NCBI GenBank assembly: GCA_045599825.1 | Contig: JAZRWR010000113.1 | Coordinates: forward strand, 3,938 to 67,937 | Origin: Bianqueaceae bacterium | GTDB lineage: Bacteria > Bacillota > Clostridia > Lachnospirales > Bianqueaceae | Reading direction: 5' to 3' | DNA length: 64,000 nt | Part shown: one piece after another, positions 1-64,000 of the stretch | How positions within the stretch are numbered: the stretch's first letter is position 1 | How the letters are laid out: every line of letters starts with the position of its first letter | Notes under the pieces: model-generated | The model's input: the letters and a program-made list of their open reading frames with translations, nothing else | Database searches by the model: none | Told to the model about the DNA's origin: nothing | Translations under genes and position numbers: made by a program

Positions 1-1059
1 GAGGCTCCCGAAATCTGTCCTGACGAGTCTGTCCGCGCCTTTGTCGATACGCTTTCGGTCAAGGAGATGACCGAGCTTGTGGTGGGCGCCGGCATGTTCG
101 GCAGCGGCCGCTTCAATATGCCCGGCTCGGTCGGAAATACCAGCTCGAAATTCTGGGACCGCGGTCTGGTGAATGTGGCCCTGTGCGACGGGCCGGCCGG
201 CCTTCGCATCCAGAAGATCTCCACCGTGGATAAGAAGGGCAGGGTCAAGGGCGTCGAGCTGCCCTTGTCCGCTTTGGAGGCGCTGCCCGGCTTTATCAAA
301 AAGGGCATGATCGGGAACCCTGAGACCGACCGGGTCATCTATCAGTATACGACCGCCTTCCCTGTGGCCTCGGCTCTGGCGCAGAGCTGGAATCAGGACG
401 TTCTTTATGAGGTGGGCCGCGCCGTGTACGAGGAAATGAAGGAGTACGGCTGTACCTTCTGGCTGGCGCCCGCCATCAATATTCACCGGAATCCCCTTTG
501 CGGCCGCAATTTTGAATATTTTTCGGAGGATCCCTTTCTCTGCGGCAGCCTGGCGGCTGCGATGGTCCGCGGCGTGCAGCAGGAGCCCGGCTTTTATGTG
601 ACCGTGAAGCACTTCGCCTGCAATAACCAGGAGGACAACCGCAACAAGGTCGACTCGGTGCTGTCCGAGCGGGCGCTGCGCGAGATCTATCTTCGCGCCT
701 TCGAAATCTGCGTAAGGGAGGGCGGCGCGAAGGGCATTATGACCTCCTACAATCAGGTTAACGGGGTCTATACGCCTACCAGCTATGACCTGTGCACAAA
801 GCTCCTTCGGAATGAATGGGGCTTTGAAGGCGTTGTCATGACGGACTGGTTCTCGACCATGGTGGTCTCCGGCAACAGTGCGCTGGCCATCAAGGTCGGC
901 AATGATCTGATCATGCCCGGCGAGCCGCTTTCGAAGAGCGCCATCCGGAAGGCCGTGCGGAGAGGCACACTCAGCCGCGACGAGCTGAGGCGCTGCTGCG
1001 CAAACGTCGTCAAGGCTGTGATGGACAGCCGTACACAGCAGGAATATTCAGGAAAATAA
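1..1059 (+). CDS. Glycoside hydrolase family 3 protein (beta-glucosidase type), 5'-truncated by the window edge, with the catalytic domain at the C-terminus
   Basis: Frame 1 is open from base 1, with no stop before the listed Met at 67. GH3 catalytic-domain motifs are present: KHFACNNQEDNR, SYNQVNG, VVMTDW. The protein ends about 70 aa after MTDW, so the second GH3 domain must lie upstream. Confidence 0.85.
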   Translation, partial: EAPEICPDESVRAFVDTLSVKEMTELVVGAGMFGSGRFNMPGSVGNTSSKFWDRGLVNVALCDGPAGLRIQKISTVDKKGRVKGVELPLSALEALPGFIKKGMIGNPETDRVIYQYTTAFPVASALAQSWNQDVLYEVGRAVYEEMKEYGCTFWLAPAINIHRNPLCGRNFEYFSEDPFLCGSLAAAMVRGVQQEPGFYVTVKHFACNNQEDNRNKVDSVLSERALREIYLRAFEICVREGGAKGIMTSYNQVNGVYTPTSYDLCTKLLRNEWGFEGVVMTDWFSTMVVSGNSALAIKVGNDLIMPGEPLSKSAIRKAVRRGTLSRDELRRCCANVVKAVMDSRTQQEYSGK

Positions 1060-1132
1060 TCGGAAAAGGCTCCGTCCGAATCGCTTTTTCTGCTATAATA
1101 GCGTTTGAAACATACGCGAGAGGAGAAACATC

Positions 1133-1801
1133 ATGCAGCTTCGCGGAAAGAAAATCAACTTTCTTGGAGACAGTATCACCGAGGGCGCCGGGACGGACGG
1201 GCTTGCCTATGCCTTTCCGGCTTTATTGAAGGAGGAGCTTGGTTTAGCCGAAAGCCGCAACTACGGTATCGGCGGGACGCGCATCGCGCCGCAGCAGCTT
1301 CCGAATCTGCGGGACTGCCGCCTGGACGGCGATTATTACACGCGGCTCAGCACGCTGGACCCGGACGCAGACCTTATTTTCATCTGGGGCGGCACGAACG
1401 ATTACGGCCACGGAAATGCTCCCTTCGGGCAGGTCGGCGATGCATCGCCGGCTACCTTCTGCGGGGCTGTCCGCTGCATGCTGGAGAAGGCCCGCGCACG
1501 GTTTCCGCAGGCGCGCCTGGTGCTCGCCACGCCGCTTGAGCGCCTCAACAGTGACAGCCCCTACGGAGACGGCGGTCAGCCCTTCACGGTGCCGCCCCTT
1601 TCGGAATATGCCTGCGCCATGCGCGAAATCGCCGAAGAGCAGGGCGTCCCGCTGCTGGATTTTTTTGCGATGAAGACTCTTGACCCGAATGTGCCGCTGC
1701 TGCGCGGTATCTACGTGCCGGACGGTCTGCATCCGAACAATGCCGGTCACCAGGTCCTCTGCCGCATCATCAAGGACTTTCTGGAAAAGCTTCCCGATTA
1801 A
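1133..1801 (+). CDS. SGNH/GDSL-family hydrolase (esterase/acylhydrolase)
   Basis: SGNH blocks are present: FLGDSITEG (block I Ser), GGTND (block III), DGLHPN (block V Asp/His). GAGAGGAG lies upstream of ATG 1133. Confidence 0.85.
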   Translation: MQLRGKKINFLGDSITEGAGTDGLAYAFPALLKEELGLAESRNYGIGGTRIAPQQLPNLRDCRLDGDYYTRLSTLDPDADLIFIWGGTNDYGHGNAPFGQVGDASPATFCGAVRCMLEKARARFPQARLVLATPLERLNSDSPYGDGGQPFTVPPLSEYACAMREIAEEQGVPLLDFFAMKTLDPNVPLLRGIYVPDGLHPNNAGHQVLCRIIKDFLEKLPD

Positions 1802-4768
<2,967 letters not shown>

Positions 4769-4849
4769 AGCTTTGACAAGAAACAAACTATCTGTTATAA
4801 TGCAATTTACGTATGCTATCCTTTATTGACTGCAGCACGGAGGCAGGAC

Positions 4850-6811
4850 ATGAAAGTTTCGAAACTGACCGTCGGAGAAAAGCTCTTTGAGCTCTCCGAC
4901 ACCATGTACGGTATTTGTCTGGAAGACATGAACTGGGCAATTGACGGTGGTTTGAACGCCAATATGGTGAATAACCACAGCTTTGACGCGCAGTATTTCC
5001 CGAAAAGTGCCCTCGGAAGCTGGATGTCCCTGACCAAGCGCGCGCCGCGTCTGAAGGAGGATCATCTGCGTTACTGGCACGCGGAGGGACTGGAAATGGA
5101 CAGCCGCGTCATTGACGGCGCGCATCCCAACAGCTGCTATGCCCGCATTTCCTCGGCCCGCTACGGGGTGCTGGAGAACAAGGGCTTCAGCGGCGGAAAG
5201 AAGCAGCGCAAAAGCTGCGCCATGAACTTTTCGCAGGGCGCGGCCTACGTGTTTTCCTGCTATGTGCGCAACCTGGATTTCGAAGGCAAGGTGCTCATCA
5301 GCGCGGCGGATGAAAACGGCCGCGCGCTGACCGAGCCGGCGGTCCTGCCCTTAAGCTATGAGTGGGAGCGTCCGGAGCTTACGCTCATCGCCGTGAGGGG
5401 CGGCTGCGGAAAGCTGCAGATCACCTTTGACGGCGCCGGCCGGCTGGACCTTGACTGCGTCATTCTGCGCCCGGAGGATGTCTGGGGCGAAAAGGATCCG
5501 AAGTATACGGAGGGACATTTCCGCCGTGATATCGTGGAAAGCCTCGCGGCGCTTCGCCCGCGCTTTGTGCGCTTCCCGGGGGGACTCCTGGCGGAGGGCG
5601 CCTTCGCAGGAAATGAATATAACTGGAAAAATTCCGTGGGCCCCACGCTGGAGCGTGTCGGCATGCCCAATATCTGGGGACTTCACATTCCGGACCGGGG
5701 CTGCTTCCAGTCGCTGCAGATCGGCTTTTACGAGCTTTTCTGCCTGTGCGAGGACCTGGAGGCCGAGCCTCTGCCTGTCCTGTGGGACGGCGCCTCCAGC
5801 CGCTTCTTCTCCAAGGACTGCCTGGATATTTCCTCTGCCGAATTTGAGGAGAAGGTCGTCTCGAACGTACTGGACCTGCTGGAGTTTGCGCTGCTTAAGC
5901 CCTCGCAGAGCGAGTGGGCCCGACTCCGGGCCGAAATGGGACATAAGGCGCCCTTCGGTCTGCACATGCTTGCCATCGGAAGCGAAAATTTCGGTCCGGC
6001 CTATCAGAAGGTTTTTGAACTGCTGAGGACCGAGGTCAATCTGAAATTCCCCGGCGTCAAGCTGGTGATGGCGGCGGATCCCCTGAAAAAGGACCGGAAC
6101 TTCGCGGCTCTCTGCAAGAGCGTCGGCGATGATTCCGCGCTCATTCTGGATGAGCATTACCGCCGCGGCAGACTGTGGTTCCGCCTGAGCCACCGTCGCT
6201 TTGACGCTTATCCGCGCGGCGGTGCGGGCCTCATGCTCGGCGAATACGCCGCGGCCCTGCATTATCTGCCGCAAAAACACAATACCTTCGCTTCGGCCCT
6301 GTCCGAGGCGGCCTTCCTGACCGGGGTCGAGCGCAATGCCGATCTGGTCCGGATGGCTTCGTATGCGCCTCTTCTGGCGCTGTCCGAGGGGACGGTCCGG
6401 CGTCACAGCCTGCTGTACTTCAACCCTGCCCACGTCCTGAAAACCGCCAATTATCAGGTCCAGGAGCTCTTCTCCAATCATTTGGGAAGCTTCGTGCCTG
6501 CGCTTAGCGGCAAGCTTCCGGCGGGCGTCTGCGCGTCTGTCACGGAAGACGAATCCTATTTGTATCTGAAGCTGGTCAACGCCCGTCACACGAGCGTGGG
6601 CCTTGAATGCGTGCTGCCCTTCCTGCGCGGAAGCGCCGTACTGTATCTGTACCGCTCGGCCTGCGGACTGAAGGCCAACCGTCTTTCCTTCAAGGGAGAG
6701 CCGGAATATAAGCTGGCGCTGGAAGAGCAGCGCTATGAGGTGTTTGACGGCAGCCTCGGCATGAGCCTGGACAGGCGCTGTCTGGCTGTCATCCGAATCC
6801 GGAAGCTGTAA
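4850..6811 (+). CDS. GH51-like alpha-L-arabinofuranosidase family protein
   Basis: VRFPGGLLAEG...YNWKNSVGP resembles the GH51 RFPGGNF...Y.W.DGIGP block. IGSENFG occupies the position of the GNE acid/base motif. Start moved to ATG 4850, which has GGAGG 5 nt upstream; the listed TTG 4826 lacks an RBS. Confidence 0.55.
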   Translation: MKVSKLTVGEKLFELSDTMYGICLEDMNWAIDGGLNANMVNNHSFDAQYFPKSALGSWMSLTKRAPRLKEDHLRYWHAEGLEMDSRVIDGAHPNSCYARISSARYGVLENKGFSGGKKQRKSCAMNFSQGAAYVFSCYVRNLDFEGKVLISAADENGRALTEPAVLPLSYEWERPELTLIAVRGGCGKLQITFDGAGRLDLDCVILRPEDVWGEKDPKYTEGHFRRDIVESLAALRPRFVRFPGGLLAEGAFAGNEYNWKNSVGPTLERVGMPNIWGLHIPDRGCFQSLQIGFYELFCLCEDLEAEPLPVLWDGASSRFFSKDCLDISSAEFEEKVVSNVLDLLEFALLKPSQSEWARLRAEMGHKAPFGLHMLAIGSENFGPAYQKVFELLRTEVNLKFPGVKLVMAADPLKKDRNFAALCKSVGDDSALILDEHYRRGRLWFRLSHRRFDAYPRGGAGLMLGEYAAALHYLPQKHNTFASALSEAAFLTGVERNADLVRMASYAPLLALSEGTVRRHSLLYFNPAHVLKTANYQVQELFSNHLGSFVPALSGKLPAGVCASVTEDESYLYLKLVNARHTSVGLECVLPFLRGSAVLYLYRSACGLKANRLSFKGEPEYKLALEEQRYEVFDGSLGMSLDRRCLAVIRIRKL

Positions 6812-6859
6812 TCTTTTTCTCCGCTCCGGAGACTGCCCCTGCGCGGGTATGAGGTTTTT

Positions 6860-8947
6860 ATGAAATATAATATCGAAAATTTTGACGAGGCTCTGCTGGT
6901 GATGAAGCAGGCCGGGGAAGAGACCGTGGTTGGCCCCGAGTCCAATCATCCCCATCTGGCCAATGAGCTGGCCGATGAGCTTGTTTCGCAGATGAGCCTG
7001 AAAGAAAAGGTCGGCATGCTGAGCGGCCACTGGCTGCCCCTGCGGGAGCTCCTGCACGGCCGCACCTACAACTATATGCCCATCCCCGGCTGCGGCTGCA
7101 AGCGTCTGGGCATCCCCGCTATCCTGTTTTCCGACGGCCCCCGCGGTGTTGTCATGAAGAATTCGACGGCCTTCCCGACCCCCAACATCCGGGCGGCTGC
7201 CTTCGACGACGGGCTGGAGGCCCGCATCGGCGATGCGATCGCCGAGGAATGCATCTCCCGCGGCGCCAACTTCTTCGCGGGCGTCTGCCTGAATCTGCTG
7301 CGCCATCCGGCCTGGGGCCGCGCGCAGGAGGCCTACGGCGAGGACCAGTATCTGACCGGCCGATACGGCGAGGCGCTGGTGAGAGCGCTGCAGAAGCGCG
7401 GAGTTATCGCCTGCCCCAAGCACTTCGCCCTGAACAGCATCGAGAACCTGCGCTTCAGCGTCAACGCGCGCGCAGACCGGGAGACGATGAACGATGTCTA
7501 TCTCTGGCACTTCCGCAAGTGCGCCGAGGCCGGTGCAGGCTCCTTCATGAGCGCCTACAATCAGGTGAACGGCAGCTTCTGCGGCGAAAACAAGGAGCTT
7601 TTAAGCGACTGCCTGCGCGGCCGTCTCGGCTTCAACGGCTTTACGATCTCCGACTTTATCTGGGGCGTTCATGACGGCACGGCATCGCTTGAGGCCGGGC
7701 TGGATGTGGAAATGCCCATGACGCTTTACCGCGGCCGCAAGCTGAAAAAGGCGGTCAGGAAGGGAAAACTTCAGGAGGATAAGCTGGATGAGGCCTGCCG
7801 CCGCATCATCGCGACCCTGCTTCGCTTCCAGAACTGCTACCGTGCGCAGTCCGTTCCCGATGAGGAAGAAAATGCAGCCTCTCACGCGGCGCTTTCGCGC
7901 GAGGCGCTCGAAAAGGGCTGTGTGCTCCTCAAGAATGACGGAATGCTGCCCATCGAAAACCGCGATGCAAAAATCGCGCTGGTCGGCCGTTTCGCGAATG
8001 ACCGCGTCATCGGCGACCACGGCTCCTCCTGCGTCTATCCGCCCTACATCGTCACGCCGGCGGAGGGCCTGAAAAAGGTCTACACCAACCTGAGCGTGGC
8101 CTCCACGAACGAAATCGACAAATGCTCCAAGGCCGCGGCCGATGCCGATTACATCATCGCCGTCCTCGGCAACAATTTCGAGGATGAGGGCGAGTTCATG
8201 ATGAAGGGCGGTGAAAAGGTCGTCAAGGGAGGAGACCGCAGCTCTCTGCGTCTGCACCCGGCCGATGTGGAGCTGATCCACGCGATGGCTGCCTTCGGCA
8301 AGCCGCTCCTGGTCGTCTTCTATTCCGGCTCCGCCGTGCTGACCTCCGAGTGGGATCAGGAGGCAGGCGCCATCCTTTATGCCGGCTATCCCGGTATGGA
8401 GGGCGGAAACGCCCTGGCCGCGCTCATCAGCGGAGCGGTCAATCCCTCCGGCAAGCTGCCCTTTACCGTAGCGGCCCGTGAAGAAGACTACCCGCCCTTC
8501 CTTTACCGCGAGGACGGCCGTCAGGACATCGATTACGGCTACTACCACGGCTATGCGCTCATGGAAAAGCGTCACTTAAGTCCGGCCTATCCCTTCGGCT
8601 TCGGTCTCTCTTATACGAGCTTTGCTTATGGAGAGCCGGAGGTTAAGGATGAGGGCGAGAGCCTGCTGGTGACGGTTCCCGTGACCAATACCGGTGTGCG
8701 CGAGGGCTGCGAGACCGTTCTGGTCTTTGTCGGCTCCAATATTGAGTTCAAGCCGCACAAGCTCCTGAAAGGCTTCTGCCGTGTGGATCTTGCGCCCGGC
8801 GAAACCCGGCAGGCGGAAATCCGCATAGCCAAGGAGGATCTGGTTCTCTTCAATCCCCTGAATGAAAAGATGGAGGTCTCTGACGCGCTCAGCGTCTTCG
8901 TCGGCGCCAATGCCGCGGATGCCGAGAAGCGCTGCGTCAATCTGTGA
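6860..8947 (+). CDS. Glycoside hydrolase family 3 beta-glucosidase (canonical domain order, 695 aa)
   Basis: Motifs present: KHFALNSIENLR, SAYNQVNGSFCGENK, FTISDF (nucleophile Asp region), plus a C-terminal fibronectin-like region. Confidence 0.9.
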   Translation: MKYNIENFDEALLVMKQAGEETVVGPESNHPHLANELADELVSQMSLKEKVGMLSGHWLPLRELLHGRTYNYMPIPGCGCKRLGIPAILFSDGPRGVVMKNSTAFPTPNIRAAAFDDGLEARIGDAIAEECISRGANFFAGVCLNLLRHPAWGRAQEAYGEDQYLTGRYGEALVRALQKRGVIACPKHFALNSIENLRFSVNARADRETMNDVYLWHFRKCAEAGAGSFMSAYNQVNGSFCGENKELLSDCLRGRLGFNGFTISDFIWGVHDGTASLEAGLDVEMPMTLYRGRKLKKAVRKGKLQEDKLDEACRRIIATLLRFQNCYRAQSVPDEEENAASHAALSREALEKGCVLLKNDGMLPIENRDAKIALVGRFANDRVIGDHGSSCVYPPYIVTPAEGLKKVYTNLSVASTNEIDKCSKAAADADYIIAVLGNNFEDEGEFMMKGGEKVVKGGDRSSLRLHPADVELIHAMAAFGKPLLVVFYSGSAVLTSEWDQEAGAILYAGYPGMEGGNALAALISGAVNPSGKLPFTVAAREEDYPPFLYREDGRQDIDYGYYHGYALMEKRHLSPAYPFGFGLSYTSFAYGEPEVKDEGESLLVTVPVTNTGVREGCETVLVFVGSNIEFKPHKLLKGFCRVDLAPGETRQAEIRIAKEDLVLFNPLNEKMEVSDALSVFVGANAADAEKRCVNL

Positions 8948-8948
8948 A

Positions 8949-10343
8949 ATGACATTCAAAGAAAAATATTTCGGCGATAAAGCGTTCTACCGAACGCTTT
9001 TTGCCATTTTAATACCCGTTGTTGTCCAGAACACCTTCTCCAATTTTGTGAGTCTGCTCGACAATGTCATGGTCGGACGTCTGGGCACGGAGTCCATGAG
9101 CGGTGTTTCGGTTGCCAACCAGATGTTTTTCGTCTTCAACCTGGCCATTTTCGGCCTGATGAGCGGCGCGGGCATCTACGGCGCCCAATACGCCGGCCGC
9201 AAGGAATGGGAGGGTGTGCGCATCACGCTCCGCTACAAATTCGTGACGGGCACCGTCATTACGGCCCTCTTCACCCTGCTTTTTGTTTTCTTCGGCGATA
9301 AGCTCATCATGCTTTTCCTGACCGACGACGGCAGCAGCAACCTGGAGCTGACCCTTTCCGAGGGCGTGCGGTACATGCGCGCAGTGCTCCCCGGCATGAT
9401 TCCGCTGGCCATCACAAACGCCTTCGCGTCCACCCTGCGCGAAACCGGCCAGACAAGGCTGCCCATGCGGGCCAGCATCGCCGCGGTCTTCACGAACCTG
9501 GTCTTCAACTACATCCTGATTTTCGGCAAGCTCGGCGCGCCCGCACTGGGTGTGGCCGGCGCGGCCTATGCGACCGTTTTGTCGCGCTTCGTGGAAATCG
9601 CCGTGATGATCATCGGCAGCCGCAAGGAGCCCTTTGCAAAGGGACTTCTGCATCCCTTCCGCATTCCGCTGCGCGATGCCTGGCTGATTACCAAGCAGGG
9701 CTTTGCGCTGATGATGAACGAGACGATGTGGTCGCTCGGCAACACCCTTCTGACGCAGTTCTATTCCACGCGCGGACTTCTGGTCATCGGAGCGCTCAAT
9801 ATTTCGTCGACGGTGTGCAATCTCTTCATGGCCGGCGTGTTCTCGATGGGCACGGCTGTGGCCATCATTATCGGTCAGCTGCTGGGCGCCGGCAAAATCG
9901 AGGAGGCCAAGCGGACGGACCGCAAGCTGATCTTCTTCGGTGTGCTTTCCTGCTCGCTCATCGCGCTGATTCTGGCGGCGGTGGCCCCCTACATCCCCAA
10001 TCTGTACAAGACCTCGGATGAGGTCAGGGCGCTGGCGACGCGCCTGATCTGGATCAATGCTTGCTTTATGGTGCTGGACAGCTTCTTCAACACCTGCTAC
10101 TACACCCTGCGTGCCGGCGGCAACAGCGCCATCACCATCATCTTCGACAGCGGCTTTCTGTGGGTCATCGTGGTGCCGATCGCGGCGCTTCTGGCCTATC
10201 GGACCGAGCTGGAAATTCTGCCTCTGTTCATTCTGGTGCAGCTGCCGTATCTTCTGAAGATTTTTATCGGAGGTGCGCTGCTGAAGAAGGGAACCTGGGC
10301 GCGCAATCTGGTTGAGGAGGGCAGCGATGCCGGAACTGTATAA
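8949..10343 (+). CDS. MATE family efflux transporter
   Basis: About 12 hydrophobic segments. The N-terminal block ILIPVVVQNTFSNFVSLLDNVMVGRLGTESMSGVSVAN is typical of MATE/NorM. Start taken at ATG 8949 (MTFKEKYF) just after the GH3 stop, because the listed 8862 start would overlap that gene by 86 nt. Confidence 0.85.
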   Translation: MTFKEKYFGDKAFYRTLFAILIPVVVQNTFSNFVSLLDNVMVGRLGTESMSGVSVANQMFFVFNLAIFGLMSGAGIYGAQYAGRKEWEGVRITLRYKFVTGTVITALFTLLFVFFGDKLIMLFLTDDGSSNLELTLSEGVRYMRAVLPGMIPLAITNAFASTLRETGQTRLPMRASIAAVFTNLVFNYILIFGKLGAPALGVAGAAYATVLSRFVEIAVMIIGSRKEPFAKGLLHPFRIPLRDAWLITKQGFALMMNETMWSLGNTLLTQFYSTRGLLVIGALNISSTVCNLFMAGVFSMGTAVAIIIGQLLGAGKIEEAKRTDRKLIFFGVLSCSLIALILAAVAPYIPNLYKTSDEVRALATRLIWINACFMVLDSFFNTCYYTLRAGGNSAITIIFDSGFLWVIVVPIAALLAYRTELEILPLFILVQLPYLLKIFIGGALLKKGTWARNLVEEGSDAGTV

Positions 10344-11031
10344 GCATTACGAGGAGGTGCGCGGGCTGATTGACGAGGCCTGCCGCCGCGCCGGCCGGGA
10401 TCCCGCTGAGGTCCGGCTGCTGGCGGTTTCCAAGACGAAGCCGCTCGGCATGCTGGAGGAGCTGTTATCCTGCGGCGTGTGCGCCTTCGGCGAGAACAAG
10501 GTGCAGGAGCTTTGCGAAAAGTACGATGCGCTGGCGGCCTGCAGTACGCTGCCCAAGGCGGAGTTCCACATGATCGGCCATCTGCAGCGCAACAAGGTCA
10601 AGTATCTGGAAGCGCGCGAAATCGCCCTGATTCACTCGGTGGATTCCCTGCGCCTGGCTGAGGAAATCAACAAGGAAGCCGGAAAACACGGCCGCGTACA
10701 GCCCGTTCTTCTGGAAATCAACATCGGTGCGGAGGCCTCGAAAAGCGGGGCCGCGCCTGAGGAAGCGGTATCGCTTGCGCGTCAGATAAACGGTCTGCCC
10801 AACCTGAAGCTCGCCGGGCTCATGTGTGTCGCGCCGGCCGCGGACGATCCCGAGCAGGTCCGTCCCTGCTTTGCCCGGATGCGCGCGCTCCGCGACGAAA
10901 TCGGCGCTTTCGCCCCGGACTGCACGGAGCTTTCCATGGGCATGTCCGGCGATTTCGAGGCAGCCGTAGAGGAGGGGGCCACGCTGGTCAGGGTCGGCTC
11001 GGCCATCTTCGGCGCCCGCAATTACGCATAA
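10327..11031 (+). CDS. YggS/YlmE family pyridoxal-phosphate-binding protein
   Basis: Motifs present: LLAVSKTKP (PLP Lys), FGENKVQE, MIGHLQRNKVKY, SMGMSGDF. GGAGG lies 7 nt upstream of ATG 10327. Confidence 0.85.
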   Translation: MPELYKHYEEVRGLIDEACRRAGRDPAEVRLLAVSKTKPLGMLEELLSCGVCAFGENKVQELCEKYDALAACSTLPKAEFHMIGHLQRNKVKYLEAREIALIHSVDSLRLAEEINKEAGKHGRVQPVLLEINIGAEASKSGAAPEEAVSLARQINGLPNLKLAGLMCVAPAADDPEQVRPCFARMRALRDEIGAFAPDCTELSMGMSGDFEAAVEEGATLVRVGSAIFGARNYA

Positions 11032-11052
11032 CAGGAAAGGAATTAATCACGC

Positions 11053-11559
11053 ATGAAACTGACGTCCGCAGAGGCGGCCAAGCTGCTTCGGAAATACAAT
11101 GACGAAATCGAGAATCTGATCAGCCGGGAGAATCTCGGCAAGGAATTCCTGGCGTCCGTCGGCGAGGACACTGAGTCTGTCCGTCCCGTCTACAGCTACG
11201 AGGAAACACGTGAGGCACTGGACGCGCTGAATACCAAAATCCGCAAGCTGAAGCATGCGCTCAACATCTTCAATTCCACGCAGCTGATCCCCGAGTTCAA
11301 TATGACCATCGATGAGATGCTCATCTATCTGCCTCAGCTGACCGAGCGCCGCTTCAAGCTGAATAATATGAAGAACCGCCTGCCGAAGATTCGCGAGAAC
11401 GCGATGCGAAACACCGCCATCATCGATTACCGCTACACGAATTACGATATCGCCGCAGTCGCGGCCGATTTCGCGGCGGTCTCCGACGAGCTCTCCCGCG
11501 CTCAGAACGCGCTGGATAAAATCAACAGCAGCGTGTACTTTGAGGTAGACGAACTGTAA
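11053..11559 (+). CDS. Hypothetical protein (168 aa, predicted helical/coiled-coil)
   Basis: Clean ORF with host-like codon usage. I recognise no family. Confidence 0.45.
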   Translation: MKLTSAEAAKLLRKYNDEIENLISRENLGKEFLASVGEDTESVRPVYSYEETREALDALNTKIRKLKHALNIFNSTQLIPEFNMTIDEMLIYLPQLTERRFKLNNMKNRLPKIRENAMRNTAIIDYRYTNYDIAAVAADFAAVSDELSRAQNALDKINSSVYFEVDEL

Positions 11560-11823
11560 GCTCCGCTATGCCGGAGATTTTCTTCCTGCCGGAGGGGCTT
11601 TTCTGGGCTCCTTCTGCGTTAACGCACGTATGCACCCCTTTTTCCTTTTCGGAAATTCTTACGATAGGTTCAAAGTTTTTTCTTATCCGTTATTCTTTTT
11701 GGTTATTCTTTATCGTTCAGGTTATCCAGGTCTCGGAAATCGGATTATTTTTTCAGCAGCGTGACGTGAAGCCCATCTTCCGGGGAGGCACGGTTCGAAC
11801 CGGAAATTTTCGCAAACGAAAAA

Positions 11824-11870
11824 GCTCAGAAGCCATACGGCGTATGTCCGCCGGCTTCTGAGCTTTGTTT
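11824..11870. terminator. Bidirectional Rho-independent terminator between convergent genes
   Basis: GCTCAGAAGCC (11824-11834) pairs with GGCTTCTGAGC (11853-11863), with an inner CGGCG/CGCCG stem. An A-run lies upstream and TTTGTTT downstream. Confidence 0.55.
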
Positions 11871-11881
11871 GGTTGTGTGAA

Positions 11882-12520
11882 TCAGTTCGGCATTTCGACG
11901 AACTGGCTGCTTGCGCCGCTTTCGTCCACGGCGACGCTGATGGACTGGCTGTCCTCGCTGACGCCGCTGTTCTTTTCTTTTTCAAGGCGGCGGATGCAGC
12001 GCCCGATGAAGACAGTGGTCAGAAGGTCGGTCACGCCGCTGAAGATCAGTCCGGCACCGTTCAGCCGCATGCGGAGCATATCGGCGTTAAAGGGATTCAG
12101 AATGAGGACTACGCCCAGGGCGATGCCGAGGATGGCGAAGACCAGCACGAAGGCCCAGCTGCGGGAGTCCACGCGCAGCAGGTTAAGGGCATTCTGCAGC
12201 TTCAGAATACCGCTGAAGGTAATCAGAAAGCCCAGGAATACCGGTACGAAGCCGGCGATCTCCTTGGCCTTCAGGAAGGCGAACACGCCCAGAAGCACCA
12301 GGCCGAGGCCCAGCACGAGGTCGTAGCGGAAGAAGGAAAGATCCATCTTGCGGACGCAGTAGGAGATGACGATGATCAGGCCCACCGCGCACAGGAGCGC
12401 ACCCAGCACAAAGGTCAGTGTCAGAAACTCGGTGTTCGGGAAAATCATCATCAGGATGCCGGCGGCAGCCATCAGCAGGGAGCCGGCGATCAGATTCCAT
12501 TTGGTACTTTTGAAAATCAT
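11882..12520 (-). CDS. HdeD/DUF308 family membrane protein
   Basis: Six hydrophobic helices. The N-terminal W.L..G.L....GI.....P pattern (KWNLIAGSLLMAAAGILMMIFP) is typical of DUF308. Confidence 0.65.
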   Translation of the reverse strand: MIFKSTKWNLIAGSLLMAAAGILMMIFPNTEFLTLTFVLGALLCAVGLIIVISYCVRKMDLSFFRYDLVLGLGLVLLGVFAFLKAKEIAGFVPVFLGFLITFSGILKLQNALNLLRVDSRSWAFVLVFAILGIALGVVLILNPFNADMLRMRLNGAGLIFSGVTDLLTTVFIGRCIRRLEKEKNSGVSEDSQSISVAVDESGASSQFVEMPN

Positions 12521-12535
12521 GGGAGCCTCCTTATA

Positions 12536-13105
12536 TTAGTGAGCTTCAGGGGAGTCCGCGGCGATGACGGGGGGCTCCCCGGTTTTTACATAGTGACGGA
12601 CGGCCGCGAAGGCCGCTTCTTCGCCCTGCTGCGCCAGCACGGTCAGGAGCGCCTCCAGCTCGTCCGAGCTGGTCGGGTCGATAAAACGCGTGGCCTTTCC
12701 GCGAAGGAAATATTCGAGCGGGTGCCGGTCGCTGTAATTTTTCCCTTGATAGGTCTTGCTGGCGGCGACGCGGTCGCAGAACATTTCGGCAACGTAGCGG
12801 GCGGGCATGCGCACGGGCATCACACGGTGCTCGACGGGATTGTAATCGGTCCAGTATTCGAAATGGTGACGGTTGCGACCCTTGTGATGCAGCCATGCCT
12901 TCGAATAGCCGTAGTCCCTGCGTTCGCCCTCATTCGGGCTGCGCGTGCCGGTCCAGTAGCGCGCGCCGGGGATGAATTCGACGGGCGCATATTTGGATAG
13001 ATCGTGCAGGAGCCCCTGCCAGCCGATGCCGCAGTGAAAGCAGTGCCGGATGACCGCGTGGCGGTGCCGGGTAATGGTCTGAAAATGCTTAAAAGGATGT
13101 GACAT
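12536..13105 (-). CDS. DUF5662 family protein (often mis-annotated as catalase)
   Basis: Blocks present: KHFQTITRHRHAV, GLLHDLSKY, GYSKAWLHHKGRNRHHFEYW. Start set at ATG 13105 (MSHPF), because the listed longer ORF overlaps the upstream gene and is Arg/Leu-rich. Confidence 0.6.
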   Translation of the reverse strand: MSHPFKHFQTITRHRHAVIRHCFHCGIGWQGLLHDLSKYAPVEFIPGARYWTGTRSPNEGERRDYGYSKAWLHHKGRNRHHFEYWTDYNPVEHRVMPVRMPARYVAEMFCDRVAASKTYQGKNYSDRHPLEYFLRGKATRFIDPTSSDELEALLTVLAQQGEEAAFAAVRHYVKTGEPPVIAADSPEAH

Positions 13106-13116
13106 AGCCGTTTTTC

Positions 13117-13860
13117 TTAAAAGTAATATTCTTTGTAACGGTAGTAGACGCCGGTGCCGCCCCAGCGGAATTTGTCCGCAAGAAGGGTGCGCAGCAGAAA
13201 ATCGTCGGAGCCGTTCGGAAGCTTTACGATTTTGAAGGCCTCCGCATAGGGGAAATTTTCGGAGAAGCCGTTGACCTTGGCGTAGGCGGCGTGCCCGCGC
13301 AGGGCCGAGGCGACCTCTTTTTCGTACCAAAGGGCTTCGTCACCGACCGGAGAACCGCTGAAGTGTGCCAGCACCTCGCCCACCGTGTCCATCACGGAGC
13401 TGATATCGACCGTGATATCGGGCATGCCGAAGAAGCAGCCGCTCTGCAGGGGGCCGACCTCGTATGCGTAGACCTCACGGCAGCAGGAGCCGGCGCGGGT
13501 CAGGGCCTCCAGCTGGGCCTTTGCGCAGTGCACGTGCTCTGTGTGGTTGTCGCGCGGCCACATGATAAAGGCGATGTCGGGCTGAACGCGGGCGATCATT
13601 TTCGTGTAGGCGGCGACGCTTTCCTCATCGAAGCGGATGGCGTCGCGGGCGGGCACATACTCGCACAGCTTTTCCTTGAGGCCGAGCAGGGTGAGGCTGT
13701 CGCTTTTCTGCTCGGAGCCGTCTAAGGACTGATGATAGCGGCTGGTGAGCCAGCCGAGCGTGACCTCGCAGCCGGCATCGGCCAGAAGCTTGGCCGTGCC
13801 GCCGCAGCCGTATTCCATATCGTCGTTGTGGACGCCGAGAATGAGGACCTTAGGCTTCAT
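13117..13860 (-). CDS. PIG-L/LmbE family deacetylase
   Basis: The N-terminal VLILGVHNDDMEYGCGGT matches the PIG-L (A/V)H.DD.E..GG zinc-binding block. An HTEH motif lies downstream. Confidence 0.75.
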   Translation of the reverse strand: MKPKVLILGVHNDDMEYGCGGTAKLLADAGCEVTLGWLTSRYHQSLDGSEQKSDSLTLLGLKEKLCEYVPARDAIRFDEESVAAYTKMIARVQPDIAFIMWPRDNHTEHVHCAKAQLEALTRAGSCCREVYAYEVGPLQSGCFFGMPDITVDISSVMDTVGEVLAHFSGSPVGDEALWYEKEVASALRGHAAYAKVNGFSENFPYAEAFKIVKLPNGSDDFLLRTLLADKFRWGGTGVYYRYKEYYF

Positions 13861-14512
13861 GTTCCTGCTCCTTGATGAAGGCGATCATCCCGTAGAAGAA
13901 GCTCACCAGCGAGGCGCTGATGAGGAGGGCGCCGACAACGTCGGTGAACCAGTGGACACCGCACAGGAAGCGGAAGAGGACGGAAATGAAGGTCAGGCCG
14001 TAGCAGGCCAGGAGCAGCAGGTTGCGGAGCTTCACGTTCTTCACCCGGTTGAGGATCATCGGAACGGAGGAGAGGAAGAGCACGCACGCTAAAATCGTAT
14101 GGGAGGAGGGATAGGAGGGATCCAGCCCGTCTTCCGTGAGGACGGGACGGTAATTGACCGCGACGATATTGAAGAAGCCGTAGAAGCAAAGCGCCAGCGC
14201 AAAGACGATGCCAAGAGCGATGATATCCTTGTCGACCTTTACCAGGCGTCCGCGCGTGATGAGCTGATACAGACCGAGCAGGAAGTAGAGGACAGCGATC
14301 AGAACCGCCAGATATCCGAGGTACTTGGTCAGCTTGTAGAGGAGCTCAAAGGGCTTGGGCGTTAAGAGCTTGTTGAGCGCGGCGAAGCCGACCTCCGAGC
14401 CCTCCGGGCCGATGGGACGGACATCCACCAGCTTCAGCAGCAGGGTGAAAATGACGAAAACGATTAACAGAAGAGCTGAAGTCAGGAGCAGATCCTTGCA
14501 TTTCTTTTTCAT
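13850..14512 (-). CDS. PAP2 superfamily phosphatase (membrane)
   Basis: PAP2 motifs SYPSSHT and CGVHWFTDVVGA are present in a multi-TM protein. Confidence 0.75.
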   Translation of the reverse strand: MKKKCKDLLLTSALLLIVFVIFTLLLKLVDVRPIGPEGSEVGFAALNKLLTPKPFELLYKLTKYLGYLAVLIAVLYFLLGLYQLITRGRLVKVDKDIIALGIVFALALCFYGFFNIVAVNYRPVLTEDGLDPSYPSSHTILACVLFLSSVPMILNRVKNVKLRNLLLLACYGLTFISVLFRFLCGVHWFTDVVGALLISASLVSFFYGMIAFIKEQEHEA

Positions 14513-14528
14513 GAGAAAATCCTTTCTT

Positions 14529-14999
14529 TCAGAGAGATAAGGGGCGGCCGTTCAGGGCAGCCTCGGCGAGGGTCTCGCCCTCGTAGCGGAGCTTCAGGGA
14601 GAAGAAGGGAGCCTCCTCGTCCAGAAGCTTTAAGAATATTTTGTCACCCTCCCATTGCGGAAGGGCCGCAAAATCGGCTTTGTCCACCCAACAGGGGACG
14701 CCTTCATCGCAGTCGCTCAGACTGCCCGTAAAGCCGTCGGCGGTGAAGAGGTGCATGTATTCGCCCTCCCAGCGGTCGGAGACGAAGGTGACCAGGCCGC
14801 GGTAGCGGTAAGCGGTAAGGGTGAGGCCGGTTTCTTCTTTGACCTCGCGCAGGAGGCAGTCCTCGGGGCTTTCGCCTTCCTCGAACTTGCCGCCGACGCC
14901 GATCCACTTGTCGCGGTTCAGGTCGTTTTCCTTTTTGATGCGGTGCAGGAGCAGCACCTCCTGTCCGCGGTAAATATAGCAGAGGGTCGAATTGATCAT
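14529..14999 (-). CDS. NUDIX hydrolase (MutT / 8-oxo-dGTP diphosphatase-like)
   Basis: Nudix box GVGGKFEEGESPEDCLLREVKEETGL is present. Start set at ATG 14999 (MINSTLCYIY), because the listed upstream extension is Arg-rich. Confidence 0.8.
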   Translation of the reverse strand: MINSTLCYIYRGQEVLLLHRIKKENDLNRDKWIGVGGKFEEGESPEDCLLREVKEETGLTLTAYRYRGLVTFVSDRWEGEYMHLFTADGFTGSLSDCDEGVPCWVDKADFAALPQWEGDKIFLKLLDEEAPFFSLKLRYEGETLAEAALNGRPLSL

Positions 15000-15262
15000 T
15001 TGCGCAGGAAGAAGAACCACAGGGCGGCCAGCTGAACCAGAAGCCCCAGGATGTTGACGGCCCAGAAGTACCAATGCTTGGTCTTGTGACGGAAGAGCTT
15101 CATGCCGAGGAGCGCGCCGACGGCGCCGCCGAAGAAGCCGAAGCCCAGAAGCACCGATTCGCGGATGCGCCACTTGTTCTTCTGCGCCTTGCGCTTGTCA
15201 ATGCCGTAGAGGAGGAAGGCGATGACGGACATCACCGCGAGAAAAATCAAATAGTAAACCAT
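14996..15262 (-). CDS. DUF1294 domain membrane protein
   Basis: YGIDKRKAQKNKWRIRESVL..GFFGGAVGALLGMKLFRHKTKH is the characteristic DUF1294 block. Confidence 0.75.
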   Translation of the reverse strand: MVYYLIFLAVMSVIAFLLYGIDKRKAQKNKWRIRESVLLGFGFFGGAVGALLGMKLFRHKTKHWYFWAVNILGLLVQLAALWFFFLRK

Positions 15263-15277
15263 GGGAAATCCTTTCTG

Positions 15278-16213
15278 TTATAGCCATTTTTTCTTACGGA
15301 AATATATGAGGCAGCCGACCGCGATGAGCAGGCTGACGCACAGCACAACGGGATAGCCCCAGCGCGTCTCCAGCTCGGGCATGTACTTGAAGTTCATACC
15401 GTACCAGCCGGTAATCAGCGTCAGCGGCATGAAGATGGTCGAAACGACGGTCAGGATGGTCATGATGCGGTTCTGCTTGACATCCATCTGGGAGTTGTAC
15501 AGATCGCGCACCAGATTGGACTGCTCGCGCAGGGAGGCAATGATACCCTGCAGACGCGTGAGGCGCTCCGAAATCATGCGGAAATAGCGCAGATTTTCCT
15601 CCCGGAAGAACTCGTTCTCGTTTTCCTCAAATTCCTGGCTGACGTCCTGCAGCTGCTGGTAGTGCGTGAGGAGGTCCGAGAGCTCGCTGCGGATGTCCAG
15701 GACCCGCGGAAAGAGCTCGTCGTCAATATCGTTGGCCAGGATGCGGGACTCCATCTGATCCAGCTCTTTTTCGTACTTGTCCAGGTACTTCAGGTCGTCG
15801 ATGATGATGCTTTCCATGAAGTCGTAGAGGAAGCGTTCGAGGCTCGGGATGCGCCACTTCTTGGTGGAGCGGATACGCTCGATGATGCGCCGGGCGCTTC
15901 CGGCCTCGTCGTCGATGAATACGATGCCGTGCTCATCCAGGGTGAAGGGGAAGTTGATGTCAGGCCCGAAGACGTCATCGCGGTTCGGAATGTTGAAGGA
16001 GCCGGTCAGGGAGTCGTAGTTGACTTCAGCCTTGCTGATGCCGTGGCGGTCGAGATCAAGGTCAAGGTCGATGACCATGTCGAAGAAGTCGCGGTGGGTG
16101 TCGAATTCTGCGGCGGAAACGGCGGCGACATATGCGGAATCGCCGTGGCGGACCGCCAGGCGGCACTCCTCCAGGGAGGCCTCCTTGAGGTTCTGGTTGA
16201 TAAGATAATACAT
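15278..16213 (-). CDS. corA: Magnesium/cobalt transporter CorA
   Basis: GWYGMNF signature precedes two C-terminal TM helices. Start set at ATG 16213, which is preceded by AAAGGAG. Confidence 0.85.
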   Translation of the reverse strand: MYYLINQNLKEASLEECRLAVRHGDSAYVAAVSAAEFDTHRDFFDMVIDLDLDLDRHGISKAEVNYDSLTGSFNIPNRDDVFGPDINFPFTLDEHGIVFIDDEAGSARRIIERIRSTKKWRIPSLERFLYDFMESIIIDDLKYLDKYEKELDQMESRILANDIDDELFPRVLDIRSELSDLLTHYQQLQDVSQEFEENENEFFREENLRYFRMISERLTRLQGIIASLREQSNLVRDLYNSQMDVKQNRIMTILTVVSTIFMPLTLITGWYGMNFKYMPELETRWGYPVVLCVSLLIAVGCLIYFRKKKWL

Positions 16214-16217
16214 ATGG

Positions 16218-17450
16218 TTACTCCTTTTGAGGGAGAGAGTCGGCGGTCTTTGCATCGGCAAGGCGGTAGAGCTCGAAGGGCTGCATCAGCACATTGAAGC
16301 CGGTGATGATGAACTCGAAAAGAGAATCCGCAGCAAGGGCTACGGCCAGCGCGCTGTCCGGAATGCCCAGCTGCAGGAAGAGGATGGCGTAATTGTTGAG
16401 TCCGCCGCCGGGGACAGGCGGAATCGCGAAGGCAAGCATGACGCAGAGCACGAGCTCGGAGAAGAACCACAGGGGCGAGCAGACGAGCCCGTAGTTCAAT
16501 GCGAAGAAGCAGGCAACGACCGCCAGGTAGATGACGGAAGCGGGCTTATACATGATCATGCAGAGGGGCAGGCCGAAGCCGGAGAAATCCTCCCCGAGGC
16601 CGAGCTCGGAAAGCGTACGGCGGCTTTCATCGAAGGCGGCAGTGGAGGATGAGGTGGAAAGCGCGATCAGAAAGGGCGGCAGGCAGGCCCGCAGGAGTTT
16701 GACCGGTCCGGTATGAGTGCGGAGCGCGGTATAGAGCCACATGACCAGAAAGGCCAGCAGCGTGGCACCCAGGAACAGAAGAGGCAGCAGCCACAGGGAT
16801 TTCAGCCCGCTCAGGGCATTACCCCAGAACATTTTGAGGACGGCGATAAAAACATAGACCGGCATGATGCGGCTTAAAAAGCCCATGATTTTCTGCAGCA
16901 CCAGGCTCAGACTGTCAAGGACCTTCTTCAGCGATTCGGCTTGCTCGCCGATGAAGAGCATGGCCAGGCCCAGGACGATGCCCAGGAAAATGATCTGCAG
17001 AGTGTTGCCTTCTGCGAAGGGAGAGAAAATATCCTTGGGAACGATGGCCAGCAGCAGGTCAAAGACAGCGGAGGCGGAGGAACCGGCTGTATCGGAGGAG
17101 GCGCTCAGGCTGAGCGGAAGCCGGTAGAGCAGTACCCCGGCCAGGGTGGTGAAGGCGGCCATCAGGAAGCTGATGCCGAAGAAAGAAAGCACCAGGCGGT
17201 TGCCGATTCTGCCGAGACGGCGGGCATCGCCGATGCCGCAGATGCCGGTGGCGACGCACAGGAAGATGAGGGGGCAGGCCAGACTGCTCAGAAAACGGTA
17301 GAAGGTTTGCTGCAGCGGGCTCAGGACCTTATCGGCTGCGGCCTGCGTGAAGGCAGCGGGCAGGAGACGTCCCGATAGTCCGACGGCCACGGCAGCGGCC
17401 ACGGCGATCAGCAGAATCAAAAGCGAGCGCCGGCCGGAAGCTTTTTTCAT
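16218..17450 (-). CDS. Dicarboxylate/amino acid:cation symporter (DAACS/SDF) family transporter
   Basis: Polytopic membrane protein with re-entrant-loop-like segments STSSSTAAF and IPPVPGGG, typical of the GltP/SstT family. ATG 17450 has better spacing to GAGGAGG than ATG 17459. Confidence 0.6.
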   Translation of the reverse strand: MKKASGRRSLLILLIAVAAAVAVGLSGRLLPAAFTQAAADKVLSPLQQTFYRFLSSLACPLIFLCVATGICGIGDARRLGRIGNRLVLSFFGISFLMAAFTTLAGVLLYRLPLSLSASSDTAGSSASAVFDLLLAIVPKDIFSPFAEGNTLQIIFLGIVLGLAMLFIGEQAESLKKVLDSLSLVLQKIMGFLSRIMPVYVFIAVLKMFWGNALSGLKSLWLLPLLFLGATLLAFLVMWLYTALRTHTGPVKLLRACLPPFLIALSTSSSTAAFDESRRTLSELGLGEDFSGFGLPLCMIMYKPASVIYLAVVACFFALNYGLVCSPLWFFSELVLCVMLAFAIPPVPGGGLNNYAILFLQLGIPDSALAVALAADSLFEFIITGFNVLMQPFELYRLADAKTADSLPQKE

Positions 17451-17519
17451 GCCGCACATACCTCCTCTGAAAATATCACTTCATTATAGCGCCAAAAAAA
17501 CAAGAGGTCAATTTTTTTG

Positions 17520-17548
17520 TTGCGAAAACAGAAATTGAGTGTTATTAT
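17520..17548 (+). promoter_or_regulatory. Putative sigma-70-type promoter for the phosphatase/kinase operon
   Basis: TTGCGA (17520-17525), a 17-nt spacer, then TATTAT (17543-17548), within an AT-rich divergent intergenic region. Confidence 0.4.
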
Positions 17549-17584
17549 AAAGTGTATTTTTATCTATATCGAGGAGGACAGCGC

Positions 17585-18328
17585 GTGGTCGATATTCACT
17601 GTCACATTTTACCGGCCGTGGACGACGGTTCATCCGCTCTGTCCGAATCACTGGAGATGGCCCGTCTGGCTGCGGCAGGAGGCACGGATACCGTCGTGTG
17701 CACGCCTCACTGCAATGTCCCCTACGAGCTTCGCGGGAACTTCCGCGGGGCCACGCTGAACGGACAGGTGGACATGCTCCGGCAGGCGCTCCGGGAGGCG
17801 GAGATCCCGCTTCAGCTCCTTTGCGGGGCCGAAATCATGACTACGCCCGAGCTTCCGGAGCTTATCCGCGCGCATCGCCTGCAGACCCTGGCCGACAGCC
17901 GCTACCTCCTGATGGAATTCTTTTTCGATGAGCCGCTCGGCTTTATCGACCGCATGCTCGGAGAGGTGCTGAACGCAGGCCTGGTGCCGGTCCTTGCGCA
18001 TCCTGAGCGCTACGACGCCGTGCAGGAAATGCCCTCCGTGCTGGGAGACTGGTTCGGCGCCGGCATCATTCTGCAAATCAATAAGGGCTCGGTCCTGGGC
18101 CGTCTCGGCAGCGGTGCCGAAGAGTGCTCCCACTGGATCCTGTCCCACGGTCTTGCCCACGTGCTGGCCAGTGACGCGCATTCGTCGGTCAGCCGTACGC
18201 CGCACATGCGGGAGCTTTCCCGCAGTCTGGAGAAGGAAATAGGCCATCGCTATACAAATATTCTGCTTGAGGAAAACCCGCGCCGTATCATTGAAGACCG
18301 GGACATCCTGCGGGCTGAACAGGAATAA
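17585..18328 (+). CDS. CpsB/YwqE-type PHP-family protein-tyrosine phosphatase
   Basis: VDIHCHILPAVDDGS and CTPH / LAHPERY / LASDAHS metal-binding His blocks are present. GTG 17585 lies 5 nt after GAGGAGG. Confidence 0.85.
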   Translation: MVDIHCHILPAVDDGSSALSESLEMARLAAAGGTDTVVCTPHCNVPYELRGNFRGATLNGQVDMLRQALREAEIPLQLLCGAEIMTTPELPELIRAHRLQTLADSRYLLMEFFFDEPLGFIDRMLGEVLNAGLVPVLAHPERYDAVQEMPSVLGDWFGAGIILQINKGSVLGRLGSGAEECSHWILSHGLAHVLASDAHSSVSRTPHMRELSRSLEKEIGHRYTNILLEENPRRIIEDRDILRAEQE

Positions 18329-18339
18329 GAGGATTTTCT

Positions 18340-19143
18340 ATGCGAACACTGGAAAGAGTAACTATCTTGCTGTTTGTGGTCATGCTCCTGGTTTTTGCGG
18401 GAGTCAAGGCCTACAGCTTCATCCGCATTGACCGTACCGCCCCTGTCTTCCACTGCGATTCCGCTGAGCTCGAGGTGAGCATGAGTGCGGACGAAACAGC
18501 GCTTCTGGCGGGCCTTACCGCCACGGATGACCGCGACGGTGACCTGACGGACCAGATCATGATCAAGGGCATCACGCAGCTCATCACCGACAATACGGCC
18601 AAAATCAGCTATATCGTCTTTGATTCCGCCAACAATATGGCAAGCTATACACGCGTTCTGCGCTATACCGACTACGAAAAGCCGCATTTCAGCCTCTCCG
18701 CGCCGTTGGTATTCCCCCTGGGCTCCAGCATCATCCTGACGGAGCGCCTGGGAGCCTCCGACCTGCGCGAGGGCGATCTGACCGGCAATATCTGCATCGT
18801 TTCGCAGAATGTCACCAAGAACATCGAGGGCATTTACAGTGTAACCGTGCAGGTCACGAATTCCCTGGGCGATACCGAAACCCTGGCCCTTCCGCTGGTC
18901 ATCTGCAAGGAGGCCTCCTACGGCCAGATGATCACGCTCTCCGATTACCTGATCTACGTGGAGCAGGGGACCGAGCTTCATCCCGAGGATTATCTGCTGG
19001 CGGCCGCCAACCGCTTCGGCCAGCCGATGTCGACCGAGGTCGTGGAGATCGGCGGCAGTGTGGATACCTCCCGCGCCGGTGTGGGCAGCTTTGTCTACAG
19101 CTATGCGGGTTATTCGGTCTATCTGACCGTTGTGGTGAAATAA
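18340..19143 (+). CDS. Membrane-anchored hypothetical protein with Ig-like (DUF5011-type) repeats
   Basis: N-terminal TM helix. LTATDDRDGDLTDQI is typical of bacterial Ig-like surface domains. Confidence 0.45.
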   Translation: MRTLERVTILLFVVMLLVFAGVKAYSFIRIDRTAPVFHCDSAELEVSMSADETALLAGLTATDDRDGDLTDQIMIKGITQLITDNTAKISYIVFDSANNMASYTRVLRYTDYEKPHFSLSAPLVFPLGSSIILTERLGASDLREGDLTGNICIVSQNVTKNIEGIYSVTVQVTNSLGDTETLALPLVICKEASYGQMITLSDYLIYVEQGTELHPEDYLLAAANRFGQPMSTEVVEIGGSVDTSRAGVGSFVYSYAGYSVYLTVVVK

Positions 19144-19152
19144 GGAGGAGAA

Positions 19153-20685
19153 ATGGCAGAAAACAGAAATGTCCGGTTCAGTCTCTCCGATATCGAACCG
19201 CTTTGCGTTGTCAAAAACCTGATTGAAAAATACTGGCTGATCATCCTGGCCTTTTTGATCGGCCTGATGGCCAGCAATCTGCTTCTGACGGCTATGTCGT
19301 CTCAAAGCTACACGAGCACAGCCACCTTTTCGGTAACGGCGCGCAGCTCCTCCAGCGGCACGGGCAGCTACTATGTCAACGCCAATGTCGCCTCCGAGGT
19401 CGTCAGCATCTATTCCGAGGTCTTTTCCAGCCGTCTGATGACGGACGCCATCCATGAAAATCTGGGCAGCGTCAACGGCACGATCTCGACCGCCGTGCTG
19501 GGCAGCACCAATCTGATCCGCGTCAGCGTCAACAGCCGGAACCCCAAGGATACGCTCCTCATCATGCAGTATATCATCGAGCACTACGCCGATGTCTCCG
19601 AATACGTTTCCAACACGGCTGTGCTGAGTCCGCTGTCCACGCCCAACATCAACGTGGTCGCCGAAAAGTCCTATAATATCGGGAAAAGCAGCCTGCTGGC
19701 CGGTATTGCCGGCGCGCTTCTGATGGTCGTTCTTCTGGTATTCCGTCACCTGAACGAGGACACCATCATGACGCCCGAGGGCGCCAAGAACAAGCTGGAC
19801 GCCAAGGTCATTACCAGCGTTCCTCACGAGACGCAGGGAGGCAGCCGCCTCATTACGTCCAGCAGCCAGCGCCGCTCCGAAATGGGCAAGCGCACCAACC
19901 TTCTGATCACCTCGCCTACCACCAGCTTTACCTTTACGGAGGCCATCCACAAGTGCGCCACCCGTTTCGAAAGCGAATATGACGCCGGCAAGCGCGTCTT
20001 CCTTTTCTCGAGCGTGTCCGAATCCGAGGGCAAGTCCACCATGGCCGCTAATGTCGCCCTTTCGCTGGCGATGCGCGGCGTCAAGGTGCTATTCATCGAT
20101 ATGGACCTCCGCCGTCCCGTTCAGACCGAGCTTTTGGGCAAGAAGATCGCCGAGGAGCAGGAGCTTGGCTACATGCTCAACAACGGCTTCACCTCCCGGA
20201 AGATCCTGGAAAACGTCATCCACGACGAAAAGACCGGACTGGACACTCTGCTGTCCGCGCACACCTACAAGAACATGGTGGAGCTGATCTCCTCCCCCGT
20301 GGTATCGCGGCTGATCAAGCGCGCCCGCGGCGAATACAATTATATCATCATCGACTCGGCTCCTCTCGGATACTTCTCCGACAGTGAGCTTCTGTCCGAC
20401 CTTTCCGACGCGTCCGTCCTGGTCGTCCGTCAGGACACTGTTTCGGCCGCGAACATCAACGACGCCATCGATGACCTGCGCGAGGGCAGGGCGGAGTTCC
20501 TGGGCGTGCTGCTGAATGACATGAACAGCTTCTCCGATGTCAGCGCCAATGCCGGCTACGGCTATGGCCGGGGCTACGGTTACGGCAAGTACGGCAAGTA
20601 CGGGAAATACGGCAAGTACGGCAAATACGGCAAGTACGGCAAGTACGACCGCCCGTCCGCTGAAGGAGAGGAGGCGAAGGCATGA
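19153..20685 (+). CDS. Fused Wzz (PCP) transmembrane modulator / BY-family protein-tyrosine autokinase with a (YGK)n tail, paralog 1
   Basis: Two TM helices flank a Wzz-like loop. Walker A SESEGKST, Walker A' VLFIDMDLRRP and Walker B YIIIDSAP are present. C-terminal tail is GYGYGRGYGYGKYGKYGKYGKYGKYGKYGKY. Confidence 0.85.
   Translation: MAENRNVRFSLSDIEPLCVVKNLIEKYWLIILAFLIGLMASNLLLTAMSSQSYTSTATFSVTARSSSSGTGSYYVNANVASEVVSIYSEVFSSRLMTDAIHENLGSVNGTISTAVLGSTNLIRVSVNSRNPKDTLLIMQYIIEHYADVSEYVSNTAVLSPLSTPNINVVAEKSYNIGKSSLLAGIAGALLMVVLLVFRHLNEDTIMTPEGAKNKLDAKVITSVPHETQGGSRLITSSSQRRSEMGKRTNLLITSPTTSFTFTEAIHKCATRFESEYDAGKRVFLFSSVSESEGKSTMAANVALSLAMRGVKVLFIDMDLRRPVQTELLGKKIAEEQELGYMLNNGFTSRKILENVIHDEKTGLDTLLSAHTYKNMVELISSPVVSRLIKRARGEYNYIIIDSAPLGYFSDSELLSDLSDASVLVVRQDTVSAANINDAIDDLREGRAEFLGVLLNDMNSFSDVSANAGYGYGRGYGYGKYGKYGKYGKYGKYGKYGKYDRPSAEGEEAKA
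20554..20646 (+). repeat. In-frame tandem 9-nt repeat (GGCAAGTAC-like) encoding the Tyr cluster of kinase 1
   Basis: ggcaagtac / gggaaatac / ggcaaatac units are repeated about 7 times head to tail. Confidence 0.9.
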
Positions 20686-22286
20686 GCGAAAACTATTCAG
20701 CTGACAGCAAGAAAAGTCCCGACAACCGCGTAGACCTGTTCGCCTTCTGGCGCCGCTTCCGTCCCTTCCTGGTCCGCTTCTGGTACCTTCCGCTGCTTCT
20801 GGCCCTGGTCGGCGCGCTCTTCATGGCCCTGCGCGCCCGCCGCAGCTTCGTCCCGAGATACCGCAGTGAAGCTATTTTCTCCGTTGCGGTCACCGATACC
20901 GACAGCCTGGACGTCTCTACCTACAGCTACTATTACGACAGTGCCGCCGCCAAGCAGGCAACGGCCACCTTCCCCTACATCCTCTCCAGCGACATCATGC
21001 AGGAGCTTCTGAAGGACCGTCTGAATGTGCCCTATCTGAACGGCAGCGTGCAGGCGAAGAGCATCGCCGATACGAACTTTATCGAGCTTTCGGTGACCTC
21101 GACGAACCCGGACGACGCCTACAGCATCCTGCAGGCCGTCATGGAGGTCTATCCGCAGGTCAGCCGCAAGGTCGTCGGCGAAACGCGCTTTACTGTCACG
21201 CAGCCTGCGCATAAATCGACGACGCCCTACAACAGCCTGAGCTGGAAGCGTCCGGCCGTTCTGGGTGCCTTTGCCGGCTTCGTGCTGGGTGTCGGCATTC
21301 TGCTGATTATGACGCTTCTGCGCCGCACAATCCTTTCGGAGGACGACGTCAAGCGCACCTCCAACCTGAACTGCCTCGGCCGCATTACCAACGACACCGA
21401 GAAAAAGCGTACCGAAACCGACGGCGAGGCAGGCATCCTGGTCACGCGTCTGCACACCGACTCGGCCTTCAGCGAATCCCTGCGCGGCTTCCGTCTGAAG
21501 ATCACCCGTGACCTCGGCCCCAAGGAAAAGATCATCATGTTTACCAGCTCCCTGCCCTCCGAGGGCAAGAGCTCTCTGGCGGCCAACACGGCCCTGCTTC
21601 TGGCCGGACACGGCAAGAAGGTGCTGGTGGTCGACGCCGACCTTCGCGGCCCCTCCATCAAGAGCATTCTGGGCATTACGGAGCCTTCCGCCGGCCTCGG
21701 CGAATGGCTGTCCGGCAAGTCCGAGGGGCTGAACTTCCTGCGCTACAAGGAAACCAGTCTGTATGTCATGGGCTCGGGCGAGGCCATCCCCGACCCCACG
21801 CCTATCCTGGTTCATGCCAACATCAACAACCTTTTCCAGCTGCTCCGGACGATGTTCGACTACGTCGTGGTCGACACGCCTCCCTGCACGCTGATGAGCG
21901 ACGCCGCGGCTTTCTGCCCTCTGGTGGACCGCGTCGTCTATGTCATCCGTGAGGATTATGCCTCTGTCTCCCAGGTCTCGGACGGTATCGAGAACCTGTC
22001 CGAGCACGGCGCCAAGCTGGCCGGCTTCGTGCTGAACCGCTGCGGCATCGGCGAGGCCTCCTCGTACTACTACGGCAAGTACGGCTACGGCAAGTACGGC
22101 TACGGCAAGTACGGCTACGGTAAATACGGCTACAGCAAGTACAGCTACGGCAAATACGGCTACGGCCGCTACAGCTACGGCAAGTACGGCTATGCCGGCT
22201 ACGGTTACGGCTACGGAACGTCCGAAGCCGATGAAGCCGAAGAAAACAACGAAAAACAGGAGGAAGCGCCGGATAGCGAGTCCTGA
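20682..22286 (+). CDS. Fused Wzz (PCP) modulator / BY-family protein-tyrosine autokinase with an extended Tyr-Gly-Lys tail, paralog 2
   Basis: ATGA start/stop overlap with paralog 1. Two TM helices. Walker A SLPSEGKSS, Walker A' VLVVDADLRGP and Walker B YVVVDTPP are present. Tail is YYYGKYGYGKYGYGKYGYGKYGYSKYSYGKYGYGRYSYGKYGYAGYGYGYG followed by an acidic end. Confidence 0.85.
   Translation: MSENYSADSKKSPDNRVDLFAFWRRFRPFLVRFWYLPLLLALVGALFMALRARRSFVPRYRSEAIFSVAVTDTDSLDVSTYSYYYDSAAAKQATATFPYILSSDIMQELLKDRLNVPYLNGSVQAKSIADTNFIELSVTSTNPDDAYSILQAVMEVYPQVSRKVVGETRFTVTQPAHKSTTPYNSLSWKRPAVLGAFAGFVLGVGILLIMTLLRRTILSEDDVKRTSNLNCLGRITNDTEKKRTETDGEAGILVTRLHTDSAFSESLRGFRLKITRDLGPKEKIIMFTSSLPSEGKSSLAANTALLLAGHGKKVLVVDADLRGPSIKSILGITEPSAGLGEWLSGKSEGLNFLRYKETSLYVMGSGEAIPDPTPILVHANINNLFQLLRTMFDYVVVDTPPCTLMSDAAAFCPLVDRVVYVIREDYASVSQVSDGIENLSEHGAKLAGFVLNRCGIGEASSYYYGKYGYGKYGYGKYGYGKYGYSKYSYGKYGYGRYSYGKYGYAGYGYGYGTSEADEAEENNEKQEEAPDSES
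22065..22217 (+). repeat. In-frame tandem 15-nt repeat (TACGGCAAGTACGGC-like) encoding the Tyr cluster of kinase 2
   Basis: About 10 near-identical units are visible at 22065-22217. Confidence 0.9.
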
Positions 22287-22313
22287 CGCTTCCTGACAGA
22301 AAGGAGGGCACCC

Positions 22314-23993
22314 GTGAAGAAAAAGCTCAGTGACATCAAGGAGCTGTGGCAGGAGATTGTCTGGATCTACCGCTACGGAAAGAATTACACGGGCGCCATT
22401 CTGCTTTATGTTCTGCTGGGGCTTCTGGCCACGGCAGTGGGCCTTTTCAGCTCGGTCGTCTCCAAGTACCTGATCGACGCGGTCACGTCCGGAGATGTTT
22501 CCCGCATCAGCCTGATCATTGCGCTCTATGTGGGCTTCGGTGTGACGCGTATCCTGCTCGGGGCGCTGACGAAGCGCTTCCGCGCGCATACCGGCGTGAG
22601 GGCCACCAACGAAATCCGCGAGGACCTTTTCGGCCGTTTCCTGGCCATCGACTGGCAGGCATCCCTGGACTACCATTCCGGAGACCTTTTAAGCCGCATC
22701 AACAGCGATGTCGCCACCGTGGCCGACAGCATCCTCGGCCTGATTCCGAGCCTGATCACCGCGGGCCTGCAGTTTGCGGGCGCCCTTTTGGTGATTCTGA
22801 TCTACGATCCGATGATGGCGCTGTGGGCACTGATTTCAGCCCCTGTCACGGTCCTGTTCTCGCGTCTTTTTCTGACGAAGATGCGCGCCCTCGGCCAGAA
22901 GGTCCGGGAGCGGCAGGCGGATCTGACCGGCTTTTACGAGGAAGCCCTGCAGAATCTGCAGGCTATCAAGGCCTTTCATCTGAACGGCACCATGGAGGAG
23001 CGTCTGGCCGGGCTGCAGCAGCTGTACAAGGATGTCTATCTGGAGAGCGCTGATTTCTCCGTCTGGATGGGCGTTGTCATGTCCGTGCTCGGCTTTGCGA
23101 CCTCGGGCCTCTGCTTTGCCTGGGGCGCGTTCCGCCTGTGGACAGGCTATATTTCCTTTGGCACGATGGTGCTTTTCATCCAGATGGCAGGCACGGTAAC
23201 GAGCGCCTTCAGCTCTTTGGTTTCGATCGTCCCAGGCGCCGTGAGCGCCGCGGTTTCGGCCGGCCGTCTGATGAAAATTCTGGAGCTTCCCGCCGAAAAT
23301 TCCGAGACGGACGAGGAGACAGAGGCCTTTATCGAAAAAGCGTTTACGGCCGGTGCGGGCCTGGTGCTGGAGAACGTCTCTTTTGCGTACCGCGAGGGCA
23401 TTCCGGTGCTGGAGCAGCTGAATCTGACGGCTGAAAACGGTCAGATCATCGGTATTATCGCGGAAAGCGGCGGCGGCAAGACGACACTGATCCGCCTGCT
23501 TCTGGGGCTGGTAAGCCCTGACGGAGGAGAGGCCTTCGTGCTTCTTTCCGACGGGACGAGGAAGCCGCTCAGCCCTGCGCTGCGTCCGCTTTTCTCCTAC
23601 GTGGCCCAGGAAAAGGTCGTCTTTTCCGGCACGGTGGCAGAGAGCCTGCGGCTGGGAAATCCCGCAGCAGGCGATGAAGCTCTGTGGGACGCGCTGGAAC
23701 GAGCCTGCGCTGCCGATTTCGTACGCGCGCTGCCCGAGGGCATCGATACGAAGCTGGGCGAGCGCGGTGCGGGTCTGAGTGAGGGACAGATCCAGCGTTT
23801 GGCCATCGCCCGGGCCATCCTGAGTCCCGCGCCCCTGCTCCTTCTGGACGAGGCTACCTCGGCCCTTGATTTTGAGACCGAAAAAAAGGTGATCCACGGT
23901 CTGCTGGCCGGCGAGGAGCGCCGACGCACGGTCATCGCAACAACGCACCGCCCGACGGTGCTCGAATACTGCGATGCCGTCATTCAATTATAA
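22314..23993 (+). CDS. ABC exporter, fused permease/ATPase (type I exporter, 559 aa)
   Basis: Six-TM N-terminal domain. P-loop AESGGGKTT, signature LSEGQIQRLAIARA and Walker B LLLLDEATSALD are present. GTG start follows AAAGGAGG. Confidence 0.85.
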   Translation: MKKKLSDIKELWQEIVWIYRYGKNYTGAILLYVLLGLLATAVGLFSSVVSKYLIDAVTSGDVSRISLIIALYVGFGVTRILLGALTKRFRAHTGVRATNEIREDLFGRFLAIDWQASLDYHSGDLLSRINSDVATVADSILGLIPSLITAGLQFAGALLVILIYDPMMALWALISAPVTVLFSRLFLTKMRALGQKVRERQADLTGFYEEALQNLQAIKAFHLNGTMEERLAGLQQLYKDVYLESADFSVWMGVVMSVLGFATSGLCFAWGAFRLWTGYISFGTMVLFIQMAGTVTSAFSSLVSIVPGAVSAAVSAGRLMKILELPAENSETDEETEAFIEKAFTAGAGLVLENVSFAYREGIPVLEQLNLTAENGQIIGIIAESGGGKTTLIRLLLGLVSPDGGEAFVLLSDGTRKPLSPALRPLFSYVAQEKVVFSGTVAESLRLGNPAAGDEALWDALERACAADFVRALPEGIDTKLGERGAGLSEGQIQRLAIARAILSPAPLLLLDEATSALDFETEKKVIHGLLAGEERRRTVIATTHRPTVLEYCDAVIQL

Positions 23994-24459
23994 TATGATG
24001 ATGCACGAAGTATCTGCCGCGGCTGAAGTGCTGCCGCGTATGAAAAAGGCGCTGTCGGAGTTCGGCCTGTGCCGCCTGGTCGTCACCGGAGGCAGCATGC
24101 TGCCCTTCCTGCACTCCAGGCGCGACGCGGTCCTGCTGGAGCCCTTTGACGGTACGGCAAGAGTCGGCGACATCCTGTTCTATCAGCGCAGCGAAAATTT
24201 CTGCGTGCTGCACCGGGTGCATCGCATGGGCCGGGACGGCCTTATGTACTGCACCGGCGATATGCAAAGTCAGCTGGAGCCTGTGCGGCCTGAGCAGGTG
24301 ATCGCACGCGTGCAGGCTGTCGAGGTCAAGGGCAGACGCACGCCCGTAACGGCCTTTTCCTACCGCCTGCGAAGCGCGCTGTGGTATCCCACCCGGCCGA
24401 TTCGGCCGCTGATGGCGCGCGTCTATCTGTCCCTTCGGCAAAAAAACGTTAACAAGTAA
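23974..24459 (+). CDS. S26 (SipW/ER-type or SodX-like) signal-peptidase-family protease, apparently soluble
   Basis: GGSMLPFL matches the G.SM.P catalytic Ser block. GDILFY and VLHRVHR match the S26B GDI...HRV His block. No N-terminal TM helix is visible. The start overlaps the ABC gene end by 20 nt. Confidence 0.6.
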   Translation: MPSFNYNMMMHEVSAAAEVLPRMKKALSEFGLCRLVVTGGSMLPFLHSRRDAVLLEPFDGTARVGDILFYQRSENFCVLHRVHRMGRDGLMYCTGDMQSQLEPVRPEQVIARVQAVEVKGRRTPVTAFSYRLRSALWYPTRPIRPLMARVYLSLRQKNVNK

Positions 24460-24470
24460 GAGGAAGCAGC

Positions 24471-25187
24471 ATGAAAAAAGAAACGAGTCCGCTTTTTAAA
24501 GTCCTGCACGGGGTTTTTTTACTGCTCGTTGCGGTAGTGGCGGGTCTCGCGGTGCTTCGTGCCTGCCAGCTTGGCTGGTTTGAGAGAAAACAGCCCGCTG
24601 AAAGCGATATCGCTTCCGAAAGCGAGGAGAGCAAGGCTTTGCTGGAGCTGGACGGCAAGTTCAGGCTCATCAGCGTGATGACGCTCTCCGGCTCCTTCTA
24701 CGAGGACGCAAGCAACGACCCGGTCGAAAAGGTGCTGACTGTTCTGCTGCAATACAGCGGCGAAAAGGCCGTCCGCTCGGCTGAGCTCGTGCTGAACGGC
24801 TGCTATCATTTTGTGCTGAGTGCGGTGCTGCCCGGCGACTCGATTTATGTGCTTGAGCAGAACCGAAGCGTTTATCCGCAGGGAATGACCATTGCCTCGG
24901 CAGAGCTTTGCTCCGTGGAATACTATGAGGAGCTGCCCGGCCTGATGGAGGAGCAGCTTTCGATTCTCGTGAACGGTAAGAGCCTGACGGTGCAGAACCG
25001 AAGCGACAGTGAGATGTTTCCCGGCGGCACGCTGGTGTATAAAAATGAATACGAGGGCTGTCTGCTGGGCGGAATCAGCTACACGCTGGAGCTCCCGCCG
25101 CTCATCCCGGGCCAGAGCGCAGAGCTTACGGCGGAGCGCTGCCGCGGCAGCGGCTCGCGGCTGATGTTCATTTTGCCCGCCGACTGA
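24471..25187 (+). CDS. Hypothetical N-terminally membrane-anchored protein (238 aa)
   Basis: One TM helix (VFLLLVAVVAGLAVL) followed by a beta-rich ectodomain. No family recognised. Confidence 0.45.
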   Translation: MKKETSPLFKVLHGVFLLLVAVVAGLAVLRACQLGWFERKQPAESDIASESEESKALLELDGKFRLISVMTLSGSFYEDASNDPVEKVLTVLLQYSGEKAVRSAELVLNGCYHFVLSAVLPGDSIYVLEQNRSVYPQGMTIASAELCSVEYYEELPGLMEEQLSILVNGKSLTVQNRSDSEMFPGGTLVYKNEYEGCLLGGISYTLELPPLIPGQSAELTAERCRGSGSRLMFILPAD

Positions 25188-25199
25188 GAAACTTGTCCC

Positions 25200-25228
25200 T
25201 TGTGAAAATCACGCAAAACCTGTATAAT
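25200..25228 (+). promoter_or_regulatory. Putative internal sigma-70-type promoter upstream of the radical SAM gene
   Basis: TTGTGA (25200-25205), a 17-nt spacer, then TATAAT (25223-25228), 25 nt before ATG 25254. Confidence 0.5.
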
Positions 25229-25253
25229 ATATTCCAAGACCGAGGACGCGACT

Positions 25254-26396
25254 ATGCTTGACAACCGACCCGCCGGATATGTGCCCCGTTCGGAGCCCAT
25301 GATTTCCAGCCATCTGAACGCGCTGGGCATTCGCAAGGGCCTGCCTGTTTCCGGAAACTTTGAGCTGACTGCCCGCTGCAATTTCGACTGCCGCATGTGC
25401 TATGTGCACCAGAACGGCGATCTGCGCCGGCGGGAGCTCTCCGCCGATACCTGGCTGGGTCTCGCATCCGACGCGCGCGACCTGGGGATGATGTTCCTGC
25501 TGCTGACCGGCGGCGAGCCCTTCATCCGTGAGGACTTTCCTTATATCTATGAGGAGCTCGTCAGGATGGGGCTGGTCGTCTCCGTCAACACCAACGCCTC
25601 TCTTTACAGCGAAGAGCTGCGCGAGCTGTTTCTGAAATATCCGCCTTCACGCCTGAACGTCACGCTGTACGGTGCGTCCGAGGAGACCTACCGCGCGCTC
25701 TGCCGCAGCGCTTCGTACGAAAAGGTCGTCTCCAATCTTCGTTCGATGAAGGCCGACGGCCTGCAGGTGCGTCTAAACGTGTCTCTCACGCCCTGGAACG
25801 TGGCCGACATGGAGGGCATCCATCAGATCGCCGCCGATATCGGTCTGAACGCCAAGGGTTCGGCCTATATGTATCCCCCGGTGCGCCTCACGGAAAGCTA
25901 CGGCGAAAACGCGGCGCGCTTCAGCCCGGAGGAGGCCGGCCGTGTTTTCGCGGCCTGGAACCGCCTGAACGAAGGCGATGAGCGCTTCCTCGCGAAGGCA
26001 GAGGCAATGGGACGCTGGGACAACTGTGAGGAGATTCTGGCGGACAGCCCCGAAAACGGCGTCCGCTGCCGCGCCGGCCGCAGCAGCTTCTGGCTGACCT
26101 GGGAGGGCAAAATGCTTCCCTGCGGCACCATGGATATCGAGACCTCCGACGCTTTGAGCCTGGGCTTTGCCAAGGCCTGGGAGGAGGTGCGTGCGCGGAC
26201 GGCAGCCATTCGCCTGCCCGCCGAGTGCGCATCCTGCAGTCACCGTCAGAACTGCAGTCTGTGCGCGTCCATCTGTCGCTGCGAAAGCGGAGGCTTTGAC
26301 AAACGGCCCGAATATCTTTGCAAAATGGAGAAAAGCCGCTATGAGGAAACTCAGAAGCTGGCCCAACTGATTAAGGAGGAGAACCATGCAGATTAA
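25254..26396 (+). CDS. Radical SAM enzyme with a C-terminal SPASM domain
   Basis: CNFDCRMC (CX3CX2C) cluster and GGEPF are present. C-terminal Cys-rich region is CRAGRSSF...LPCG...CASCSHRQNCSLCASICRC. Confidence 0.85.
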   Translation: MLDNRPAGYVPRSEPMISSHLNALGIRKGLPVSGNFELTARCNFDCRMCYVHQNGDLRRRELSADTWLGLASDARDLGMMFLLLTGGEPFIREDFPYIYEELVRMGLVVSVNTNASLYSEELRELFLKYPPSRLNVTLYGASEETYRALCRSASYEKVVSNLRSMKADGLQVRLNVSLTPWNVADMEGIHQIAADIGLNAKGSAYMYPPVRLTESYGENAARFSPEEAGRVFAAWNRLNEGDERFLAKAEAMGRWDNCEEILADSPENGVRCRAGRSSFWLTWEGKMLPCGTMDIETSDALSLGFAKAWEEVRARTAAIRLPAECASCSHRQNCSLCASICRCESGGFDKRPEYLCKMEKSRYEETQKLAQLIKEENHAD

Positions 26397-26649
26397 AGGT
26401 GAATTTATCAAACGAGACATTGCGGGAGAAAGCTTTCTGGTGCCTGTCGGCGAAAGCCAGCACCGCTTCCCCGGACTGATTGCCTTGAACGAAGTGGCTT
26501 CCTTTGTCTGGGACCGGCTTCCTTCCTGTGAGACGGAGGCGCAGATCGTTGACGCCCTTCTGGACGAGTACGAGGTCGAGCGCTGGGAAGCGGAAGCCGA
26601 CGTGGCGGAGCTCATCGCCAAAATGACGGAAATGGGCCTGATTGAATAA
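26386..26649 (+). CDS. PqqD-family protein (RiPP recognition element-like), 87 aa
   Basis: Pattern present: FLVPVG...LIALNEVASFVWDRL....TEAQIVDALLDEYEV....AEADVAELIAKMTEMGLI. The start overlaps the rSAM stop by 11 nt. Confidence 0.75.
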   Translation: MQIKGEFIKRDIAGESFLVPVGESQHRFPGLIALNEVASFVWDRLPSCETEAQIVDALLDEYEVERWEAEADVAELIAKMTEMGLIE

Positions 26650-26661
26650 AGAATATGCACG

Positions 26662-26694
26662 AGGCCGGGGAGCTTTCCTCGGCCTTTATTGTTT
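26662..26694 (+). terminator. Rho-independent terminator after the rSAM-PqqD pair
   Basis: AGGCCGGGGA (26662-26671) pairs with TCCTCGGCCT (26676-85) with one G-U pair, followed by TTTATTGTTT. Confidence 0.6.
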
Positions 26695-26754
26695 GATGAG
26701 GCCGGGCACAGCGCCGGAGAAAGTTCATTTTTGGAATATTTTTATTCGTTTTTG

Positions 26755-26783
26755 TTGACTGAGAGCTGAAACTGAGATATACT
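26755..26783 (+). promoter_or_regulatory. Putative sigma-70-type promoter for the Lgt-like/vWA unit
   Basis: TTGACT (26755-26760), a 17-nt spacer, then TATACT (26778-26783). Confidence 0.5.
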
Positions 26784-26867
26784 GTATTGGTTATTGTCAG
26801 GCAGGAGGCACCGATATCATGAATACGCTGCCGGCTGTCTGTTAGTTCTCTCTTTTTTCTAAAAGCT

Positions 26868-27509
26868 ATGAGTTTATTGATTTATTTAGGCCTCGGGGCC
26901 GCCATGATGTATCTGGTCATGTTTTTTCTGCAGGACCGGTACAAGATCAAGCCAGGAAAGCTTCTCATGTTTGATCTCCTGCTTACCGTCTGCGGTGTCG
27001 CCGGTGTCAAGCTGATGTATTTTGTTGAAAACGGAAGTTTCGCGGGGCTTTCCTTCTTCGGAGCAGTGCTGATTACGCCGCTTCTTCTGATTCCCGTTGC
27101 GCTTCTTCTGAAGGAACGTGTTCCCGCCGTCCTGGATCTTTCCGCCCCGGCCATCTGCGCTATGCTTGGCGTCATGAAGATTCAGTGTGTGGTAGAAGGC
27201 TGCTGCCGGGGCCGCATGATGGACCTCTTCGGTCTGCTTTTGCCGTTCCGCTTTCCCAGTCAGTTGGTTGAGCTCGCGAATGCCTGCGTGCTGGTTGTGG
27301 TTTTGGTGTGTCTGGCGCGCAAAAAGGCCAATTACGGCCATATTTATCCGCTGTTTCTGGTTCTCTACGGAATCACGCGCTTTGTCTGGAACCTTTTCCG
27401 TGAGGCAGAGCCTTTCATCGGGCCTTTGCCTATCGGTAATTTCTGGTCTTTGATTTCTCTGATTATCGGCCTTATCTGGCTTTTCGCCCTGAAAAAGAAG
27501 AAGGCGTGA
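26868..27509 (+). CDS. Prolipoprotein diacylglyceryl transferase (Lgt) family paralog, short form (213 aa)
   Basis: Multi-TM protein. KIQCVVEGCCRGR resembles the RIGCFL.GCC.G block of short Lgt-family proteins. FPSQLVE resembles the Lgt P(T/S)QLYE motif. YGITRFVWNLFRE resembles Y...RF..EF.R. Confidence 0.5.
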   Translation: MSLLIYLGLGAAMMYLVMFFLQDRYKIKPGKLLMFDLLLTVCGVAGVKLMYFVENGSFAGLSFFGAVLITPLLLIPVALLLKERVPAVLDLSAPAICAMLGVMKIQCVVEGCCRGRMMDLFGLLLPFRFPSQLVELANACVLVVVLVCLARKKANYGHIYPLFLVLYGITRFVWNLFREAEPFIGPLPIGNFWSLISLIIGLIWLFALKKKKA

Positions 27510-27603
27510 TTTTTTGCATTTCGGTTTGTATGCACTAACGAATGTGCATGTTCTAACTGATATTAGTACTTTGGTAAAATACACTGTTGAAAGGTAGTAA
27601 GTT

Positions 27604-30510
27604 ATGAAGCAGTTAAAGAAGACCTTCGCTTTGTTCCTTTCCATGCTTCTTTGCCTGTCTGCCGTTCCCGCCGTCGGCGCTTTTGCCGATGAGGGCGGCT
27701 CCGACGAGGAAAGCGGTCTGATTTTGGACAAGTGGTACACTCCAAAAGCCGATTCCGGTGAAGGCATCCTGACGCTCGAAACCTACGTCAAGGGTACGGT
27801 CGTTCATACGACTACGGTAGTCAGCCAGCCGCTTGACATTGTTCTGGTGCTGGATGTATCCGGCTCCATGGATGATTCCCTTTCCGCCAGCGGCGCCAGC
27901 GGATATTCGGTCAGGACGGGTGTCTCTTATAACAACGCGAACCAGCGGAATTTCTATTTCCGCGAAGGAAACACCTATTACCGCGTTTATGCGCACAGAA
28001 CGGGCTTCGGTCTGGATGCTTATTATTACCTGAGCTTTACCAAGGACGGAACAGAATACTTCCTGAAGGGCGATTCGTATACGGAGGATATTTCTTCCGC
28101 TTGGGTCAGCAGCGGCAGCACAGCGATTTACACGGAAACGCTTTACTATTCGCTGGGGTACTCTCCCTCTAAGCTGGATGTATTAAAGAGCGCCGTAGCC
28201 GGCCTGATCGATACAGTCTATGCCGATGCCATTGCCAATGAGGTTGATCACCGTATCAGCATCGTCACCTTCGCTTCTTCGGCAAATACGGTTGACGAGC
28301 TGGTATCCGTAAGCGAAAACTATGACAGGCTGATAAAGGATACGGGCGCTCTGAGAGCAAACGGTGCTACGGCGGCCGACTACGGTCTTCAATCTGCCGA
28401 TACCGTTATGCAGGACGCCCGTTCCGACAGCAACAGGGTCGTCATCTTCTTTACTGACGGTGAGCCGAATCATAACAGCGGCTTCGACGGATCGGTTGCG
28501 ACCAAGGCAATCACGGCAGCTAAGAGCCTGAAGGATGACGGAGCCAAGGTCTATTCCGTCGGCGTATATGATGCGAGCTCCGGTGGAGGCGGCTGCGGAG
28601 GCGGCTGTGACGATGAGGCCGACCTTACCACTGTCATGAACTACATGCACGCCATCTCCTCCAACTATCCCGCTGCGACTTCTTATACGAGCAGTACCAT
28701 GGGCACCGGCAGCGATCTGGGTTATTCGCTGATGGCCGGTAATGCAGGCGAGCTTTCCGGTATTTTTGAGACAATTACCAAGGAGGCGGTCGAGGGTTCG
28801 GCCCGCATTCAGCTTGATGCCGATGCGGTCGTGCTGGATAAAATTTCCGACTATTTTGAGCTGCCTGAAGGCATTGAAGAAAAAGACATTAAGGTTTATT
28901 ATGCCGATTATCTCGGCAACGACAGCTGGAGTGAGAAGCGGGCTTTCACGGCTGCTGCATTGGAGCTTGATGTGAAGAATAAGCAGGTCCGCGTTTCCAA
29001 CTTTGACTTTGCTTACTACTTCGTTCCCGAGGACGGCGCGGCCAAAAACAGCAACGGAATTAACGGCCGCAAGCTGATTATTGAAATCCCCATTGTCGAT
29101 AACGGCACCGGCTTCGGAGATGTGCCTACCAATACGGGCGATTCCGGTGTTTATCAGAATGAAGAGAAGGTCGAAAACGGCGAGAGCGTTGATCGCTATC
29201 CCATCCCTGAAACGACCTTCCCGAGCTTCACTGTTATTCATTCCTCCGACAGTTCTGCGGATAAGATTCGTCTTTCCTCCGTCGGTACTGAGGGCTTTGA
29301 TCTTTCTGCCATCGTGAAGGAGGGCCATCTTTACGGTGGCTACTATCACTACGAAAACAGCACGGTAGGGGCTCCCTATACCTCGAGCGGTCTGACGCTT
29401 CAGCCTGCGGACGGTGCGGTATACTTCCTGCAGGAGGTGCCCAAGACCTATCTGCGTCCGGCCACTCTGTCCCTTTCCTCCAAGGGTGTTAAGTATACCT
29501 GGATGCTGACCGCTATTGACAGCCTGAACTACAAGCTGGCCGGCTTTGATGTGGCCGGTAAGGATATCAGTCTGACCGTACCGGAAGCGGCGGCGGAGCA
29601 GGACAGCTTCTGCAAGAGCAGCGCGGACGAGATGGACGCGGTCTGCGAGACAATCCATGTGGAAATGGTCTACGGAAAGACGTACGATTACGATGTTCTG
29701 ATGGTTTCCGGCAACCTCGACGGTTACATAGTCTGCCTGCGCTTCAGCAATCCGGAGAGCTATATCGATAACGGAAGCTTTGATGTTCATCCCTATTTTG
29801 TCACACCCGATAATGTCAAGGTTACCGGCGATACGGTCCGTACGTTGACCTACACTTCAGCCAATCTGACTGAGACTGCGTCCGGAACGGGTGCGAAGAA
29901 CCCTGTTTCCTCGGATGTGACGGATTTTGACGAATATGTCTCCGCTGCGCCCTATGCGCCTCTCCGGCTGATGAGCTTCGTGCCTCTGCGTGCGGTTCCC
30001 TCCAAGTCTCTTGAGGTTGTAGAGCCTGCGCCTCAGGCTCCCGTCGAAGAACCCGAGGCCGTTGAGGAGCCTGCAGGAGAGCCTGAGGTCGCTGAGGAAC
30101 CTGCGGAGGAATCTGCGGTCGTCGAAGAGCCGGCGGAAGAAACCGCGGAAATCGCTCCCTCGGATGCGTCTGATTATGAAGCCCCTGAGCAGGTCATTCC
30201 GGAGGAAGAGCCCGCTGAGGAGCCTGAGCAGAAGGAAAGAGTTACGCCGGTTATTCCGGATCCCGTCGTTGTAGAGCCCGAGGAAGAGCCTGCTCTTATT
30301 GAAAAGCCTGCCGAAGACGCGGCTGAAGCGCCCGTTGATGAAGCGGAGGATGTGCCGGCTGAGGAGCCTGCGGATACGGAGCCGGAAGCTGAGCACGCGG
30401 ATGAGGCTTCGACCGAAGAGGCCGTTATTATGCCTGCGATCAGCTGGCTGCTTCGCGTTCTGACTGCGGTCAGCACCTTCCTGGCCCGTCTGTTCGGTTT
30501 TGTGAAATAA
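27604..30510 (+). CDS. Secreted/cell-surface von Willebrand factor A domain protein with a Pro/Glu-rich stalk and a C-terminal hydrophobic anchor (968 aa)
   Basis: Signal peptide MKQLKKTFALFLSMLLCLSAVPAVGAFA. vWA MIDAS block VLVLDVSGSMDD, then IVTFASSA, GATAADYG, VVIFFTDGEPN. The C-terminus is an EEPAE-type repeat region followed by ISWLLRVLTAVSTFLARLFGFVK. No LPXTG motif. Confidence 0.8.
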   Translation: MKQLKKTFALFLSMLLCLSAVPAVGAFADEGGSDEESGLILDKWYTPKADSGEGILTLETYVKGTVVHTTTVVSQPLDIVLVLDVSGSMDDSLSASGASGYSVRTGVSYNNANQRNFYFREGNTYYRVYAHRTGFGLDAYYYLSFTKDGTEYFLKGDSYTEDISSAWVSSGSTAIYTETLYYSLGYSPSKLDVLKSAVAGLIDTVYADAIANEVDHRISIVTFASSANTVDELVSVSENYDRLIKDTGALRANGATAADYGLQSADTVMQDARSDSNRVVIFFTDGEPNHNSGFDGSVATKAITAAKSLKDDGAKVYSVGVYDASSGGGGCGGGCDDEADLTTVMNYMHAISSNYPAATSYTSSTMGTGSDLGYSLMAGNAGELSGIFETITKEAVEGSARIQLDADAVVLDKISDYFELPEGIEEKDIKVYYADYLGNDSWSEKRAFTAAALELDVKNKQVRVSNFDFAYYFVPEDGAAKNSNGINGRKLIIEIPIVDNGTGFGDVPTNTGDSGVYQNEEKVENGESVDRYPIPETTFPSFTVIHSSDSSADKIRLSSVGTEGFDLSAIVKEGHLYGGYYHYENSTVGAPYTSSGLTLQPADGAVYFLQEVPKTYLRPATLSLSSKGVKYTWMLTAIDSLNYKLAGFDVAGKDISLTVPEAAAEQDSFCKSSADEMDAVCETIHVEMVYGKTYDYDVLMVSGNLDGYIVCLRFSNPESYIDNGSFDVHPYFVTPDNVKVTGDTVRTLTYTSANLTETASGTGAKNPVSSDVTDFDEYVSAAPYAPLRLMSFVPLRAVPSKSLEVVEPAPQAPVEEPEAVEEPAGEPEVAEEPAEESAVVEEPAEETAEIAPSDASDYEAPEQVIPEEEPAEEPEQKERVTPVIPDPVVVEPEEEPALIEKPAEDAAEAPVDEAEDVPAEEPADTEPEAEHADEASTEEAVIMPAISWLLRVLTAVSTFLARLFGFVK
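30010..30420 (+). repeat. Low-complexity Pro/Glu/Ala-rich repeat region (EEPAE-like units) inside the vWA gene
   Basis: VEEPEAVEEPAGEPEVAEEPAEESAVVEEPAEETAE...EEEPAEEPE...EEPADTEPE. Confidence 0.8.
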
Positions 30511-30525
30511 GGAGGAAGAAAGATT

Positions 30526-30690
30526 ATGAATCCTTTTCTTTATACTGTCTATGACGGAAACGGAAATGAAATCGGCATGGTCAGTATGCCCTGGTCCCAG
30601 ATCGATTTTACGCCTGCGGCCGGGATTATTAACTTCGACGGTCATACCTACCGTCAGCTTGATGACAACACGCTGCAATTGCTGCGATAA
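30526..30690 (+). CDS. Unlisted small ORF, 54 aa (MNPFLYTVYDGNGNEIGMVSMPWSQIDFTPAAGIINFDGHTYRQLDDNTLQLLR)
   Basis: Hand-translated, below the 60-aa cutoff of the ORF track. GGAGG at 30511-30515 lies 10 nt upstream of ATG 30526. TAA at 30688-30690. A GC-rich hairpin plus T-tract follows at about 30703-30735. Confidence 0.45.
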   Translation: MNPFLYTVYDGNGNEIGMVSMPWSQIDFTPAAGIINFDGHTYRQLDDNTLQLLR

Positions 30691-30746
30691 CAGTAATAAT
30701 TTGGCGGTACCGCAATCGGCGCCGCCTTTTCTCTTGGAGATACAGA

Positions 30747-31490
30747 ATGCATTATATTACGTTTCCGTTGGCCGGACACAGGCTGGCCTACGCAACGGAC
30801 GACGATAAGTGCGCATCCTATTTGGAGGCGTACCGGAGGCTCTGTGAGGAATGCCGGGCATCCGCTCAGAACGCGGTAAGCGAAACGCTTTTCATGCTAA
30901 GCGAGGAGGAGTGCCGGAACGCGTCCGCGCACTACCCCGCGTGCTCGAGCCGGACCGAGGTTGAAATGGGGGAACTGCTTTTTCAAACCTCCTCGTATCT
31001 TTTGCGCCATGAGGCCTGTCTGTTCCACGGAGTCGCGTTTCTGTGGCGCGGCAGGGCGTGGATCTTTACCGGTCCGAGCGGCGCAGGAAAGAGCACGCAG
31101 TATATGCAGTGGAAACTGCGCTATCCGGAGGAGCTCGTGATCATCAACGGCGACAAGCCGGTCATCAGCCGCGGCGCAAACGGGAAGTTTTTCGCGTCCG
31201 GCTCTCCCTGGAACGGGAAAGAACATTTCGGGCAGGCGCTTGAGGCGCCCCTGGGCGGTGTGATATGGCTGGATCAGTCGAAGGAGAACCGCCTGGAGTC
31301 CATGAGCCCGGAGCAGGCGGCGCCGCGTCTGTTTCTGCAGTTTCTGCTGCGTCCCGCAGATGAGGCGGAGCTTGCGCGGCTGATTGCCCTCGAGGAGGCA
31401 TTGCTTGCGCAGGTGCCGGTGTGGCATTTAATGAATTTGGGCGACCGCGCGTCGGCTGAGCTTCTGCACGACGCTTTGGCGGAAGCATAA
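30747..31490 (+). CDS. HPr-kinase-related P-loop protein (HprK C-terminal-domain-like)
   Basis: LFHGVAFLWRGRAWIFTGPSGAGKSTQY matches the H(A/G)..........G.SG.GKS block of HprK-related kinases found in peptide-modification cassettes. No HPr-kinase N-terminal domain. Confidence 0.6.
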   Translation: MHYITFPLAGHRLAYATDDDKCASYLEAYRRLCEECRASAQNAVSETLFMLSEEECRNASAHYPACSSRTEVEMGELLFQTSSYLLRHEACLFHGVAFLWRGRAWIFTGPSGAGKSTQYMQWKLRYPEELVIINGDKPVISRGANGKFFASGSPWNGKEHFGQALEAPLGGVIWLDQSKENRLESMSPEQAAPRLFLQFLLRPADEAELARLIALEEALLAQVPVWHLMNLGDRASAELLHDALAEA

Positions 31491-31511
31491 GAGAAAGATG
31501 GGTTTACCGAT

Positions 31512-31802
31512 ATGATGAAATATCAGCTGAGGGACGGTGTCGTTCTGGCGGAGCTGTGTCACCAGCCGATGCTGGTCGCGACCGGCCCTGCGCTCGACCA
31601 CTGCGCCTATATGAGTCTGATGAATGACGACGCCGCATTTTATCTGAGACTGCTGGCAAATCCGCAGACGGTCTCGCAGATGGCGGCCGCTGCTGCGGTG
31701 CAATACGAGCAGAGCGAGGAAACCATGACAGCCATTGTGGAGCAGTTCATGGATTTCCTGGTCCAAAGAGGCTATGTGATACAGGTGAACGGCGATGAGT
31801 GA
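31512..31802 (+). CDS. PqqD-family protein (second copy, 96 aa)
   Basis: Pattern present: ...GVVLAEL..QPMLVA....LNDDAAFYLRLL...QTVSQMAAA.A.QYE.SEETMTAIVEQFMDFLVQRGYV. Confidence 0.6.
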   Translation: MMKYQLRDGVVLAELCHQPMLVATGPALDHCAYMSLMNDDAAFYLRLLANPQTVSQMAAAAAVQYEQSEETMTAIVEQFMDFLVQRGYVIQVNGDE

Positions 31803-33126
31803 GAGACTGAGCGAACGAGTCGAAGCGCTTTTTATCCGCATCCTTTCGGATTCTCTGCGGGGCGAAGCGTCGCCTGCGGCCTCGGAGCTTGCCGGCGAAG
31901 AAGAGGCGGCCGCGCTTCTGTCTTTGGCGCAGCGGCAGATGGTGCTGCCTTTGGTGCTCGAGGCCTGCCGTGACAGCCGGACCGTTCTGGAGCTTCCGAT
32001 GCTTCCGGAAATCCGCGTGCGCGCCTGCGCGTCCGTCGCGCATCAGATGGTCTACGACCGGCAGACACGCGAGCTCCTGTGCGCCGCCTATGAGGCCGGC
32101 TTCACGCCGCTGGTGCTGAAGGGCGTGATGTGCCGGCGCATCTATCCCGCGGGCAGTCTGCGTCCCTCCTCGGATGAAGACTTCTATCTGCGCCCGGAGG
32201 AGTTTCAGGGCTTCTGCCGTTTCATGACGGAGCAGGGCTTCAGCCGCGCGGATGACGGTCCTGCCGATGCGAAGGAGCCGGGCGAGCGCTGCTACTCGAG
32301 TGAAAAAACCGGCCTCTGTGTGGAGCTGCATCCCTGCTTTTTCTCAAAAGAAAAGGCCTTTGCCAGGGTCGAGACCGCGCTTTCGGACGCCTACGAGCGT
32401 CGGACCTGGTACGACTGCGACGGTCGGGTGTGCGACACCGTCGCCTCCCTCCTGCGGGCCCGGAAGCCGCGAAACGACGGCAAGCGGACAGCGTCCCTTT
32501 TTCAGGATAAGCTCTGTCTGTCGCTTTCTCCGACCGATCATCTTTTTTATCTGCTCGCTCATGCCTACAAGCATTTTCTTTACAGCGGCTTCGGCATCCG
32601 GCAGGTGCTGGACATCGGCCTGTGGGCCGGGAACTACGACCTGGAGCTGGACTGGACATCGCTTCTCAGAACGTTGGAGCGCTGCAGCATGAACGGCTTT
32701 GCGTCGGCGGTGCTCAGGCTGGCGCGCGACTGTTTCGGTATCGGAATCAGGCTGCCGGAGAAGCTGGCGGCGGACGAAACTCCGCTCGAACCGATGCTGA
32801 ACGATCTTCTGGATGCCGGCATCTACGGCTCCTCCGAGCTCAGCCGGCTGCACTCCGCGCCCATCCTGCTGGAGCGCGCGTCGGAGGGTGAGGACCGGAG
32901 TCCCGCTCGGCAGCTGTTCCCGCGCGCGAAGGCTCTGGAGAGCCGTTATCCCTTCCTGAGGGAGCGTCCGTGGCTCCTGCCCTGGGCCTGGCTGAAGCGC
33001 GACTGCGCCTACGTCAAGGAAACACTGACCCGCCGCGACAGCAAGATGATGCGGACGCTTCGGATTGCGGAAGAGCGTACGGAGCTGGCGCGTCTGTACG
33101 GCGTGCTTCCGGGAAAAAAGCAATAA
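31795..33126 (+). CDS. Uncharacterised nucleotidyltransferase family protein (NTP_transf_5-like, 443 aa)
   Basis: VLKGVMCRRIYPAGSLRPSSDEDFYL (LKG...YP....R...D.D) and VELHPCFF blocks are present. ATGA overlap with the preceding PqqD gene. Confidence 0.6.
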   Translation: MSERLSERVEALFIRILSDSLRGEASPAASELAGEEEAAALLSLAQRQMVLPLVLEACRDSRTVLELPMLPEIRVRACASVAHQMVYDRQTRELLCAAYEAGFTPLVLKGVMCRRIYPAGSLRPSSDEDFYLRPEEFQGFCRFMTEQGFSRADDGPADAKEPGERCYSSEKTGLCVELHPCFFSKEKAFARVETALSDAYERRTWYDCDGRVCDTVASLLRARKPRNDGKRTASLFQDKLCLSLSPTDHLFYLLAHAYKHFLYSGFGIRQVLDIGLWAGNYDLELDWTSLLRTLERCSMNGFASAVLRLARDCFGIGIRLPEKLAADETPLEPMLNDLLDAGIYGSSELSRLHSAPILLERASEGEDRSPARQLFPRAKALESRYPFLRERPWLLPWAWLKRDCAYVKETLTRRDSKMMRTLRIAEERTELARLYGVLPGKKQ

Positions 33127-33130
33127 AAAC

Positions 33131-33176
33131 AGCCCCTTACCATGCAGTTCATGCTGAGTGGTAAGGGGCTTCTTGT
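33131..33176. terminator. Bidirectional terminator between convergent genes
   Basis: AGCCCCTTACC (33131-33141) pairs with GGTAAGGGGCT (33160-33170). AAAAAC lies upstream and TCTTGT downstream. Confidence 0.55.
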
Positions 33177-33189
33177 GTGCGGGGAAAGC

Positions 33190-34026
33190 TCAGGCCAGGC
33201 AATGCTCCAGATAGGCCTGCGCCAGACGGCGGTAGGTTTCGCCGTCCTTCATGGCGATGGGGCAGCCGTCCAGGGTCTTGCCGCGTTTTGTGAAGGTGGA
33301 GGAGCCGGTCACCAGGACCTCGTCCGCGGCGAACAGCTCATCGCGCGTAAAGACGCGTTCCTCGACGGGGATGCCGAGCTTGCGTGCGCAGAGCATCACG
33401 TGCTTTTTGGTGATGCCGGGAAGGATCAGTTCGCTGTCGGGACGGGTGATGAGCACACCGTCCTTCAGGATCATGACGTTTGTGTGGCTGCCCTCGGTGA
33501 CGGTCCCGTCGGGGCGGATCTGGACGGCCTCGTAGGCGCCGGCCTCGTGCGCGGCCTGGTTGGCCATGACGTTGCCGTAGAGATTGAGGGTTTTCACATT
33601 GCAGAAGTGGTGGCGGCGGTCCTCGACCGTGATGAAATCAACCGGGGCGAAGACATCGGGCAGCTTCTTGGCGCTGACGGTGATGAGCAGGTTGGGTTTG
33701 GTGCCCTCCGGCGGGAAAAAGTGCGTGCGGGGGGCGGTTCCGCGGCTGGTCTGCCAGTAGATCATGGCGGCCGGGGCGTCGATGCGGCTGTTCAGATCCA
33801 GGAGGAGGGCGGTCAGCTCTTCCTTGGACCAGATGGGCTCGATGCGCATCAGCCGCATGCTGTTGAAGAAGCGGTCGACATGATCCTTGAGATCGATCGG
33901 TTTGCCGTTAACGACGTAGGCCGCATCGTAACAGCCGTCGCCGAAGAAGAGCGCGCGGTCCAGGAAGGGAACGGTCAGTTCCTCTGGCGCGCCGATTTGT
34001 CCGTTATAATAAGCGATATTGGTCAT
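33190..34026 (-). CDS. Class IV aminotransferase (D-amino-acid / branched-chain type, 278 aa)
   Basis: FLDRALFFGDGCYDA, GAYEAV...DGTVTEGSHTNV and ILPGITK blocks are typical of fold-type IV PLP enzymes. Start set at ATG 34026 after AAGGGA. Confidence 0.8.
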   Translation of the reverse strand: MTNIAYYNGQIGAPEELTVPFLDRALFFGDGCYDAAYVVNGKPIDLKDHVDRFFNSMRLMRIEPIWSKEELTALLLDLNSRIDAPAAMIYWQTSRGTAPRTHFFPPEGTKPNLLITVSAKKLPDVFAPVDFITVEDRRHHFCNVKTLNLYGNVMANQAAHEAGAYEAVQIRPDGTVTEGSHTNVMILKDGVLITRPDSELILPGITKKHVMLCARKLGIPVEERVFTRDELFAADEVLVTGSSTFTKRGKTLDGCPIAMKDGETYRRLAQAYLEHCLA

Positions 34027-34168
34027 AACAATCCCTTTCTTTCTGAAAGCGCTGCCCTTATTATAGCGCAAAAGCCTGTTTTGGCAAGGTTTTTCGGGCG
34101 GAGGAGGACAACCGCAGGGCTGGGGCAGCTTCTCGTGCAGACGCGAGGGTTTTGAAGCGTTTGATGAA

Positions 34169-34195
34169 CAAAAAAACATCCACAGACTGTGGATG
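34169..34195 (-). terminator. Terminator of the tRNA operon
   Basis: CATCCAC / GTGGATG hairpin at 34177-34195. On the minus strand it is followed by the T-run complementary to the A-run at 34169-34176. Confidence 0.6.
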
Positions 34196-34204
34196 TTTAA
34201 GAAT

Positions 34205-34278
34205 TGCGTGCAGCAGGATTCGAACCCGCGGCCTTCTGGTCCGTAGCCAGACGCTCTATCCAGCTGAGCTATGCGCGC
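34205..34278 (-). tRNA. tRNA-Arg (anticodon ACG)
   Basis: Reverse complement folds as a cloverleaf: GCGCGCA-TA-GCTC..GAGC-TCTGG-CTACGGA-CCAGA-..-GCGGGTTCGAATCCTGC-TGCACGC-A. One C-A mismatch in the acceptor stem. CCA is not encoded. Confidence 0.85.
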
Positions 34279-34282
34279 ATAA

Positions 34283-34353
34283 AGCGGGTGAGGGGAATCG
34301 GACCCCCGTATCCAGCTTGGAAGGCTGGTGTTCTACCATTGAACTACACCCGC
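34283..34353 (-). tRNA. tRNA-Gly (anticodon TCC)
   Basis: Reverse complement is GCGGGTG-TA-GTTCAATGGTAGAAC-A-CCAGC-CTTCCAA-GCTGG-...-CACCCGC-T. CCA is not encoded. Confidence 0.85.
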
Positions 34354-34415
34354 AAGTAGTGGGGTAACAGTAGAACAAAAGACCTGTCAGCAAAATGCGG
34401 CTTGACAAAGTCAAA

Positions 34416-34488
34416 TGCCCAGAACCGGAATCGAACCAGTGACACGGGGATTTTCAGTCCCCTGCTCTACCAACTGAGCTATCTGGGC
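34416..34488 (-). tRNA. tRNA-Phe (anticodon GAA)
   Basis: Reverse complement is GCCCAGA-TA-GCTCAGTTGGTAGAGC-A-GGGGA-CTGAAAA-TCCCC-...-GGTTCGATTCC-...-TCTGGGC-A. CCA is not encoded. Confidence 0.9.
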
Positions 34489-34499
34489 ATAAGGTGTTG

Positions 34500-34586
34500 T
34501 GCCGGTGACCGGGATCGAACCGGTACGGTCGTATTAGGACCGTGGGATTTTAAGTCCCATGCGTCTGCCAATTCCGCCACACCGGC
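34500..34586 (-). tRNA. tRNA-Leu (anticodon TAA), long variable arm
   Basis: Reverse complement is GCCGGTG-TG-GCGGAATTGGCAGACGC-A-TGGGA-CTTAAAA-TCCCA, then a long variable arm (CGGTCCTAATACGACCG) and GGTTCGATCC. Length 87 nt. Confidence 0.85.
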
Positions 34587-34632
34587 AGTCAGGCTATTAT
34601 CCCGATCGCCTTGTTTCTTGGCGACAATCGTT

Positions 34633-34661
34633 ATATTAGCACAGTACCTTTGCAGTGTCAA
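34633..34661 (-). promoter_or_regulatory. Near-consensus sigma-70 promoter of the tRNA operon
   Basis: On the minus strand: TTGACA (34661-34656), a 17-nt spacer, then TAATAT (34638-34633). The -35 element overlaps the stop codon of the upstream GTPase-NYN gene. Confidence 0.6.
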
Positions 34662-37252
34662 GGATTATTTGAAAGATTTTCGATGAAATTGTCGATTTGG
34701 GCCAGAACGCGGCCTAATTCCGCGCGGAATTCGCGGGAAGAGAGGCGCAGCACGCCTGCGCGCAGGGCGCTCAGCTGGATCAGGGCATCCGAGGTGACCA
34801 CGCGCACGCGCAGGTCCCGGCCGAGGCCGCTGACGAAGCGCTCGATAAAGGCATCGGCGGTTTCGCGCTCCCGCGTGTAGACCACGTGGATGCCGCCCTC
34901 GTCGCTGCGTTCGCCCTCGTTCTCGGGCACGCGGTAGGCGTCGAAGACGACCAGAAGCTGACATCCGGTGAAGGACTGGTAGTTTACCAGCGCACGGATG
35001 AGGCGGTCCCGGGCCATGGAAAGGTCCGCAGCAGCCAGCTGCTTTAGCTCGTCCCAGGAGAAGATTAGGTTGTAGCCGTCGACCAGGAAGAAGCTGCCTT
35101 CGCCGCCGAAGAGGCCGAGGCGGACAGGGTCCTCGTCGATTTCCTCGGAGAGATAAAGGCGGCGCTCCTCACGGGTGAAGAGGGGACGCTTGATCGGCCC
35201 GAATTCGCGCAGCATGATGGCCTCAAGCTCTCTGTCGTCCAGCGAGCGAGGCACGGAGGAGGGAGCTTTTTCGGCAGACTCCGGGGCGGACTTGTCCTTG
35301 CGGAAGGGAAGGTGCATGTAGGCGGGGACTTCGTTCCAGGGGACGGTGCGCCCGGCTCCGTGCGAGCAGAAGACCGAGTCGGGGGTGTCGGCCAGGTTGT
35401 CGTAGGGACGGTAAGCGGCGGCTTCTATGACCTCGCCGGCATTGTGGCAGGGCGACCAGCCATCGGGCTCGAGACTCAGGCTGCCGCGTCCGGCGGTGTA
35501 GGCGGCCAGCTCACGCGCGTAGCCGTTCAGGGTCGCAACGGGTCCGCGGCCGCACAGAAGGACCGTTTCGCTGCCCTCGGGGGCCTCCATGGAGGCGTGG
35601 CGGAGCTTGAGATCGGTCATGGCTCGTCCCAGCTGCTCGGCGGGAAGCTGCAGGCGGAAGCGGTACATCGGCTCCAGCAGGGCCAGCTTGCCCTCGGCGC
35701 GGGCCTGCATGAGGCCCTGGCGGACGGCCCGGTAGGTGGCCTGGCGGAAGTCGCCGCCCTCCGTGTGCTTCTCGTGCGCACGGCCGGCCACGAGGCTGAG
35801 GCGGACATCGCTTAAGGGCGCGCCGATCAGGACGCCGCGGTGCTCCTTTTCGGCCAGATGCGTCAGGATCAGGCGCTGCCAGCCGCGGGCCAGCTCGTCC
35901 TCGGCAAGCTCCGAGCACAGCTCCAGACCGCTGCCTTCGGGCAGCGGCTCCATCATCAGATGCACCTCGGCGTAATGGCGCAGCGGCTCAAAATGACCGA
36001 CGCCCTCCACGGAGCCGGTCAGGGTCTCGCGGTACAGAATACGGCCCTCCGCAGCGCTGATGCGGATGCCGAAGCGCTCCAGGACGGTCGCCTCCAGCAC
36101 CTCGGTCTGGACGGCACCCATCAGATCGGCCTCGATTTCCTCGCTTTCGCGGTTCCAGCGCAGCCGAAGCGCGGGGTCCTCCTCGGCCAGCCCGCGGATC
36201 GTCTCAAAGACGGCTTTCGCGTCCGCTCCTTCCTCGGGGATCAGACGGTAGCTCATGACCGGCTTTAAGCGCGGCGCCGGAGCGCTTTCCTCGGGCGATG
36301 CCGCCGCGCCGAAATATCGGCCGCTCATAAGACTGCCGAGGCCGGTCAGCGCCGCGCAGTCGCCGGCCTCCAGCCGTTCGGCGGCCTGGAACCGGGCCCC
36401 CTTCAGGAGCCGGATCTGCGTCACCTTTTCGGCGGCGTTCGTGCCGTCTGGCAGGGCGATGCTGACGGAGTCGCGGACAGTCAGGCTGCCCGACAAAAGC
36501 TTGATATGTGCCAGCCGGACCTCGTTTTCGTCCCGGCTGATTTTGAAGCAGAAGGCCCGGAGCGCGCCGTCCGCAGGATATTCGCGCGCCAGTCCGGCCA
36601 GACAGTTTAAGAGCGCCTCGGTGCCGACGTTCTTCAGCCCCGAGCCGAAAAAGCAGGGGAAGAGGCGGCGTGACATGACGGCGGAGGCGATGTCCTCGTC
36701 GCTCAGGCAGCCCTCGCGCTCGTAGCGCATCAGCATCGCCTCGTCGCTTAGGGCGGCGGCTTCCTCGCGCAGCGCCCGTTCGCGGTCAAAGCGGACGATA
36801 TCGCGGTCGAGCTCCCTGCGAAGACCCTCCAGAAGCTCCTCCTCGTCCAAACGGGAAAAGTCCATTTTGGACACGAAGAGGAGGGTGGGCACGCGGTATT
36901 CTTTTAACAGCCGCCACAGCGTCACCGTGTGGGCCTGCACGCCGTCCAGACCGCTGATGACCAGCACGGCGGCGTCCAACGCCAGAATGCTGCGCTCGGC
37001 CTCGGCGGAAAAGTCGATGTGGCCGGGCGTGTCCAGAAGCGTCATGCGCGCACCGGCGTATTCAAGGGAGGCCGTGCCGGTGAAAATCGTGATGCCGCGG
37101 CGCTTTTCGAGCTCGTGCGCATCCATCACGCTGGTCCGGCCGTTCACGCTGCCGGCACTGCGGATGGCGCCGCTGTGGAAGAGCAGGGCTTCCGCCAGCG
37201 TCGTTTTGCCCGCGTCCACATGGGCTACCAGTCCTACGGTCAGCTTCTTCAT
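34658..37252 (-). CDS. TetM/EF-G-family translational GTPase fused to a C-terminal Rae1/YacP-type NYN endoribonuclease domain (864 aa)
   Basis: N-terminus: VGLVAHVDAGKTTLAEALLFHSGAI..GSV..GTSVMD..ELEKRRGITI, DTPGHIDF, VSKMD (G1-G4), followed by EF-G domain II-V-length sequence. C-terminal ~165 aa: FFLVDGYNLIFSW..LK, YQSFTGCQLLVVFDA, YTRERETADAFIE, VRVVTSD. These align block by block with B. subtilis YacP/Rae1. AAAGGAG lies 9 nt before ATG 37252. Confidence 0.85.
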   Translation of the reverse strand: MKKLTVGLVAHVDAGKTTLAEALLFHSGAIRSAGSVNGRTSVMDAHELEKRRGITIFTGTASLEYAGARMTLLDTPGHIDFSAEAERSILALDAAVLVISGLDGVQAHTVTLWRLLKEYRVPTLLFVSKMDFSRLDEEELLEGLRRELDRDIVRFDRERALREEAAALSDEAMLMRYEREGCLSDEDIASAVMSRRLFPCFFGSGLKNVGTEALLNCLAGLAREYPADGALRAFCFKISRDENEVRLAHIKLLSGSLTVRDSVSIALPDGTNAAEKVTQIRLLKGARFQAAERLEAGDCAALTGLGSLMSGRYFGAAASPEESAPAPRLKPVMSYRLIPEEGADAKAVFETIRGLAEEDPALRLRWNRESEEIEADLMGAVQTEVLEATVLERFGIRISAAEGRILYRETLTGSVEGVGHFEPLRHYAEVHLMMEPLPEGSGLELCSELAEDELARGWQRLILTHLAEKEHRGVLIGAPLSDVRLSLVAGRAHEKHTEGGDFRQATYRAVRQGLMQARAEGKLALLEPMYRFRLQLPAEQLGRAMTDLKLRHASMEAPEGSETVLLCGRGPVATLNGYARELAAYTAGRGSLSLEPDGWSPCHNAGEVIEAAAYRPYDNLADTPDSVFCSHGAGRTVPWNEVPAYMHLPFRKDKSAPESAEKAPSSVPRSLDDRELEAIMLREFGPIKRPLFTREERRLYLSEEIDEDPVRLGLFGGEGSFFLVDGYNLIFSWDELKQLAAADLSMARDRLIRALVNYQSFTGCQLLVVFDAYRVPENEGERSDEGGIHVVYTRERETADAFIERFVSGLGRDLRVRVVTSDALIQLSALRAGVLRLSSREFRAELGRVLAQIDNFIENLSNNP

Positions 37253-37322
37253 CGCGAGGGTCTCCTTTCTTTTTCGGTGAAAATATTATATTCAAAATAT
37301 GCGCGGAAAATCAAGTCGCTAC

Positions 37323-37352
37323 TTGAAAAAAGCACCGGGAATCGTGTATAAT
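37323..37352 (+). promoter_or_regulatory. Putative promoter of the ABC exporter gene
   Basis: TTGAAA (37323-37328), an 18-nt spacer, then TATAAT (37347-37352). Confidence 0.45.
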
Positions 37353-37389
37353 AGCCGTAATATTTGCTTGCGAGAGGAGGCCTGACATT

Positions 37390-39225
37390 ATGGGCCGTGG
37401 AGGAAGTCTTGGTGGTCCGAGAGGATTTTTGACCGAGGAAGAGAAGAAAAATAAACCGAAGGTAACCTGGCCGCTGATCAAGCGCATTCTGAGTTACTTA
37501 AAACCGTACTGGTGGCAGTTTTTACTGGTGTTCGTCGCCATTCTGCTGTCGGCTGTCATCGGCCTGCTGCCGTCTATCATTACCGGTAAGATCGTCGACC
37601 AGGCGCTGGTCGGCGAGGATATGCGCCTGCTGATTTTCCTGCTGATCGCCGCCTTTGTCACGATGACGGTGTCCAAGGTCATCGGCGTGCTTGAAAGCTA
37701 TATCAACTCCTGGATTTCCCGCCGCATCATCTTCGACATGAAGAATCAGATGTACCGTCATCTGCAGTCGATGCCGCACTCCTTTTTCACCTCTGAGAAG
37801 CAGGGCGACATCATCACCCGCATGAACAGCGACATCAACGGCGTCAGCTCCGTCATTTCCGGCACGCTGACGAGTGTGGTTTCGAACATCGCCACCCTGG
37901 TCACCAGTATCGTGGCGCTGCTCTCCATGAGCTGGATGCTGGCCCTGGTAGGTGTCATCGTCATCCCGCTTCTCATCATCCCCACCAAGAGCGTCGGCCA
38001 GAGCCGCTGGAAGCTTCTGACCGAAAGCCAGGCAAAGAACGACGAAATGAATCAGCTGGTCAACGAGACCCTGAGCGTCAGCGGCTCCATGCTGGTCAAG
38101 CTCTTCACCCGCGAGGAAAAAGAGTACGAGCGCTTTGAAAAGGTCAACGAGGAGGTCACGCAGCTGTCCCTGAAGGAGCAGCGCAGCGGCCAGTGGTTCC
38201 GCGTGCTGATGGGCATGTTTACCGAGGTCGGCCCGCTTCTGATCTATTTTGCGGGCGGCTTTCTGATCATCAATAAGCTCGATACGAGCCTGACCGTCGG
38301 TACCATTACCGCCACGGTCTCCCTGATCAACCGCCTGTACCGCCCCGTGCAGTCTCTCTCCGAGATTTCGGTCGACTTCACCCGTTCCATGGCGCTGTTT
38401 ACCCGTATTTTCGATTACTTTGATATGGAAGTCACCATCAAGTCGCCTGAAAACGGCCGGAAGCCCGATGTTACGGATCAGCCCATCTGCTTTGACCACG
38501 TGGCCTTCCAGTATCTGCCGGACAAGCCTCTGCTTTCCGATATCAACTTCACCGTTCCCGGCGGCAAGATGTATGCCATCGTCGGCCCCAACGGCTCCGG
38601 AAAATCCACCGTCGTCAACCTTATTCCGCGTCTGTACGACGTCTGCGGCGGCGCGGTCACTGTGGCCGGCGTCGATGTCCGCGACTTCGACCTGACCTAT
38701 CTGCGTGAGCAGATCGGCGTGGTCACCCAGGACACCTACCTCTTCAACGGCACCATCCGCGAGAACCTGCTTTACGCCAAGGATGACGCCACGCAGGAGG
38801 AAATCGAGGAGGCCTGCCGCATCGCCAGCATCCACGACTTCATCATGAACCAGCCCGACGGCTACGATACCGAAGTCGGCAACCGCGGCCTGAAGCTGTC
38901 CGGCGGTGAAAAGCAGCGTATCTCCATCGCCCGCGTTATTCTGAAGAACCCCAAGATCCTGATCCTGGACGAGGCCACCTCCGCTCTGGACTCCATCTCC
39001 GAAAGCTCCATTCAGGATGCGCTTGAGGCGCTGATGGCCGGCCGCACCAGCATCGTCATCGCCCACCGTCTTTCCACCATTCTGGAGGCCGACAGCATCC
39101 TGGTCGTCTCCGGCGGCACGATCGCCGAGCAGGGCACGCATGAGGAGCTGCTGGAGGCGGGCGGTGTTTACCGCAATCTCTACGAGACCCAGTTCCGCCA
39201 GGTCCTTGACATGGAAGGGAAATAA
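37390..39225 (+). CDS. ABC exporter, fused permease/ATPase (MsbA/multidrug type, 611 aa)
   Basis: Six-TM domain. Walker A GPNGSGKST, signature LSGGEKQRISIARV, Walker B ILILDEATSALD, H-loop IAHRLST. Confidence 0.85.
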   Translation: MGRGGSLGGPRGFLTEEEKKNKPKVTWPLIKRILSYLKPYWWQFLLVFVAILLSAVIGLLPSIITGKIVDQALVGEDMRLLIFLLIAAFVTMTVSKVIGVLESYINSWISRRIIFDMKNQMYRHLQSMPHSFFTSEKQGDIITRMNSDINGVSSVISGTLTSVVSNIATLVTSIVALLSMSWMLALVGVIVIPLLIIPTKSVGQSRWKLLTESQAKNDEMNQLVNETLSVSGSMLVKLFTREEKEYERFEKVNEEVTQLSLKEQRSGQWFRVLMGMFTEVGPLLIYFAGGFLIINKLDTSLTVGTITATVSLINRLYRPVQSLSEISVDFTRSMALFTRIFDYFDMEVTIKSPENGRKPDVTDQPICFDHVAFQYLPDKPLLSDINFTVPGGKMYAIVGPNGSGKSTVVNLIPRLYDVCGGAVTVAGVDVRDFDLTYLREQIGVVTQDTYLFNGTIRENLLYAKDDATQEEIEEACRIASIHDFIMNQPDGYDTEVGNRGLKLSGGEKQRISIARVILKNPKILILDEATSALDSISESSIQDALEALMAGRTSIVIAHRLSTILEADSILVVSGGTIAEQGTHEELLEAGGVYRNLYETQFRQVLDMEGK

Positions 39226-39235
39226 GCGGGGACGC

Positions 39236-39264
39236 TTGCGCGATATTTCGATTAATGGTATAAT
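39236..39264 (+). promoter_or_regulatory. Putative promoter
   Basis: TTGCGC (39236-39241), a 17-nt spacer, then TATAAT (39259-39264). Confidence 0.45.
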
Positions 39265-39326
39265 ATATACAAGCAAAAAGCAGCCAGCTTTTTGAGTAAG
39301 TTTTTCATTGTAAAGGAGATTTGAAA

Positions 39327-39881
39327 ATGTCTGATATCAATATCAATGAAGTAGTTGATAAGGTTGTCACCACTGCCAAGGACTGGGCCGGCGTTGCTGC
39401 TCAGCTTGCCACGCAGGGCTTTGACCTCGGCAAGGCTGAATATGAAATCAAAACGAGTGAGCTGAAGCTGGAGCGCGCCTATAAGGCGCTTGGCCGTCTG
39501 GCTTATGAGGTCGAGACCGGCGCGCTGAACCGCGATGACGAGGTTTTCGGCGCCGCTATTGCCCAGATCAAGGAAGCGCTTGAGAAGATCGAGGGTCTGA
39601 AGGCCAGCATGACCGAGATCAAGTCCCGCGAGATCGTCCGCAGCAAGCCCACTGCCGAAAAGAAGGCCGAGGAAGCCTGCGAAGATCTGGAGAAGACCGT
39701 CGAAGACGCCGTAGAAGACGTCAAAGATTTTTTTGAGTCTGCGGCTGAGAAAGCCGCTGAAACCGTAGAAAAAGTCGAGGAAAAGGCGGAAGGCTGCCTT
39801 CTCATGAAGTTCTGCCCCGTCTGCGGAGTCGGCAACGAGCCCGATGCCGCCAAGTGCACGAACTGCGGACATGAGTTCTGA
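39327..39881 (+). CDS. Hypothetical coiled-coil protein with a C-terminal zinc ribbon
   Basis: Helical, acidic protein ending in CPVCGVGNEPDAAKCTNCGHEF (CxxC...CxxC). ATG 39327 lies 9 nt after AAAGGAG. Confidence 0.5.
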   Translation: MSDININEVVDKVVTTAKDWAGVAAQLATQGFDLGKAEYEIKTSELKLERAYKALGRLAYEVETGALNRDDEVFGAAIAQIKEALEKIEGLKASMTEIKSREIVRSKPTAEKKAEEACEDLEKTVEDAVEDVKDFFESAAEKAAETVEKVEEKAEGCLLMKFCPVCGVGNEPDAAKCTNCGHEF

Positions 39882-40125
39882 TTTGAATAAGTATTTGATC
39901 TGCCAGCACCCCTCTCATGCGGCGCTGGCAGAAATTTTCACAAAAAGCCAATATGAAAAGGCCCTTCGGAACGATCCCGCGTATGAGCTGATCGGCTCGG
40001 CGCCCACGCGGGCGGCCGCGGTCGAGCGCATCGGCAGTGCTCTGGTATACGCGCTGGCCGGCCCCGACCGGGATACGCAGAAGGTCAAGACCATCCTGAA
40101 GGCCCTTCTCTTCGGCACCCTGTGA
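39871..40125 (+). CDS. Hypothetical protein (84 aa)
   Basis: ORF whose ATG overlaps the preceding stop (ATGAGTTCTGA). No family recognised. Confidence 0.35.
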   Translation: MSSDLNKYLICQHPSHAALAEIFTKSQYEKALRNDPAYELIGSAPTRAAAVERIGSALVYALAGPDRDTQKVKTILKALLFGTL

Positions 40126-40144
40126 ATAAAAACGGGACTGCTGC

Positions 40145-40852
40145 ATGAAAAAATCCATCCGAATTCTGTTAAGTGTCATGGCCGCCTTCGGGCTGGTTGT
40201 GACCTGCTTTTTCGGCTCCTTCAAGGCCGTCGTGTTCAACCGCCGCTTCATCAATTCCGAAACGGCGCGCTACGGCGTGGCCGCGTTGACGCATATGCAG
40301 CAGGAGGAGGTTGACCACGTCTTCGATGAAACACTGAAGTATCTGGAGCATCGCCGGGACGATCTGGTCATCGACACCGTGGTAGCGGGTCAGGCACGCG
40401 AAGCCTACAATCAGCAGGAAAAGCTGCATATGGTGGATGTGCTGGGACTCTTTGACGCCGGCTACGTGATTTATTACGCGGCTATCGGCTGCCTGCTGGC
40501 GGCTGCGGCCGTTCTCCTGGCGGTCAAAAAAGAGCAGAAAAAAGAACTGGCGGCAAGCTATGCGCGGGCCGTGCTGATCGGCTTTGTCATTTTTTTCCTT
40601 TTGGCAGCCGTGATCGGCATCCTCTTTTATACCGACTTTGACCGGTATTTTGTGCTTTTCCACGAAATTTTCTTTGATAACGATTTGTGGCTGATGGACC
40701 CCCGCACCTGCCTGATGATCAACCTGATGCCGGAGGATTTCTTCTTTGACATCGTGATGAAATTCGGCACGGTCTTCCTCATTCTGGCGGTTGTGCTGAT
40801 GGCGGGCTCGGCAATCTTTCTTCTGCTGCGGAAACGGAAGAAGAGCACATGA
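40145..40852 (+). CDS. TIGR01906/DUF1461 family integral membrane protein (Lit, lipoprotein intramolecular transacylase-like)
   Basis: Characteristic block FHEIFFDNDLWLMDPRTCLMINLMPEDFF, flanked by TM helices. Confidence 0.7.
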   Translation: MKKSIRILLSVMAAFGLVVTCFFGSFKAVVFNRRFINSETARYGVAALTHMQQEEVDHVFDETLKYLEHRRDDLVIDTVVAGQAREAYNQQEKLHMVDVLGLFDAGYVIYYAAIGCLLAAAAVLLAVKKEQKKELAASYARAVLIGFVIFFLLAAVIGILFYTDFDRYFVLFHEIFFDNDLWLMDPRTCLMINLMPEDFFFDIVMKFGTVFLILAVVLMAGSAIFLLLRKRKKST

Positions 40853-41925
40853 TCATATTAAAGATACTGCTGTGGCTGATTCTGTCGGTATTCTTTCTGC
40901 TGCTTCTCGGACTGGTGCTGATTCTGACGGTGCCGCTTCGTTACCGCATCCGCGCAGCCAAGCTTCCCTTTGAGGGGCAGAGCTTTACGGATACCGTCAG
41001 CGAAAAAATGATGATCCGCTTCGGGAACGGGGAAGAAGAACCGTCGGACACAAGTCTTTCACTGCCTTTTGAGGCAGAGGTTTGGGCCGGCTTTCTGGCC
41101 AAAATCTTTCAGCTTCAGCTCGGCTATGTGAAGGAGGGTTATTTCCGATTCCTGATATTCGGGAAGGATGCTGCGGACGGCAAGCCGAAGAAAAACGGCA
41201 AAAAGCCGAAGGAGAAGAAAAAGAGCACTGAAAAGAAGCAGGCTGAAGCGGTGAAGCCCGACGAAAAACCGGCAGAGGCACCGCGGGATGATGCACCGAA
41301 GGCGGACGCCCCGCAGGACGCAGCAGCAGACCCGGAAGCCTCGGGGAAAACACCCGCCGAAGTGCAGGACCCGGCGCATCAGGCACTCTCCGTTCCGTCG
41401 GCGGAGACGCCTCAGGAGCCTGGGCCCGAGTCGGAGGCCGGTTCCGAAAAAACCAAAGAACCGCTTTCCGAAAAGGCTGACCGCCTTCTTGAAAAAATCG
41501 GAGAGGTGCTGGATAAAGCCGATTATTATCTGGATCTGCTCGCGGATAACGCCGAGGGCATCCGTCAGGTAATGAGCTGCCTGTTCCGCGTGCTGAAGAA
41601 GATTTTTCCGAGGCGCGGGCAGATGCAGCTTCAGTTCGGTCTGGCCGACCCGTATGATACCGGCCGCGTGCTGGCTGTCTGGTCGGTCCTGGAGCCGGCG
41701 CTCGTCACGGAGAAGCGGCAGCTGCAGGTCGAAGCCGATTTTGAGCGGAAGCGTCTGGAGGCAGACGGCTGGATGGAAGGGCATTTTTCGCTCGGCGGTC
41801 TAGCGGCCCCGCTTGTGGGCGCGCTCCTTCACAAGCCCGTGCGCAGACTAATCCGGACCGTTCTCAGGCTCAGCGGCAGGGGCAAGCAAAAAAAAGAAAA
41901 GAAACCGGCTGAAAAAGCCGCATAA
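40849..41925 (+). CDS. DUF2953 (YtfI-like) sporulation-associated protein with a Lys/Pro/Glu/Ala-rich insertion
   Basis: N-terminal TM helix. Sits immediately upstream of a GerW/YtfJ homolog, as in B. subtilis ytfI-ytfJ. ATGA overlap with the upstream gene. The central region is low-complexity. Confidence 0.5.
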   Translation: MIILKILLWLILSVFFLLLLGLVLILTVPLRYRIRAAKLPFEGQSFTDTVSEKMMIRFGNGEEEPSDTSLSLPFEAEVWAGFLAKIFQLQLGYVKEGYFRFLIFGKDAADGKPKKNGKKPKEKKKSTEKKQAEAVKPDEKPAEAPRDDAPKADAPQDAAADPEASGKTPAEVQDPAHQALSVPSAETPQEPGPESEAGSEKTKEPLSEKADRLLEKIGEVLDKADYYLDLLADNAEGIRQVMSCLFRVLKKIFPRRGQMQLQFGLADPYDTGRVLAVWSVLEPALVTEKRQLQVEADFERKRLEADGWMEGHFSLGGLAAPLVGALLHKPVRRLIRTVLRLSGRGKQKKEKKPAEKAA

Positions 41926-41938
41926 ACCGGAGGTTAGT

Positions 41939-42325
41939 ATGGCCTACAACGAATCCATCAGCGCAATGCTGAAAGAGTTTGAAAATCTGATTACGACCAA
42001 GACCGTCATCGGCGAGCCGATCTATGTCGGCGACATGATCGTGCTGCCGGTAGTGGACGTAAGCTTCGGCTGCGGTGCAGGCGGCGGCGCAGGACGTTCC
42101 GCCAATCAGGACCACGCTTCCGGCGGTATCGGCGGCAAGATGACGCCCAGTGCGCTGCTGGTCATCAAGGACGGGCAGGCGCGTCTGGTCAGCGTCAAGA
42201 ATCAGGAGACCGTTACCAAGGTCCTCGATATGATTCCCGACGTGGTCGACCGTCTGAAAGGCAGCTTCACCAAGAAGGACGAGGAAACGGTTATCGAAGC
42301 GGCCCGCAAACAGGGCAAGGCATAA
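41939..42325 (+). CDS. gerW: GerW (YtfJ) family sporulation protein
   Basis: TVIGEPIYVGDMIVLPVVDVSFGCGAGGG......GGIGGKMTPSALLVIKDGQ.RLV is the conserved YtfJ/GerW core. Confidence 0.8.
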   Translation: MAYNESISAMLKEFENLITTKTVIGEPIYVGDMIVLPVVDVSFGCGAGGGAGRSANQDHASGGIGGKMTPSALLVIKDGQARLVSVKNQETVTKVLDMIPDVVDRLKGSFTKKDEETVIEAARKQGKA

Positions 42326-42340
42326 GAAGCATATCAAGCA

Positions 42341-42378
42341 GGCCCCTCCGGAGCATTGTTCTCCGGATGGGCCTTTTT
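42341..42378 (+). terminator. Rho-independent terminator after gerW
   Basis: GGCCCCTCCGGAG, a 7-nt loop, then CTCCGGATGGGCC followed by TTTTTG. Confidence 0.7.
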
Positions 42379-42436
42379 GCTGCAGAAAGGTCGTTCTGTG
42401 TCTGCCCTTCAGCGAGAAAGGCCGCTGCAGCAATTG

Positions 42437-42463
42437 TTAGCACTCAATTATAATGAGTGCTAA
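42437..42463 (+). promoter_or_regulatory. CIRCE element (HrcA operator), perfect consensus
   Basis: TTAGCACTC-N9-GAGTGCTAA is read directly at 42437-42463 (spacer aattataat). Confidence 0.9.
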
Positions 42464-42558
42464 CAATTTACAATGCGGAAACAGTTTTGACACAATTTAG
42501 ACATATTTATTGCGTAAAATATAGTCAAAATCAAAGAGGAAAAGAAATCTCTTGGATT

Positions 42559-42587
42559 TTGGAGTGCGCCGGGGGCATTCATATAAT
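42559..42587 (+). promoter_or_regulatory. Putative sigma-70-type promoter of hsp20
   Basis: TTGGAG (42559-42564), a 17-nt spacer, then TATAAT (42582-42587), 65 nt upstream of ATG 42653. Confidence 0.45.
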
Positions 42588-42652
42588 GCTTCTGACGCAC
42601 CCGCGCAGGCAATCATTCCCGGTTTTTCCGGCACAAATAAGGAGGAATAAAT

Positions 42653-43084
42653 ATGTTTGAATTTTTACCCGTTGACAGAAAGAGCTTCAATGTTTTTGAT
42701 CCCTTTACCGATTTTGACAAGGATTTCTGGAACGAACTCGTTCCCCGCGACATTCGCCTGACCCAGGGCTTCCGTACGGACGTTAAGGATCTGGGCGACG
42801 CCTTCGAGCTTTCCAGTGAGCTTCCCGGCTACAAGAAGGAAGATATCAAAGTGTCCCTGGATGACAAGTATCTGACCATCTCGGCCGAGCGCAAGGGAGA
42901 AACCGAGGAGAGCGGCAGCTACATCCGCAAGGAACGCTTCTACGGCACCATCACCCGCCGCTTTGCCGTCGAGGGCATCAAGACTGAGGCCATTTCCGCG
43001 AAGTACACTGACGGCGTGCTGACCCTGACGCTGCCCAAGCGCACCGAGGAAGAAAAAGCGGCAAGAAGCATCGATATTCAGTAA
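42653..43084 (+). CDS. Hsp20/alpha-crystallin family small heat-shock protein
   Basis: Alpha-crystallin domain blocks are present: DVKDLGDAFELSSELPGYKKEDIKV, ERFYGTITRRF.V, AKYTDGVLTLTLPK. AAGGAGG RBS. Confidence 0.9.
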   Translation: MFEFLPVDRKSFNVFDPFTDFDKDFWNELVPRDIRLTQGFRTDVKDLGDAFELSSELPGYKKEDIKVSLDDKYLTISAERKGETEESGSYIRKERFYGTITRRFAVEGIKTEAISAKYTDGVLTLTLPKRTEEEKAARSIDIQ

Positions 43085-43109
43085 ATCCGTACGACGCGCA
43101 GCACTTTCA

Positions 43110-43140
43110 GCCGGAGAAATCATCTCCGGCTTTTTCTTTT
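43110..43140 (+). terminator. Rho-independent terminator (first of two in tandem)
   Basis: GCCGGAGA, loop aatca, TCTCCGGC, then TTTTTCTTTT. Confidence 0.7.
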
Positions 43141-43143
43141 CAG

Positions 43144-43170
43144 GAGGAAAGCATGCTTTCCTCTTTTTTT
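43144..43170 (+). terminator. Rho-independent terminator (second of two in tandem)
   Basis: GAGGAAA, loop gcatgc, TTTCCTC, then TTTTTTT. Confidence 0.65.
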
Positions 43171-43249
43171 GATGTGCCTGCTCCGGGAGCTTTTTTCTGA
43201 GTGTCTGCTGACTTTTTGCCTGAAATTCGGAGAAATTTTGAAAAACCAG

Positions 43250-43278
43250 TTGACAGAGTGAATTTGTGGGTGTATGGT
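43250..43278 (+). promoter_or_regulatory. Putative Pmra promoter of the dcw cluster
   Basis: TTGACA (43250-43255), a 17-nt spacer, then TATGGT (43273-43278). Confidence 0.5.
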
Positions 43279-43297
43279 GGAAACACCAACAAGAAAA

Positions 43298-43322
43298 GTG
43301 GCAAATTAGTGGAGATTTGTGG
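43298..43322 (+). promoter_or_regulatory. Three phased GTGG direct repeats (candidate MraZ boxes)
   Basis: GTGG occurs at 43298, 43309 and 43319 (spacing 11 and 10 bp), just downstream of the putative -10 and upstream of mraZ. Confidence 0.45.
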
Positions 43323-43443
43323 GAAATTTCGAGGAAGACGCGCAAAAGGCCGTAAATAAAGCAAAAAGGCCGCGTGAAGCCCCGAAAAGCCCTTGAATCC
43401 CCTATTTGTGCTCTTTCAATCCGCTCGAAAGGAGGTAGGAAGC

Positions 43444-43914
43444 GTGAATATCTTCGCCGGCGAGGGCCGATATTCGATCGACGACAAAAACCGCGTCGTT
43501 ATCCCGGCTAAATTCAGAGAAATGCTGGGCTCGCAGTTTGTCATCTGCAAAGATATATACAATGTTTTCGGTACGCGCCGCACGCCCGGTATCTGCGTCT
43601 TTCCTATCGACAAATTCGAGGTTACTGCTGCCAAGGTGTACGAGATGCCGAAGCTGGCTGAGGAATCGGAGGACGTCATTGAAGAGTTCTTCGCCAGTGC
43701 CAACTATTCGGAGCCGGACAAGATGGGCCGCGTCGTCATCCCCGCCAACCTGAGAGAGTTCGCCGGGCTGGAGAAGGATGTCGTCGTGGTCGGTCAGTTC
43801 GATCACCTGGTCATCTACAGTGCGGAAAAATGGGACAAGCGCCGTCAAGGTAAAACAGAAGACCCTTACAAGTCGGAGCAACTGGCTGAGAGCTTCGGCG
43901 CCGTGAAACTCTAA
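43444..43914 (+). CDS. mraZ: Transcriptional regulator MraZ
   Basis: Two SpoVT/AbrB-like halves with DDKNRVVIPAKFRE and DKMGRVVIPANLRE. GTG 43444 follows AAGGAGG. Position upstream of rsmH supports the call. Confidence 0.85.
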   Translation: MNIFAGEGRYSIDDKNRVVIPAKFREMLGSQFVICKDIYNVFGTRRTPGICVFPIDKFEVTAAKVYEMPKLAEESEDVIEEFFASANYSEPDKMGRVVIPANLREFAGLEKDVVVVGQFDHLVIYSAEKWDKRRQGKTEDPYKSEQLAESFGAVKL

Positions 43915-43960
43915 CGGCGTCCGGGAAAACGGACAGGTATTAAAACGAAGGTGAGAAGAC

Positions 43961-44896
43961 GTGGAATACAAACATGTATCTGTCTTGTTAAGGGAAAGCA
44001 TTGACGGGCTGAACATCAAAGACTCCGGAACCTACGTAGACGGGACGTTGGGAGGAGCAGGTCATTCGAGTGAGATCGCCGCTCGCTTGGGAAGCGAAGG
44101 CCGTCTGATCGGAATCGACCGGGACGAAGAAGCTATTGAGAACGGATACGCACGGCTGGCCGCATACAAAGACAAGGTCACGCTCGTGCGGGACAACTTC
44201 AATAACTTCACGGAAATTCTCAAAGAGCTTGGTATCGCAGGCGCGGATGGCGTGCTCCTGGATTTGGGAGTGTCAAGTCATCAGCTGGATGAGGCGGAAC
44301 GGGGGTTCTCCTACATGCAGGACGCGCCGCTGGACATGAGGATGGATCAGAGACAGGAATTTACCGCCGCCGACCTCATTGCCGGGTATTCGAAAGCCGA
44401 GCTCGCCCGAGTAATCTCCGACTACGGGGAGGAGAACTGGGCGGAAAGAATTGCCGCATTTATCGTGCAGGAAAGGGAGAAGGAACCGATCCTGACCACC
44501 GGGCAGCTGGTGGAGGTCATCAAGAAGGCCGTGCCGAAGGGCGCGCGCCGCGACGGCCCGCATCCTGCCAAGCGAACCTTCCAGGCGCTGCGCATCGAGG
44601 TCAATAACGAGCTCGGCATCCTGGAAAAGGCCGTCCGCGACATGGTGGCGGGCTTGAATCCCGGCGGAAGGATCTGCATCATTACCTTCCATTCATTGGA
44701 GGACCGCATTGTGAAGCAGGTCTTCCAGAACCTGGAGCATCCCTGCACCTGTCCGAAGGAGTTTCCGGTTTGCGTCTGCGGAAAGAAGCCGCAGGTCAAG
44801 GTCATCACGCGCAAGCCGATCGTGCCTGAGGGAGAAGAATTAGACGAGAATCCCCGGGCACGTAGCGCGAAGCTTCGCATCGCGGAAAAACTGTAA
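43961..44896 (+). CDS. rsmH: 16S rRNA (cytosine1402-N4)-methyltransferase RsmH
   Basis: Blocks present: [46 protein letters not shown]. Confidence 0.9.
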
Positions 44897-44940
44897 AGAG
44901 AAAAAGACGAGCAAATCTATCATAACGGGAGGAGACGGCA

Positions 44941-45507
44941 GTGGCGAAATTCGCTGAAGCCGCGGAAGCGTACGATTTAGAAGAGAAAACCTTCTTCGAA
45001 GCGCCGCAGTCCGCCAACGCATATATCGGTTATACCTACGGCAGCGCTGCGCCGGCTTATGAGCCCGCGGTAATGCCCTCTGCTGAGCCGGTTCCGGAGG
45101 AACAGCCTCAGCAAAAGCCTCATAAAAAGCCCTCCGTACGGCCCCGTGTCAGCCGGGCTGAACGGGAGGGGAGAGCGGCCCTGGTCGTGATGACGCTGTT
45201 CATCGCTGCCGGTGCGCTCTTGATTGTCGGCATGTACGCCAGGATCTTTGTCCAGAAAAACCAGCTGTCTGCTCTCAGAAGCGAGCTGGACCGGGCAGTG
45301 ATGGAAACGCAGATGGCCGGCAAAACCGAAACAGAAGTCTTTACCCTGACGGAAATCCGTGATTACGCTACACTGGAGCTTGGCATGCATACGCCCGGCG
45401 CCGGCGAGATCATCACCGTTTCGGCTGCCTTCGGCGCCTACACCGAGGATTACTCGGTGCCGCAGCCCTCGGCGCAGACGGTCGGATTCCACTGGTTCGG
45501 AGACTGA
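44941..45507 (+). CDS. Putative cell-division protein at the FtsL position (bitopic membrane protein with coiled coil)
   Basis: Single TM helix (LVVMTLFIAAGALLIVGMY) followed by a heptad-like segment. Located between rsmH and the class B PBP. GTG start after GGGAGGAG. Confidence 0.5.
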   Translation: MAKFAEAAEAYDLEEKTFFEAPQSANAYIGYTYGSAAPAYEPAVMPSAEPVPEEQPQQKPHKKPSVRPRVSRAEREGRAALVVMTLFIAAGALLIVGMYARIFVQKNQLSALRSELDRAVMETQMAGKTETEVFTLTEIRDYATLELGMHTPGAGEIITVSAAFGAYTEDYSVPQPSAQTVGFHWFGD

Positions 45508-45586
45508 TTATTAACCTGAGAAATCAATGGCTGACGGTGGGGGCAACCCCTGTCAGCCATTTTATGCATTTAAGGGAGCTTTTCGC

Positions 45587-47365
45587 ATGTCGAAGAAAGT
45601 CGTGAAGGCCGGGAAGAAAAAGAAGGATTCGCAGAAGATGACACGTCTTCTGCTGATGCTGTTTATCGTCATCGCCTGCTTTATTGCCCTGCTGATCAAC
45701 ATCGGCCGCATCAAGCGCCTCCACGGACAGGAGTACGAGCAGGCCGCGCAGCAGCAGCAAACGGAGGTCACCGATTCTGTGGTGAAGGCGCTGCAGGGCA
45801 ATATCTACGACTCCAACGGCGGAGTGCTGGTGGAAAGCGTCCGTGTTTACGATCTGATCATCGACAGCAAGGTGCTCTACGACGCCGATGCCAAGCTGCA
45901 GAACGCCACGGTCAAGGCGCTGATGGAGAAGCTGGGCATCGAGGACGAAGAGTCGCTGCGCGACTGCTTTTCCGAAAAATACAAGGATTGGCGCTACCTG
46001 AAGATCGACGCCGGCGAGGGCCTGAGCCAGCAGGTCAAGGACAGCCTGCAGGGTTTGCTTGCAAAGGGCGAGATCACCGGCATCTGGTTTGAGGAAACGG
46101 AGCGGCGTGACTACGTCAACGGAACCCTGGCGGCGCATGTCCTCGGCTTCAACGGCGTCTACGGCCTGGAACAGTACTACAAGGATTACCTGAAGGGCAC
46201 AGACGGCCGCAAGATGACCGTCGCCGACGAAAACGGCGCCTATACGGGCGAGCTGATCGAGGCAGTGAACGGCTGCAATCTGACTCTGACCCTGAATTCC
46301 ACCGTCCAGCTCTACATGGAGCAGACGCTGGAGGAATATCTGAACAAATACGAGTGTCTGGATGGCTGCGCCATCTGCATGAACCCCAAAACGGGCGCTG
46401 TCTACGGCATGTGCAGCTTCCCGACCTTTGACCCCAACAATCCTTACGAAATCTCGGGGATCACGGAGCAGTATTCGGAAACCTTCTCTAAGGATGATCC
46501 CCTGTACTACTCCCGCATCTGGAACAATTACGCGCTGACGCACACCTATCAGCCCGGCTCCACCTACAAGCCTATCTTCGCGTCAATCGCGCTGGAGGAG
46601 TCCGTCATCGGTACGGGCACGTCTTTCAGCTGTGTGAGAGGCGGCTATCAGGTATACGACCAGCGCCTGCTTTGCTATGCAGGGCACGTGCACGGCGTCC
46701 AGACCGTCGCCGAGGTTCTGATGAACTCCTGCAATCAGGGCATGGCGCAGATTTCCACGCTGATGTCCGGCTGGACCTTCCTGAAGTATCAGGACATGTT
46801 CGGCTTCGGGCAGAAGACGGGCATCGATCTGGCCGGCGAGGTAGACGCAGCCGGTCTGATCTACACGGCGGACGACCTCGGCCCGGTCGAGCTGGCGACC
46901 AGCTCCTACGGTCAGGGCGGAAACGCCACCCCCATCCAGCTGATCACTGCCTTTTCGTCCCTTGTTAACGGCGGTTATTATGTGAAGCCCTATGTGGTCG
47001 ACACCGTCACGGACGCCGCCGGCAATATCGTTGTGGACAACGGCCGCACGGTGCAGCGCCGCGTTCTTTCCAAGAAGACCTCCGATACGATGCGTGAGCT
47101 GCTGGAGGGCGTGGTCACCGGCTATTTCGGCAAGAACTACGAGATTCCCGGCTACAGCTTCGGCGGAAAGACCGGCACGGCCGACCAGAGCGACGGCTCG
47201 GTCACGGTCTCCTTCATGGCCTTCACGCCGGTCGAGGACCCGGAGGTCATCCTGCTGGTCATTCTGGACCGCGACAACGACGACTCCAGCTACCACGCAG
47301 CCATGGTTTCCAAGGCCATTATGAGTAAAATTCTCCCGGTTTTGGGCGTTTACCCCGAAGCCTGA
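45587..47365 (+). CDS. Class B penicillin-binding protein (FtsI/SpoVD-type transpeptidase)
   Basis: SXXK (GSTYKP), SXN (NSCNQG) and KTGT (GGKTGTA) motifs are present with an N-terminal TM anchor. ATG 45587 is preceded by AAGGGAG. Confidence 0.85.
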   Translation: MSKKVVKAGKKKKDSQKMTRLLLMLFIVIACFIALLINIGRIKRLHGQEYEQAAQQQQTEVTDSVVKALQGNIYDSNGGVLVESVRVYDLIIDSKVLYDADAKLQNATVKALMEKLGIEDEESLRDCFSEKYKDWRYLKIDAGEGLSQQVKDSLQGLLAKGEITGIWFEETERRDYVNGTLAAHVLGFNGVYGLEQYYKDYLKGTDGRKMTVADENGAYTGELIEAVNGCNLTLTLNSTVQLYMEQTLEEYLNKYECLDGCAICMNPKTGAVYGMCSFPTFDPNNPYEISGITEQYSETFSKDDPLYYSRIWNNYALTHTYQPGSTYKPIFASIALEESVIGTGTSFSCVRGGYQVYDQRLLCYAGHVHGVQTVAEVLMNSCNQGMAQISTLMSGWTFLKYQDMFGFGQKTGIDLAGEVDAAGLIYTADDLGPVELATSSYGQGGNATPIQLITAFSSLVNGGYYVKPYVVDTVTDAAGNIVVDNGRTVQRRVLSKKTSDTMRELLEGVVTGYFGKNYEIPGYSFGGKTGTADQSDGSVTVSFMAFTPVEDPEVILLVILDRDNDDSSYHAAMVSKAIMSKILPVLGVYPEA

Positions 47366-47376
47366 AAGAGGTTTGT

Positions 47377-48771
47377 ATGAAAGCAATGAAAGCAAGCACC
47401 GCCGCCTCCTGCATGGGCGGCCGTATCGTCGGAAATCCCGAGGCCTGCTTTAACAGTGTTGTCCGCGACAACCGCGATGTGACCCCCGGAAGCCTTTTCG
47501 TGGCCATCATCGGGGCATCGCAGGACGGACATAAGTACCTGGCGGACGCGCTTCGGCGCGGCGCTTCGTGCGCGGTCGTAAAGGAGGGCAGCCCCTATCT
47601 GGAGGCGCTTGATCCGGGCGAGGACCGTGCGCTGATTCTGGTGGAGGACACCACCCTGGCGCTGCAGCAGCTGGGCGGCTTTTACCGTGACAGCTTCGCG
47701 ATTCCCTTTGTCGGGGTGACCGGGAGCGTGGGTAAGACCTCGACGAAGGATCTTTTGGCGGCGGCACTTTCCGGCCGCTTCCGCGTCGCGAAAACGCAGG
47801 GCAACTACAACAATCAGATCGGCGTGCCTCTGACGCTTCTGAGCCTGGAGGCGGACACCGAGGCTGCTGTCGTCGAGATGGGCATGGACCACGCGAATCA
47901 GATCGAATACATTTCCCGATACGTAAAGCCTGATTATGCCGTCATCACCAATATCGGTATCTCTCATATCGAAAATTTTGAAAACCGCGACGGTATCCTG
48001 GCGGCTAAGCTCGAAATCATGAGCCACATGAATCCGGAAGGCACGCTTTTTCTGAACGGTGATGACCCCCGTCTGTGGCAGCTTAAGGGCAAGCTTCCGG
48101 TCAAGCACGAGTACTACGGCTTCGGCACGCAGAACGATGCCCGCGTCATCGAATGCACCATGGCCGAGAGCGGCTGCATCCGCGTCCGCGCCTCCTATGC
48201 GGGTGAGGAATACCGCTACGTTCTCGCGACGATGGGCAGTCACATGGCGATGAATTCCCTGCCGGCCATCATGGCCGCGACCAGGCTGGGGCTCACGAAG
48301 AGTGAAATCGTCGCCGGCCTCACGCAGTACCTTCCGACCGAAAAGCGCCTGCAGATGAAGGAAAACGCGCGCTTCCGCGTCATCGACGACTCGTACAATG
48401 CCAGCCCTGATTCAATGCGGGCCGGCCTCAAGGTGCTGGAGCAGGTCAACCTCGGCAAACGACGCGTCGCCATTCTCGGCGACATGTTCGAGCTGGGCTC
48501 TCAGGAGGAGAGCGGTCACCGGCTGGTCGGCGAGCTGGTTTCCGAGACAGACGGCCTGAACGTATGCTGCTTCGTCGGCGAGCGCATGACTTTGGCGTAC
48601 GAGGAGGCGCTCAAGCACCCCGCCCGTGGCTGCGTCCTGCGGCATTTTGACGGAGTCGAGTCCCTGAAGGCGGCTTTGCCCGGACTTCTTCAGGATGACG
48701 ATGTCATTCTGGTCAAGGCTTCTCACGGCATGCACTTCGATGCCGTCTGCACGTATATTCTGAATATGTAA
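47377..48771 (+). CDS. murF: UDP-N-acetylmuramoyl-tripeptide--D-alanyl-D-alanine ligase MurF
   Basis: Mur ligase P-loop GVTGSVGKTSTKD, then VVEMGMDH, DDSYNASPDSM. Located between the PBP gene and mraY. Confidence 0.85.
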   Translation: MKAMKASTAASCMGGRIVGNPEACFNSVVRDNRDVTPGSLFVAIIGASQDGHKYLADALRRGASCAVVKEGSPYLEALDPGEDRALILVEDTTLALQQLGGFYRDSFAIPFVGVTGSVGKTSTKDLLAAALSGRFRVAKTQGNYNNQIGVPLTLLSLEADTEAAVVEMGMDHANQIEYISRYVKPDYAVITNIGISHIENFENRDGILAAKLEIMSHMNPEGTLFLNGDDPRLWQLKGKLPVKHEYYGFGTQNDARVIECTMAESGCIRVRASYAGEEYRYVLATMGSHMAMNSLPAIMAATRLGLTKSEIVAGLTQYLPTEKRLQMKENARFRVIDDSYNASPDSMRAGLKVLEQVNLGKRRVAILGDMFELGSQEESGHRLVGELVSETDGLNVCCFVGERMTLAYEEALKHPARGCVLRHFDGVESLKAALPGLLQDDDVILVKASHGMHFDAVCTYILNM

Positions 48772-48787
48772 TCGGAGGTTTTTCCCT

Positions 48788-49747
48788 ATGCTGAAGACGC
48801 TCGTTACGCTTTTGTTGGGTTTTTCGATCAGCGCGCTTCTTTGTCCTCTGCTGATCCCCGCGCTGACCAGACTTAAGTGCGGTCAGTACATCCGCGAGGA
48901 GGGCCCGGAGGCTCACAAAAAGAAGGCCGGCACACCGACCATGGGCGGTATCGTTTTTCTGGCGGCGATGGCGCTTGCGATGGCAATTGCGTCGATTTTC
49001 TTCAGCCTTTCCGGAAAAGAATGGGCCATCCTCATTACGACGGCGGCCTTCGGACTGATCGGCTTCTTGGATGACTTCCTGAAGGTCGTTCTGAAGCACA
49101 ACGAGGGGCTCAAGCCCCTGCCCAAGTTTCTCCTGCAGATCGTATTTGCGGGCGCCTTTGCCTTCTACCTGAACCGCATCGGCTACGGGACCGGCATTTA
49201 CTTCCAGTTCTTCGGCGATTACACCCTCGATATCGGCCTCTTCTTCTACCTGTTCGTGGTCTTCTATATGGTCGCCTTCAACAACGGCACCAACTTCACG
49301 GACGGTCTGGACGGTCTGTGCTCCTCGGTCACGGCAGTGATCGCGCTCTTCTTCATCGTGGTGAGCTGCATCCGCGGCGAAGAGCTGACAGCGTCGTCCG
49401 CGGCGCTTCTGGGCGGTCTGATGGGCTTTCTGCTCTTCAATTCCTACCCTGCGCGTGTCTTCATGGGCGACACGGGCTCCCTGGCCATCGGCGGCTTCGT
49501 CGCGTCGACCGCGCTTCTGCTGAAGGTGCCTATGCTTCTGGTCGTGGCCGGTTTTATCTATGTGCTGGAGGTCGTTTCGGTCATCCTGCAGGTCGGATAC
49601 TTCAAGGCGACGCACGGCAAGCGCATCTTCCGCATGGCGCCCATCCACCATCATTTTGAGCTGGGCGGCTGGCATGAGACCAAGGTCGTGGCGGTGTTTA
49701 CGCTGGTGACGGCGGCGCTCTCGGTCCTGTGTCTGATTCTGCTGTAA
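48788..49747 (+). CDS. mraY: Phospho-N-acetylmuramoyl-pentapeptide transferase MraY
   Basis: Blocks present: KAGTPTMGG, NGTNFTDGLDGL, FMGDTGSLAIGG, APIHHHFE. Confidence 0.9.
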   Translation: MLKTLVTLLLGFSISALLCPLLIPALTRLKCGQYIREEGPEAHKKKAGTPTMGGIVFLAAMALAMAIASIFFSLSGKEWAILITTAAFGLIGFLDDFLKVVLKHNEGLKPLPKFLLQIVFAGAFAFYLNRIGYGTGIYFQFFGDYTLDIGLFFYLFVVFYMVAFNNGTNFTDGLDGLCSSVTAVIALFFIVVSCIRGEELTASSAALLGGLMGFLLFNSYPARVFMGDTGSLAIGGFVASTALLLKVPMLLVVAGFIYVLEVVSVILQVGYFKATHGKRIFRMAPIHHHFELGGWHETKVVAVFTLVTAALSVLCLILL

Positions 49748-49762
49748 CGAAAGGAAAGGAAA

Positions 49763-51145
49763 ATGGAACTTTACGATAAACGGTATCTGTGCGTCGGCAT
49801 GGCACGAAGCGGTATGGCGGCTGCGGCGCTTCTGGCCGGAAAAGGCGCCTCTGTTGCGATGTACGACAAGAAAAGCATGGAGGAGCTGCGCGAGAAGGTC
49901 GACAGCCTGGGCGCATATCCCCTTCGCTACATCCTGGGCGAGGAGCCGAGCGATTTTCTTCTGTCCTGCTTTAACACGCTGGTGTTAAGCCCCGGTGCTG
50001 CGCCTGATCAGCCCATGATTCTGCGCGCGAAGGAGCTGGGGGTTGAGGTGATCGGTGAGATTGAGCTGGCTCAGCGCTACGCGAAGACGCCCATTATCGG
50101 CATCACCGGCACCAACGGCAAGACGACGACGGTATCCCTGTGCGAAGAGCTTATGAAGAGCTTCCGCCCGGGCTCCCGGGCGGCCGGCAACATCGGCACC
50201 GCCTTCAGCGATATCTGCGAGAAGGTCAAAGCGCCTGCGTGGATCGTACTGGAGCTCTCCAGCTTCCAGCTTGAAATGACCGAAAAGTTCCGTCCGCACA
50301 TCAGTGCGATGCTGAATATTACCCCTGACCATCTGAACCGCCACCATACGATGGAGGCCTACGTGGCCGCGAAGGAACGTGTTTTCGCGAATCAGACCGA
50401 GCAGGACTTCTGCGTGCTGAATGCGGATGACAGCTGCTGTCAGGCCATGGCCGAACGTCTTGCGGCAAAGGAAAACGCGCCTCAGCTGATTTTCTTCAGC
50501 CGGAGCAACGTGCCTGCGCGCGGCGTCTGGACCGAAAACGGGCAGATCTTCTCGAATATTTCCGGCTGCAGAGAATACGTAGCCGATATTGATAAGATGC
50601 AGATATTCGGTGCGCATAACGAGGAAAATGCTCTGGCGGCCATCGCCTGCGCCCTGTGCGCGGGCATGCCGGCCGACGAGATCGCCGCGCCCCTGTACGC
50701 TTTTGCGGGCGTCGAGCACCGCATCGAATATACCGCTACCAAGAACGGTGCGCGCTACTATAACGACTCCAAGGCCACCAACCCCGATTCTGCGGTGAAG
50801 GGCCTTTTGGCAATGCCCGGCCAGACTGTCCTGATCGGCGGCGGCATGGACAAGAAAATTCCCTTCGACGACTGGTGCAGGCTTTTTAACGGCCGCGTCC
50901 GCAAGCTGATCCTTCTGGGCGAGACCAGGGAAATCATCAGAAGCTGCGCGCTTTCCTGCGGTTATCCCGAGGAGAAAATCCAGACGGTCGCGACGCTGGA
51001 GGAGGCCGTTGAAGCCAGCTATGCGGCAGCGCTTCCCGGCGACAGCGTCCTTCTGTCCCCTGCCTGTGCCAGCTGGGACATGTTCGAAAGCTACGAGGTC
51101 CGCGGACGCCTCTTCAAGGATCTGGTCCGCGCACTGAAGGACTAA
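49763..51145 (+). CDS. murD: UDP-N-acetylmuramoylalanine--D-glutamate ligase MurD
   Basis: Blocks present: GITGTNGKTTT, LELSSFQLE, NITPDHLNRH, VEHR.E, NDSKATN. Confidence 0.9.
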   Translation: MELYDKRYLCVGMARSGMAAAALLAGKGASVAMYDKKSMEELREKVDSLGAYPLRYILGEEPSDFLLSCFNTLVLSPGAAPDQPMILRAKELGVEVIGEIELAQRYAKTPIIGITGTNGKTTTVSLCEELMKSFRPGSRAAGNIGTAFSDICEKVKAPAWIVLELSSFQLEMTEKFRPHISAMLNITPDHLNRHHTMEAYVAAKERVFANQTEQDFCVLNADDSCCQAMAERLAAKENAPQLIFFSRSNVPARGVWTENGQIFSNISGCREYVADIDKMQIFGAHNEENALAAIACALCAGMPADEIAAPLYAFAGVEHRIEYTATKNGARYYNDSKATNPDSAVKGLLAMPGQTVLIGGGMDKKIPFDDWCRLFNGRVRKLILLGETREIIRSCALSCGYPEEKIQTVATLEEAVEASYAAALPGDSVLLSPACASWDMFESYEVRGRLFKDLVRALKD

Positions 51146-51172
51146 TATTTTTCAGGAAAGGAGACCGCGGCG

Positions 51173-52537
51173 ATGGCGGAGAAACAGAAAAGCAATATCC
51201 GGGAACTGAAAGCGGAGGATTTTGAAAATTACGCGTCTGCCCGCGACTATTCCTTCCGCAACCTGAAGGACGAGCCGAGTGCGCCTGCGGCTGAGAAGCC
51301 CGAAGAAAAGGGCAAGCGTAAAGCAAAGAAGGAAAAGAAGCTGGATCTCAGCTTCATGCCCTCCTTCAAGGGCCGCGACGAAAACATGGTGCCGGTCAAC
51401 AGCTGCGATTTTACGATCATCGCCTGCGTGCTGCTCCTGGCCTTCATCGGCGTCGTGATGGTAACAAGCTCCGGCTATTACTATGCCTATACGTATATGG
51501 GCGACAGTATGTATTTCTTCCGCAAGCAGCTTCTGTGGCTGGGCTTTTCCGTGCCTGTGCTGCTGCTGGCGTGGATTTTCCCGATGAATCTTTTGAAGAA
51601 GCTCTCGCTGCTGGGCTATGTGCTTTCGGTCGTGATGTGTGTGCTGGTGCTTTTCATCGGTAAGGAGACCAACGGCTCCACGCGATGGATCTACATCGGT
51701 CCCCTCAGCTTCCAGCCCTGTGAGCTCGCGAAGATCGCCGTGGCACTTTACATGTCCGTGCTGGTAGACGAGCACCGCGCGACCATCAAGAGCTTCAAAA
51801 CCTTCCTGATGCTTTTAGTGGTGCTGCTCATTCCGACCTTTTTGATCATTATCGAAAACCTGACCAGCGGCATCATTGTCGCGGTCATCGGCGTGACGAT
51901 TATGTTTATCGGCGGCTGCCGCTTCCTGCACTTCCTGCTTCTGGGCGGCCCCCTGGTGGGCATTCTGGTGCTTTTCGTAATTCTTCCTCTGTATAAGCCG
52001 GAAATGGTTGCGCTTTTGCCCGGCTTCGTTCGCGAGATTCTCGAGAAATATCTCTACCGTACCGAGCGCATCATGGCCTGGATCGATCCGTGGAAGTACG
52101 CCTATGACGAGGGCTATCAGACCGTACAGTCGCTCTATGCAGTCGGCTCCGGCGGCTTTTTCGGCCGAGGCCTGGGCAATAGCCTGCAGAAGCTCGGCTT
52201 TATCCCCGAGGCACACAACGATATCATTTTCGCGGTCATCTGCGAGGAGCTCGGCCTTTTCGGCGCGGGCATCGTGGTGCTTCTGTATGTGGTGCTGGTC
52301 TGGCACGGCTTTAAGCTGAGCGCGAACCTGAAGAACCGCTTCTGCAGCTATCTGGTGGCAGGCATCACGATGCAGATCGGTGTGCAGGCGCTTCTGAATA
52401 TTGCCGTAAATACGAATATTCTCCCGGCGACGGGCGTATCGCTGCCCTTTATCAGCTACGGCGGCTCGTCGCTCCTGTTCCTGATGATTTCCGTCGGCCT
52501 GGTCCTGAATGCTTCGCGCTTCGAAAAAACGCAGTAA
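51173..52537 (+). CDS. ftsW: SEDS-family peptidoglycan glycosyltransferase FtsW/SpoVE
   Basis: Multi-TM protein with FQPCELAKIA, EAHNDIIFAVICEELG and LPATGVSLPFISYGGSS. Carries a roughly 90-aa Lys/Glu-rich N-terminal extension. Confidence 0.85.
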   Translation: MAEKQKSNIRELKAEDFENYASARDYSFRNLKDEPSAPAAEKPEEKGKRKAKKEKKLDLSFMPSFKGRDENMVPVNSCDFTIIACVLLLAFIGVVMVTSSGYYYAYTYMGDSMYFFRKQLLWLGFSVPVLLLAWIFPMNLLKKLSLLGYVLSVVMCVLVLFIGKETNGSTRWIYIGPLSFQPCELAKIAVALYMSVLVDEHRATIKSFKTFLMLLVVLLIPTFLIIIENLTSGIIVAVIGVTIMFIGGCRFLHFLLLGGPLVGILVLFVILPLYKPEMVALLPGFVREILEKYLYRTERIMAWIDPWKYAYDEGYQTVQSLYAVGSGGFFGRGLGNSLQKLGFIPEAHNDIIFAVICEELGLFGAGIVVLLYVVLVWHGFKLSANLKNRFCSYLVAGITMQIGVQALLNIAVNTNILPATGVSLPFISYGGSSLLFLMISVGLVLNASRFEKTQ

Positions 52538-52546
52538 GGGGCCGGT

Positions 52547-53266
52547 ATGGACAGGAAAAGAAAAACGAGGCTGATTGTCGGCTTGATTCTTCTGGCGCTT
52601 TTGACGGCGGCCGTCGTCGCTGCGAATTCCTCACTGTTCGAGCTGACCGAGGTCAGCGTGGAGGGGAACGCTGCGGTCTCCGACGGCGAAATCAAGGAGA
52701 TGCTGGGCTTGAGCGAGGGGACGAACCTGATCCGCTATTTTCTGAAGCACTTCGGCCGTGAATTGCCGCTCGACCAGCGTTTTAAGAAGCTGGATGTCTA
52801 CTTTGACTGGCCGCACGCAGCGCGCATCGAGGTGGAGGAGGAGAGTCTGATCGGCTGCCTCTACTATCAGGGCGCGTATCTTTGCCTGAACCGGCTGGGA
52901 ATGGTGATGGACAGCTTTTCCGAGCTGCCCGAGGGCCTGGCGCTGATCCGAGGTGTGACCGTCGGCTCCTTCGTGGTGGGCGAGGTTCCCGTTACGGACG
53001 ACCCCGAGCCCTTTGAGCTGGTGCTTTCGATTGGACGCATTCTGGAAAAATACGGTCTCAGCCGTTCCGTGAAGGAGATCAACGTCCGTCAGCCTGACAG
53101 CATCGTGCTTTACGCCGAGAAGCTGGACGTCTGCTGCGGCTCCCGTGACCACCTGGACGAGAAGCTTTACGTGCTGAAGTGCCTCTGGGACGAGCAGCCG
53201 GAAATCAGCGGTGTGCTTCACATCGAGAATCTGGACAAGCAAATTTATTTGGAAAGCAAAAACTGA
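52547..53266 (+). CDS. FtsQ/DivIB-type cell-division protein (POTRA domain)
   Basis: N-terminal TM helix, then LTEVSVEGNAAVSDGEI (POTRA-like). Located between ftsW and ftsZ. Confidence 0.65.
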   Translation: MDRKRKTRLIVGLILLALLTAAVVAANSSLFELTEVSVEGNAAVSDGEIKEMLGLSEGTNLIRYFLKHFGRELPLDQRFKKLDVYFDWPHAARIEVEEESLIGCLYYQGAYLCLNRLGMVMDSFSELPEGLALIRGVTVGSFVVGEVPVTDDPEPFELVLSIGRILEKYGLSRSVKEINVRQPDSIVLYAEKLDVCCGSRDHLDEKLYVLKCLWDEQPEISGVLHIENLDKQIYLESKN

Positions 53267-53277
53267 GAATTTTATTC

Positions 53278-53306
53278 TTGATTTTGCCTTTTGAATGGAA
53301 TATAAT
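53278..53306 (+). promoter_or_regulatory. Putative ftsZ-proximal promoter
   Basis: TTGATT (53278-53283), a 17-nt spacer, then TATAAT (53301-53306). Confidence 0.5.
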
Positions 53307-53402
53307 GTGTAAAAACATATATGTAATCACAAGATGTAGGGGATGGTGCCGGATTTCGGTCGGCCTCCTCCCCTGAAACGGCTTGGATATAAAGGAGGAA
53401 AT

Positions 53403-54605
53403 ATGCTGGAATTCGAAATGGACGAGCAGTTCGGCGGCGGAGAGGAAATCGCCAGATTGCTGGTTGTCGGCGTCGGTGGCGGCGGCGGCAATGCGGTCGA
53501 GCGTATGCTCGAATCCGGCATGGAGGGTGCTGACTTTCTGCTTGTCAACACCGATAAACAGGTTTTGTACCGCGGAAAGGCCGAAAGCAAGCTGCTGATC
53601 GGTGAACAGCTTACGAAGGGCCGCGGCGCCGGCGGACGTGCCGAGGTCGGCCGTCAGGCGGCGGAGGAGAGCGAGGAAGCTATCCGCAACGCGGTTCGCG
53701 GTTATGATATGGTCTTTGTAACGGCCGGCATGGGCGGCGGCACCGGTACCGGCGCAGCGCCTATCGTCGCTCGGGTCGCGCACGATCTGGGCATCCTGAC
53801 CGTCGGCGTTGTGACCAAGCCCTTCACCTTTGAGGGCGCCCGGAAAATGCGTCTGGCCAATGCCGGCGTAGACGAGCTGGCCAAGAACGTGGACAGCCTC
53901 ATCACCATCTCCAACGACCGCCTGCTGGGCATCTCCGACCCCAAGACGACGATGATCGAAGCCTTTTCGATGGCTGACAGCGTCCTGCAGGAGGGTGTTC
54001 AGGGCATCTCCGATCTGATTTACCGTCCCGGTATCATCAACCTGGACTTTGCCGATGTTACTACCGTTATGGAAGGCCACGGCAACGCGCATATGGGCAT
54101 CGGTATCGCCTCCGGCGACGGCCGTGCCAGGAAAGCCGCTGAAATGGCCATTTCCTCGCCCCTGCTGGAGACCACCATCGACGGCGCGCGTGCCCTTCTG
54201 GTCAACGTCTGCGGCAGCGCCGACATGGGCATCTTTGAATACAACGAGGTCCTGGAGCACATCACCTCCCGCGTAGACGAAGAGGCGCTCATCATCATCG
54301 GCAGCTCCGTTGACGAGACGCTGGGCGAGTCCATCAAGGTTACCGTCATCGCGACCGATTTCGTCGGTGAGATCCCCCATTACACGGCGCCTGCCGCGGT
54401 CAAGGAGGATAAGGAGCAGGAGCCTGTGCGTCCCGCCGACTCAACGCCCATCAAGCTGGACGATGAGGAAATCGACGAGGAGCCCATTCCCGTGAAGGTC
54501 GACGTTCCCCTGCCTCAGAAGGTAGAGCCCGTGCCGGATGACGAAGAGGAAAAAAAGGATGTCCTGGATATTCCGCTTTTCCTGCAGAGAAAAAAGCGCA
54601 AGTAA
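53403..54605 (+). CDS. ftsZ: Cell-division GTPase FtsZ
   Basis: Blocks present: VVGVGGGGGNAV, GAGGRAEVG, TAGMGGGTGTGAAP, NLDFADV. C-terminal DIPLFLQRKKRK peptide. ATG 53403 follows AAAGGAGG. Confidence 0.95.
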   Translation: MLEFEMDEQFGGGEEIARLLVVGVGGGGGNAVERMLESGMEGADFLLVNTDKQVLYRGKAESKLLIGEQLTKGRGAGGRAEVGRQAAEESEEAIRNAVRGYDMVFVTAGMGGGTGTGAAPIVARVAHDLGILTVGVVTKPFTFEGARKMRLANAGVDELAKNVDSLITISNDRLLGISDPKTTMIEAFSMADSVLQEGVQGISDLIYRPGIINLDFADVTTVMEGHGNAHMGIGIASGDGRARKAAEMAISSPLLETTIDGARALLVNVCGSADMGIFEYNEVLEHITSRVDEEALIIIGSSVDETLGESIKVTVIATDFVGEIPHYTAPAAVKEDKEQEPVRPADSTPIKLDDEEIDEEPIPVKVDVPLPQKVEPVPDDEEEKKDVLDIPLFLQRKKRK

Positions 54606-54611
54606 TTCACA

Positions 54612-54647
54612 AAGGGCTTAAAGGTTTCCGCCTTTAAGCCCTTTTAT
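54612..54647 (+). terminator. Rho-independent terminator after ftsZ
   Basis: AAGGGCTTAAAGG (54612-54624) pairs with CCTTTAAGCCCTT (54631-54643), then TTAT. Confidence 0.65.
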
Positions 54648-54672
54648 CAAACAGATGCATGAGGTGCGGCTT

Positions 54673-55482
54673 ATGAAACGAGCCTTGATTTATCCGAACG
54701 AGCGCCGTGACGAGGGCCTTGCGGTCAGTCACCGGCTGGAAGCCTTTCTGAAGGAGCAGGGGCTGGAGGTGCAGCTGTACGCGCCGGGCCTTGAGCTGAG
54801 CGGCTTCAGCTTCTGTGCGGCGCTGGGCGGCGACGGGACCATTCTGCGCGCCGGACAGCTGCTGCTCGGCACGGACACGCCCATCGTCGGCCTCAACCTC
54901 GGCCATCTGGGCTATCTGACCGAGATGACGGAGGAGGACGCCGAAGAAAAGCTTCTGCGCGTCATCCGCGGCGATTACTCCTGCGAAGCGCACATGATGC
55001 TGGACGGCGAGCTTCATTTTGCCGACGGCCGGACCGCCTCGCACGCGGCCATCAACGAGTTCGTCCTGCGCCGCTCCAACTCCGCCGGCGCGGCATCCTT
55101 CACGGTTTCGGTCAACGGCTCGTATATGGACTCCTTCCGCGGCGACGGCATCCTTCTGGCCACGCCCTGCGGCTCGACCGGCTACAATCTTTCGGCCGGC
55201 GGCCCCATTCTCAATCCCGCAGCGGACAATATCGTGCTCACGCCTCTGTGCAACCATTCGATTCTGGAGCGCTCGCTGGTGCTTCTCGGGAGCGACCTCA
55301 TCGAAATCGACATCACGCCGGACCCCTTCCAGGATTTTCCGACCTTCACCACCGACGGACTTTACCACGACACGCTGGACGGTCCCTGCCGCCTGCTCAT
55401 CCGGAAGAGCCGCTATCACTTCCCGCTCATCCGTCTGGGCAACCAGAATTTCTTCCAGATCCTGCGTGAAAAAATGCAATAA
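54673..55482 (+). CDS. nadK: NAD(+) kinase
   Basis: GGDGT motif (LGGDGTILRA), NLGHLGYL, ATPCGSTGYNLSAGGP. Start chosen at ATG 54673 after GAGGTG. Confidence 0.85.
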   Translation: MKRALIYPNERRDEGLAVSHRLEAFLKEQGLEVQLYAPGLELSGFSFCAALGGDGTILRAGQLLLGTDTPIVGLNLGHLGYLTEMTEEDAEEKLLRVIRGDYSCEAHMMLDGELHFADGRTASHAAINEFVLRRSNSAGAASFTVSVNGSYMDSFRGDGILLATPCGSTGYNLSAGGPILNPAADNIVLTPLCNHSILERSLVLLGSDLIEIDITPDPFQDFPTFTTDGLYHDTLDGPCRLLIRKSRYHFPLIRLGNQNFFQILREKMQ

Positions 55483-55494
55483 ACCAAAACAAAA

Positions 55495-55530
55495 ACCGGC
55501 TGAAAAATCGTTTCAGTCGGTTTTCTTATT
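55495..55530. terminator. Bidirectional terminator between nadK and the convergent acyl-CoA ligase gene
   Basis: ACCGGCTGAAA, loop aatcg, TTTCAGTCGGT, flanked by an A-run and a T-run. Confidence 0.65.
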
Positions 55531-55539
55531 TGGCAGAGC

Positions 55540-57177
55540 TTATTCGATTTCGTTTTGCTTGGCAACCAGCTGGGCACCGCCGTAGCGGGCGCGCAGGACG
55601 GGCTTTTCGATCTTTCCGGTGGGGTTGCGCGGCACATCGGCGAAGATGATGCAGCGCGGACGCTTGTAGCGCGGCATGCCCTGGCAGAACGCATTGATGT
55701 CGTCCTCGGTGGCGGCGGCGCCTTCCTTCAGTTCAATGATGGCAGCCGCCATTTCGCCGAGCCGCTGGTCGGGCAGGCCGATGACTGCGACGTCCTTGAC
55801 AGCCGGATGCGCGCGCAGGAAGTCTTCGATCTGGACGGGGTAGAGGTTTTCGCCGCCGCTGATGATGACGTCCTTCTTACGGTCGACCAGGAAGATGAAG
55901 CTGTCCTCGTCCTTCATGGCCATATCTCCGGTGAGGAGCCAGTCCTCGTGCATGACCTCAGCCGTGGCGGCGGGATCGCGGTAATAGCACTTCATGACGC
56001 CGGGGCCGCGGACCGCCAGCTCGCCGACGCTGCCCTGCGGGACTTCCTTGAAGTTTTCGTCGACGATGACGGCCTCCCAGCCGAAGCCGGGTATGCCGAT
56101 GGCGCCGACCTTGTGGATGTTATCCAGTCCCAGATGCACGCAGCCGGGGCCGATGGATTCGGACAGACCGTAGTTGGTGTCGTATTTGTGATGAGGGAAG
56201 TAGTCCATCCAGCGCTTGATGAGGCTGGGCGGAACGGGCTGCGCGCCGATGTGCATCAGACGCCACTGTTCAAGCTTGTAATCGGAGAGCTTCAGTTCAC
56301 CGCGGTCCAGGCTGTCCAGGATATCCTGCGCCCAGGGCACGAGCAGCCAGACGATGGTGGCGCCCTCATTGGAGGCGGTTTCCAGAATGTACTTGGGCTT
56401 GGTGCCGCGCAGGAGCACGGTCTTGGAGCCGGTCAGCAGGCTGCCGAACCAGTGCATCTTGGCGCCGGTATGATAGAGCGGCGGGATGCAGAGGAAGACG
56501 TCGTCCTTGGTGGTGCGGTGATGGTTCTGCTCGACGCGGCAGGAGTGGACAAGCGCTTCGTGGGTGTGCAGGATGGCCTTCGGGAAGCCCGTCGTGCCGG
56601 AACTGAAGTAGATGGCGGCGTAGTCATTGTCAGTGAGCGGAATGCCGGGATTCTTGCTGGAGCAGTTGGCACAGTCGCTGCGCAGATCCTCGGCGAAGGA
56701 GGGGCAGTTGCTGCCGACGAAGAAGAGCAGGCGGTTTTTGCTGATGTTGTCGGCGATTTCCTCGACGCGGCCGATGAATTCGGGTCCGAAGAAGAGCACA
56801 TCCGCCTCGGCCAGATCCAGGCAGTACTGGATTTCATCGGAGGAGTAGCGGAAGTTCAGGGGCACGGCCAGCGCGCCGGTCTTCAGAATACCGAAGTACA
56901 GGGGCAGCCATTCCAGGCAGTTCATAAGCAGGATGGCGACCTTGCTGCCTTTGCCGATGCCGCGGGAGAGCAGCATGTTGGCGCAGCGGTTGGCCTTTTC
57001 GTTGAAAACCTGCCAGCTGATTTCGCGGCGGTAGACGCTGGCCTTGGTGGGCTCGATCAGAGCATATTCTTTCCAGGTGACCCGGCGGGGATCGGAAAGC
57101 TCCGGATTGACCTCGACCAGGGCGATATCGTCCGGCCATTGGGCGGCATTGTTTTCAAGAAATGCAGTAATAGGCAT
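55540..57177 (-). CDS. AMP-dependent synthetase/ligase (acyl-CoA synthetase, ANL superfamily)
   Basis: Blocks present: IYFSSGTTGFPKA (AMP-binding motif), YGLSE, TGDMA..DEDSFIFLVDRKKD.I..GGENLYP, P.TGKI.K. Confidence 0.85.
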   Translation of the reverse strand: MPITAFLENNAAQWPDDIALVEVNPELSDPRRVTWKEYALIEPTKASVYRREISWQVFNEKANRCANMLLSRGIGKGSKVAILLMNCLEWLPLYFGILKTGALAVPLNFRYSSDEIQYCLDLAEADVLFFGPEFIGRVEEIADNISKNRLLFFVGSNCPSFAEDLRSDCANCSSKNPGIPLTDNDYAAIYFSSGTTGFPKAILHTHEALVHSCRVEQNHHRTTKDDVFLCIPPLYHTGAKMHWFGSLLTGSKTVLLRGTKPKYILETASNEGATIVWLLVPWAQDILDSLDRGELKLSDYKLEQWRLMHIGAQPVPPSLIKRWMDYFPHHKYDTNYGLSESIGPGCVHLGLDNIHKVGAIGIPGFGWEAVIVDENFKEVPQGSVGELAVRGPGVMKCYYRDPAATAEVMHEDWLLTGDMAMKDEDSFIFLVDRKKDVIISGGENLYPVQIEDFLRAHPAVKDVAVIGLPDQRLGEMAAAIIELKEGAAATEDDINAFCQGMPRYKRPRCIIFADVPRNPTGKIEKPVLRARYGGAQLVAKQNEIE

Positions 57178-57297
57178 GGGTGGAATCCTCTATATTCGAT
57201 AATTTTGCGCTTTAATGCGTTAACATCTTGAAGCATTGTATCAAAACGGTGCGATTTTGTCAAGGGATTTCGGAAAAATAAAAATACTTAGCAGGTG

Positions 57298-57326
57298 TTT
57301 ACATTCACGCATTAAAGTGATAATAT
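57298..57326 (+). promoter_or_regulatory. Putative promoter of yerC-iorAB, with one arm of an inverted repeat in its spacer
   Basis: TTTACA (57298-57303), a 17-nt spacer containing ACGCATTAAAG, then TAATAT (57321-57326). Confidence 0.5.
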
Positions 57327-57362
57327 AAAACTACTTTTTAACGGACAGAAAGGAATACAAAT

Positions 57363-57668
57363 ATGGCAAAAGCAGCCTATCGCCGCAAAGACGAGGCCTT
57401 TTACGAAGCTGTTCTTCAGCTCCAAAACACCGAAGAGGCCATTCTGTTTTTCAAGGACCTGTGTTCTTCCACCGAGATCTGCGCCATTGAGCAGCGTTTT
57501 GAGGTAGCCCGTCTTCTTTGCAAGGGTGAGGTTTATGTCGATATCGCGAAAGCCACCGGCGCTTCGAGTGCCACCATCAGCCGTGTAAACCGCTTTCTGA
57601 CGGAGGGAACCGGTGAATTCCGCCAGATCTTTGACCGTATGAACCTGGAAGAAACGTCTGAAGCTTAA
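57363..57668 (+). CDS. YerC/YecD family TrpR-related DNA-binding protein
   Basis: About 100 aa, with L.T..E...FF.DLC...E.......R..VA..L and the HTH Y.DI.K.TGAS.ATISRVNR.L. Confidence 0.75.
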   Translation: MAKAAYRRKDEAFYEAVLQLQNTEEAILFFKDLCSSTEICAIEQRFEVARLLCKGEVYVDIAKATGASSATISRVNRFLTEGTGEFRQIFDRMNLEETSEA

Positions 57669-57692
57669 ATTATTTGAAAGAAGGAAACTGCG

Positions 57693-59435
57693 ATGAAGCA
57701 GCTGTTGCTCGGAAATGCCGCCGTAGCCCGCGGCCTGTATGAAGCGGGTGTCGGCGTCGTTTCTTCTTATCCCGGCACGCCCAGCACGGAAATTACCGAA
57801 GAGGCGGCCAAATTTGATGAAATCTACTGTGAATGGGCGCCCAACGAAAAGGTAGCCATGGAGACGGCCTTCGGCGCGTCTCTGGGCGGACGCCGTTCTT
57901 TCTGCGGCATGAAGCAGGTCGGCCTGAATGTGGCGGCGGACCCGCTTTTTACCTTGTCCTACACGGGTGTCAACGCCGGCATGGTGATCGGCATCGCCGA
58001 TGACCCCGGCATGCATTCTTCCCAGAATGAACAGGACAGCCGTCATTATGCCGCGTCGGCCAAGCTGCCCATGCTCGAGCCTGCGGATTCGGCCGAGGCT
58101 CTTGCCTTTACGAAGGAGGCCTATGAGATTTCCGAGCGCTTTGACACGGCGGTCTTTATCCGGATGTGCACGCGTATTTCGCACTCCCAGAGCGTGGTCG
58201 AGACCGCGCCCCGCGTTGAGCTGCCCCTGAAGGAATACAAAAAGGATATCGGCAAGTACGTCATGATGCCCGGCAATGCCCGGAAGCGCCATCCCCTTGT
58301 CGAGGCGCGTACGGCCGCGCTCCGCGAATTCGCCGAGACCTCGCCGCTTAACCGCATCGAGTGGGGCGAAAAGCGTGAGCTCGGCATCATCACCTCCGGT
58401 ACCTCCTACCAGTACGTCAAGGAGGTCTACGGCGACAGCGTATCGGTGCTGAAGCTGGGTATGGTCTGGCCGCTGCCGGACAAGCTGATCCGCGATTTTG
58501 CAGCGCAGGTATCCGAGCTCGTCGTCATCGAAGAGCTGGATCCCTTCATTGAAGAGCACTGCCTGGCCATCGGCGTCAAGGTATCCGGCAAGGACAAGCT
58601 GCCCTGCGTCGGAGAGTTCTCGCAGAACCTGGTCGCGGAGGCGCTGGGGCAGGAAGCGCCCGAGCATCTCACGCTGGATGCCAAGCTGCCTGCGCGTCCG
58701 CCGGTCATGTGCGCCGGCTGCCCGCACCGCGGCATGTTCTATACCCTGCAGCACAATTCCATCACCGTCATCGGCGATATCGGCTGCTACACCCTGGGCG
58801 CTGTCGCGCCGCTTTCCTCCATCGACATGACGCTCTGCATGGGCGCCTCCATCAGTGCACTGCACGGCTTTAATAAGGCCCGCGGCGCTGAAGCCGAGAA
58901 GAAAAGCGTGGCGGTCATCGGCGATTCCACCTTCATGCATTCCGGCATGACAGGTCTGGCCAACGCCATGTACAATGCTTCCAATTCGACCGTTATCATT
59001 CTGGATAATTCCATCACCGGCATGACCGGTCATCAGCAGAACCCGACCACGGGCTACAACATCAAGGGCGACCCCGCCGCCAAGATCGATCTGGAGGCGC
59101 TTTGCCGCGCGATGGGCTACCGTCGGGTGCGCGTGGTGGATCCCTACGATCTGGACGCCTGTCAGAAGGCGGTCACGGAGGAGCTGGCGGCCGAAGAACC
59201 TTCCGTCATCATCAGCCGCCGTCCCTGCGCTCTGCTGAAGTATGTCAAGCATCAGGCGCCACTGCGGGTGGACGAAAACAACTGCGTCGGCTGCGCCCCC
59301 TGCATGGAGCTCGGCTGCCCGGCCTTAAGCTTCAAGGACGGCCAGGCGAAGGTCGATCCTACGCTCTGCGTCGGCTGCGGCGTCTGCAAGCAGCTGTGCA
59401 TGTTTGAAGGGCTGAAGCGCCCTGATGAGGACTAA
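57693..59435 (+). CDS. iorA: Indolepyruvate:ferredoxin oxidoreductase, alpha subunit
   Basis: N-terminal LLGNAAVARG..EAGV.V.SSYPGTPSTEI, TPP-binding GDIGCY...GDSTF.HSG, and C-terminal 2x[4Fe-4S] CVGCAPC...CP / CVGCGVCKQLC. Confidence 0.85.
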   Translation: MKQLLLGNAAVARGLYEAGVGVVSSYPGTPSTEITEEAAKFDEIYCEWAPNEKVAMETAFGASLGGRRSFCGMKQVGLNVAADPLFTLSYTGVNAGMVIGIADDPGMHSSQNEQDSRHYAASAKLPMLEPADSAEALAFTKEAYEISERFDTAVFIRMCTRISHSQSVVETAPRVELPLKEYKKDIGKYVMMPGNARKRHPLVEARTAALREFAETSPLNRIEWGEKRELGIITSGTSYQYVKEVYGDSVSVLKLGMVWPLPDKLIRDFAAQVSELVVIEELDPFIEEHCLAIGVKVSGKDKLPCVGEFSQNLVAEALGQEAPEHLTLDAKLPARPPVMCAGCPHRGMFYTLQHNSITVIGDIGCYTLGAVAPLSSIDMTLCMGASISALHGFNKARGAEAEKKSVAVIGDSTFMHSGMTGLANAMYNASNSTVIILDNSITGMTGHQQNPTTGYNIKGDPAAKIDLEALCRAMGYRRVRVVDPYDLDACQKAVTEELAAEEPSVIISRRPCALLKYVKHQAPLRVDENNCVGCAPCMELGCPALSFKDGQAKVDPTLCVGCGVCKQLCMFEGLKRPDED

Positions 59436-59447
59436 GGAGGGGAAGCC

Positions 59448-60014
59448 ATGACGAAGAATATCATGATTGTCGGTGTCGGCGGTCAGGGCTCGCTCCTGGC
59501 CAGTAAGCTCCTCGGCAGACTGCTGCTGGAGGAGGGCTGTGATGTCAAGGTTTCCGAGGTGCACGGTATGAGCCAGCGCGGCGGATCCGTCGTGACCTAT
59601 GTCCGCTTCGGCGAAAAGGTTTATTCACCCGTAATCGATGCCGGTCAGGCGGATTTCATCGTATCCTTTGAAAAGCTTGAGGCGGCCCGTTGGATGCCCT
59701 TCCTGAAGCCCGACGGCATTGTCGTGGTGAACAATCAGGAGATCGACCCCATGCCCGTCATTACCGGCGCGGCACAGTATCCCGCAGGTCTTCTGGAAAA
59801 GATGAAGGCCGGCGGCGCCAAGGTCGACAGCGTCGATGCGCTCGCGCTCGCGGAAAAGGCCGGCTCGGCCAAGGCGGTCAACCTGGTGCTGATGGGACGG
59901 CTTTCCCGTTACTTTGACATTCCCGAGGAGAAGTGGCTCAAGGCCGTCGAGGCCTGCGTCCCGCCCAAATTCCTGGAGATCAACAAAAAAGCCTTCGCCC
60001 TCGGCAGAGAGTAA
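59448..60014 (+). CDS. iorB: Indolepyruvate:ferredoxin oxidoreductase, beta subunit
   Basis: I.I.GVGGQG.LLASK.LG........DVKVSEVHGMSQRGGSV..YVRFG is typical of IorB. Lies immediately downstream of iorA. Confidence 0.85.
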   Translation: MTKNIMIVGVGGQGSLLASKLLGRLLLEEGCDVKVSEVHGMSQRGGSVVTYVRFGEKVYSPVIDAGQADFIVSFEKLEAARWMPFLKPDGIVVVNNQEIDPMPVITGAAQYPAGLLEKMKAGGAKVDSVDALALAEKAGSAKAVNLVLMGRLSRYFDIPEEKWLKAVEACVPPKFLEINKKAFALGRE

Positions 60015-60035
60015 AGGTCTGCAAACCACAAGAAA

Positions 60036-60070
60036 AGAACCGATTCCTTCACGAATCGGTTCTTCTTTTT
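60036..60070. terminator. Bidirectional terminator between iorB and the convergent MutS-like gene
   Basis: AGAACCGATTC, loop cttcac, GAATCGGTTCT, with an A-run upstream and TCTTTTT downstream. Confidence 0.7.
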
Positions 60071-61598
60071 ATGCGTTCATTTTGCGGGAAAGCACCTCGC
60101 GTGCGTAGCTCGTGAACTCGGGCTCGCCGCGCTCGATGCGGTAGCTGGCCTCGACGCCGTTTTTGCTGTGACGCGCGACGGCGCGGATGCTTGAGATGCG
60201 GCTGCCGGAAAGCTTTTCGTTCATCTGCGGAGCCTCGGCGGCCAGGTCGTAGAGGTGGGTGACCCAGATGCCGTGCAGGCCGGAAAGCTTGCAGGAAACG
60301 AGCACCTCGCGGCTTAAATAGAGGTTTTCCATGGGGGAGGTGCCGGTGACGGGCTCGTTGAAGAGCACCAGGCTGTCGGGTCCTGTCAGATCCAGTCCGC
60401 GGCGGATGGTCTTAAGCTCCTGGCCAAGCTTGCCGTGCTGCAGGCGCGTGTTTTCTTCGTGGGAGAAGACGGTGACGATGTTTTTGACAGGGCTGATCCT
60501 CGCGCTTTCCGCGGGGACGGGCCAGCCCAGCTGGCAGAGGGCCTGCAGACAGCCGACCGTGCGCAGGAAGGTCGTTTTGCCGCCCTGGTTGATGCCGGTC
60601 AGCACCAGGATCTCACCGCCTTTTTCAAAGGCGATGCTGTTGGTGACAGGCTGTGTCTCCTTGAGCGAGGCAAGCACCGGATTGGCCATGTCCTCGGCCT
60701 CAAAGGCCAGCTCTTCGGCGGGACGGATTTCCGGATAGCTCATCGGCAGCTCCAGCCTCTCCAGCAGGCGCAGGTAGCCCAGCGCGCCCAGGTAGAAAAT
60801 CAAATCGGCTCGGAAGTCTTCCATGTCTGCCGTGATCAGGCGCAGCGACTGCAGGAACAGGCGGCCGGACGCGGAGGTCTGCGTGGAAATCAGCTCCTTC
60901 AGCGGGGTCATCATTTCGTGCGGCGCGGAGAGCTCCCAGGGCGCGCTCAGATGCCCGACGTGCGCGGCCGGGGAGGCCGGAACGGTTCCGCGGGAGAAGC
61001 GTCCCTTGTGCACGGAGCAGAGCGACACGCCGGTCGTGCGCAGCTCACCGTTCAGAGAAAAGCGGAAGAGCATGCTCCCGGCCTGCTCAAGGCCTGCCGC
61101 AGCGTCATCCCAGACGGCCGGGAAGTTCTTGGAGAAAATGCCGGAAAGCTTCTCATCGCACAGCGATTGCAGCCGGGACAGGCCCTCGGAGCAGACGCGT
61201 CCGCAGGCGATCTCGTGTCTGAGGTAGCCGGAGAGGTCCGTAAGGGCATCGTAGGCGAGGCGCAGCACGGAGAAGTCGCGCAGGGCGCCGGAGATATCCT
61301 CGGCGGAGCTGTATTCGCCCACGGAGCGGATCTGTCCGAGCACACGGCTCAGGGTACGGATTTTCTCGACTAAGCGCGGCTGCTCGTCCAGCTCCTCCAG
61401 AACGGCGCGGCGGTAGGCCAGGTCATCGGGGTCATTCGTGAAGTAGCTGCTCCAGCTGAAGCTGAAGTCATCCTCGCGGGCCTCGCGGAAGAGGCGGTCC
61501 AGAAAACCGTCCAGCATCAGGTCGGAGGCGGCTTCTTCGCTCATAAAGAGGACGGGGCGCGTGGGCGCATCAGGCCGGCAGGAGGTTAAAAAGCCCAT
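60069..61598 (-). CDS. MutS-domain-V-type ABC ATPase lacking mismatch-recognition domains (509 aa, downstream paralog)
   Basis: LVLTGINQGGKTTFLRTVG (Walker A as in MutS domain V), SLVLFNEPVTGTSP (Walker B, DE replaced by NE), VTHLY. No MutS domain I and no Smr domain. Confidence 0.75.
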   Translation of the reverse strand: MGFLTSCRPDAPTRPVLFMSEEAASDLMLDGFLDRLFREAREDDFSFSWSSYFTNDPDDLAYRRAVLEELDEQPRLVEKIRTLSRVLGQIRSVGEYSSAEDISGALRDFSVLRLAYDALTDLSGYLRHEIACGRVCSEGLSRLQSLCDEKLSGIFSKNFPAVWDDAAAGLEQAGSMLFRFSLNGELRTTGVSLCSVHKGRFSRGTVPASPAAHVGHLSAPWELSAPHEMMTPLKELISTQTSASGRLFLQSLRLITADMEDFRADLIFYLGALGYLRLLERLELPMSYPEIRPAEELAFEAEDMANPVLASLKETQPVTNSIAFEKGGEILVLTGINQGGKTTFLRTVGCLQALCQLGWPVPAESARISPVKNIVTVFSHEENTRLQHGKLGQELKTIRRGLDLTGPDSLVLFNEPVTGTSPMENLYLSREVLVSCKLSGLHGIWVTHLYDLAAEAPQMNEKLSGSRISSIRAVARHSKNGVEASYRIERGEPEFTSYAREVLSRKMNA

Positions 61599-63217
61599 TA
61601 CTGCTTCCCCCTTTCATAGAAAGAACTCTTGTGCGCCTCATTCAGATAGGCGGTCGCAGGGCCGCGCATGTCGGCAGAGAGCATGTCCTCCACGGTGATG
61701 CCGTAGGCGACGGCCGTTTCGCGCGCGTAGCTGTTGCCCTCGGGCTCGGCCTCGTGCAGCTGATAGGCGTGCACCATGGCGCCGGCCGCCTCATCAAAGC
61801 GGGATTCGGTGATCAGCGAGTGCAGCCGGGGCTCAAGCTCATCAGGCAGACTGGCGCGCAGCAGGAAGTAGACATCGTAGAGATGCGTGACCAGAAGCAG
61901 GGGGATGCCGCGCTCCAGAAAGCGGCGGCTGATGTCCGCACAGATGGACATGGCCTCCAGGGGATTGGTGCTGGTCAGGGGCTCATTGAAGAGCACCAGA
62001 TCGGCAGGGCCGGCGTTTTGCGTGATCTCGGAAATGCGGTTGATTTCGATGCCCATGCGGGACGCGTCCATTGAATCGTCCTCGCCGGCGGAGAAGAGGG
62101 TATAAAGCCCGGAAACGGGCGTGAATGCGAAGGAGACGGCAGGTACGTTGTAGCCCAGCTGAGCCAGGATCAGGCTCTGTCCGACGGTCTTCAGGTAGGA
62201 GGTCTTGCCGGAGTGATTGGCGCCTGTGACCAGATAGATGTCCTCGCGCTTGAGGGAGATGTCGTTTCCGCAGGCATCGGGAAGATTGAGCAGAAGATCC
62301 GGATAGTGCAGATTGCGCGCGGAGAGAAGGTCAGGGCTATCCGCGGCCGCATGCGGCTCGGGACGGCAGAAGGGCGCCCGTGTGCGCATGAACAGATCGC
62401 GCAGCTTCATGCCCAGAAGCAGCCAGCTGAGCTCCTCGTTCAGCGAGGTGAAGGCCTCGTATTCGGGAAGCTGCGCGTTCATGAGCAGCTTGCGGGCCTT
62501 CGGCAGCACGCTCTTCCAGCGCTTTTCAAGCGTGCGGTTGATGTATTCGTCAAAGTGGAAGCCGTACAGGCGGCTGTTGTAGGAGAATTCAGCGGAAAGG
62601 CTGTTGGCCTCTTCCTCGTGGCGGCGGGCCATCAGAAGCGAATTGGGACTTTCCTCTTCAAAGGACTGACCGACCAGGGAGTATTCCTGCGGGGTCCCGT
62701 CCTCGCGGACATTGATACCCAGGTAGAGGTTGGCCGGAAGCTCCATCATGCCGTGCACCGTGTCAAGGGCCTCGCGGACCGCAGCGGAATCGGCCTTCAG
62801 AGCCTCAAAAAAGGCCTTTAAAGCGCACAAACGCTCCGAAGAGAGAGTTTGGTCAAGAATGGCGCAGAAGGCGTCTACAGCCCCGATAAAGCGCTCGTCG
62901 CGCCGCGTCAGATAGAGGACCTCATCCAGTCGGGTCAGACTGCGCTCATACTTTTCGTGCTCGGCCGGCACCGCACGAAGATCGTTCAGAGCGGCCTCGA
63001 AGACGGCGGTATCGGCACCGCTCAAGTCGTTCATCATCGCACTGCGCGCCGTAAGCTCGGACGGATCGGAGCAGAAATAGCGCTTCAGCCAGCTGAGCAT
63101 TTCGTCCCGGCTGAGAGCTTCGTCGGCGCGGCTCAGCAGATTCAGAACGTCCAGATCGTGCAGGACCTGATCGCTCAGCCGGGTGCTCCTGTCAAATTGA
63201 ATCAAAGTGGGTTTCAA
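61598..63217 (-). CDS. MutS-domain-V-type ABC ATPase lacking mismatch-recognition domains (539 aa, upstream paralog)
   Basis: YLVTGANHSGKTSYLKTVGQ, DLVLFNEPLTSTNP, VTHLY. TTG start at 63217, 8 nt after GGAG. The stop overlaps the downstream paralog start (TAATG). Confidence 0.75.
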   Translation of the reverse strand: MKPTLIQFDRSTRLSDQVLHDLDVLNLLSRADEALSRDEMLSWLKRYFCSDPSELTARSAMMNDLSGADTAVFEAALNDLRAVPAEHEKYERSLTRLDEVLYLTRRDERFIGAVDAFCAILDQTLSSERLCALKAFFEALKADSAAVREALDTVHGMMELPANLYLGINVREDGTPQEYSLVGQSFEEESPNSLLMARRHEEEANSLSAEFSYNSRLYGFHFDEYINRTLEKRWKSVLPKARKLLMNAQLPEYEAFTSLNEELSWLLLGMKLRDLFMRTRAPFCRPEPHAAADSPDLLSARNLHYPDLLLNLPDACGNDISLKREDIYLVTGANHSGKTSYLKTVGQSLILAQLGYNVPAVSFAFTPVSGLYTLFSAGEDDSMDASRMGIEINRISEITQNAGPADLVLFNEPLTSTNPLEAMSICADISRRFLERGIPLLLVTHLYDVYFLLRASLPDELEPRLHSLITESRFDEAAGAMVHAYQLHEAEPEGNSYARETAVAYGITVEDMLSADMRGPATAYLNEAHKSSFYERGKQ

Positions 63218-63370
63218 ACTGATATCTCCTGAAAAGATAATATACCATGTTGTATTGTAGCATTATTCAACGGCGGACGCAAGTGGGAATAAAGGGGCCT
63301 TCCTTGACAAACGAAGCCGCCGCAAGTACAATGAGCCAAAAGCTAACGGAAAGCTCTCACGGAGGTCACC

Positions 63371-64000
63371 ATGACAGAAAAACTTAAGTGCGGCATCATC
63401 GGAACCGGCTGGATCGCCGGCAATTACGCAGACAGCTTCAGCCGCCTCACGGACTGCCGCATCACGGCCGTCGCCGACCACACCCGCGCCAAAGCCGAGG
63501 CCTTCTGCCGTCGCTTCGGCCTGACGGACACCCGCATCTATGAAAGCGACAGCGACATGCTCGCGGCCGAAGAACTGGATATGGTCTGCGTCTGCACCGC
63601 CAACGGCATGCACGCGCCCTGTTCCGTCGCCGCCATGAAGAAGGGCGTCCACGTTCTCTGCGAAAAGCCCATGAGCGTCACCCTCGACGAAGCACGCGAA
63701 ATGGTCCGCGTGAGCGAGGAGAGCGGCTGCCTCCTCTCCATCGCCTTCCAGCCCCGCATGGACGCCAACATGCGCAAGCTCAAGGAAATCGTGCAAAGCG
63801 GCCTCCTGGGACAGGTCTACTACGTCCAGACCGGCGGCGGCCGCCGCCGCGGAATCCCCACGCCCTTCGGCACCTCCTTCATCGAAAAGAAAAACGCCGG
63901 TCTCGGCGCCCTCGGCGACATCGGCTGCTACAGCCTCGACATGGTCCTGAACGCCCTCGGCTACCCAAAGCCCCTTACCGTCTCCGGCTACACCTCCCGC
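63371..64000 (+). CDS. Gfo/Idh/MocA family NAD(P)-dependent oxidoreductase, 3'-truncated by the window edge
   Basis: Hand-translated from ATG 63371 (GGAGG at 63361). Sequence: MTEKLKCGIIGTGWIAGNYA (Rossmann GxGxxG), VCEKPM, open to base 64000. Not in the ORF track because no stop lies in the window. Confidence 0.85.
   Translation, partial: MTEKLKCGIIGTGWIAGNYADSFSRLTDCRITAVADHTRAKAEAFCRRFGLTDTRIYESDSDMLAAEELDMVCVCTANGMHAPCSVAAMKKGVHVLCEKPMSVTLDEAREMVRVSEESGCLLSIAFQPRMDANMRKLKEIVQSGLLGQVYYVQTGGGRRRGIPTPFGTSFIEKKNAGLGALGDIGCYSLDMVLNALGYPKPLTVSGYTSR

Follow-up and report, generated by a model that had tools for sequence, protein, structure and literature searches.

A ScmC-like P-loop protein, a PqqD protein and an NTP_transf_5 nucleotidyltransferase make up the core of a gene cassette widespread among Clostridia of gut and rumen

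Three consecutive genes, for a ScmC-like P-loop protein, a PqqD-family protein and an NTP_transf_5-type nucleotidyltransferase (NT5), are the core of a widespread, unstudied cassette in gut and rumen Clostridia. We describe them in a 64,000-nucleotide stretch of DNA from a Bianqueaceae bacterium (GCA_045599825.1 JAZRWR010000113.1:3938-67937), referred to here as the window. Its components are of the same types as those of the lasso-peptide clusters of Firmicutes. With a likelihood that we put close to even, it matures and exports a small ribosomal peptide without a cyclase, guided by a RiPP recognition element (RRE) and tied to a cell-surface adhesin locus. From the gene identities, folds, motifs, gene order and leader-like motifs, which are established, we infer all of the chemistry, the order of the steps and the final role.

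Organization of the locus

The three core open reading frames (ORFs) were confirmed with the positions, lengths and + strand orientation given in the initial annotation. They close an island that contains the following features:

17552-18328, + strand, CpsB/CapC phosphatase (Pfam)
18340-19143, + strand, Ig-like membrane protein (Pfam)
19153-20685 and 20682-22286, + strand, two fused Wzz and P-loop BY-kinase-like proteins (Pfam)
22314-23993, + strand, ABC exporter of 559 aa with fused membrane and ATPase domains (Pfam ABC_membrane and ABC_tran)
23974-24459, + strand, soluble S26-type (SipW/Sec11-like) serine peptidase of 161 aa, putative leader peptidase
24471-25187, + strand, protein of 238 aa with a membrane helix at its N-terminus, included by position only
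25254-26396, + strand, radical SAM/SPASM-type enzyme (rSAM) of 380 aa (Pfam Radical_SAM, 73.9 bits)
26386-26649, + strand, PqqD1, PqqD-family protein of 87 aa (Pfam PqqD, 59.1 bits; cut-off 23.4)
26661-26686, + strand, terminator-like hairpin 3' of PqqD1, stem of 11 bp and then a T-rich tail
26868-27509, + strand, Lgt-like membrane protein of 213 aa (Pfam LGT, 64.7 bits)
27604-30510, + strand, secreted vWA protein of 968 aa (Pfam VWA) with an X-domain, a linker rich in Pro/Glu and a hydrophobic helix at the C-terminus
30526-30690, + strand, 54-aa small ORF (MNPFLYTVYDGNGNEIGMVSMPWSQ...), candidate precursor peptide, AGGAGG 8 nt upstream of the ATG
30703-30735, + strand, GC-rich hairpin and U-tract, 3' of the small ORF and 5' of the ScmC-like gene (RNA fold)
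30747-31490, + strand, ScmC-like P-loop protein of 247 aa, HprK/PEPCK fold, putative peptide kinase
31512-31802, + strand, PqqD2, PqqD-family protein of 96 aa (PF05402), putative RiPP recognition element
31795-33126, + strand, NTP_transf_5 nucleotidyltransferase of 443 aa (PF14907)

All genes of the island are intact. The small ORF, the two PqqD proteins, the ScmC-like protein, NT5, the rSAM enzyme, the S26 peptidase and the ABC exporter are co-directional between 22314 and 33126, and by gene content this stretch holds the general RiPP set of candidate precursor, RRE, modifying enzymes, peptidase and exporter. The last two core genes had been described as coupled by an ATGA overlap. The overlap is in fact 8 nt long (ATGAGTGA); the stop codon of PqqD2 is the TGA at 31800-31802, and the overlap is therefore not a 4-nt ATGA.

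The hairpin 3' of PqqD1 likely splits the island into two transcription units, and a promoter-like site lies beyond it at 26755-26783. The hairpin upstream of the ScmC-like gene has its stem at 30703-30726, followed by UUUUCUCUU, and a predicted fold of -17.3 kcal/mol (z = -2.1). It is a possible attenuator; the support for this hairpin is weak, as it went unreported in a simple scan for terminators.

Fold and motifs of the ScmC-like protein

The 247-aa protein had been likened to the C-terminal domain of HprK, and this likeness holds by fold and motif, not by HMM. A Pfam scan of the protein (E <= 0.1) returned no Hpr_kinase_C, just P-loop noise from AAA_29 and AAA_33, and the NCBIfam model HprK_rel_B scored 12.6 bits (E 0.053; cut-off 200). 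Its precomputed Pfam family, an assignment that carries no score, is PF27840, named ScmC. The NCBIfam ScmC model TIGR04249 does not match the window protein and gives 23-31 bits on its relatives in loci L068 and L071 (cut-off 125). The curated models for HprK-related proteins that accompany PqqD (TIGR04352 and TIGR04355), a kind of cassette to which the initial annotation had pointed, give 16.5-29.5 bits on relatives against a cut-off of 200. The failure of Hpr_kinase_C and of every curated NCBIfam model counts against the peptide-maturation reading. When PDB sequences were searched with a family profile, HprK chains appeared at E 1e-3 to 1e-2, ranked under many ABC P-loops.

The AlphaFold model of the protein has a pLDDT of 94.8. 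Its best Foldseek match in the PDB is the C-domain of L. casei HprK/P (1kkl; E 2.5e-6, TM 0.50 on the target), followed by ATP-dependent PEPCKs. The sequence carries H94...G109-P-S-G-A-G-K-S116, that is H-x14-GxxGxGKS, and the spacing of H94, G109, G112, G114, K115 and S116 is identical to that of the motif H148-G163-G166-G168-K169-S170 in the lasso kinase BsfK (PMC10368454). Across 22 homologues H94, S111, G112, G114, K115, T117, P154, W155 and G157 are invariant. The acidic pair of the lasso kinases is D186/D187 in BsfK, 16-17 residues past the P-loop Ser (PMC10368454), and D158/D159 in PsmK (PMC6993621). In the window protein the Asp-Asp pair of lasso kinases and HprK becomes G135-D136 at +19/+20 from the P-loop Ser, a three-residue shift that counts against a kinase. 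D136 is kept in at least 90% of homologues, and distant members carry DD or DE. Taken on its motifs and its model, the ScmC-like protein may be a peptide kinase.

The other genes of the island

The family assignments of the other two core proteins were borne out. PqqD2 scores 32.1 bits against Pfam PqqD (PF05402; cut-off 23.4), its best NCBIfam match is ScmD, a model that reaches 16-20 bits here (cut-off 100), and its nearest relatives are the PqqD proteins encoded downstream of ScmC-like genes in type A loci. The 443-aa protein scores 128.5 bits against Pfam NTP_transf_5 (cut-off 31.2; E 4e-37) and contains both the D127-E-D129 block and the E-L-H block from residue 177; the equivalent carboxylates of PsmN are D134/D136 (PMC6993621). 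With the NT5 proteins of L016, L011, L020 and L010 it shares 30-34% identity. Each of the three core proteins matches a named family in sequence or in structure.

PqqD1 is 47% identical to the PqqD proteins encoded directly 3' of ScmC-like genes in type B loci, and its best NCBIfam matches, below cut-off, are lasso PqqD chaperones. The neighboring rSAM enzyme matches many NCBIfam models of rSAM/SPASM peptide maturases, all below cut-off, and shares 33% identity (E 6e-64) with the enzyme of this type that adjoins the ScmC-like gene of L071. The S26-type protein has no Pfam match and reaches 26.7 bits with the NCBIfam model sigpep_I_arch (cut-off 51.85). Its S26 boxes, GGSMLP (GxSMxP), VLHRV (vLHRi) and GDM (GDn), which include the Ser/His motifs, are kept in 29 homologues, 28 of which have no membrane helix, unlike signal peptidases. 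The ABC exporter, which contains no C39 peptidase domain, is 38-42% identical to ABC proteins encoded downstream of NT5 in L016, L020, L010, L011 and L001-4. The Lgt-like protein has no homologue in related loci and its place in the system is uncertain. The 238-aa protein has neither a homologue in related loci nor a match in Pfam, NCBIfam or PADLOC.

Candidate precursor peptides and the X-domain

The source record lists the 54-aa ORF among its genes (P0027), and the N-terminal ends of its product and of the L008 peptide can be aligned. In all 19 type A loci a small ORF stands between an X-domain protein and the ScmC-like gene, directly upstream of the latter, and a small ORF lies between the same two genes in L090 and L091. 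Thirteen small ORFs less than 400 nt from ScmC begin with [YF]xxPx[L-like], compared to about 2.3 expected (P 8e-7). YxxPxL is the leader motif recognized by lasso B1 proteins; in lasso precursors Tyr, Pro and Leu occupy positions -17, -14 and -12, while the core, some 15-25 aa long, carries Asp/Glu at 7-9. The leader of the 54-aa ORF is degenerate, with P3-x-L5 only, which counts against its being a precursor, and the peptides of L001 and L006 have no YxxP leader at all. The 54-aa product contains no Cys, is without sequence homologues among the loci fetched, and does not have the [ST][YF]xxW motif present in the other peptide family.

The cores of the small ORFs are very rich in Asp/Glu, and no conserved C-terminal Ser is present in them. 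With 40-90 aa they are long for a RiPP, which again argues against precursors, and far above the length of lasso cores. EF-hand or dockerin-like loops occur in several of the small ORFs, and those linked to rSAM genes (L060, L071, L022) have Cys-rich cores.

In 19 loci the large protein encoded 5' of the small ORF contains the X-domain, a region of about 250 aa, which supports the link of the core genes to the vWA protein that the initial annotation had proposed. In the window it spans aa ~523-789 of the vWA protein (nt ~29170-29970). It has no Pfam match; it is modelled as two beta-sandwiches in tandem (pLDDT 71), for which a PDB search gave no significant match. Peptide type and X-domain subtype co-vary in part.

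Recurrence of the cassette in other genomes

The ScmC-like family comprises 1,012 clusters at 50% identity (E <= 1e-30) and occurs in at least 529 species genomes. Partners were counted within 5 kb in the 80 best species-genome loci: PqqD is present in 53 and directly downstream in 40, the soluble S26-type peptidase in 27, the ABC exporter in 26, NT5 in 19 and BY-kinases in just 5. An X-domain protein was found near 11 of these 80 ScmC-like genes; most are without one. Among the closest relatives the order is a large secreted X-domain protein, a small ORF, the ScmC-like gene, PqqD and usually NT5. Because this order recurs in many unrelated genomes, it exceeds chance.

The wider associations proposed for the island are also found elsewhere. 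In Anaerocolumna (L071) a single block reads BY-kinase, PqqD, rSAM, small ORF, ScmC-like, S26, ABC and NT5, and an rSAM/SPASM gene adjoins the ScmC-like gene in L060, L022 and L057 as well. Fusions join a ScmC-like protein to PqqD (P0021) and S26 to NTP_transf_5 (L033); the latter parallels the published lasso B2-nucleotidyltransferase fusions. On the other hand, in many type B loci the ScmC-like gene and PqqD, sometimes joined by S26, have housekeeping genes as neighbors and no visible precursor, exporter or NT5, so that the core pair may have a different target.

A possible maturation pathway and its alternatives

The findings support the earlier reading of the locus as a possible non-lasso system for phosphorylation or nucleotidylation of a peptide or protein. 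Both outcomes that would have refuted that reading failed to appear: the three proteins match the named families by sequence or structure, and their genes are linked to each other and to the neighboring genes in other genomes. We hypothesize that the substrate is the product of the 54-aa ORF. PqqD would bind the N-terminal segment of this peptide and hand it to the ScmC-like HprK-fold enzyme for ATP-dependent phosphorylation of a peptide hydroxyl. NT5 could then extend the phosphate with a hexose or a nucleotide, as PsmN does in pseudomycoidin. The leader would be cut off by the soluble S26-type peptidase, in the role of lasso B2, and the product exported by the ABC protein; the pair of rSAM/SPASM enzyme and PqqD1 may in addition introduce a cross-link. 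At the cell surface the product would work with the co-encoded X-domain adhesin. A more far-reaching reading, which we consider rather unlikely, is that cassettes of ScmC-like and PqqD proteins represent a new, widespread class of ribosomal peptides or small proteins in gut and rumen Clostridia. In such a class the HprK-fold enzyme and not a cyclase would be the class-defining modifier, soluble S26 would be the leader peptidase, and a mature, phospho-decorated acidic peptide would pair with the dedicated ~250-aa domain of its cognate adhesin as a two-component surface system.

Could the cassette instead target the large X-domain protein, that is the vWA adhesin, or another surface protein, with the small acidic protein as partner, chaperone or docking subunit? 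The X-domain protein lies directly upstream of the small ORF in every type A locus (19/19) and in two of three look-ups seeded with the domain, and more distant cassettes are often near surface proteins (SLH, BspA-type LRR, Flg_new, CLIPPER). The calcium-binding loops of several small ORFs would fit small folded proteins, and the partial co-variation of peptide and X-domain is in line with such a partnership. However, PqqD proteins are known for binding short leader peptides, and it is the small ORFs that have the leader-like motif. The large proteins carry Sec-type signal peptides and should therefore exit the cytoplasm unfolded, away from the soluble ScmC-like, PqqD, NT5 and S26 proteins. 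Moreover, an X-domain occurs without the cassette in L092, and few of the 80 loci have one. We regard an adhesin target as unlikely.

Phosphorylation of the small peptide could also be the wrong chemistry. The ScmC-like protein might activate a carboxylate as an acyl-phosphate, or act as ATP-driven partner of S26, and so replace the lasso cyclase and yield a new cross-linked or cyclised peptide. The PEPCK/HprK fold includes phosphoryl transfer to non-hydroxyl acceptors, the PEPCK matches are about as strong as those to HprK, and the acidic pair typical of Ser kinases is altered. The Asp/Glu-rich cores would offer carboxylates, and with leader, RRE, protease and exporter present the ScmC-like protein is the sole class-defining enzyme. 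Yet we know of no precedent in the HprK/PEPCK fold for carboxylate-activating cyclisation chemistry; PadeK, PsmK and BsfK, the nearest characterized relatives, are Ser/Thr kinases, and the co-occurrence of NT5 better fits decoration of a phosphate. We regard this alternative chemistry as distinctly unlikely.

A regulatory or accessory module of exopolysaccharide (EPS) or capsule production, working with the CpsB phosphatase and the BY-kinases, is very unlikely. A role of this kind has been suggested for cassettes of HprK-related kinase A/B and PqqD near EPS loci. The association with BY-kinases that had been noted in the window does recur: ABC, CpsB, the Ig-like protein and two BY-kinases follow the cassette in L010, L011, L016 and L020, in an order that differs from the window, and linkage kept despite changed gene order argues for selection on it. 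Split BY-kinase genes adjoin type B cassettes in L042, L046, L071, L075 and L089, and glycosyltransferases or CapD-like genes are close to the cassette in L001, L014 and L038. Against this, the island (17552-33126) contains no glycosyltransferase, Wzx, Wzy or priming transferase, BY-kinases are rare among the 80 best loci, and TIGR04352/TIGR04355 stay at 12-30 bits against 200.

Finally, although the HprK-like protein, the PqqD/B1-like protein, NT5, the ABC exporter and the YxxPxL leader are all parts of Firmicute lasso clusters, a decayed, non-functional lasso cluster, stripped of cyclase and B2 protease, is extremely improbable, given the intact genes, a cyclase-less arrangement that recurs in many species at just 30-50% protein identity, the absence of Asn-synthase-like proteins from ten sampled large neighbors in other loci, an S26 peptidase in the protease position and cores far longer than those of lasso peptides.

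Comparison with known systems

As the initial annotation supposed, the combination of genes appears undescribed: the literature searched held only the lasso kinase and nucleotidyltransferase precedents and no description of the cassette. The loci with ScmC-like protein, rSAM/SPASM maturase, PqqD and Cys-rich small ORFs (L060, L071, L022) resemble sactipeptide and ranthipeptide clusters, and the L060 rSAM enzyme matches PapB, CefB and CcpM-type models below cut-off. In contrast to these thioether peptides, the sole candidate peptide of the window is free of Cys, and the ScmC-like protein, NT5 and S26 are foreign to their pathways.

HprK-related kinases A and B (TIGR04352, TIGR04355) are described as sitting with a PqqD gene near exopolysaccharide loci. 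The pairing of a P-loop protein with PqqD, and the BY-kinase or polysaccharide genes near some loci, are similar here, but scores of 12.6-29.5 bits, far under the 200-bit cut-off, speak against membership of these families, and most loci here are without EPS genes.

The SynChlorMet (SCM) cassette, which to our knowledge has no known function, consists of ScmC, ScmD (a PqqD protein) and two rSAM/SPASM enzymes, ScmE and ScmF (PF27840; TIGR04248-04251). The filing of the 247-aa protein as Pfam ScmC and the rSAM/SPASM gene of the island are points of likeness. Against membership stand the single rSAM/SPASM enzyme, which scores 65.7 bits for ScmE and 53.8 bits for ScmF against 400, and NCBIfam SCM scores that are all far below cut-off; NT5, S26, the ABC exporter and the X-domain protein lie outside the SCM definition.

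The lasso tailoring set (PadeK/PsmK/BsfK, B1, PsmN and ABC) is similar in its HprK-fold enzyme with H-x14-GxxGxGKS, in a stand-alone PqqD beside the kinase-like gene, in the D-x-D nucleotidyltransferase and the ABC exporter, and, in related loci, in YxxPxL-type leaders and protease-nucleotidyltransferase fusions. In these systems BsfK phosphorylates an internal Ser, an activity that the PqqD-like partner BsfB1 strongly stimulates (PMC10368454), and PsmK and PsmN together yield a phospho-hexosylated peptide (PMC6993621). The window protein differs from the lasso kinases in failing the Hpr_kinase_C HMM and in having G-D in place of D-D. The reported absence of cyclase and B2 was confirmed: neither an Asn-synthase-like cyclase nor, by Pfam, a transglutaminase-like B2 was found among the island genes and 20 further ORFs of the window. 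This set covers the called ORFs of at least 400 aa with three exceptions; 53343-54605, 61598-63217 and the majority of small ORFs beyond the island are not part of it. Compared to lasso clusters, the cassette has a soluble S26-type peptidase in the place of B2, cores of 40-90 aa, and a tie to a large X-domain surface protein.

The island and its three terminal genes

The cassette lies at the end of a co-directional island, which is flanked on the other strand by a symporter gene and a class IV aminotransferase gene and is organised as follows (window positions).

17552-33126 (+): whole island, with CpsB phosphatase, Ig-like membrane protein, two fused Wzz+P-loop BY-kinases (BYK), ABC exporter, S26-type peptidase, 238-aa membrane protein, rSAM/SPASM enzyme, PqqD1, terminator, Lgt-like protein, vWA protein, small ORF, ScmC-like protein, PqqD2 and NTP_transf_5 protein
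26386-26649 (+): PqqD1, 87 aa
26868-27509 (+): Lgt-like protein, 213 aa, a short prolipoprotein diacylglyceryl transferase paralogue whose gene immediately precedes the vWA gene
27604-30510 (+): vWA protein, 968 aa
30526-30690 (+): small ORF, 54 aa, candidate precursor
30747-31490 (+): ScmC-like P-loop protein, 247 aa
31512-31802 (+): PqqD2, 96 aa
31795-33126 (+): NTP_transf_5 protein, 443 aa

The last three ORFs lie where the initial annotation had placed them, and Pfam bears out two of its family assignments: PqqD2 scores 32.1 bits as PqqD (cut-off 23.4) and the 443-aa protein 128.5 bits as NTP_transf_5 (cut-off 31.2), the latter retaining D127-x-D129 and E-L-H. The 4-nt ATGA overlap described for the last two genes has to be corrected to 8 nt (ATGAGTGA), because the PqqD2 stop is the TGA at 31800-31802.

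The description of the 247-aa protein as HprK-like holds for its fold and motif, but not for Hpr_kinase_C as defined by Pfam, to which a Pfam scan gave no match. In NCBIfam scans the protein did not exceed the cut-off for ScmC (TIGR04249) or HprK_rel_A/B, and HprK_rel_B (E 0.053) was its sole match. The exact sequence carries the precomputed family PF27840 in the protein collection, which a separate look-up names ScmC. With a 22-homologue profile against PDB sequences, HprK chains reached just E 1e-3 and ranked under many ABC P-loops; since these dominated the result, a fold search was needed. HprK/P C-terminal domains and ATP-dependent PEPCKs have one common kinase fold, and both are the top PDB matches of the AlphaFold model of the protein (pLDDT 94.8, pTM 0.91), with 1kkl, an HprK/P domain, at E 2.5e-6. 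The residues H94, S111, G112, G114, K115, T117, P154, W155 and G157 are invariant among the homologues, and the spacing H94-x14-G109-x2-G112-x-G114-K115-S116 is the same as in the motif of the lasso precursor kinase BsfK, the importance of which was shown by mutagenesis (PMC10368454). On the basis of fold matches, motif spacing and invariant residues we label the protein an HprK-fold, ScmC-family P-loop enzyme, which, judging from sequence and model, is probably catalytically competent.

Family size and gene neighbourhoods

Among 1.84 billion cluster representatives, a full HMM search identified 1,012 ScmC-like proteins at E<=1e-30; at E<=1e-10 the number rises to 5,755. When each species was represented by one genome and scanned with a 15-sequence alignment, relatives turned up in at least 529 species genomes. 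The best 80 of these are almost all from gut or rumen Clostridia MAGs, with Anaerocolumna sp. AGMB13025 and Blautia aquisgranensis as cultured carriers. ORFs were called in 89 loci and searched with profiles seeded by each island protein. As had been proposed, the linkage of the three genes to each other and to further island genes recurs in other genomes.

Genes within 5 kb of the ScmC-like gene in the 80 genome loci, which are the best-scoring and therefore biased to the window's closer relatives
PqqD: 53 of 80 loci; directly downstream in 40
S26-type peptidase: 27 of 80
ABC exporter: 26 of 80
NTP_transf_5: 19 of 80
X-domain protein: 11 of 80
rSAM: 6 of 80
BY-kinase: 5 of 80

The type A loci, the window's closest relatives at 38-52% identity, have the order large secreted protein, small ORF, ScmC-like, PqqD, sometimes an ORF of ~110 aa, and usually NTP_transf_5 and ABC exporter. 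In type B the order is ScmC-like, PqqD, S26 peptidase, often with ABC and NTP_transf_5 next. PqqD1 is nearest to the PqqDs that follow type B ScmC-like genes and PqqD2 to those of type A, so that the window, on sequence, looks like a combination of both layouts that share one ScmC-like gene. In four loci (L010, L011, L016, L020) the ABC, CpsB, Ig-like and two BYK genes come after NTP_transf_5 (CpsB by Pfam check in L010 only), and thus the same genes stay together in an order different from the window. The complete Anaerocolumna genome (L071) holds a block of BYK, PqqD, rSAM, 62-aa ORF, ScmC-like, S26, ABC and NTP_transf_5 genes, its rSAM being 33% identical to that of the window (E 6e-64).

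Gene fusions support functional links. ScmC-like and PqqD genes are fused in one homologue (P0021), and a 466-aa protein (L033, 10746-12146) joins an S26-type peptidase to the N-terminal region of NTP_transf_5, in parallel to the B2-nucleotidyltransferase fusions (B2, transglutaminase-like protease) that have been reported from lasso clusters (PMC8498205). The Ser/His-type (SipW/Sec11) boxes GxSMxP, vLHRi and GDn are conserved in the S26-type proteins, 28 of 29 of which are predicted to be soluble, having no membrane helix; a cytoplasmic leader peptidase would fit such sequences better than a signal peptidase.

In nine loci (L026, L028, L035, L048, L055, L064, L076, L082, L088), mostly from Christensenellaceae MAGs, a gene of ~490 aa comes after the ScmC-like/PqqD pair; Pfam identifies it as DUF1846 in L026 only. 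As these loci have no peptidase, exporter or visible precursor, the core pair may play a housekeeping-type role there.

Several features of the window stand beside these comparisons. Both BYK proteins carry long C-terminal (YGK)n / (YGKYG)n tails (20581-20647, 22070-22211), far more regular than typical BY-kinase tyrosine clusters and encoded by tandem DNA repeats of 9, 15 and 30 nt, which could be prone to length variation. GC is 0.53 across the Lgt-like gene, vWA gene and small ORF (26000-30000) versus ~0.60 on either side, with third-position GC likewise lower; as this is also the most variable part among related loci, cargo swapping is suggested. The Lgt-like protein has no counterpart in any related locus. 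The island holds no regulatory RNA, Rfam finding only four tRNAs, whose genes lie at 34205-34586 (-), just right of the island past the aminotransferase gene. They are followed at 34658-37252 (-) by an unusual fusion, an 864-aa EF-G/TetM-like translational GTPase (GTP_EFTU, EFG_III, EFG_IV, EFG_C) with a C-terminal YacP-like NYN nuclease domain. The cell-wall/division cluster ~12 kb right of the island (45527-54605, +; PBP transpeptidase, two Mur ligases, FtsW/RodA) is ordinary chromosomal context. A defence-system reading was rejected, PADLOC giving generic rSAM matches only.

The candidate precursor

The small ORF is preceded by AGGAGG 8 nt upstream, is annotated as a gene by the source record and is followed by a GC-rich hairpin with a U-tract (-17.3 kcal/mol, z -2.1), which a simple terminator scan did not report. 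All 19 type A loci have a small ORF at the corresponding place, as do two loci found independently via the X-domain (see below). Many begin like lasso leaders, e.g. MKDYVKPTIEIVEL (L071), MKNYQKPVLEVVEL (L075), MKMYFKPILLSGG (L025) and LYQAPVLLVSSGG (L023); the pattern [YF]xxPx[L-like] near the start was found in 13 ORFs at most 400 nt from the ScmC-like gene versus 2.3 expected from the remainder of the same loci (P 8e-7). The cores are highly diverse, acidic and aromatic, 40-90 aa long. One group ("family 2") has [ST][YF]xxW and EF-hand-like loops, [ST][YFI]xxW being present in eight of nine peptides tested (L018 is the exception). EF-hand/dockerin-like calcium-binding loops occur in type A small ORFs such as L019 9672-9932 and L023 1278-1514, both strict matches to PROSITE PS00018. 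Another group ends in a PDGSxxYFDxFGN-like, YD-repeat-like hairpin, and rSAM-linked small ORFs are Cys-rich.

The weak point of the precursor reading is the window's own peptide, which has a degenerate leader (P3-x-L5), no Cys and no homologue among the loci examined. It aligns with the L008 peptide across YxV..G...EI.M..P.W. No second, Cys-rich precursor lies near the window rSAM gene. The ATG of the small ORF is in the vWA frame, five codons past the vWA TAA stop (30508-30528); since the frames differ in L001, L005 and L008, we discarded the idea that the ORF extends the vWA gene by read-through, and the shared frame is probably chance.

Large secreted proteins with a common X-domain

The recognisable domains of the large upstream proteins vary, with vWA in the window and Flg_new or CLIPPER elsewhere. 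Common to them is a region of ~250 aa, the X-domain (aa ~523-789 of the vWA protein), usually at the extreme C-terminus, with the motifs FYVYHS, LYGGYY, TYYLKEVP..YL.P, YLISA.DD.NY.E.GF and PYW.TPDGV.VTG..RT. Pfam has no match for the X-domain. It is modelled as a tandem beta-sandwich (pLDDT 71) for which the PDB holds no significant counterpart, and the fold therefore yields no functional lead. A single-sequence homology search returned no matches; a profile of 16 locus-derived X-domains found 41 further proteins.

Proposed mechanism and alternatives

The evidence best supports a cassette for RRE-guided peptide maturation and export that works without a cyclase. What the data show is gene identity, fold, motifs and linkage, and from these we infer every chemical step. 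PqqD would bind the N-terminal segment of the peptide, the ScmC-like enzyme would phosphorylate it, and NTP_transf_5 would elaborate the phosphate; the soluble S26 peptidase would then cut off the leader and the ABC protein export the product, while the rSAM/SPASM enzyme may introduce a cross-link. Experimental precedents come from lasso systems. BsfB1 strongly stimulates BsfK, which acts as a kinase on an internal Ser (PMC10368454). The precursor PsmA is a substrate of the kinase PsmK, and once phosphorylated it receives one or two hexoses in a step that requires PsmN (PMC6993621).

Could the X-domain adhesin be the true target of the cassette? It may be: two of the three neighbourhoods examined for profile-found X-domain proteins have the order X-domain protein, small ORF, ScmC-like, PqqD. 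The third (L092) is a phage-like contig without the cassette; its X-domain is in a 338-aa protein (8001-9017), and the contig also has Sipho_tail, DNA ligase and a Big_2 protein. The ScmC-like protein may also perform non-kinase chemistry, replacing a cyclase. The DD pair usual in HprK and the lasso kinases is G135-D136 in the window protein, shifted 3 residues onward; DD or DE is retained in distant family members. A role in polysaccharide or BY-kinase regulation, for which the CpsB and BYK genes could speak, may likewise be considered; neither a glycosyltransferase nor Wzx or Wzy is encoded in the island. A decayed lasso cluster is unlikely. In line with the first annotation, neither a cyclase (Asn-synthetase-like) nor B2 was found in the island, and none turned up in 20 further window ORFs (with these, every called ORF of at least 400 aa except three is covered; 53343-54605 and 61598-63217 lie outside the scan) or in 10 sampled large neighbours in other loci.

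Comparison with known systems

If the RRE-guided maturation reading is true, the recognition and tailoring parts of lasso systems (RRE, HprK-type kinase, PsmN-type transferase) are reused beyond lasso peptides, in a large family with ~1,000 sequence clusters and members in at least 529 species genomes, for the most part gut and rumen Clostridia. The ScmC/HprK-related families would gain a first testable function, and a soluble S26 peptidase would join the known RiPP leader peptidases. A modified peptide would be tied to large adhesins and, in some cases, also to BY-kinase modules, with a bearing on surface building and gut attachment of these bacteria. Genome mining keyed on class-defining enzymes would overlook such loci.

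The view that the system is undescribed stands, as the literature searched on the ScmC and NTP_transf_5 (PF14907) families and on HPr kinases in RiPP or RRE contexts held no account of a ScmC-like/PqqD/S26/NTP_transf_5 cassette. Pfam files the 247-aa protein under ScmC, whereas all curated SynChlorMet and HprK-related NCBIfam models failed. The cassette lacks the two defining features of lasso clusters, cyclase and B2, and is most like the tailoring half of such clusters in Firmicutes. It would belong to RRE-dependent peptide maturation, a kind of system already known, and there is a real chance that its product class is new.

Follow-up and report, generated by a model that had tools for sequence, protein, structure and literature searches.

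A Rae1/YacP-type nuclease domain fused to a distinct EF-G/Tet-like translational GTPase in gut Clostridia: a candidate translation-surveillance factor

The window analysed here is a 64,000-nucleotide stretch of a contig from a Bianqueaceae bacterium. Its minus strand carries at 34658..37252 one uninterrupted 864-aa ORF with an ATG start, as the original prediction had read it. The gene and its parts are as follows.

37285..37314, minus strand: sigma-70-type promoter-like site (TTGATT, 18 nt, TATAAT), about 30 nt 5' of the ATG; a consensus match only
37261..37268, minus strand: ribosome-binding site AAAGGAGA, 8 nt ahead of the ATG, read from the sequence
34658..37252, minus strand: fusion gene, a single 864-aa ORF with its ATG start at 37252
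36596..37243, minus strand: G domain, residues 4-219 (Pfam GTP_EFTU, E 2.4e-44)
36320..36559, minus strand: domain II, residues 232-311 (Pfam EF-G_D2, 26.2 bits, slightly below the 27-bit cut-off)
36056..36265, minus strand: domain III, residues 330-399 (Pfam EFG_III, 30.8 bits, cut-off 27)
35702..36046, minus strand: domain IV, residues 403-517 (Pfam EFG_IV, E 4.4e-17)
35441..35680, minus strand: domain V, residues 525-604 (Pfam EFG_C, E 2.1e-16)
35303..35452, minus strand: C-terminal extension (CTE1), residues 601-650, family-specific, PCHN..VI...Y.P..D..NTPDSVFC.HG.G..V.W..V..YMH
35093..35302, minus strand: flexible tether, residues 651-720, of low model confidence apart from one conserved helix
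35198-35239, minus strand: conserved tether helix DRELEAIMLREFGP, residues 672-685 (AF2 helix at 673-684)
34661..35092, minus strand: Rae1/YacP-type NYN endoribonuclease domain, residues 721-864 (Pfam NYN_YacP)
34658-34660, minus strand: stop codon of the fusion gene

The promoter-like site matches the sigma-70 consensus at 10 of 12 positions, and the region has four sites of this type against 0.7 expected from shuffles. The 5'UTR is too short for a tet(M)-type leader peptide or attenuator. An Rfam search of the window returned four tRNAs as its sole matches, and neither a leader nor a riboswitch. With a promoter-like site and ribosome-binding site of its own and no leader, the gene looks like one in an ordinary, chromosomal, housekeeping-type setting. 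An ABC transporter and the tRNA cluster neighbour it in the window. The tRNA cluster was considered as a functional partner and rejected, since just 1 of 80 other loci has a tRNA close to the fusion.

Profile searches bear out the assignment of both halves. PF05991 (NYN_YacP) matches residues 723-859 with E 3.6e-43 and 147.9 bits against a gathering cut-off of 24.6 bits. The same part belongs to the fold family of Bacillus subtilis YacP/Rae1 and aligns to residues 4-142 of its structure (5MQ8/5MQ9, E 9e-23) with about 40% identity over 139 residues. D725 and D800 are the counterparts of Rae1 D7 and D81 in the alignment to 5MQ8, and the published Rae1 catalytic mutant is the D7N D81N double mutant (PMC10351889). 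D725, D771, E797, D800 and D822 are invariant in 70 sequences, so the acidic NYN active-site residues are kept, as first proposed. In the GTPase half, EFG_III, EFG_IV and EFG_C score above their cut-offs, EF-G_D2 falls just below, and GTP_EFTU covers the G domain, which places the protein in the EF-G/Tet superfamily. These profile matches make residues 1-604 an EF-G/Tet-type translational GTPase of five domains and put the NYN domain at 721-862.

Every motif quoted in the original prediction was found (AHVDAGKTTL, RGITI, DTPGHIDF, SKMD, LVDGYN, VVFDA, ETAD and VVTSD). The G motifs are G1 AHVDAGKT (10-17), G2 RGIT (T55), G3 DTPGH (catalytic His78) and G4 SKMD (128-131); G1-G4 and the catalytic His of DxxGH are present and invariant in 70 relatives. 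With the catalytic residues of GTPase and Rae1 alike invariant, both halves look active. The AF2 model of the GTPase body is confident, including a beta-barrel for domain II, and Foldseek returns EF-G with E 1e-51. The top PDB matches by both Foldseek and phmmer are EF-G, and Foldseek yields nothing past "EF-G fold". Domain IV has the highest conservation of the entire protein (0.85-0.90 per 20-residue block), and its tip loops, VEGVGHFEPLRHYAEVH (414-431) and GRAHEKHTEGGDFRQATYRAVRQGL (490-514), are family-specific.

The GTPase resembles Tet(M)/Tet(O) (3J9Y, 4V6V) in its five-domain EF-G-like body without the long G' insert, in its similar length up to domain V and in an equally long loop III. 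A tetracycline ribosomal-protection protein that acquired an RNase domain and with it a variant resistance mechanism, as Atkinson 2015 suggested, would share the missing insert. The best-scoring NCBIfam model is indeed tet_protect NF012153 (389.5 bits), and PGAP often labels members as TetM/TetW/TetO/TetS family. We consider this origin improbable. The score is half of the curated cut-off of 775, and all Tet class models fail, including NF033148 (250.9 against 1100 bits) and NF012155 (211.5 against 1420). Identity to TetM or TetO is just 27-32%, the same as to an EF-G paralogue, whereas it is 41-69% inside the GTPase's own family. Alignment with TetM and TetO shows the TetM loop III sequence YYSPVSTPADFR replaced by the family-specific domain IV tip loops: GLYYSPVSTPADFR of TetM/TetO reads GRAHEKHTEGGDFR here, with the same length, EKH for SPV and no YSPVS-type sequence. 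This divergence is not decisive and leaves the resistance reading some room, since Tet(M) carrying the loop III triple substitution S508A/P509A/V510A stays active (PMC4750697). The TetM/TetO C-terminal helix, important for TetM function, has no counterpart and is replaced by an unrelated conserved 50-residue Cys/His extension after domain V. The tet(M)-type leader is not present, the loci inspected show no mobile-element or resistance-gene context, and the divergence between species looks vertical, unlike that of a recently spread resistance gene.

Nor is the protein a canonical EF-G. TIGR00484 gives 250.9 bits against 659.4, and the alignment breaks at the G' region; the gap left by the missing insert is visible in an alignment with the Klebsiella EF-G paralogue. 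The EF-G/EF-G2 paralogues have the same fold and intact GTPase motifs, whereas the fusion lacks the G' insert and differs in its domain IV tip loops. The initial description of the GTPase as TetM/EF-G-like holds for the five-domain EF-G/Tet body; its TetM-like part was overstated, given the tet_protect score, loop III and the C-terminal helix. As judged from sequence, the GTPase is not a true Tet protein and forms a distinct EF-G/Tet-like subfamily, a status that is new here.

The segment between GTPase and nuclease had been described as an acidic or unstructured linker of about 70 aa. Model confidence is low only at 651-720, which is not net acidic (16 D/E against 13 K/R), and residues 601-650 are confidently predicted to be structured. 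AF2 predicts CTE1 as a helix, a beta-hairpin and a second helix, with block-mean pLDDT of 78-94. C602, C629, H631 and H647 are near-invariant, and no Pfam model matches CTE1. The extension is also C-terminal in nuclease-less relatives and is common to the L. salivarius and Subdoligranulum proteins. A CTE1 search of 1.84 billion cluster representatives gave 629 matches at E <= 0.001. Among the 150 matches listed, CTE1 falls near residue 590-700 in proteins of about 800 aa or more and at the very C-terminus in some proteins of about 626-706 aa; many others are short. In the tether, pLDDT is <50 at 655-671 and 688-713, and only about 701-720 is variable and gappy. The spacing from SVFC to VDGYN has a median of 89 residues across 185 sequences and is 87-94 in most; this narrowly conserved tether length suggests a geometric constraint. 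The "linker" is thus predicted to consist of a structured, conserved extension that bears Cys and His residues and, after it, a flexible tether whose length is conserved; this, too, is new here.

A relative is encoded in at least 597 stretches of species-representative genomes. All of the best 80 of these loci span both the extension and the NYN domain, and the fusion is spread over at least 80 species. The same architecture is seen in 120 full-length relatives at about 50% identity, and an exact-sequence look-up of the window protein gave no record. Among complete loci from different species, 70 of 71 carry a single uninterrupted fusion ORF; the exception, locus L028, has an internal TAA within the GTPase part. 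That TAA is the sole hint of an assembly or frameshift artefact joining two genes. The ORF is also continuous in independent isolates (Agathobacter rectalis, Monoglobus pectinilyticus and Intestinimonas butyriciproducens), and the fusion recurs across many metagenome assemblies. The survey of related loci refutes an assembly frameshift, an explanation to which we assign a vanishingly small probability, and shows the fusion to be conserved and not split. No second NYN copy occurs in the window or in any locus examined (about 10 kb each side). The sequence comparisons indicate that many gut Clostridia conserve the fusion as a chromosomal gene and that it is under selection.

In Lactobacillaceae and Subdoligranulum this GTPase family is found with no nuclease attached, so the GTPase must also have a role independent of the nuclease. 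A conserved neighbourhood was sought for the unfused lactobacillus form and none was found: rpsN adjoins the unfused gene in L. salivarius and is not at the three other places inspected.

The sole recurrent neighbour of the fusion in 80 genome loci is a YlmH-family gene, which matches PF17774 and TIGR03069. In 27 of 78 species loci it overlaps the end of the fusion gene, stop codon included, by about 14 nt. The fusions in the YlmH-linked loci have mutual identities down to 49%, and the arrangement was confirmed by independent gene calls. The linkage is missing from the window and from about two-thirds of the loci. YlmH acts in ribosome-associated quality control (PMC11317155).

Carriage on plasmids or phages was considered and rejected. 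The plasmid-labelled records examined (Monoglobus, Agathobacter, L. salivarius pMP118 and Subdoligranulum) are replicons with sizes of about 150-520 kb that carry housekeeping genes where annotated; pMP118 is typed as mobilizable and the other three as non-mobilizable. Two "Bacteriophage sp." records with the full fusion are fragments of bacterial chromosomes, since they carry FeoB, RsmH, GltX, a RelA/SpoT synthetase and glycerol kinase. The window, the plasmid-labelled records and two metagenome places showed no transposon, conjugative or resistance-gene context. These records also bear on the suggestion that the fusion is a toxin-like or abortive-infection effector, shutting off translation by cleaving RNA on ribosomes under stress or phage attack. 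PIN/NYN nucleases are frequent as toxin modules, and a BrnT/CopG pair adjoins the gene in A. rectalis. PADLOC gave zero matches for the fusion protein or four neighbours, and a conserved antitoxin or immunity partner was not found among the loci surveyed. The fusion is present in one copy per locus examined across at least 80 species, its plasmid-labelled records are large non-mobilizable replicons with housekeeping neighbours, and its phage-labelled records are bacterial DNA. The abortive-infection option of the original prediction was dropped on these grounds, and a toxin-like role is highly improbable.

TetM-like/NYN_YacP fusions of Clostridia were already noted by Atkinson 2015 (PMC4342817) and Matelska et al. 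2017 (PMC5499597). Their group has the identical architecture and the same taxa, and the window protein is a member of it. The 2015 and 2017 reports make the fusion less novel than first assumed, although no experimental characterisation was found in the literature searched, as the original prediction had stated. Those papers filed the GTPase as Tet/TetM-like and knew about ten species, whereas the present analysis sets it apart as a subfamily that has a C-terminal extension of its own, occurs in hundreds of species, also exists unfused and, as a fusion, is linked to YlmH. With the architecture itself already known, what is new here is the non-Tet status of the GTPase, the structured extension and tether, the unfused Lactobacillaceae form and the YlmH overlap.

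In B. subtilis, Rae1 is a stand-alone protein of about 170 aa whose gene sits in the cysS-mrnC-rlmB-rae1-sigH operon, a canonical arrangement also seen in C. difficile, whereas the NYN domain of the fusion is a C-terminus encoded outside that operon. Fragments with cysS, mrnC and rlmB close to the fusion have no stand-alone rae1 alongside, which is suggestive only. Cleavage by Rae1 falls at the tail of stalled or collided ribosomes, 12 nt upstream of the A-site codon (PMC12407103, PMC13622287); the earlier premise that it acts from the A site is outdated. On collisions, Rae1 cleavage feeds tmRNA and trans-translation. By analogy, the job expected of the fusion is that of Rae1, mRNA cutting at stalled or collided ribosomes, and compared with free Rae1 the recruitment to ribosomes would be built into the protein. 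SmrB of Escherichia coli, a nuclease that acts on ribosomes that have stalled or collided, is comparable in function only. In eukaryotes, Cue2/NONU-1 are stall or collision nucleases and Dom34-Hbs1 is a GTPase-delivered A-site probe, again by analogy only. The folds and recruitment of SmrB, Cue2/NONU-1 and Dom34-Hbs1 are unrelated, and none has a translational GTPase and a nuclease in one polypeptide.

We tentatively interpret the fusion as a GTP-gated, ribosome-docked Rae1: a chromosomally encoded factor for translation surveillance that would cut mRNA where ribosomes have stalled or collided. We give this interpretation somewhat less than an even chance. Two observations count against it, the missing YlmH linkage in the window and in about two-thirds of the loci, and the existence of the GTPase family without a nuclease. 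The analysis shows which domains the protein has, that their catalytic residues are intact, and how far the gene, its context and its YlmH linkage are conserved; we infer for the fusion that it binds ribosomes, that mRNA is its substrate, which ribosome state it recognises and that GTP gates its action. In the GTP form, the five-domain body would dock at the ribosomal factor-binding site. Domain IV, the most conserved region, is the A-site probe in EF-G and TetM; its family-specific tip would enter the decoding region of a ribosome with an accessible A site, either stalled or collided. The tethered NYN domain would then cut mRNA at the edge of the docked ribosome or of a neighbouring one. The truncated message would pass its ribosomes on to trans-translation and also, in many species, to the co-expressed YlmH-type quality-control factor, and GTP hydrolysis would release the factor. 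The original proposal of a GTPase-delivered nuclease for surveillance or rescue fits the housekeeping-type context, the conserved tether length and the translational coupling of a YlmH-family gene in 27 of 78 species.

The RNA target could instead be rRNA or tRNA. The fusion would then be a factor for ribosome biogenesis or turnover or for stable-RNA processing, whose GTPase docks on ribosomes or subunits while the NYN domain cuts rRNA or tRNA. Maturation, the inactivation of damaged or idle ribosomes and a starvation response are examples of such roles. YacP was first predicted to belong to an rRNA/tRNA processome because it shares an operon with mrnC and rlmB (PMC5499597). Some related loci have cysS, mrnC or rlmB <10 kb off or adjoin a SpoU methylase or rsmH, and for a protein bound at the factor site the mRNA exit is far more distant than rRNA. 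Such neighbours turn up sporadically and without conservation, however, and all Rae1 substrates shown to date are mRNA, with translation-dependent cleavage. The YlmH link favours rescue of stalled translation over biogenesis, and we regard a biogenesis role as unlikely.

The surveillance interpretation extends to a more specific model, which is possible though rather doubtful. The fusion would be a single-polypeptide GTP-gated "no-go decay" factor in which the domain IV tip senses stalled or collided ribosomes and the ruler-like tether places Rae1 on the mRNA. By Rosetta-stone logic, the unfused Lactobacillaceae GTPase would be a recruitment partner of free Rae1, or else an independent stall sensor, and the Cys/His extension may be a metal-binding docking element.

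Recent work has identified Rae1 as the nuclease with which Gram-positive bacteria cut mRNA where ribosomes stall or collide, in a step that feeds trans-translation. Hundreds of abundant gut and rumen Clostridia conserve a natural fusion in which Rae1 is joined to a factor-site GTPase, an experimental handle on how Rae1 finds ribosomes. The fusion predicts the place and the ribosome state of nuclease action, and it suggests that the cut is under GTP control. In resistome surveys, the fusion genes are likely false-positive "tet" calls. The analysis points to a GTPase subfamily that is routinely mis-annotated as a tetracycline-resistance protein or EF-G as a candidate stall-surveillance factor.

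The fusion gene occupies 34658..37252 on the minus strand as one unbroken 864-aa ORF with an ATG start codon. Pfam models placed five EF-G-type domains in residues 4-604, followed by a C-terminal Rae1/YacP endoribonuclease domain:

Residues 4-219, GTP_EFTU, E 2.4e-44
Residues 232-311, EF-G_D2, 26.2 bits, slightly under the 27-bit cut-off
Residues 330-399, EFG_III, 30.8 bits (cut-off 27)
Residues 403-517, EFG_IV, E 4.4e-17
Residues 525-604, EFG_C, E 2.1e-16
Residues 723-859, NYN_YacP, E 3.6e-43, 147.9 bits (cut-off 24.6)

Residues 4-142 of the Bacillus subtilis YacP/Rae1 crystal structure (5MQ8/5MQ9) align with the C-terminal part (E 9e-23). These results confirm the original prediction of a GTPase and a YacP NYN domain in a single ORF, and the profile HMMs fix the domain borders. 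Two expression signals precede the gene:

37314-37285, minus strand, promoter-like site, consensus match TTGATT, 18 nt, TATAAT
37268-37261, minus strand, strong ribosome-binding site, AAAGGAGA

The 5'UTR is only ~30 nt and contains no leader.

A search of a 5.8-billion-protein collection returned 120 relatives among the matches listed, all of them full-length, ~50% identical and carrying the same six Pfam domains; several are labeled Oscillospiraceae, Ruminococcaceae or Clostridia MAGs. An alignment of residues 596-864 was used to scan one genome per species. At least 600 stretches matched, of which at least 597 proved to be relatives. Among these loci, the best 80 each span the extension after domain V and the NYN domain, and include Oscillospiraceae, Ruminococcaceae, Acutalibacteraceae, Faecousia and Faecalibacterium MAGs, Intestinimonas butyriciproducens, Faecalispora jeddahensis, Oscillibacter and one Lachnospiraceae MAG. 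This survey of related genomes, proposed with the original prediction, found the ORF uninterrupted in 70 of 71 loci (loci reaching a contig end were left out). The sole interrupted copy, in the MAG locus L028, has an in-frame TAA at ~9029-9031 (codon 267, in the GTPase part), which marks a pseudogene or reflects a sequencing error. Isolates of Monoglobus pectinilyticus and Agathobacter rectalis also carry the fusion in their genomes. The uninterrupted loci and the isolate genomes exclude an assembly artefact, and the probability that separate genes were falsely joined is practically nil.

The GTPase had been described as TetM/EF-G-like. Its top NCBIfam model is tet_protect, the model of tetracycline ribosomal protection proteins, at 389.5 bits versus a cut-off of 775; every Tet class model and every EF-G model in NCBIfam scored below cut-off. 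An alignment including an EF-G paralogue shows that, like Tet(M) and Tet(O), the window protein has no long G' insert, and that its loop III, the domain IV tip loop of TetM, is as long as theirs. It differs from them in having GRAHEKHTEGGDFR at the position of TetM/TetO GLYYSPVSTPADFR, and the TetM C-terminal helix is missing. In Tet(M), it is loop III and the C-terminal extension that matter for function, yet alanine substitutions in loop III are tolerated (PMC4750697), so the loop III difference alone is not decisive. Identity over the GTPase body is 27-32% to TetM, TetO and the EF-G paralogue and 41-69% inside the family, and Foldseek and phmmer rank EF-G structures slightly above TetM. Pipeline labels for family members vary among TetM family, EF-G and "translation factor GTPase family protein." Membership in the EF-G/Tet group stands, but the low score and identity argue against a Tet protein, and true tetracycline protection with an added RNase is improbable. 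We conclude from these comparisons that the GTPase represents a separate subfamily of the EF-G/Tet group.

The region between the GTPase and the nuclease had been taken for a plain linker, a view not borne out by the conservation profile of a 120-sequence alignment. Residues 601-650 (window 35303-35452, minus strand) form a conserved extension with the consensus PCHN..VI...YDPE.DL.NTPDSVFCaHGgG..V.W..V..YMHL, in which S626, V627, F628, C629, H631, G632, W639 and H647 are invariant. An AlphaFold2 model built from a 70-sequence alignment (mean pLDDT 84) predicts a helix at 605-612, a hairpin at 626-637 and a helix at 639-645 in the extension, with block-mean pLDDT of 78-94. C602, C629, H631 and H647 are 96-99% conserved among 150 representatives of 50%-identity clusters and may constitute a metal-binding site. 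The tether that follows (residues 651-720) has low model confidence. It contains one conserved helix, DRELEAIMLREFGP (residues 672-685), and only ~701-720 is truly variable. SVFC and VDGYN are separated by a median of 89 residues in 185 sequences (mostly 87-94, range 84-117); such a narrow length would look like the pattern expected of a geometric "ruler." Domain IV is the best-conserved region of the protein (mean top-residue frequency 0.85-0.90), with tip loops peculiar to this family. Invariant residues include the GTPase motifs, His78 and, in the NYN domain, D725, D771, E797, D800 and D822. D725 and D800 are the counterparts of Rae1 D7 and D81 in the alignment to 5MQ8, the pair changed in the published Rae1 catalytic mutant. 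Both the GTPase and the Rae1-type nuclease thus appear, from these residues, to be active.

The GTPase also occurs without the nuclease. A 644-aa homologue on Ligilactobacillus salivarius pMP118 terminates right after the conserved extension, and an unfused version of 658 aa is found in Subdoligranulum variabile (Oscillospiraceae). In Lactobacillaceae the unfused form is widespread and lies on the chromosome (Companilactobacillus, Levilactobacillus, Paucilactobacillus, Pediococcus, Lactiplantibacillus and Limosilactobacillus), with sequences ~60% identical to one another. Searching 1.84 billion cluster representatives with only the extension as query yielded 629 matches at E <= 0.001. Among the 150 listed, proteins of at least ~800 aa have the match near residue 590-700, some of ~626-706 aa have it at the extreme C-terminus, and many others are short and probably fragments. 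Identity between unfused lactobacillus proteins and the fusions is 42-53%, and that among the fusions 46-69%. The ranges overlap and the extension is shared; therefore, by sequence, one family exists in two states, fused and unfused. In the Lactobacillaceae, a stand-alone NYN_YacP gene is present in at least one species, Latilactobacillus curvatus. The unfused Lactobacillaceae form had no conserved neighborhood at the places inspected. On pMP118 (5402-7920 of locus L001), its neighbors are rpsN, which encodes ribosomal protein S14, and a "putative metal homeostasis protein," an intriguing setting given the Cys/His motif; this arrangement was not seen at three other Lactobacillaceae places inspected.

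All flanking ORFs of 80 species loci were clustered, and a single recurrent neighbor emerged: a ~248-aa gene directly downstream on the same strand. It matches PF17774 (YlmH_RBD, 8.4e-13) and TIGR03069 (Sll1252 family, 1.4e-28). In 27 of 78 species loci (L007, L009, L012 and 24 others), this S4-domain gene of the YlmH ribosome quality-control family overlaps the fusion stop codon by ~14 nt, and independent gene calls give the same arrangement; in locus L089 the gene lies at 10573-11319. The linked loci spread over several blocks of the similarity tree, and identity between their fusions falls as low as 49%. The window contains no ylmH-like gene. In some loci, parts of the canonical rae1 operon (cysS-mrnC-rlmB-rae1-sigH) are found no more than 10 kb from the fusion, namely cysS in seven loci, mrnC in three and rlmB in one, none with a stand-alone rae1 beside them. 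Single cases have a SpoU methylase, or rsmH and gltX, adjacent to the fusion. Loci with rlmB, mrnC or a SpoU methylase within a few kb of the fusion include:

L065, 5715-6515
L060, 11256-11648
L066, ~1296-1679
L091, 7016-7846

The operon pieces might be a trace of the origin of the NYN domain.

The original prediction had also raised an abortive-infection-like role. PADLOC gave no match and no mobile or defense context was found, which argues against this reading, and a toxin or defense function is highly improbable. In the plasmid-labeled records examined, family members sit on large replicons among housekeeping neighbors. Two "UNVERIFIED: Bacteriophage sp." records from human fecal viromes contain full-length fusions (L087 5397-8024, MT835563; L088 9814-12423, MT835514). 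Their other genes encode FeoB, RsmH, GltX, a RelA/SpoT-type synthetase, glycerol kinase and cardiolipin synthase, and on this basis they were judged to be bacterial chromosome fragments, not phage. In A. rectalis (locus L003, 7310-7818), a BrnT/CopG toxin-antitoxin pair lies directly upstream of a 933-aa fusion on the opposite strand; it is not among the recurrent neighbor clusters of the 80 genome loci.

The window has an unremarkable base composition. Around the fusion gene lie:

37390-39225, divergent, upstream of the fusion gene, fused ABC exporter
34633-34661, minus strand, promoter-like site (TTGACA, 17 nt, TAATAT) overlapping the fusion stop codon
34204-34586, minus strand, same as the fusion, four tRNAs (Leu-UAA, Phe-GAA, Gly-UCC, Arg-ACG)
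34174-34198, minus strand, terminator-like hairpin after the last tRNA, the only such hairpin
33190-34179, minus strand, class IV aminotransferase (PF01063, E 1.4e-42)
27604-33126 and 37390-41925, neighbors with unrelated functions (968-aa VWA-domain protein, NTP_transf_5 nucleotidyltransferase, the ABC exporter, zinc-ribbon/YtxH-like protein, Lit lipoprotein transacylase, DUF2953 protein)

A 337-aa plus-strand ORF (33142-34155) has no family match and is probably a shadow of the aminotransferase gene. The tRNA cluster begins 72 nt past the fusion stop codon, and because the sole terminator-like hairpin follows the last tRNA, transcription may run on past the fusion gene into the tRNAs. The tRNA adjacency is not conserved, with a tRNA nearby in one of 80 other loci.

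Matelska et al. (2017) noted a TetM-like/NYN_YacP fusion and left its role open, so the architecture is already in the literature and its kind is uncharacterized; the full-text literature search found no experimental study, as the original prediction had supposed. Rae1 cuts 12 nt upstream of the A-site codon, at the trailing end of ribosomes that have stalled and not in the A site as first modeled (PMC12407103). A September 2026 preprint reports that Rae1 makes tmRNA substrates on collided ribosomes (PMC13622287); neither "fusion" nor "GTPase" occurs in its text. The fusion combines a module of the type that docks at the ribosomal factor site with an A-site probe (domain IV) under strong constraint and a tether of constrained length. 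It is chromosomal and apparently inherited vertically, and it is linked in an operon to a quality-control factor, YlmH, in a third of the species. In the model we propose, the GTP form would bind stalled or collided ribosomes with an accessible A site, a collided ribosome awaiting translocation being a natural substrate for an EF-G-type factor. The tethered nuclease would cleave mRNA beside that ribosome, rescue via tmRNA and/or RqcH-YlmH would follow, and GTP hydrolysis would reset the factor. As a whole this model is tentative, with a little less than an even chance of being right; "ribosome-bound RNA-cleaving factor" is a much safer, broader statement. A role in rRNA or tRNA processing or in ribosome turnover is unlikely. 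The original observation is confirmed and its interpretation partly supported. New here are the placing of the GTPase in a subfamily outside Tet, the structured Cys/His extension with its ruler-like tether, the relatives that lack the nuclease and the link to YlmH; combined with the 2025-2026 Rae1 results they give a specific, testable hypothesis of ribosome rescue for this family.
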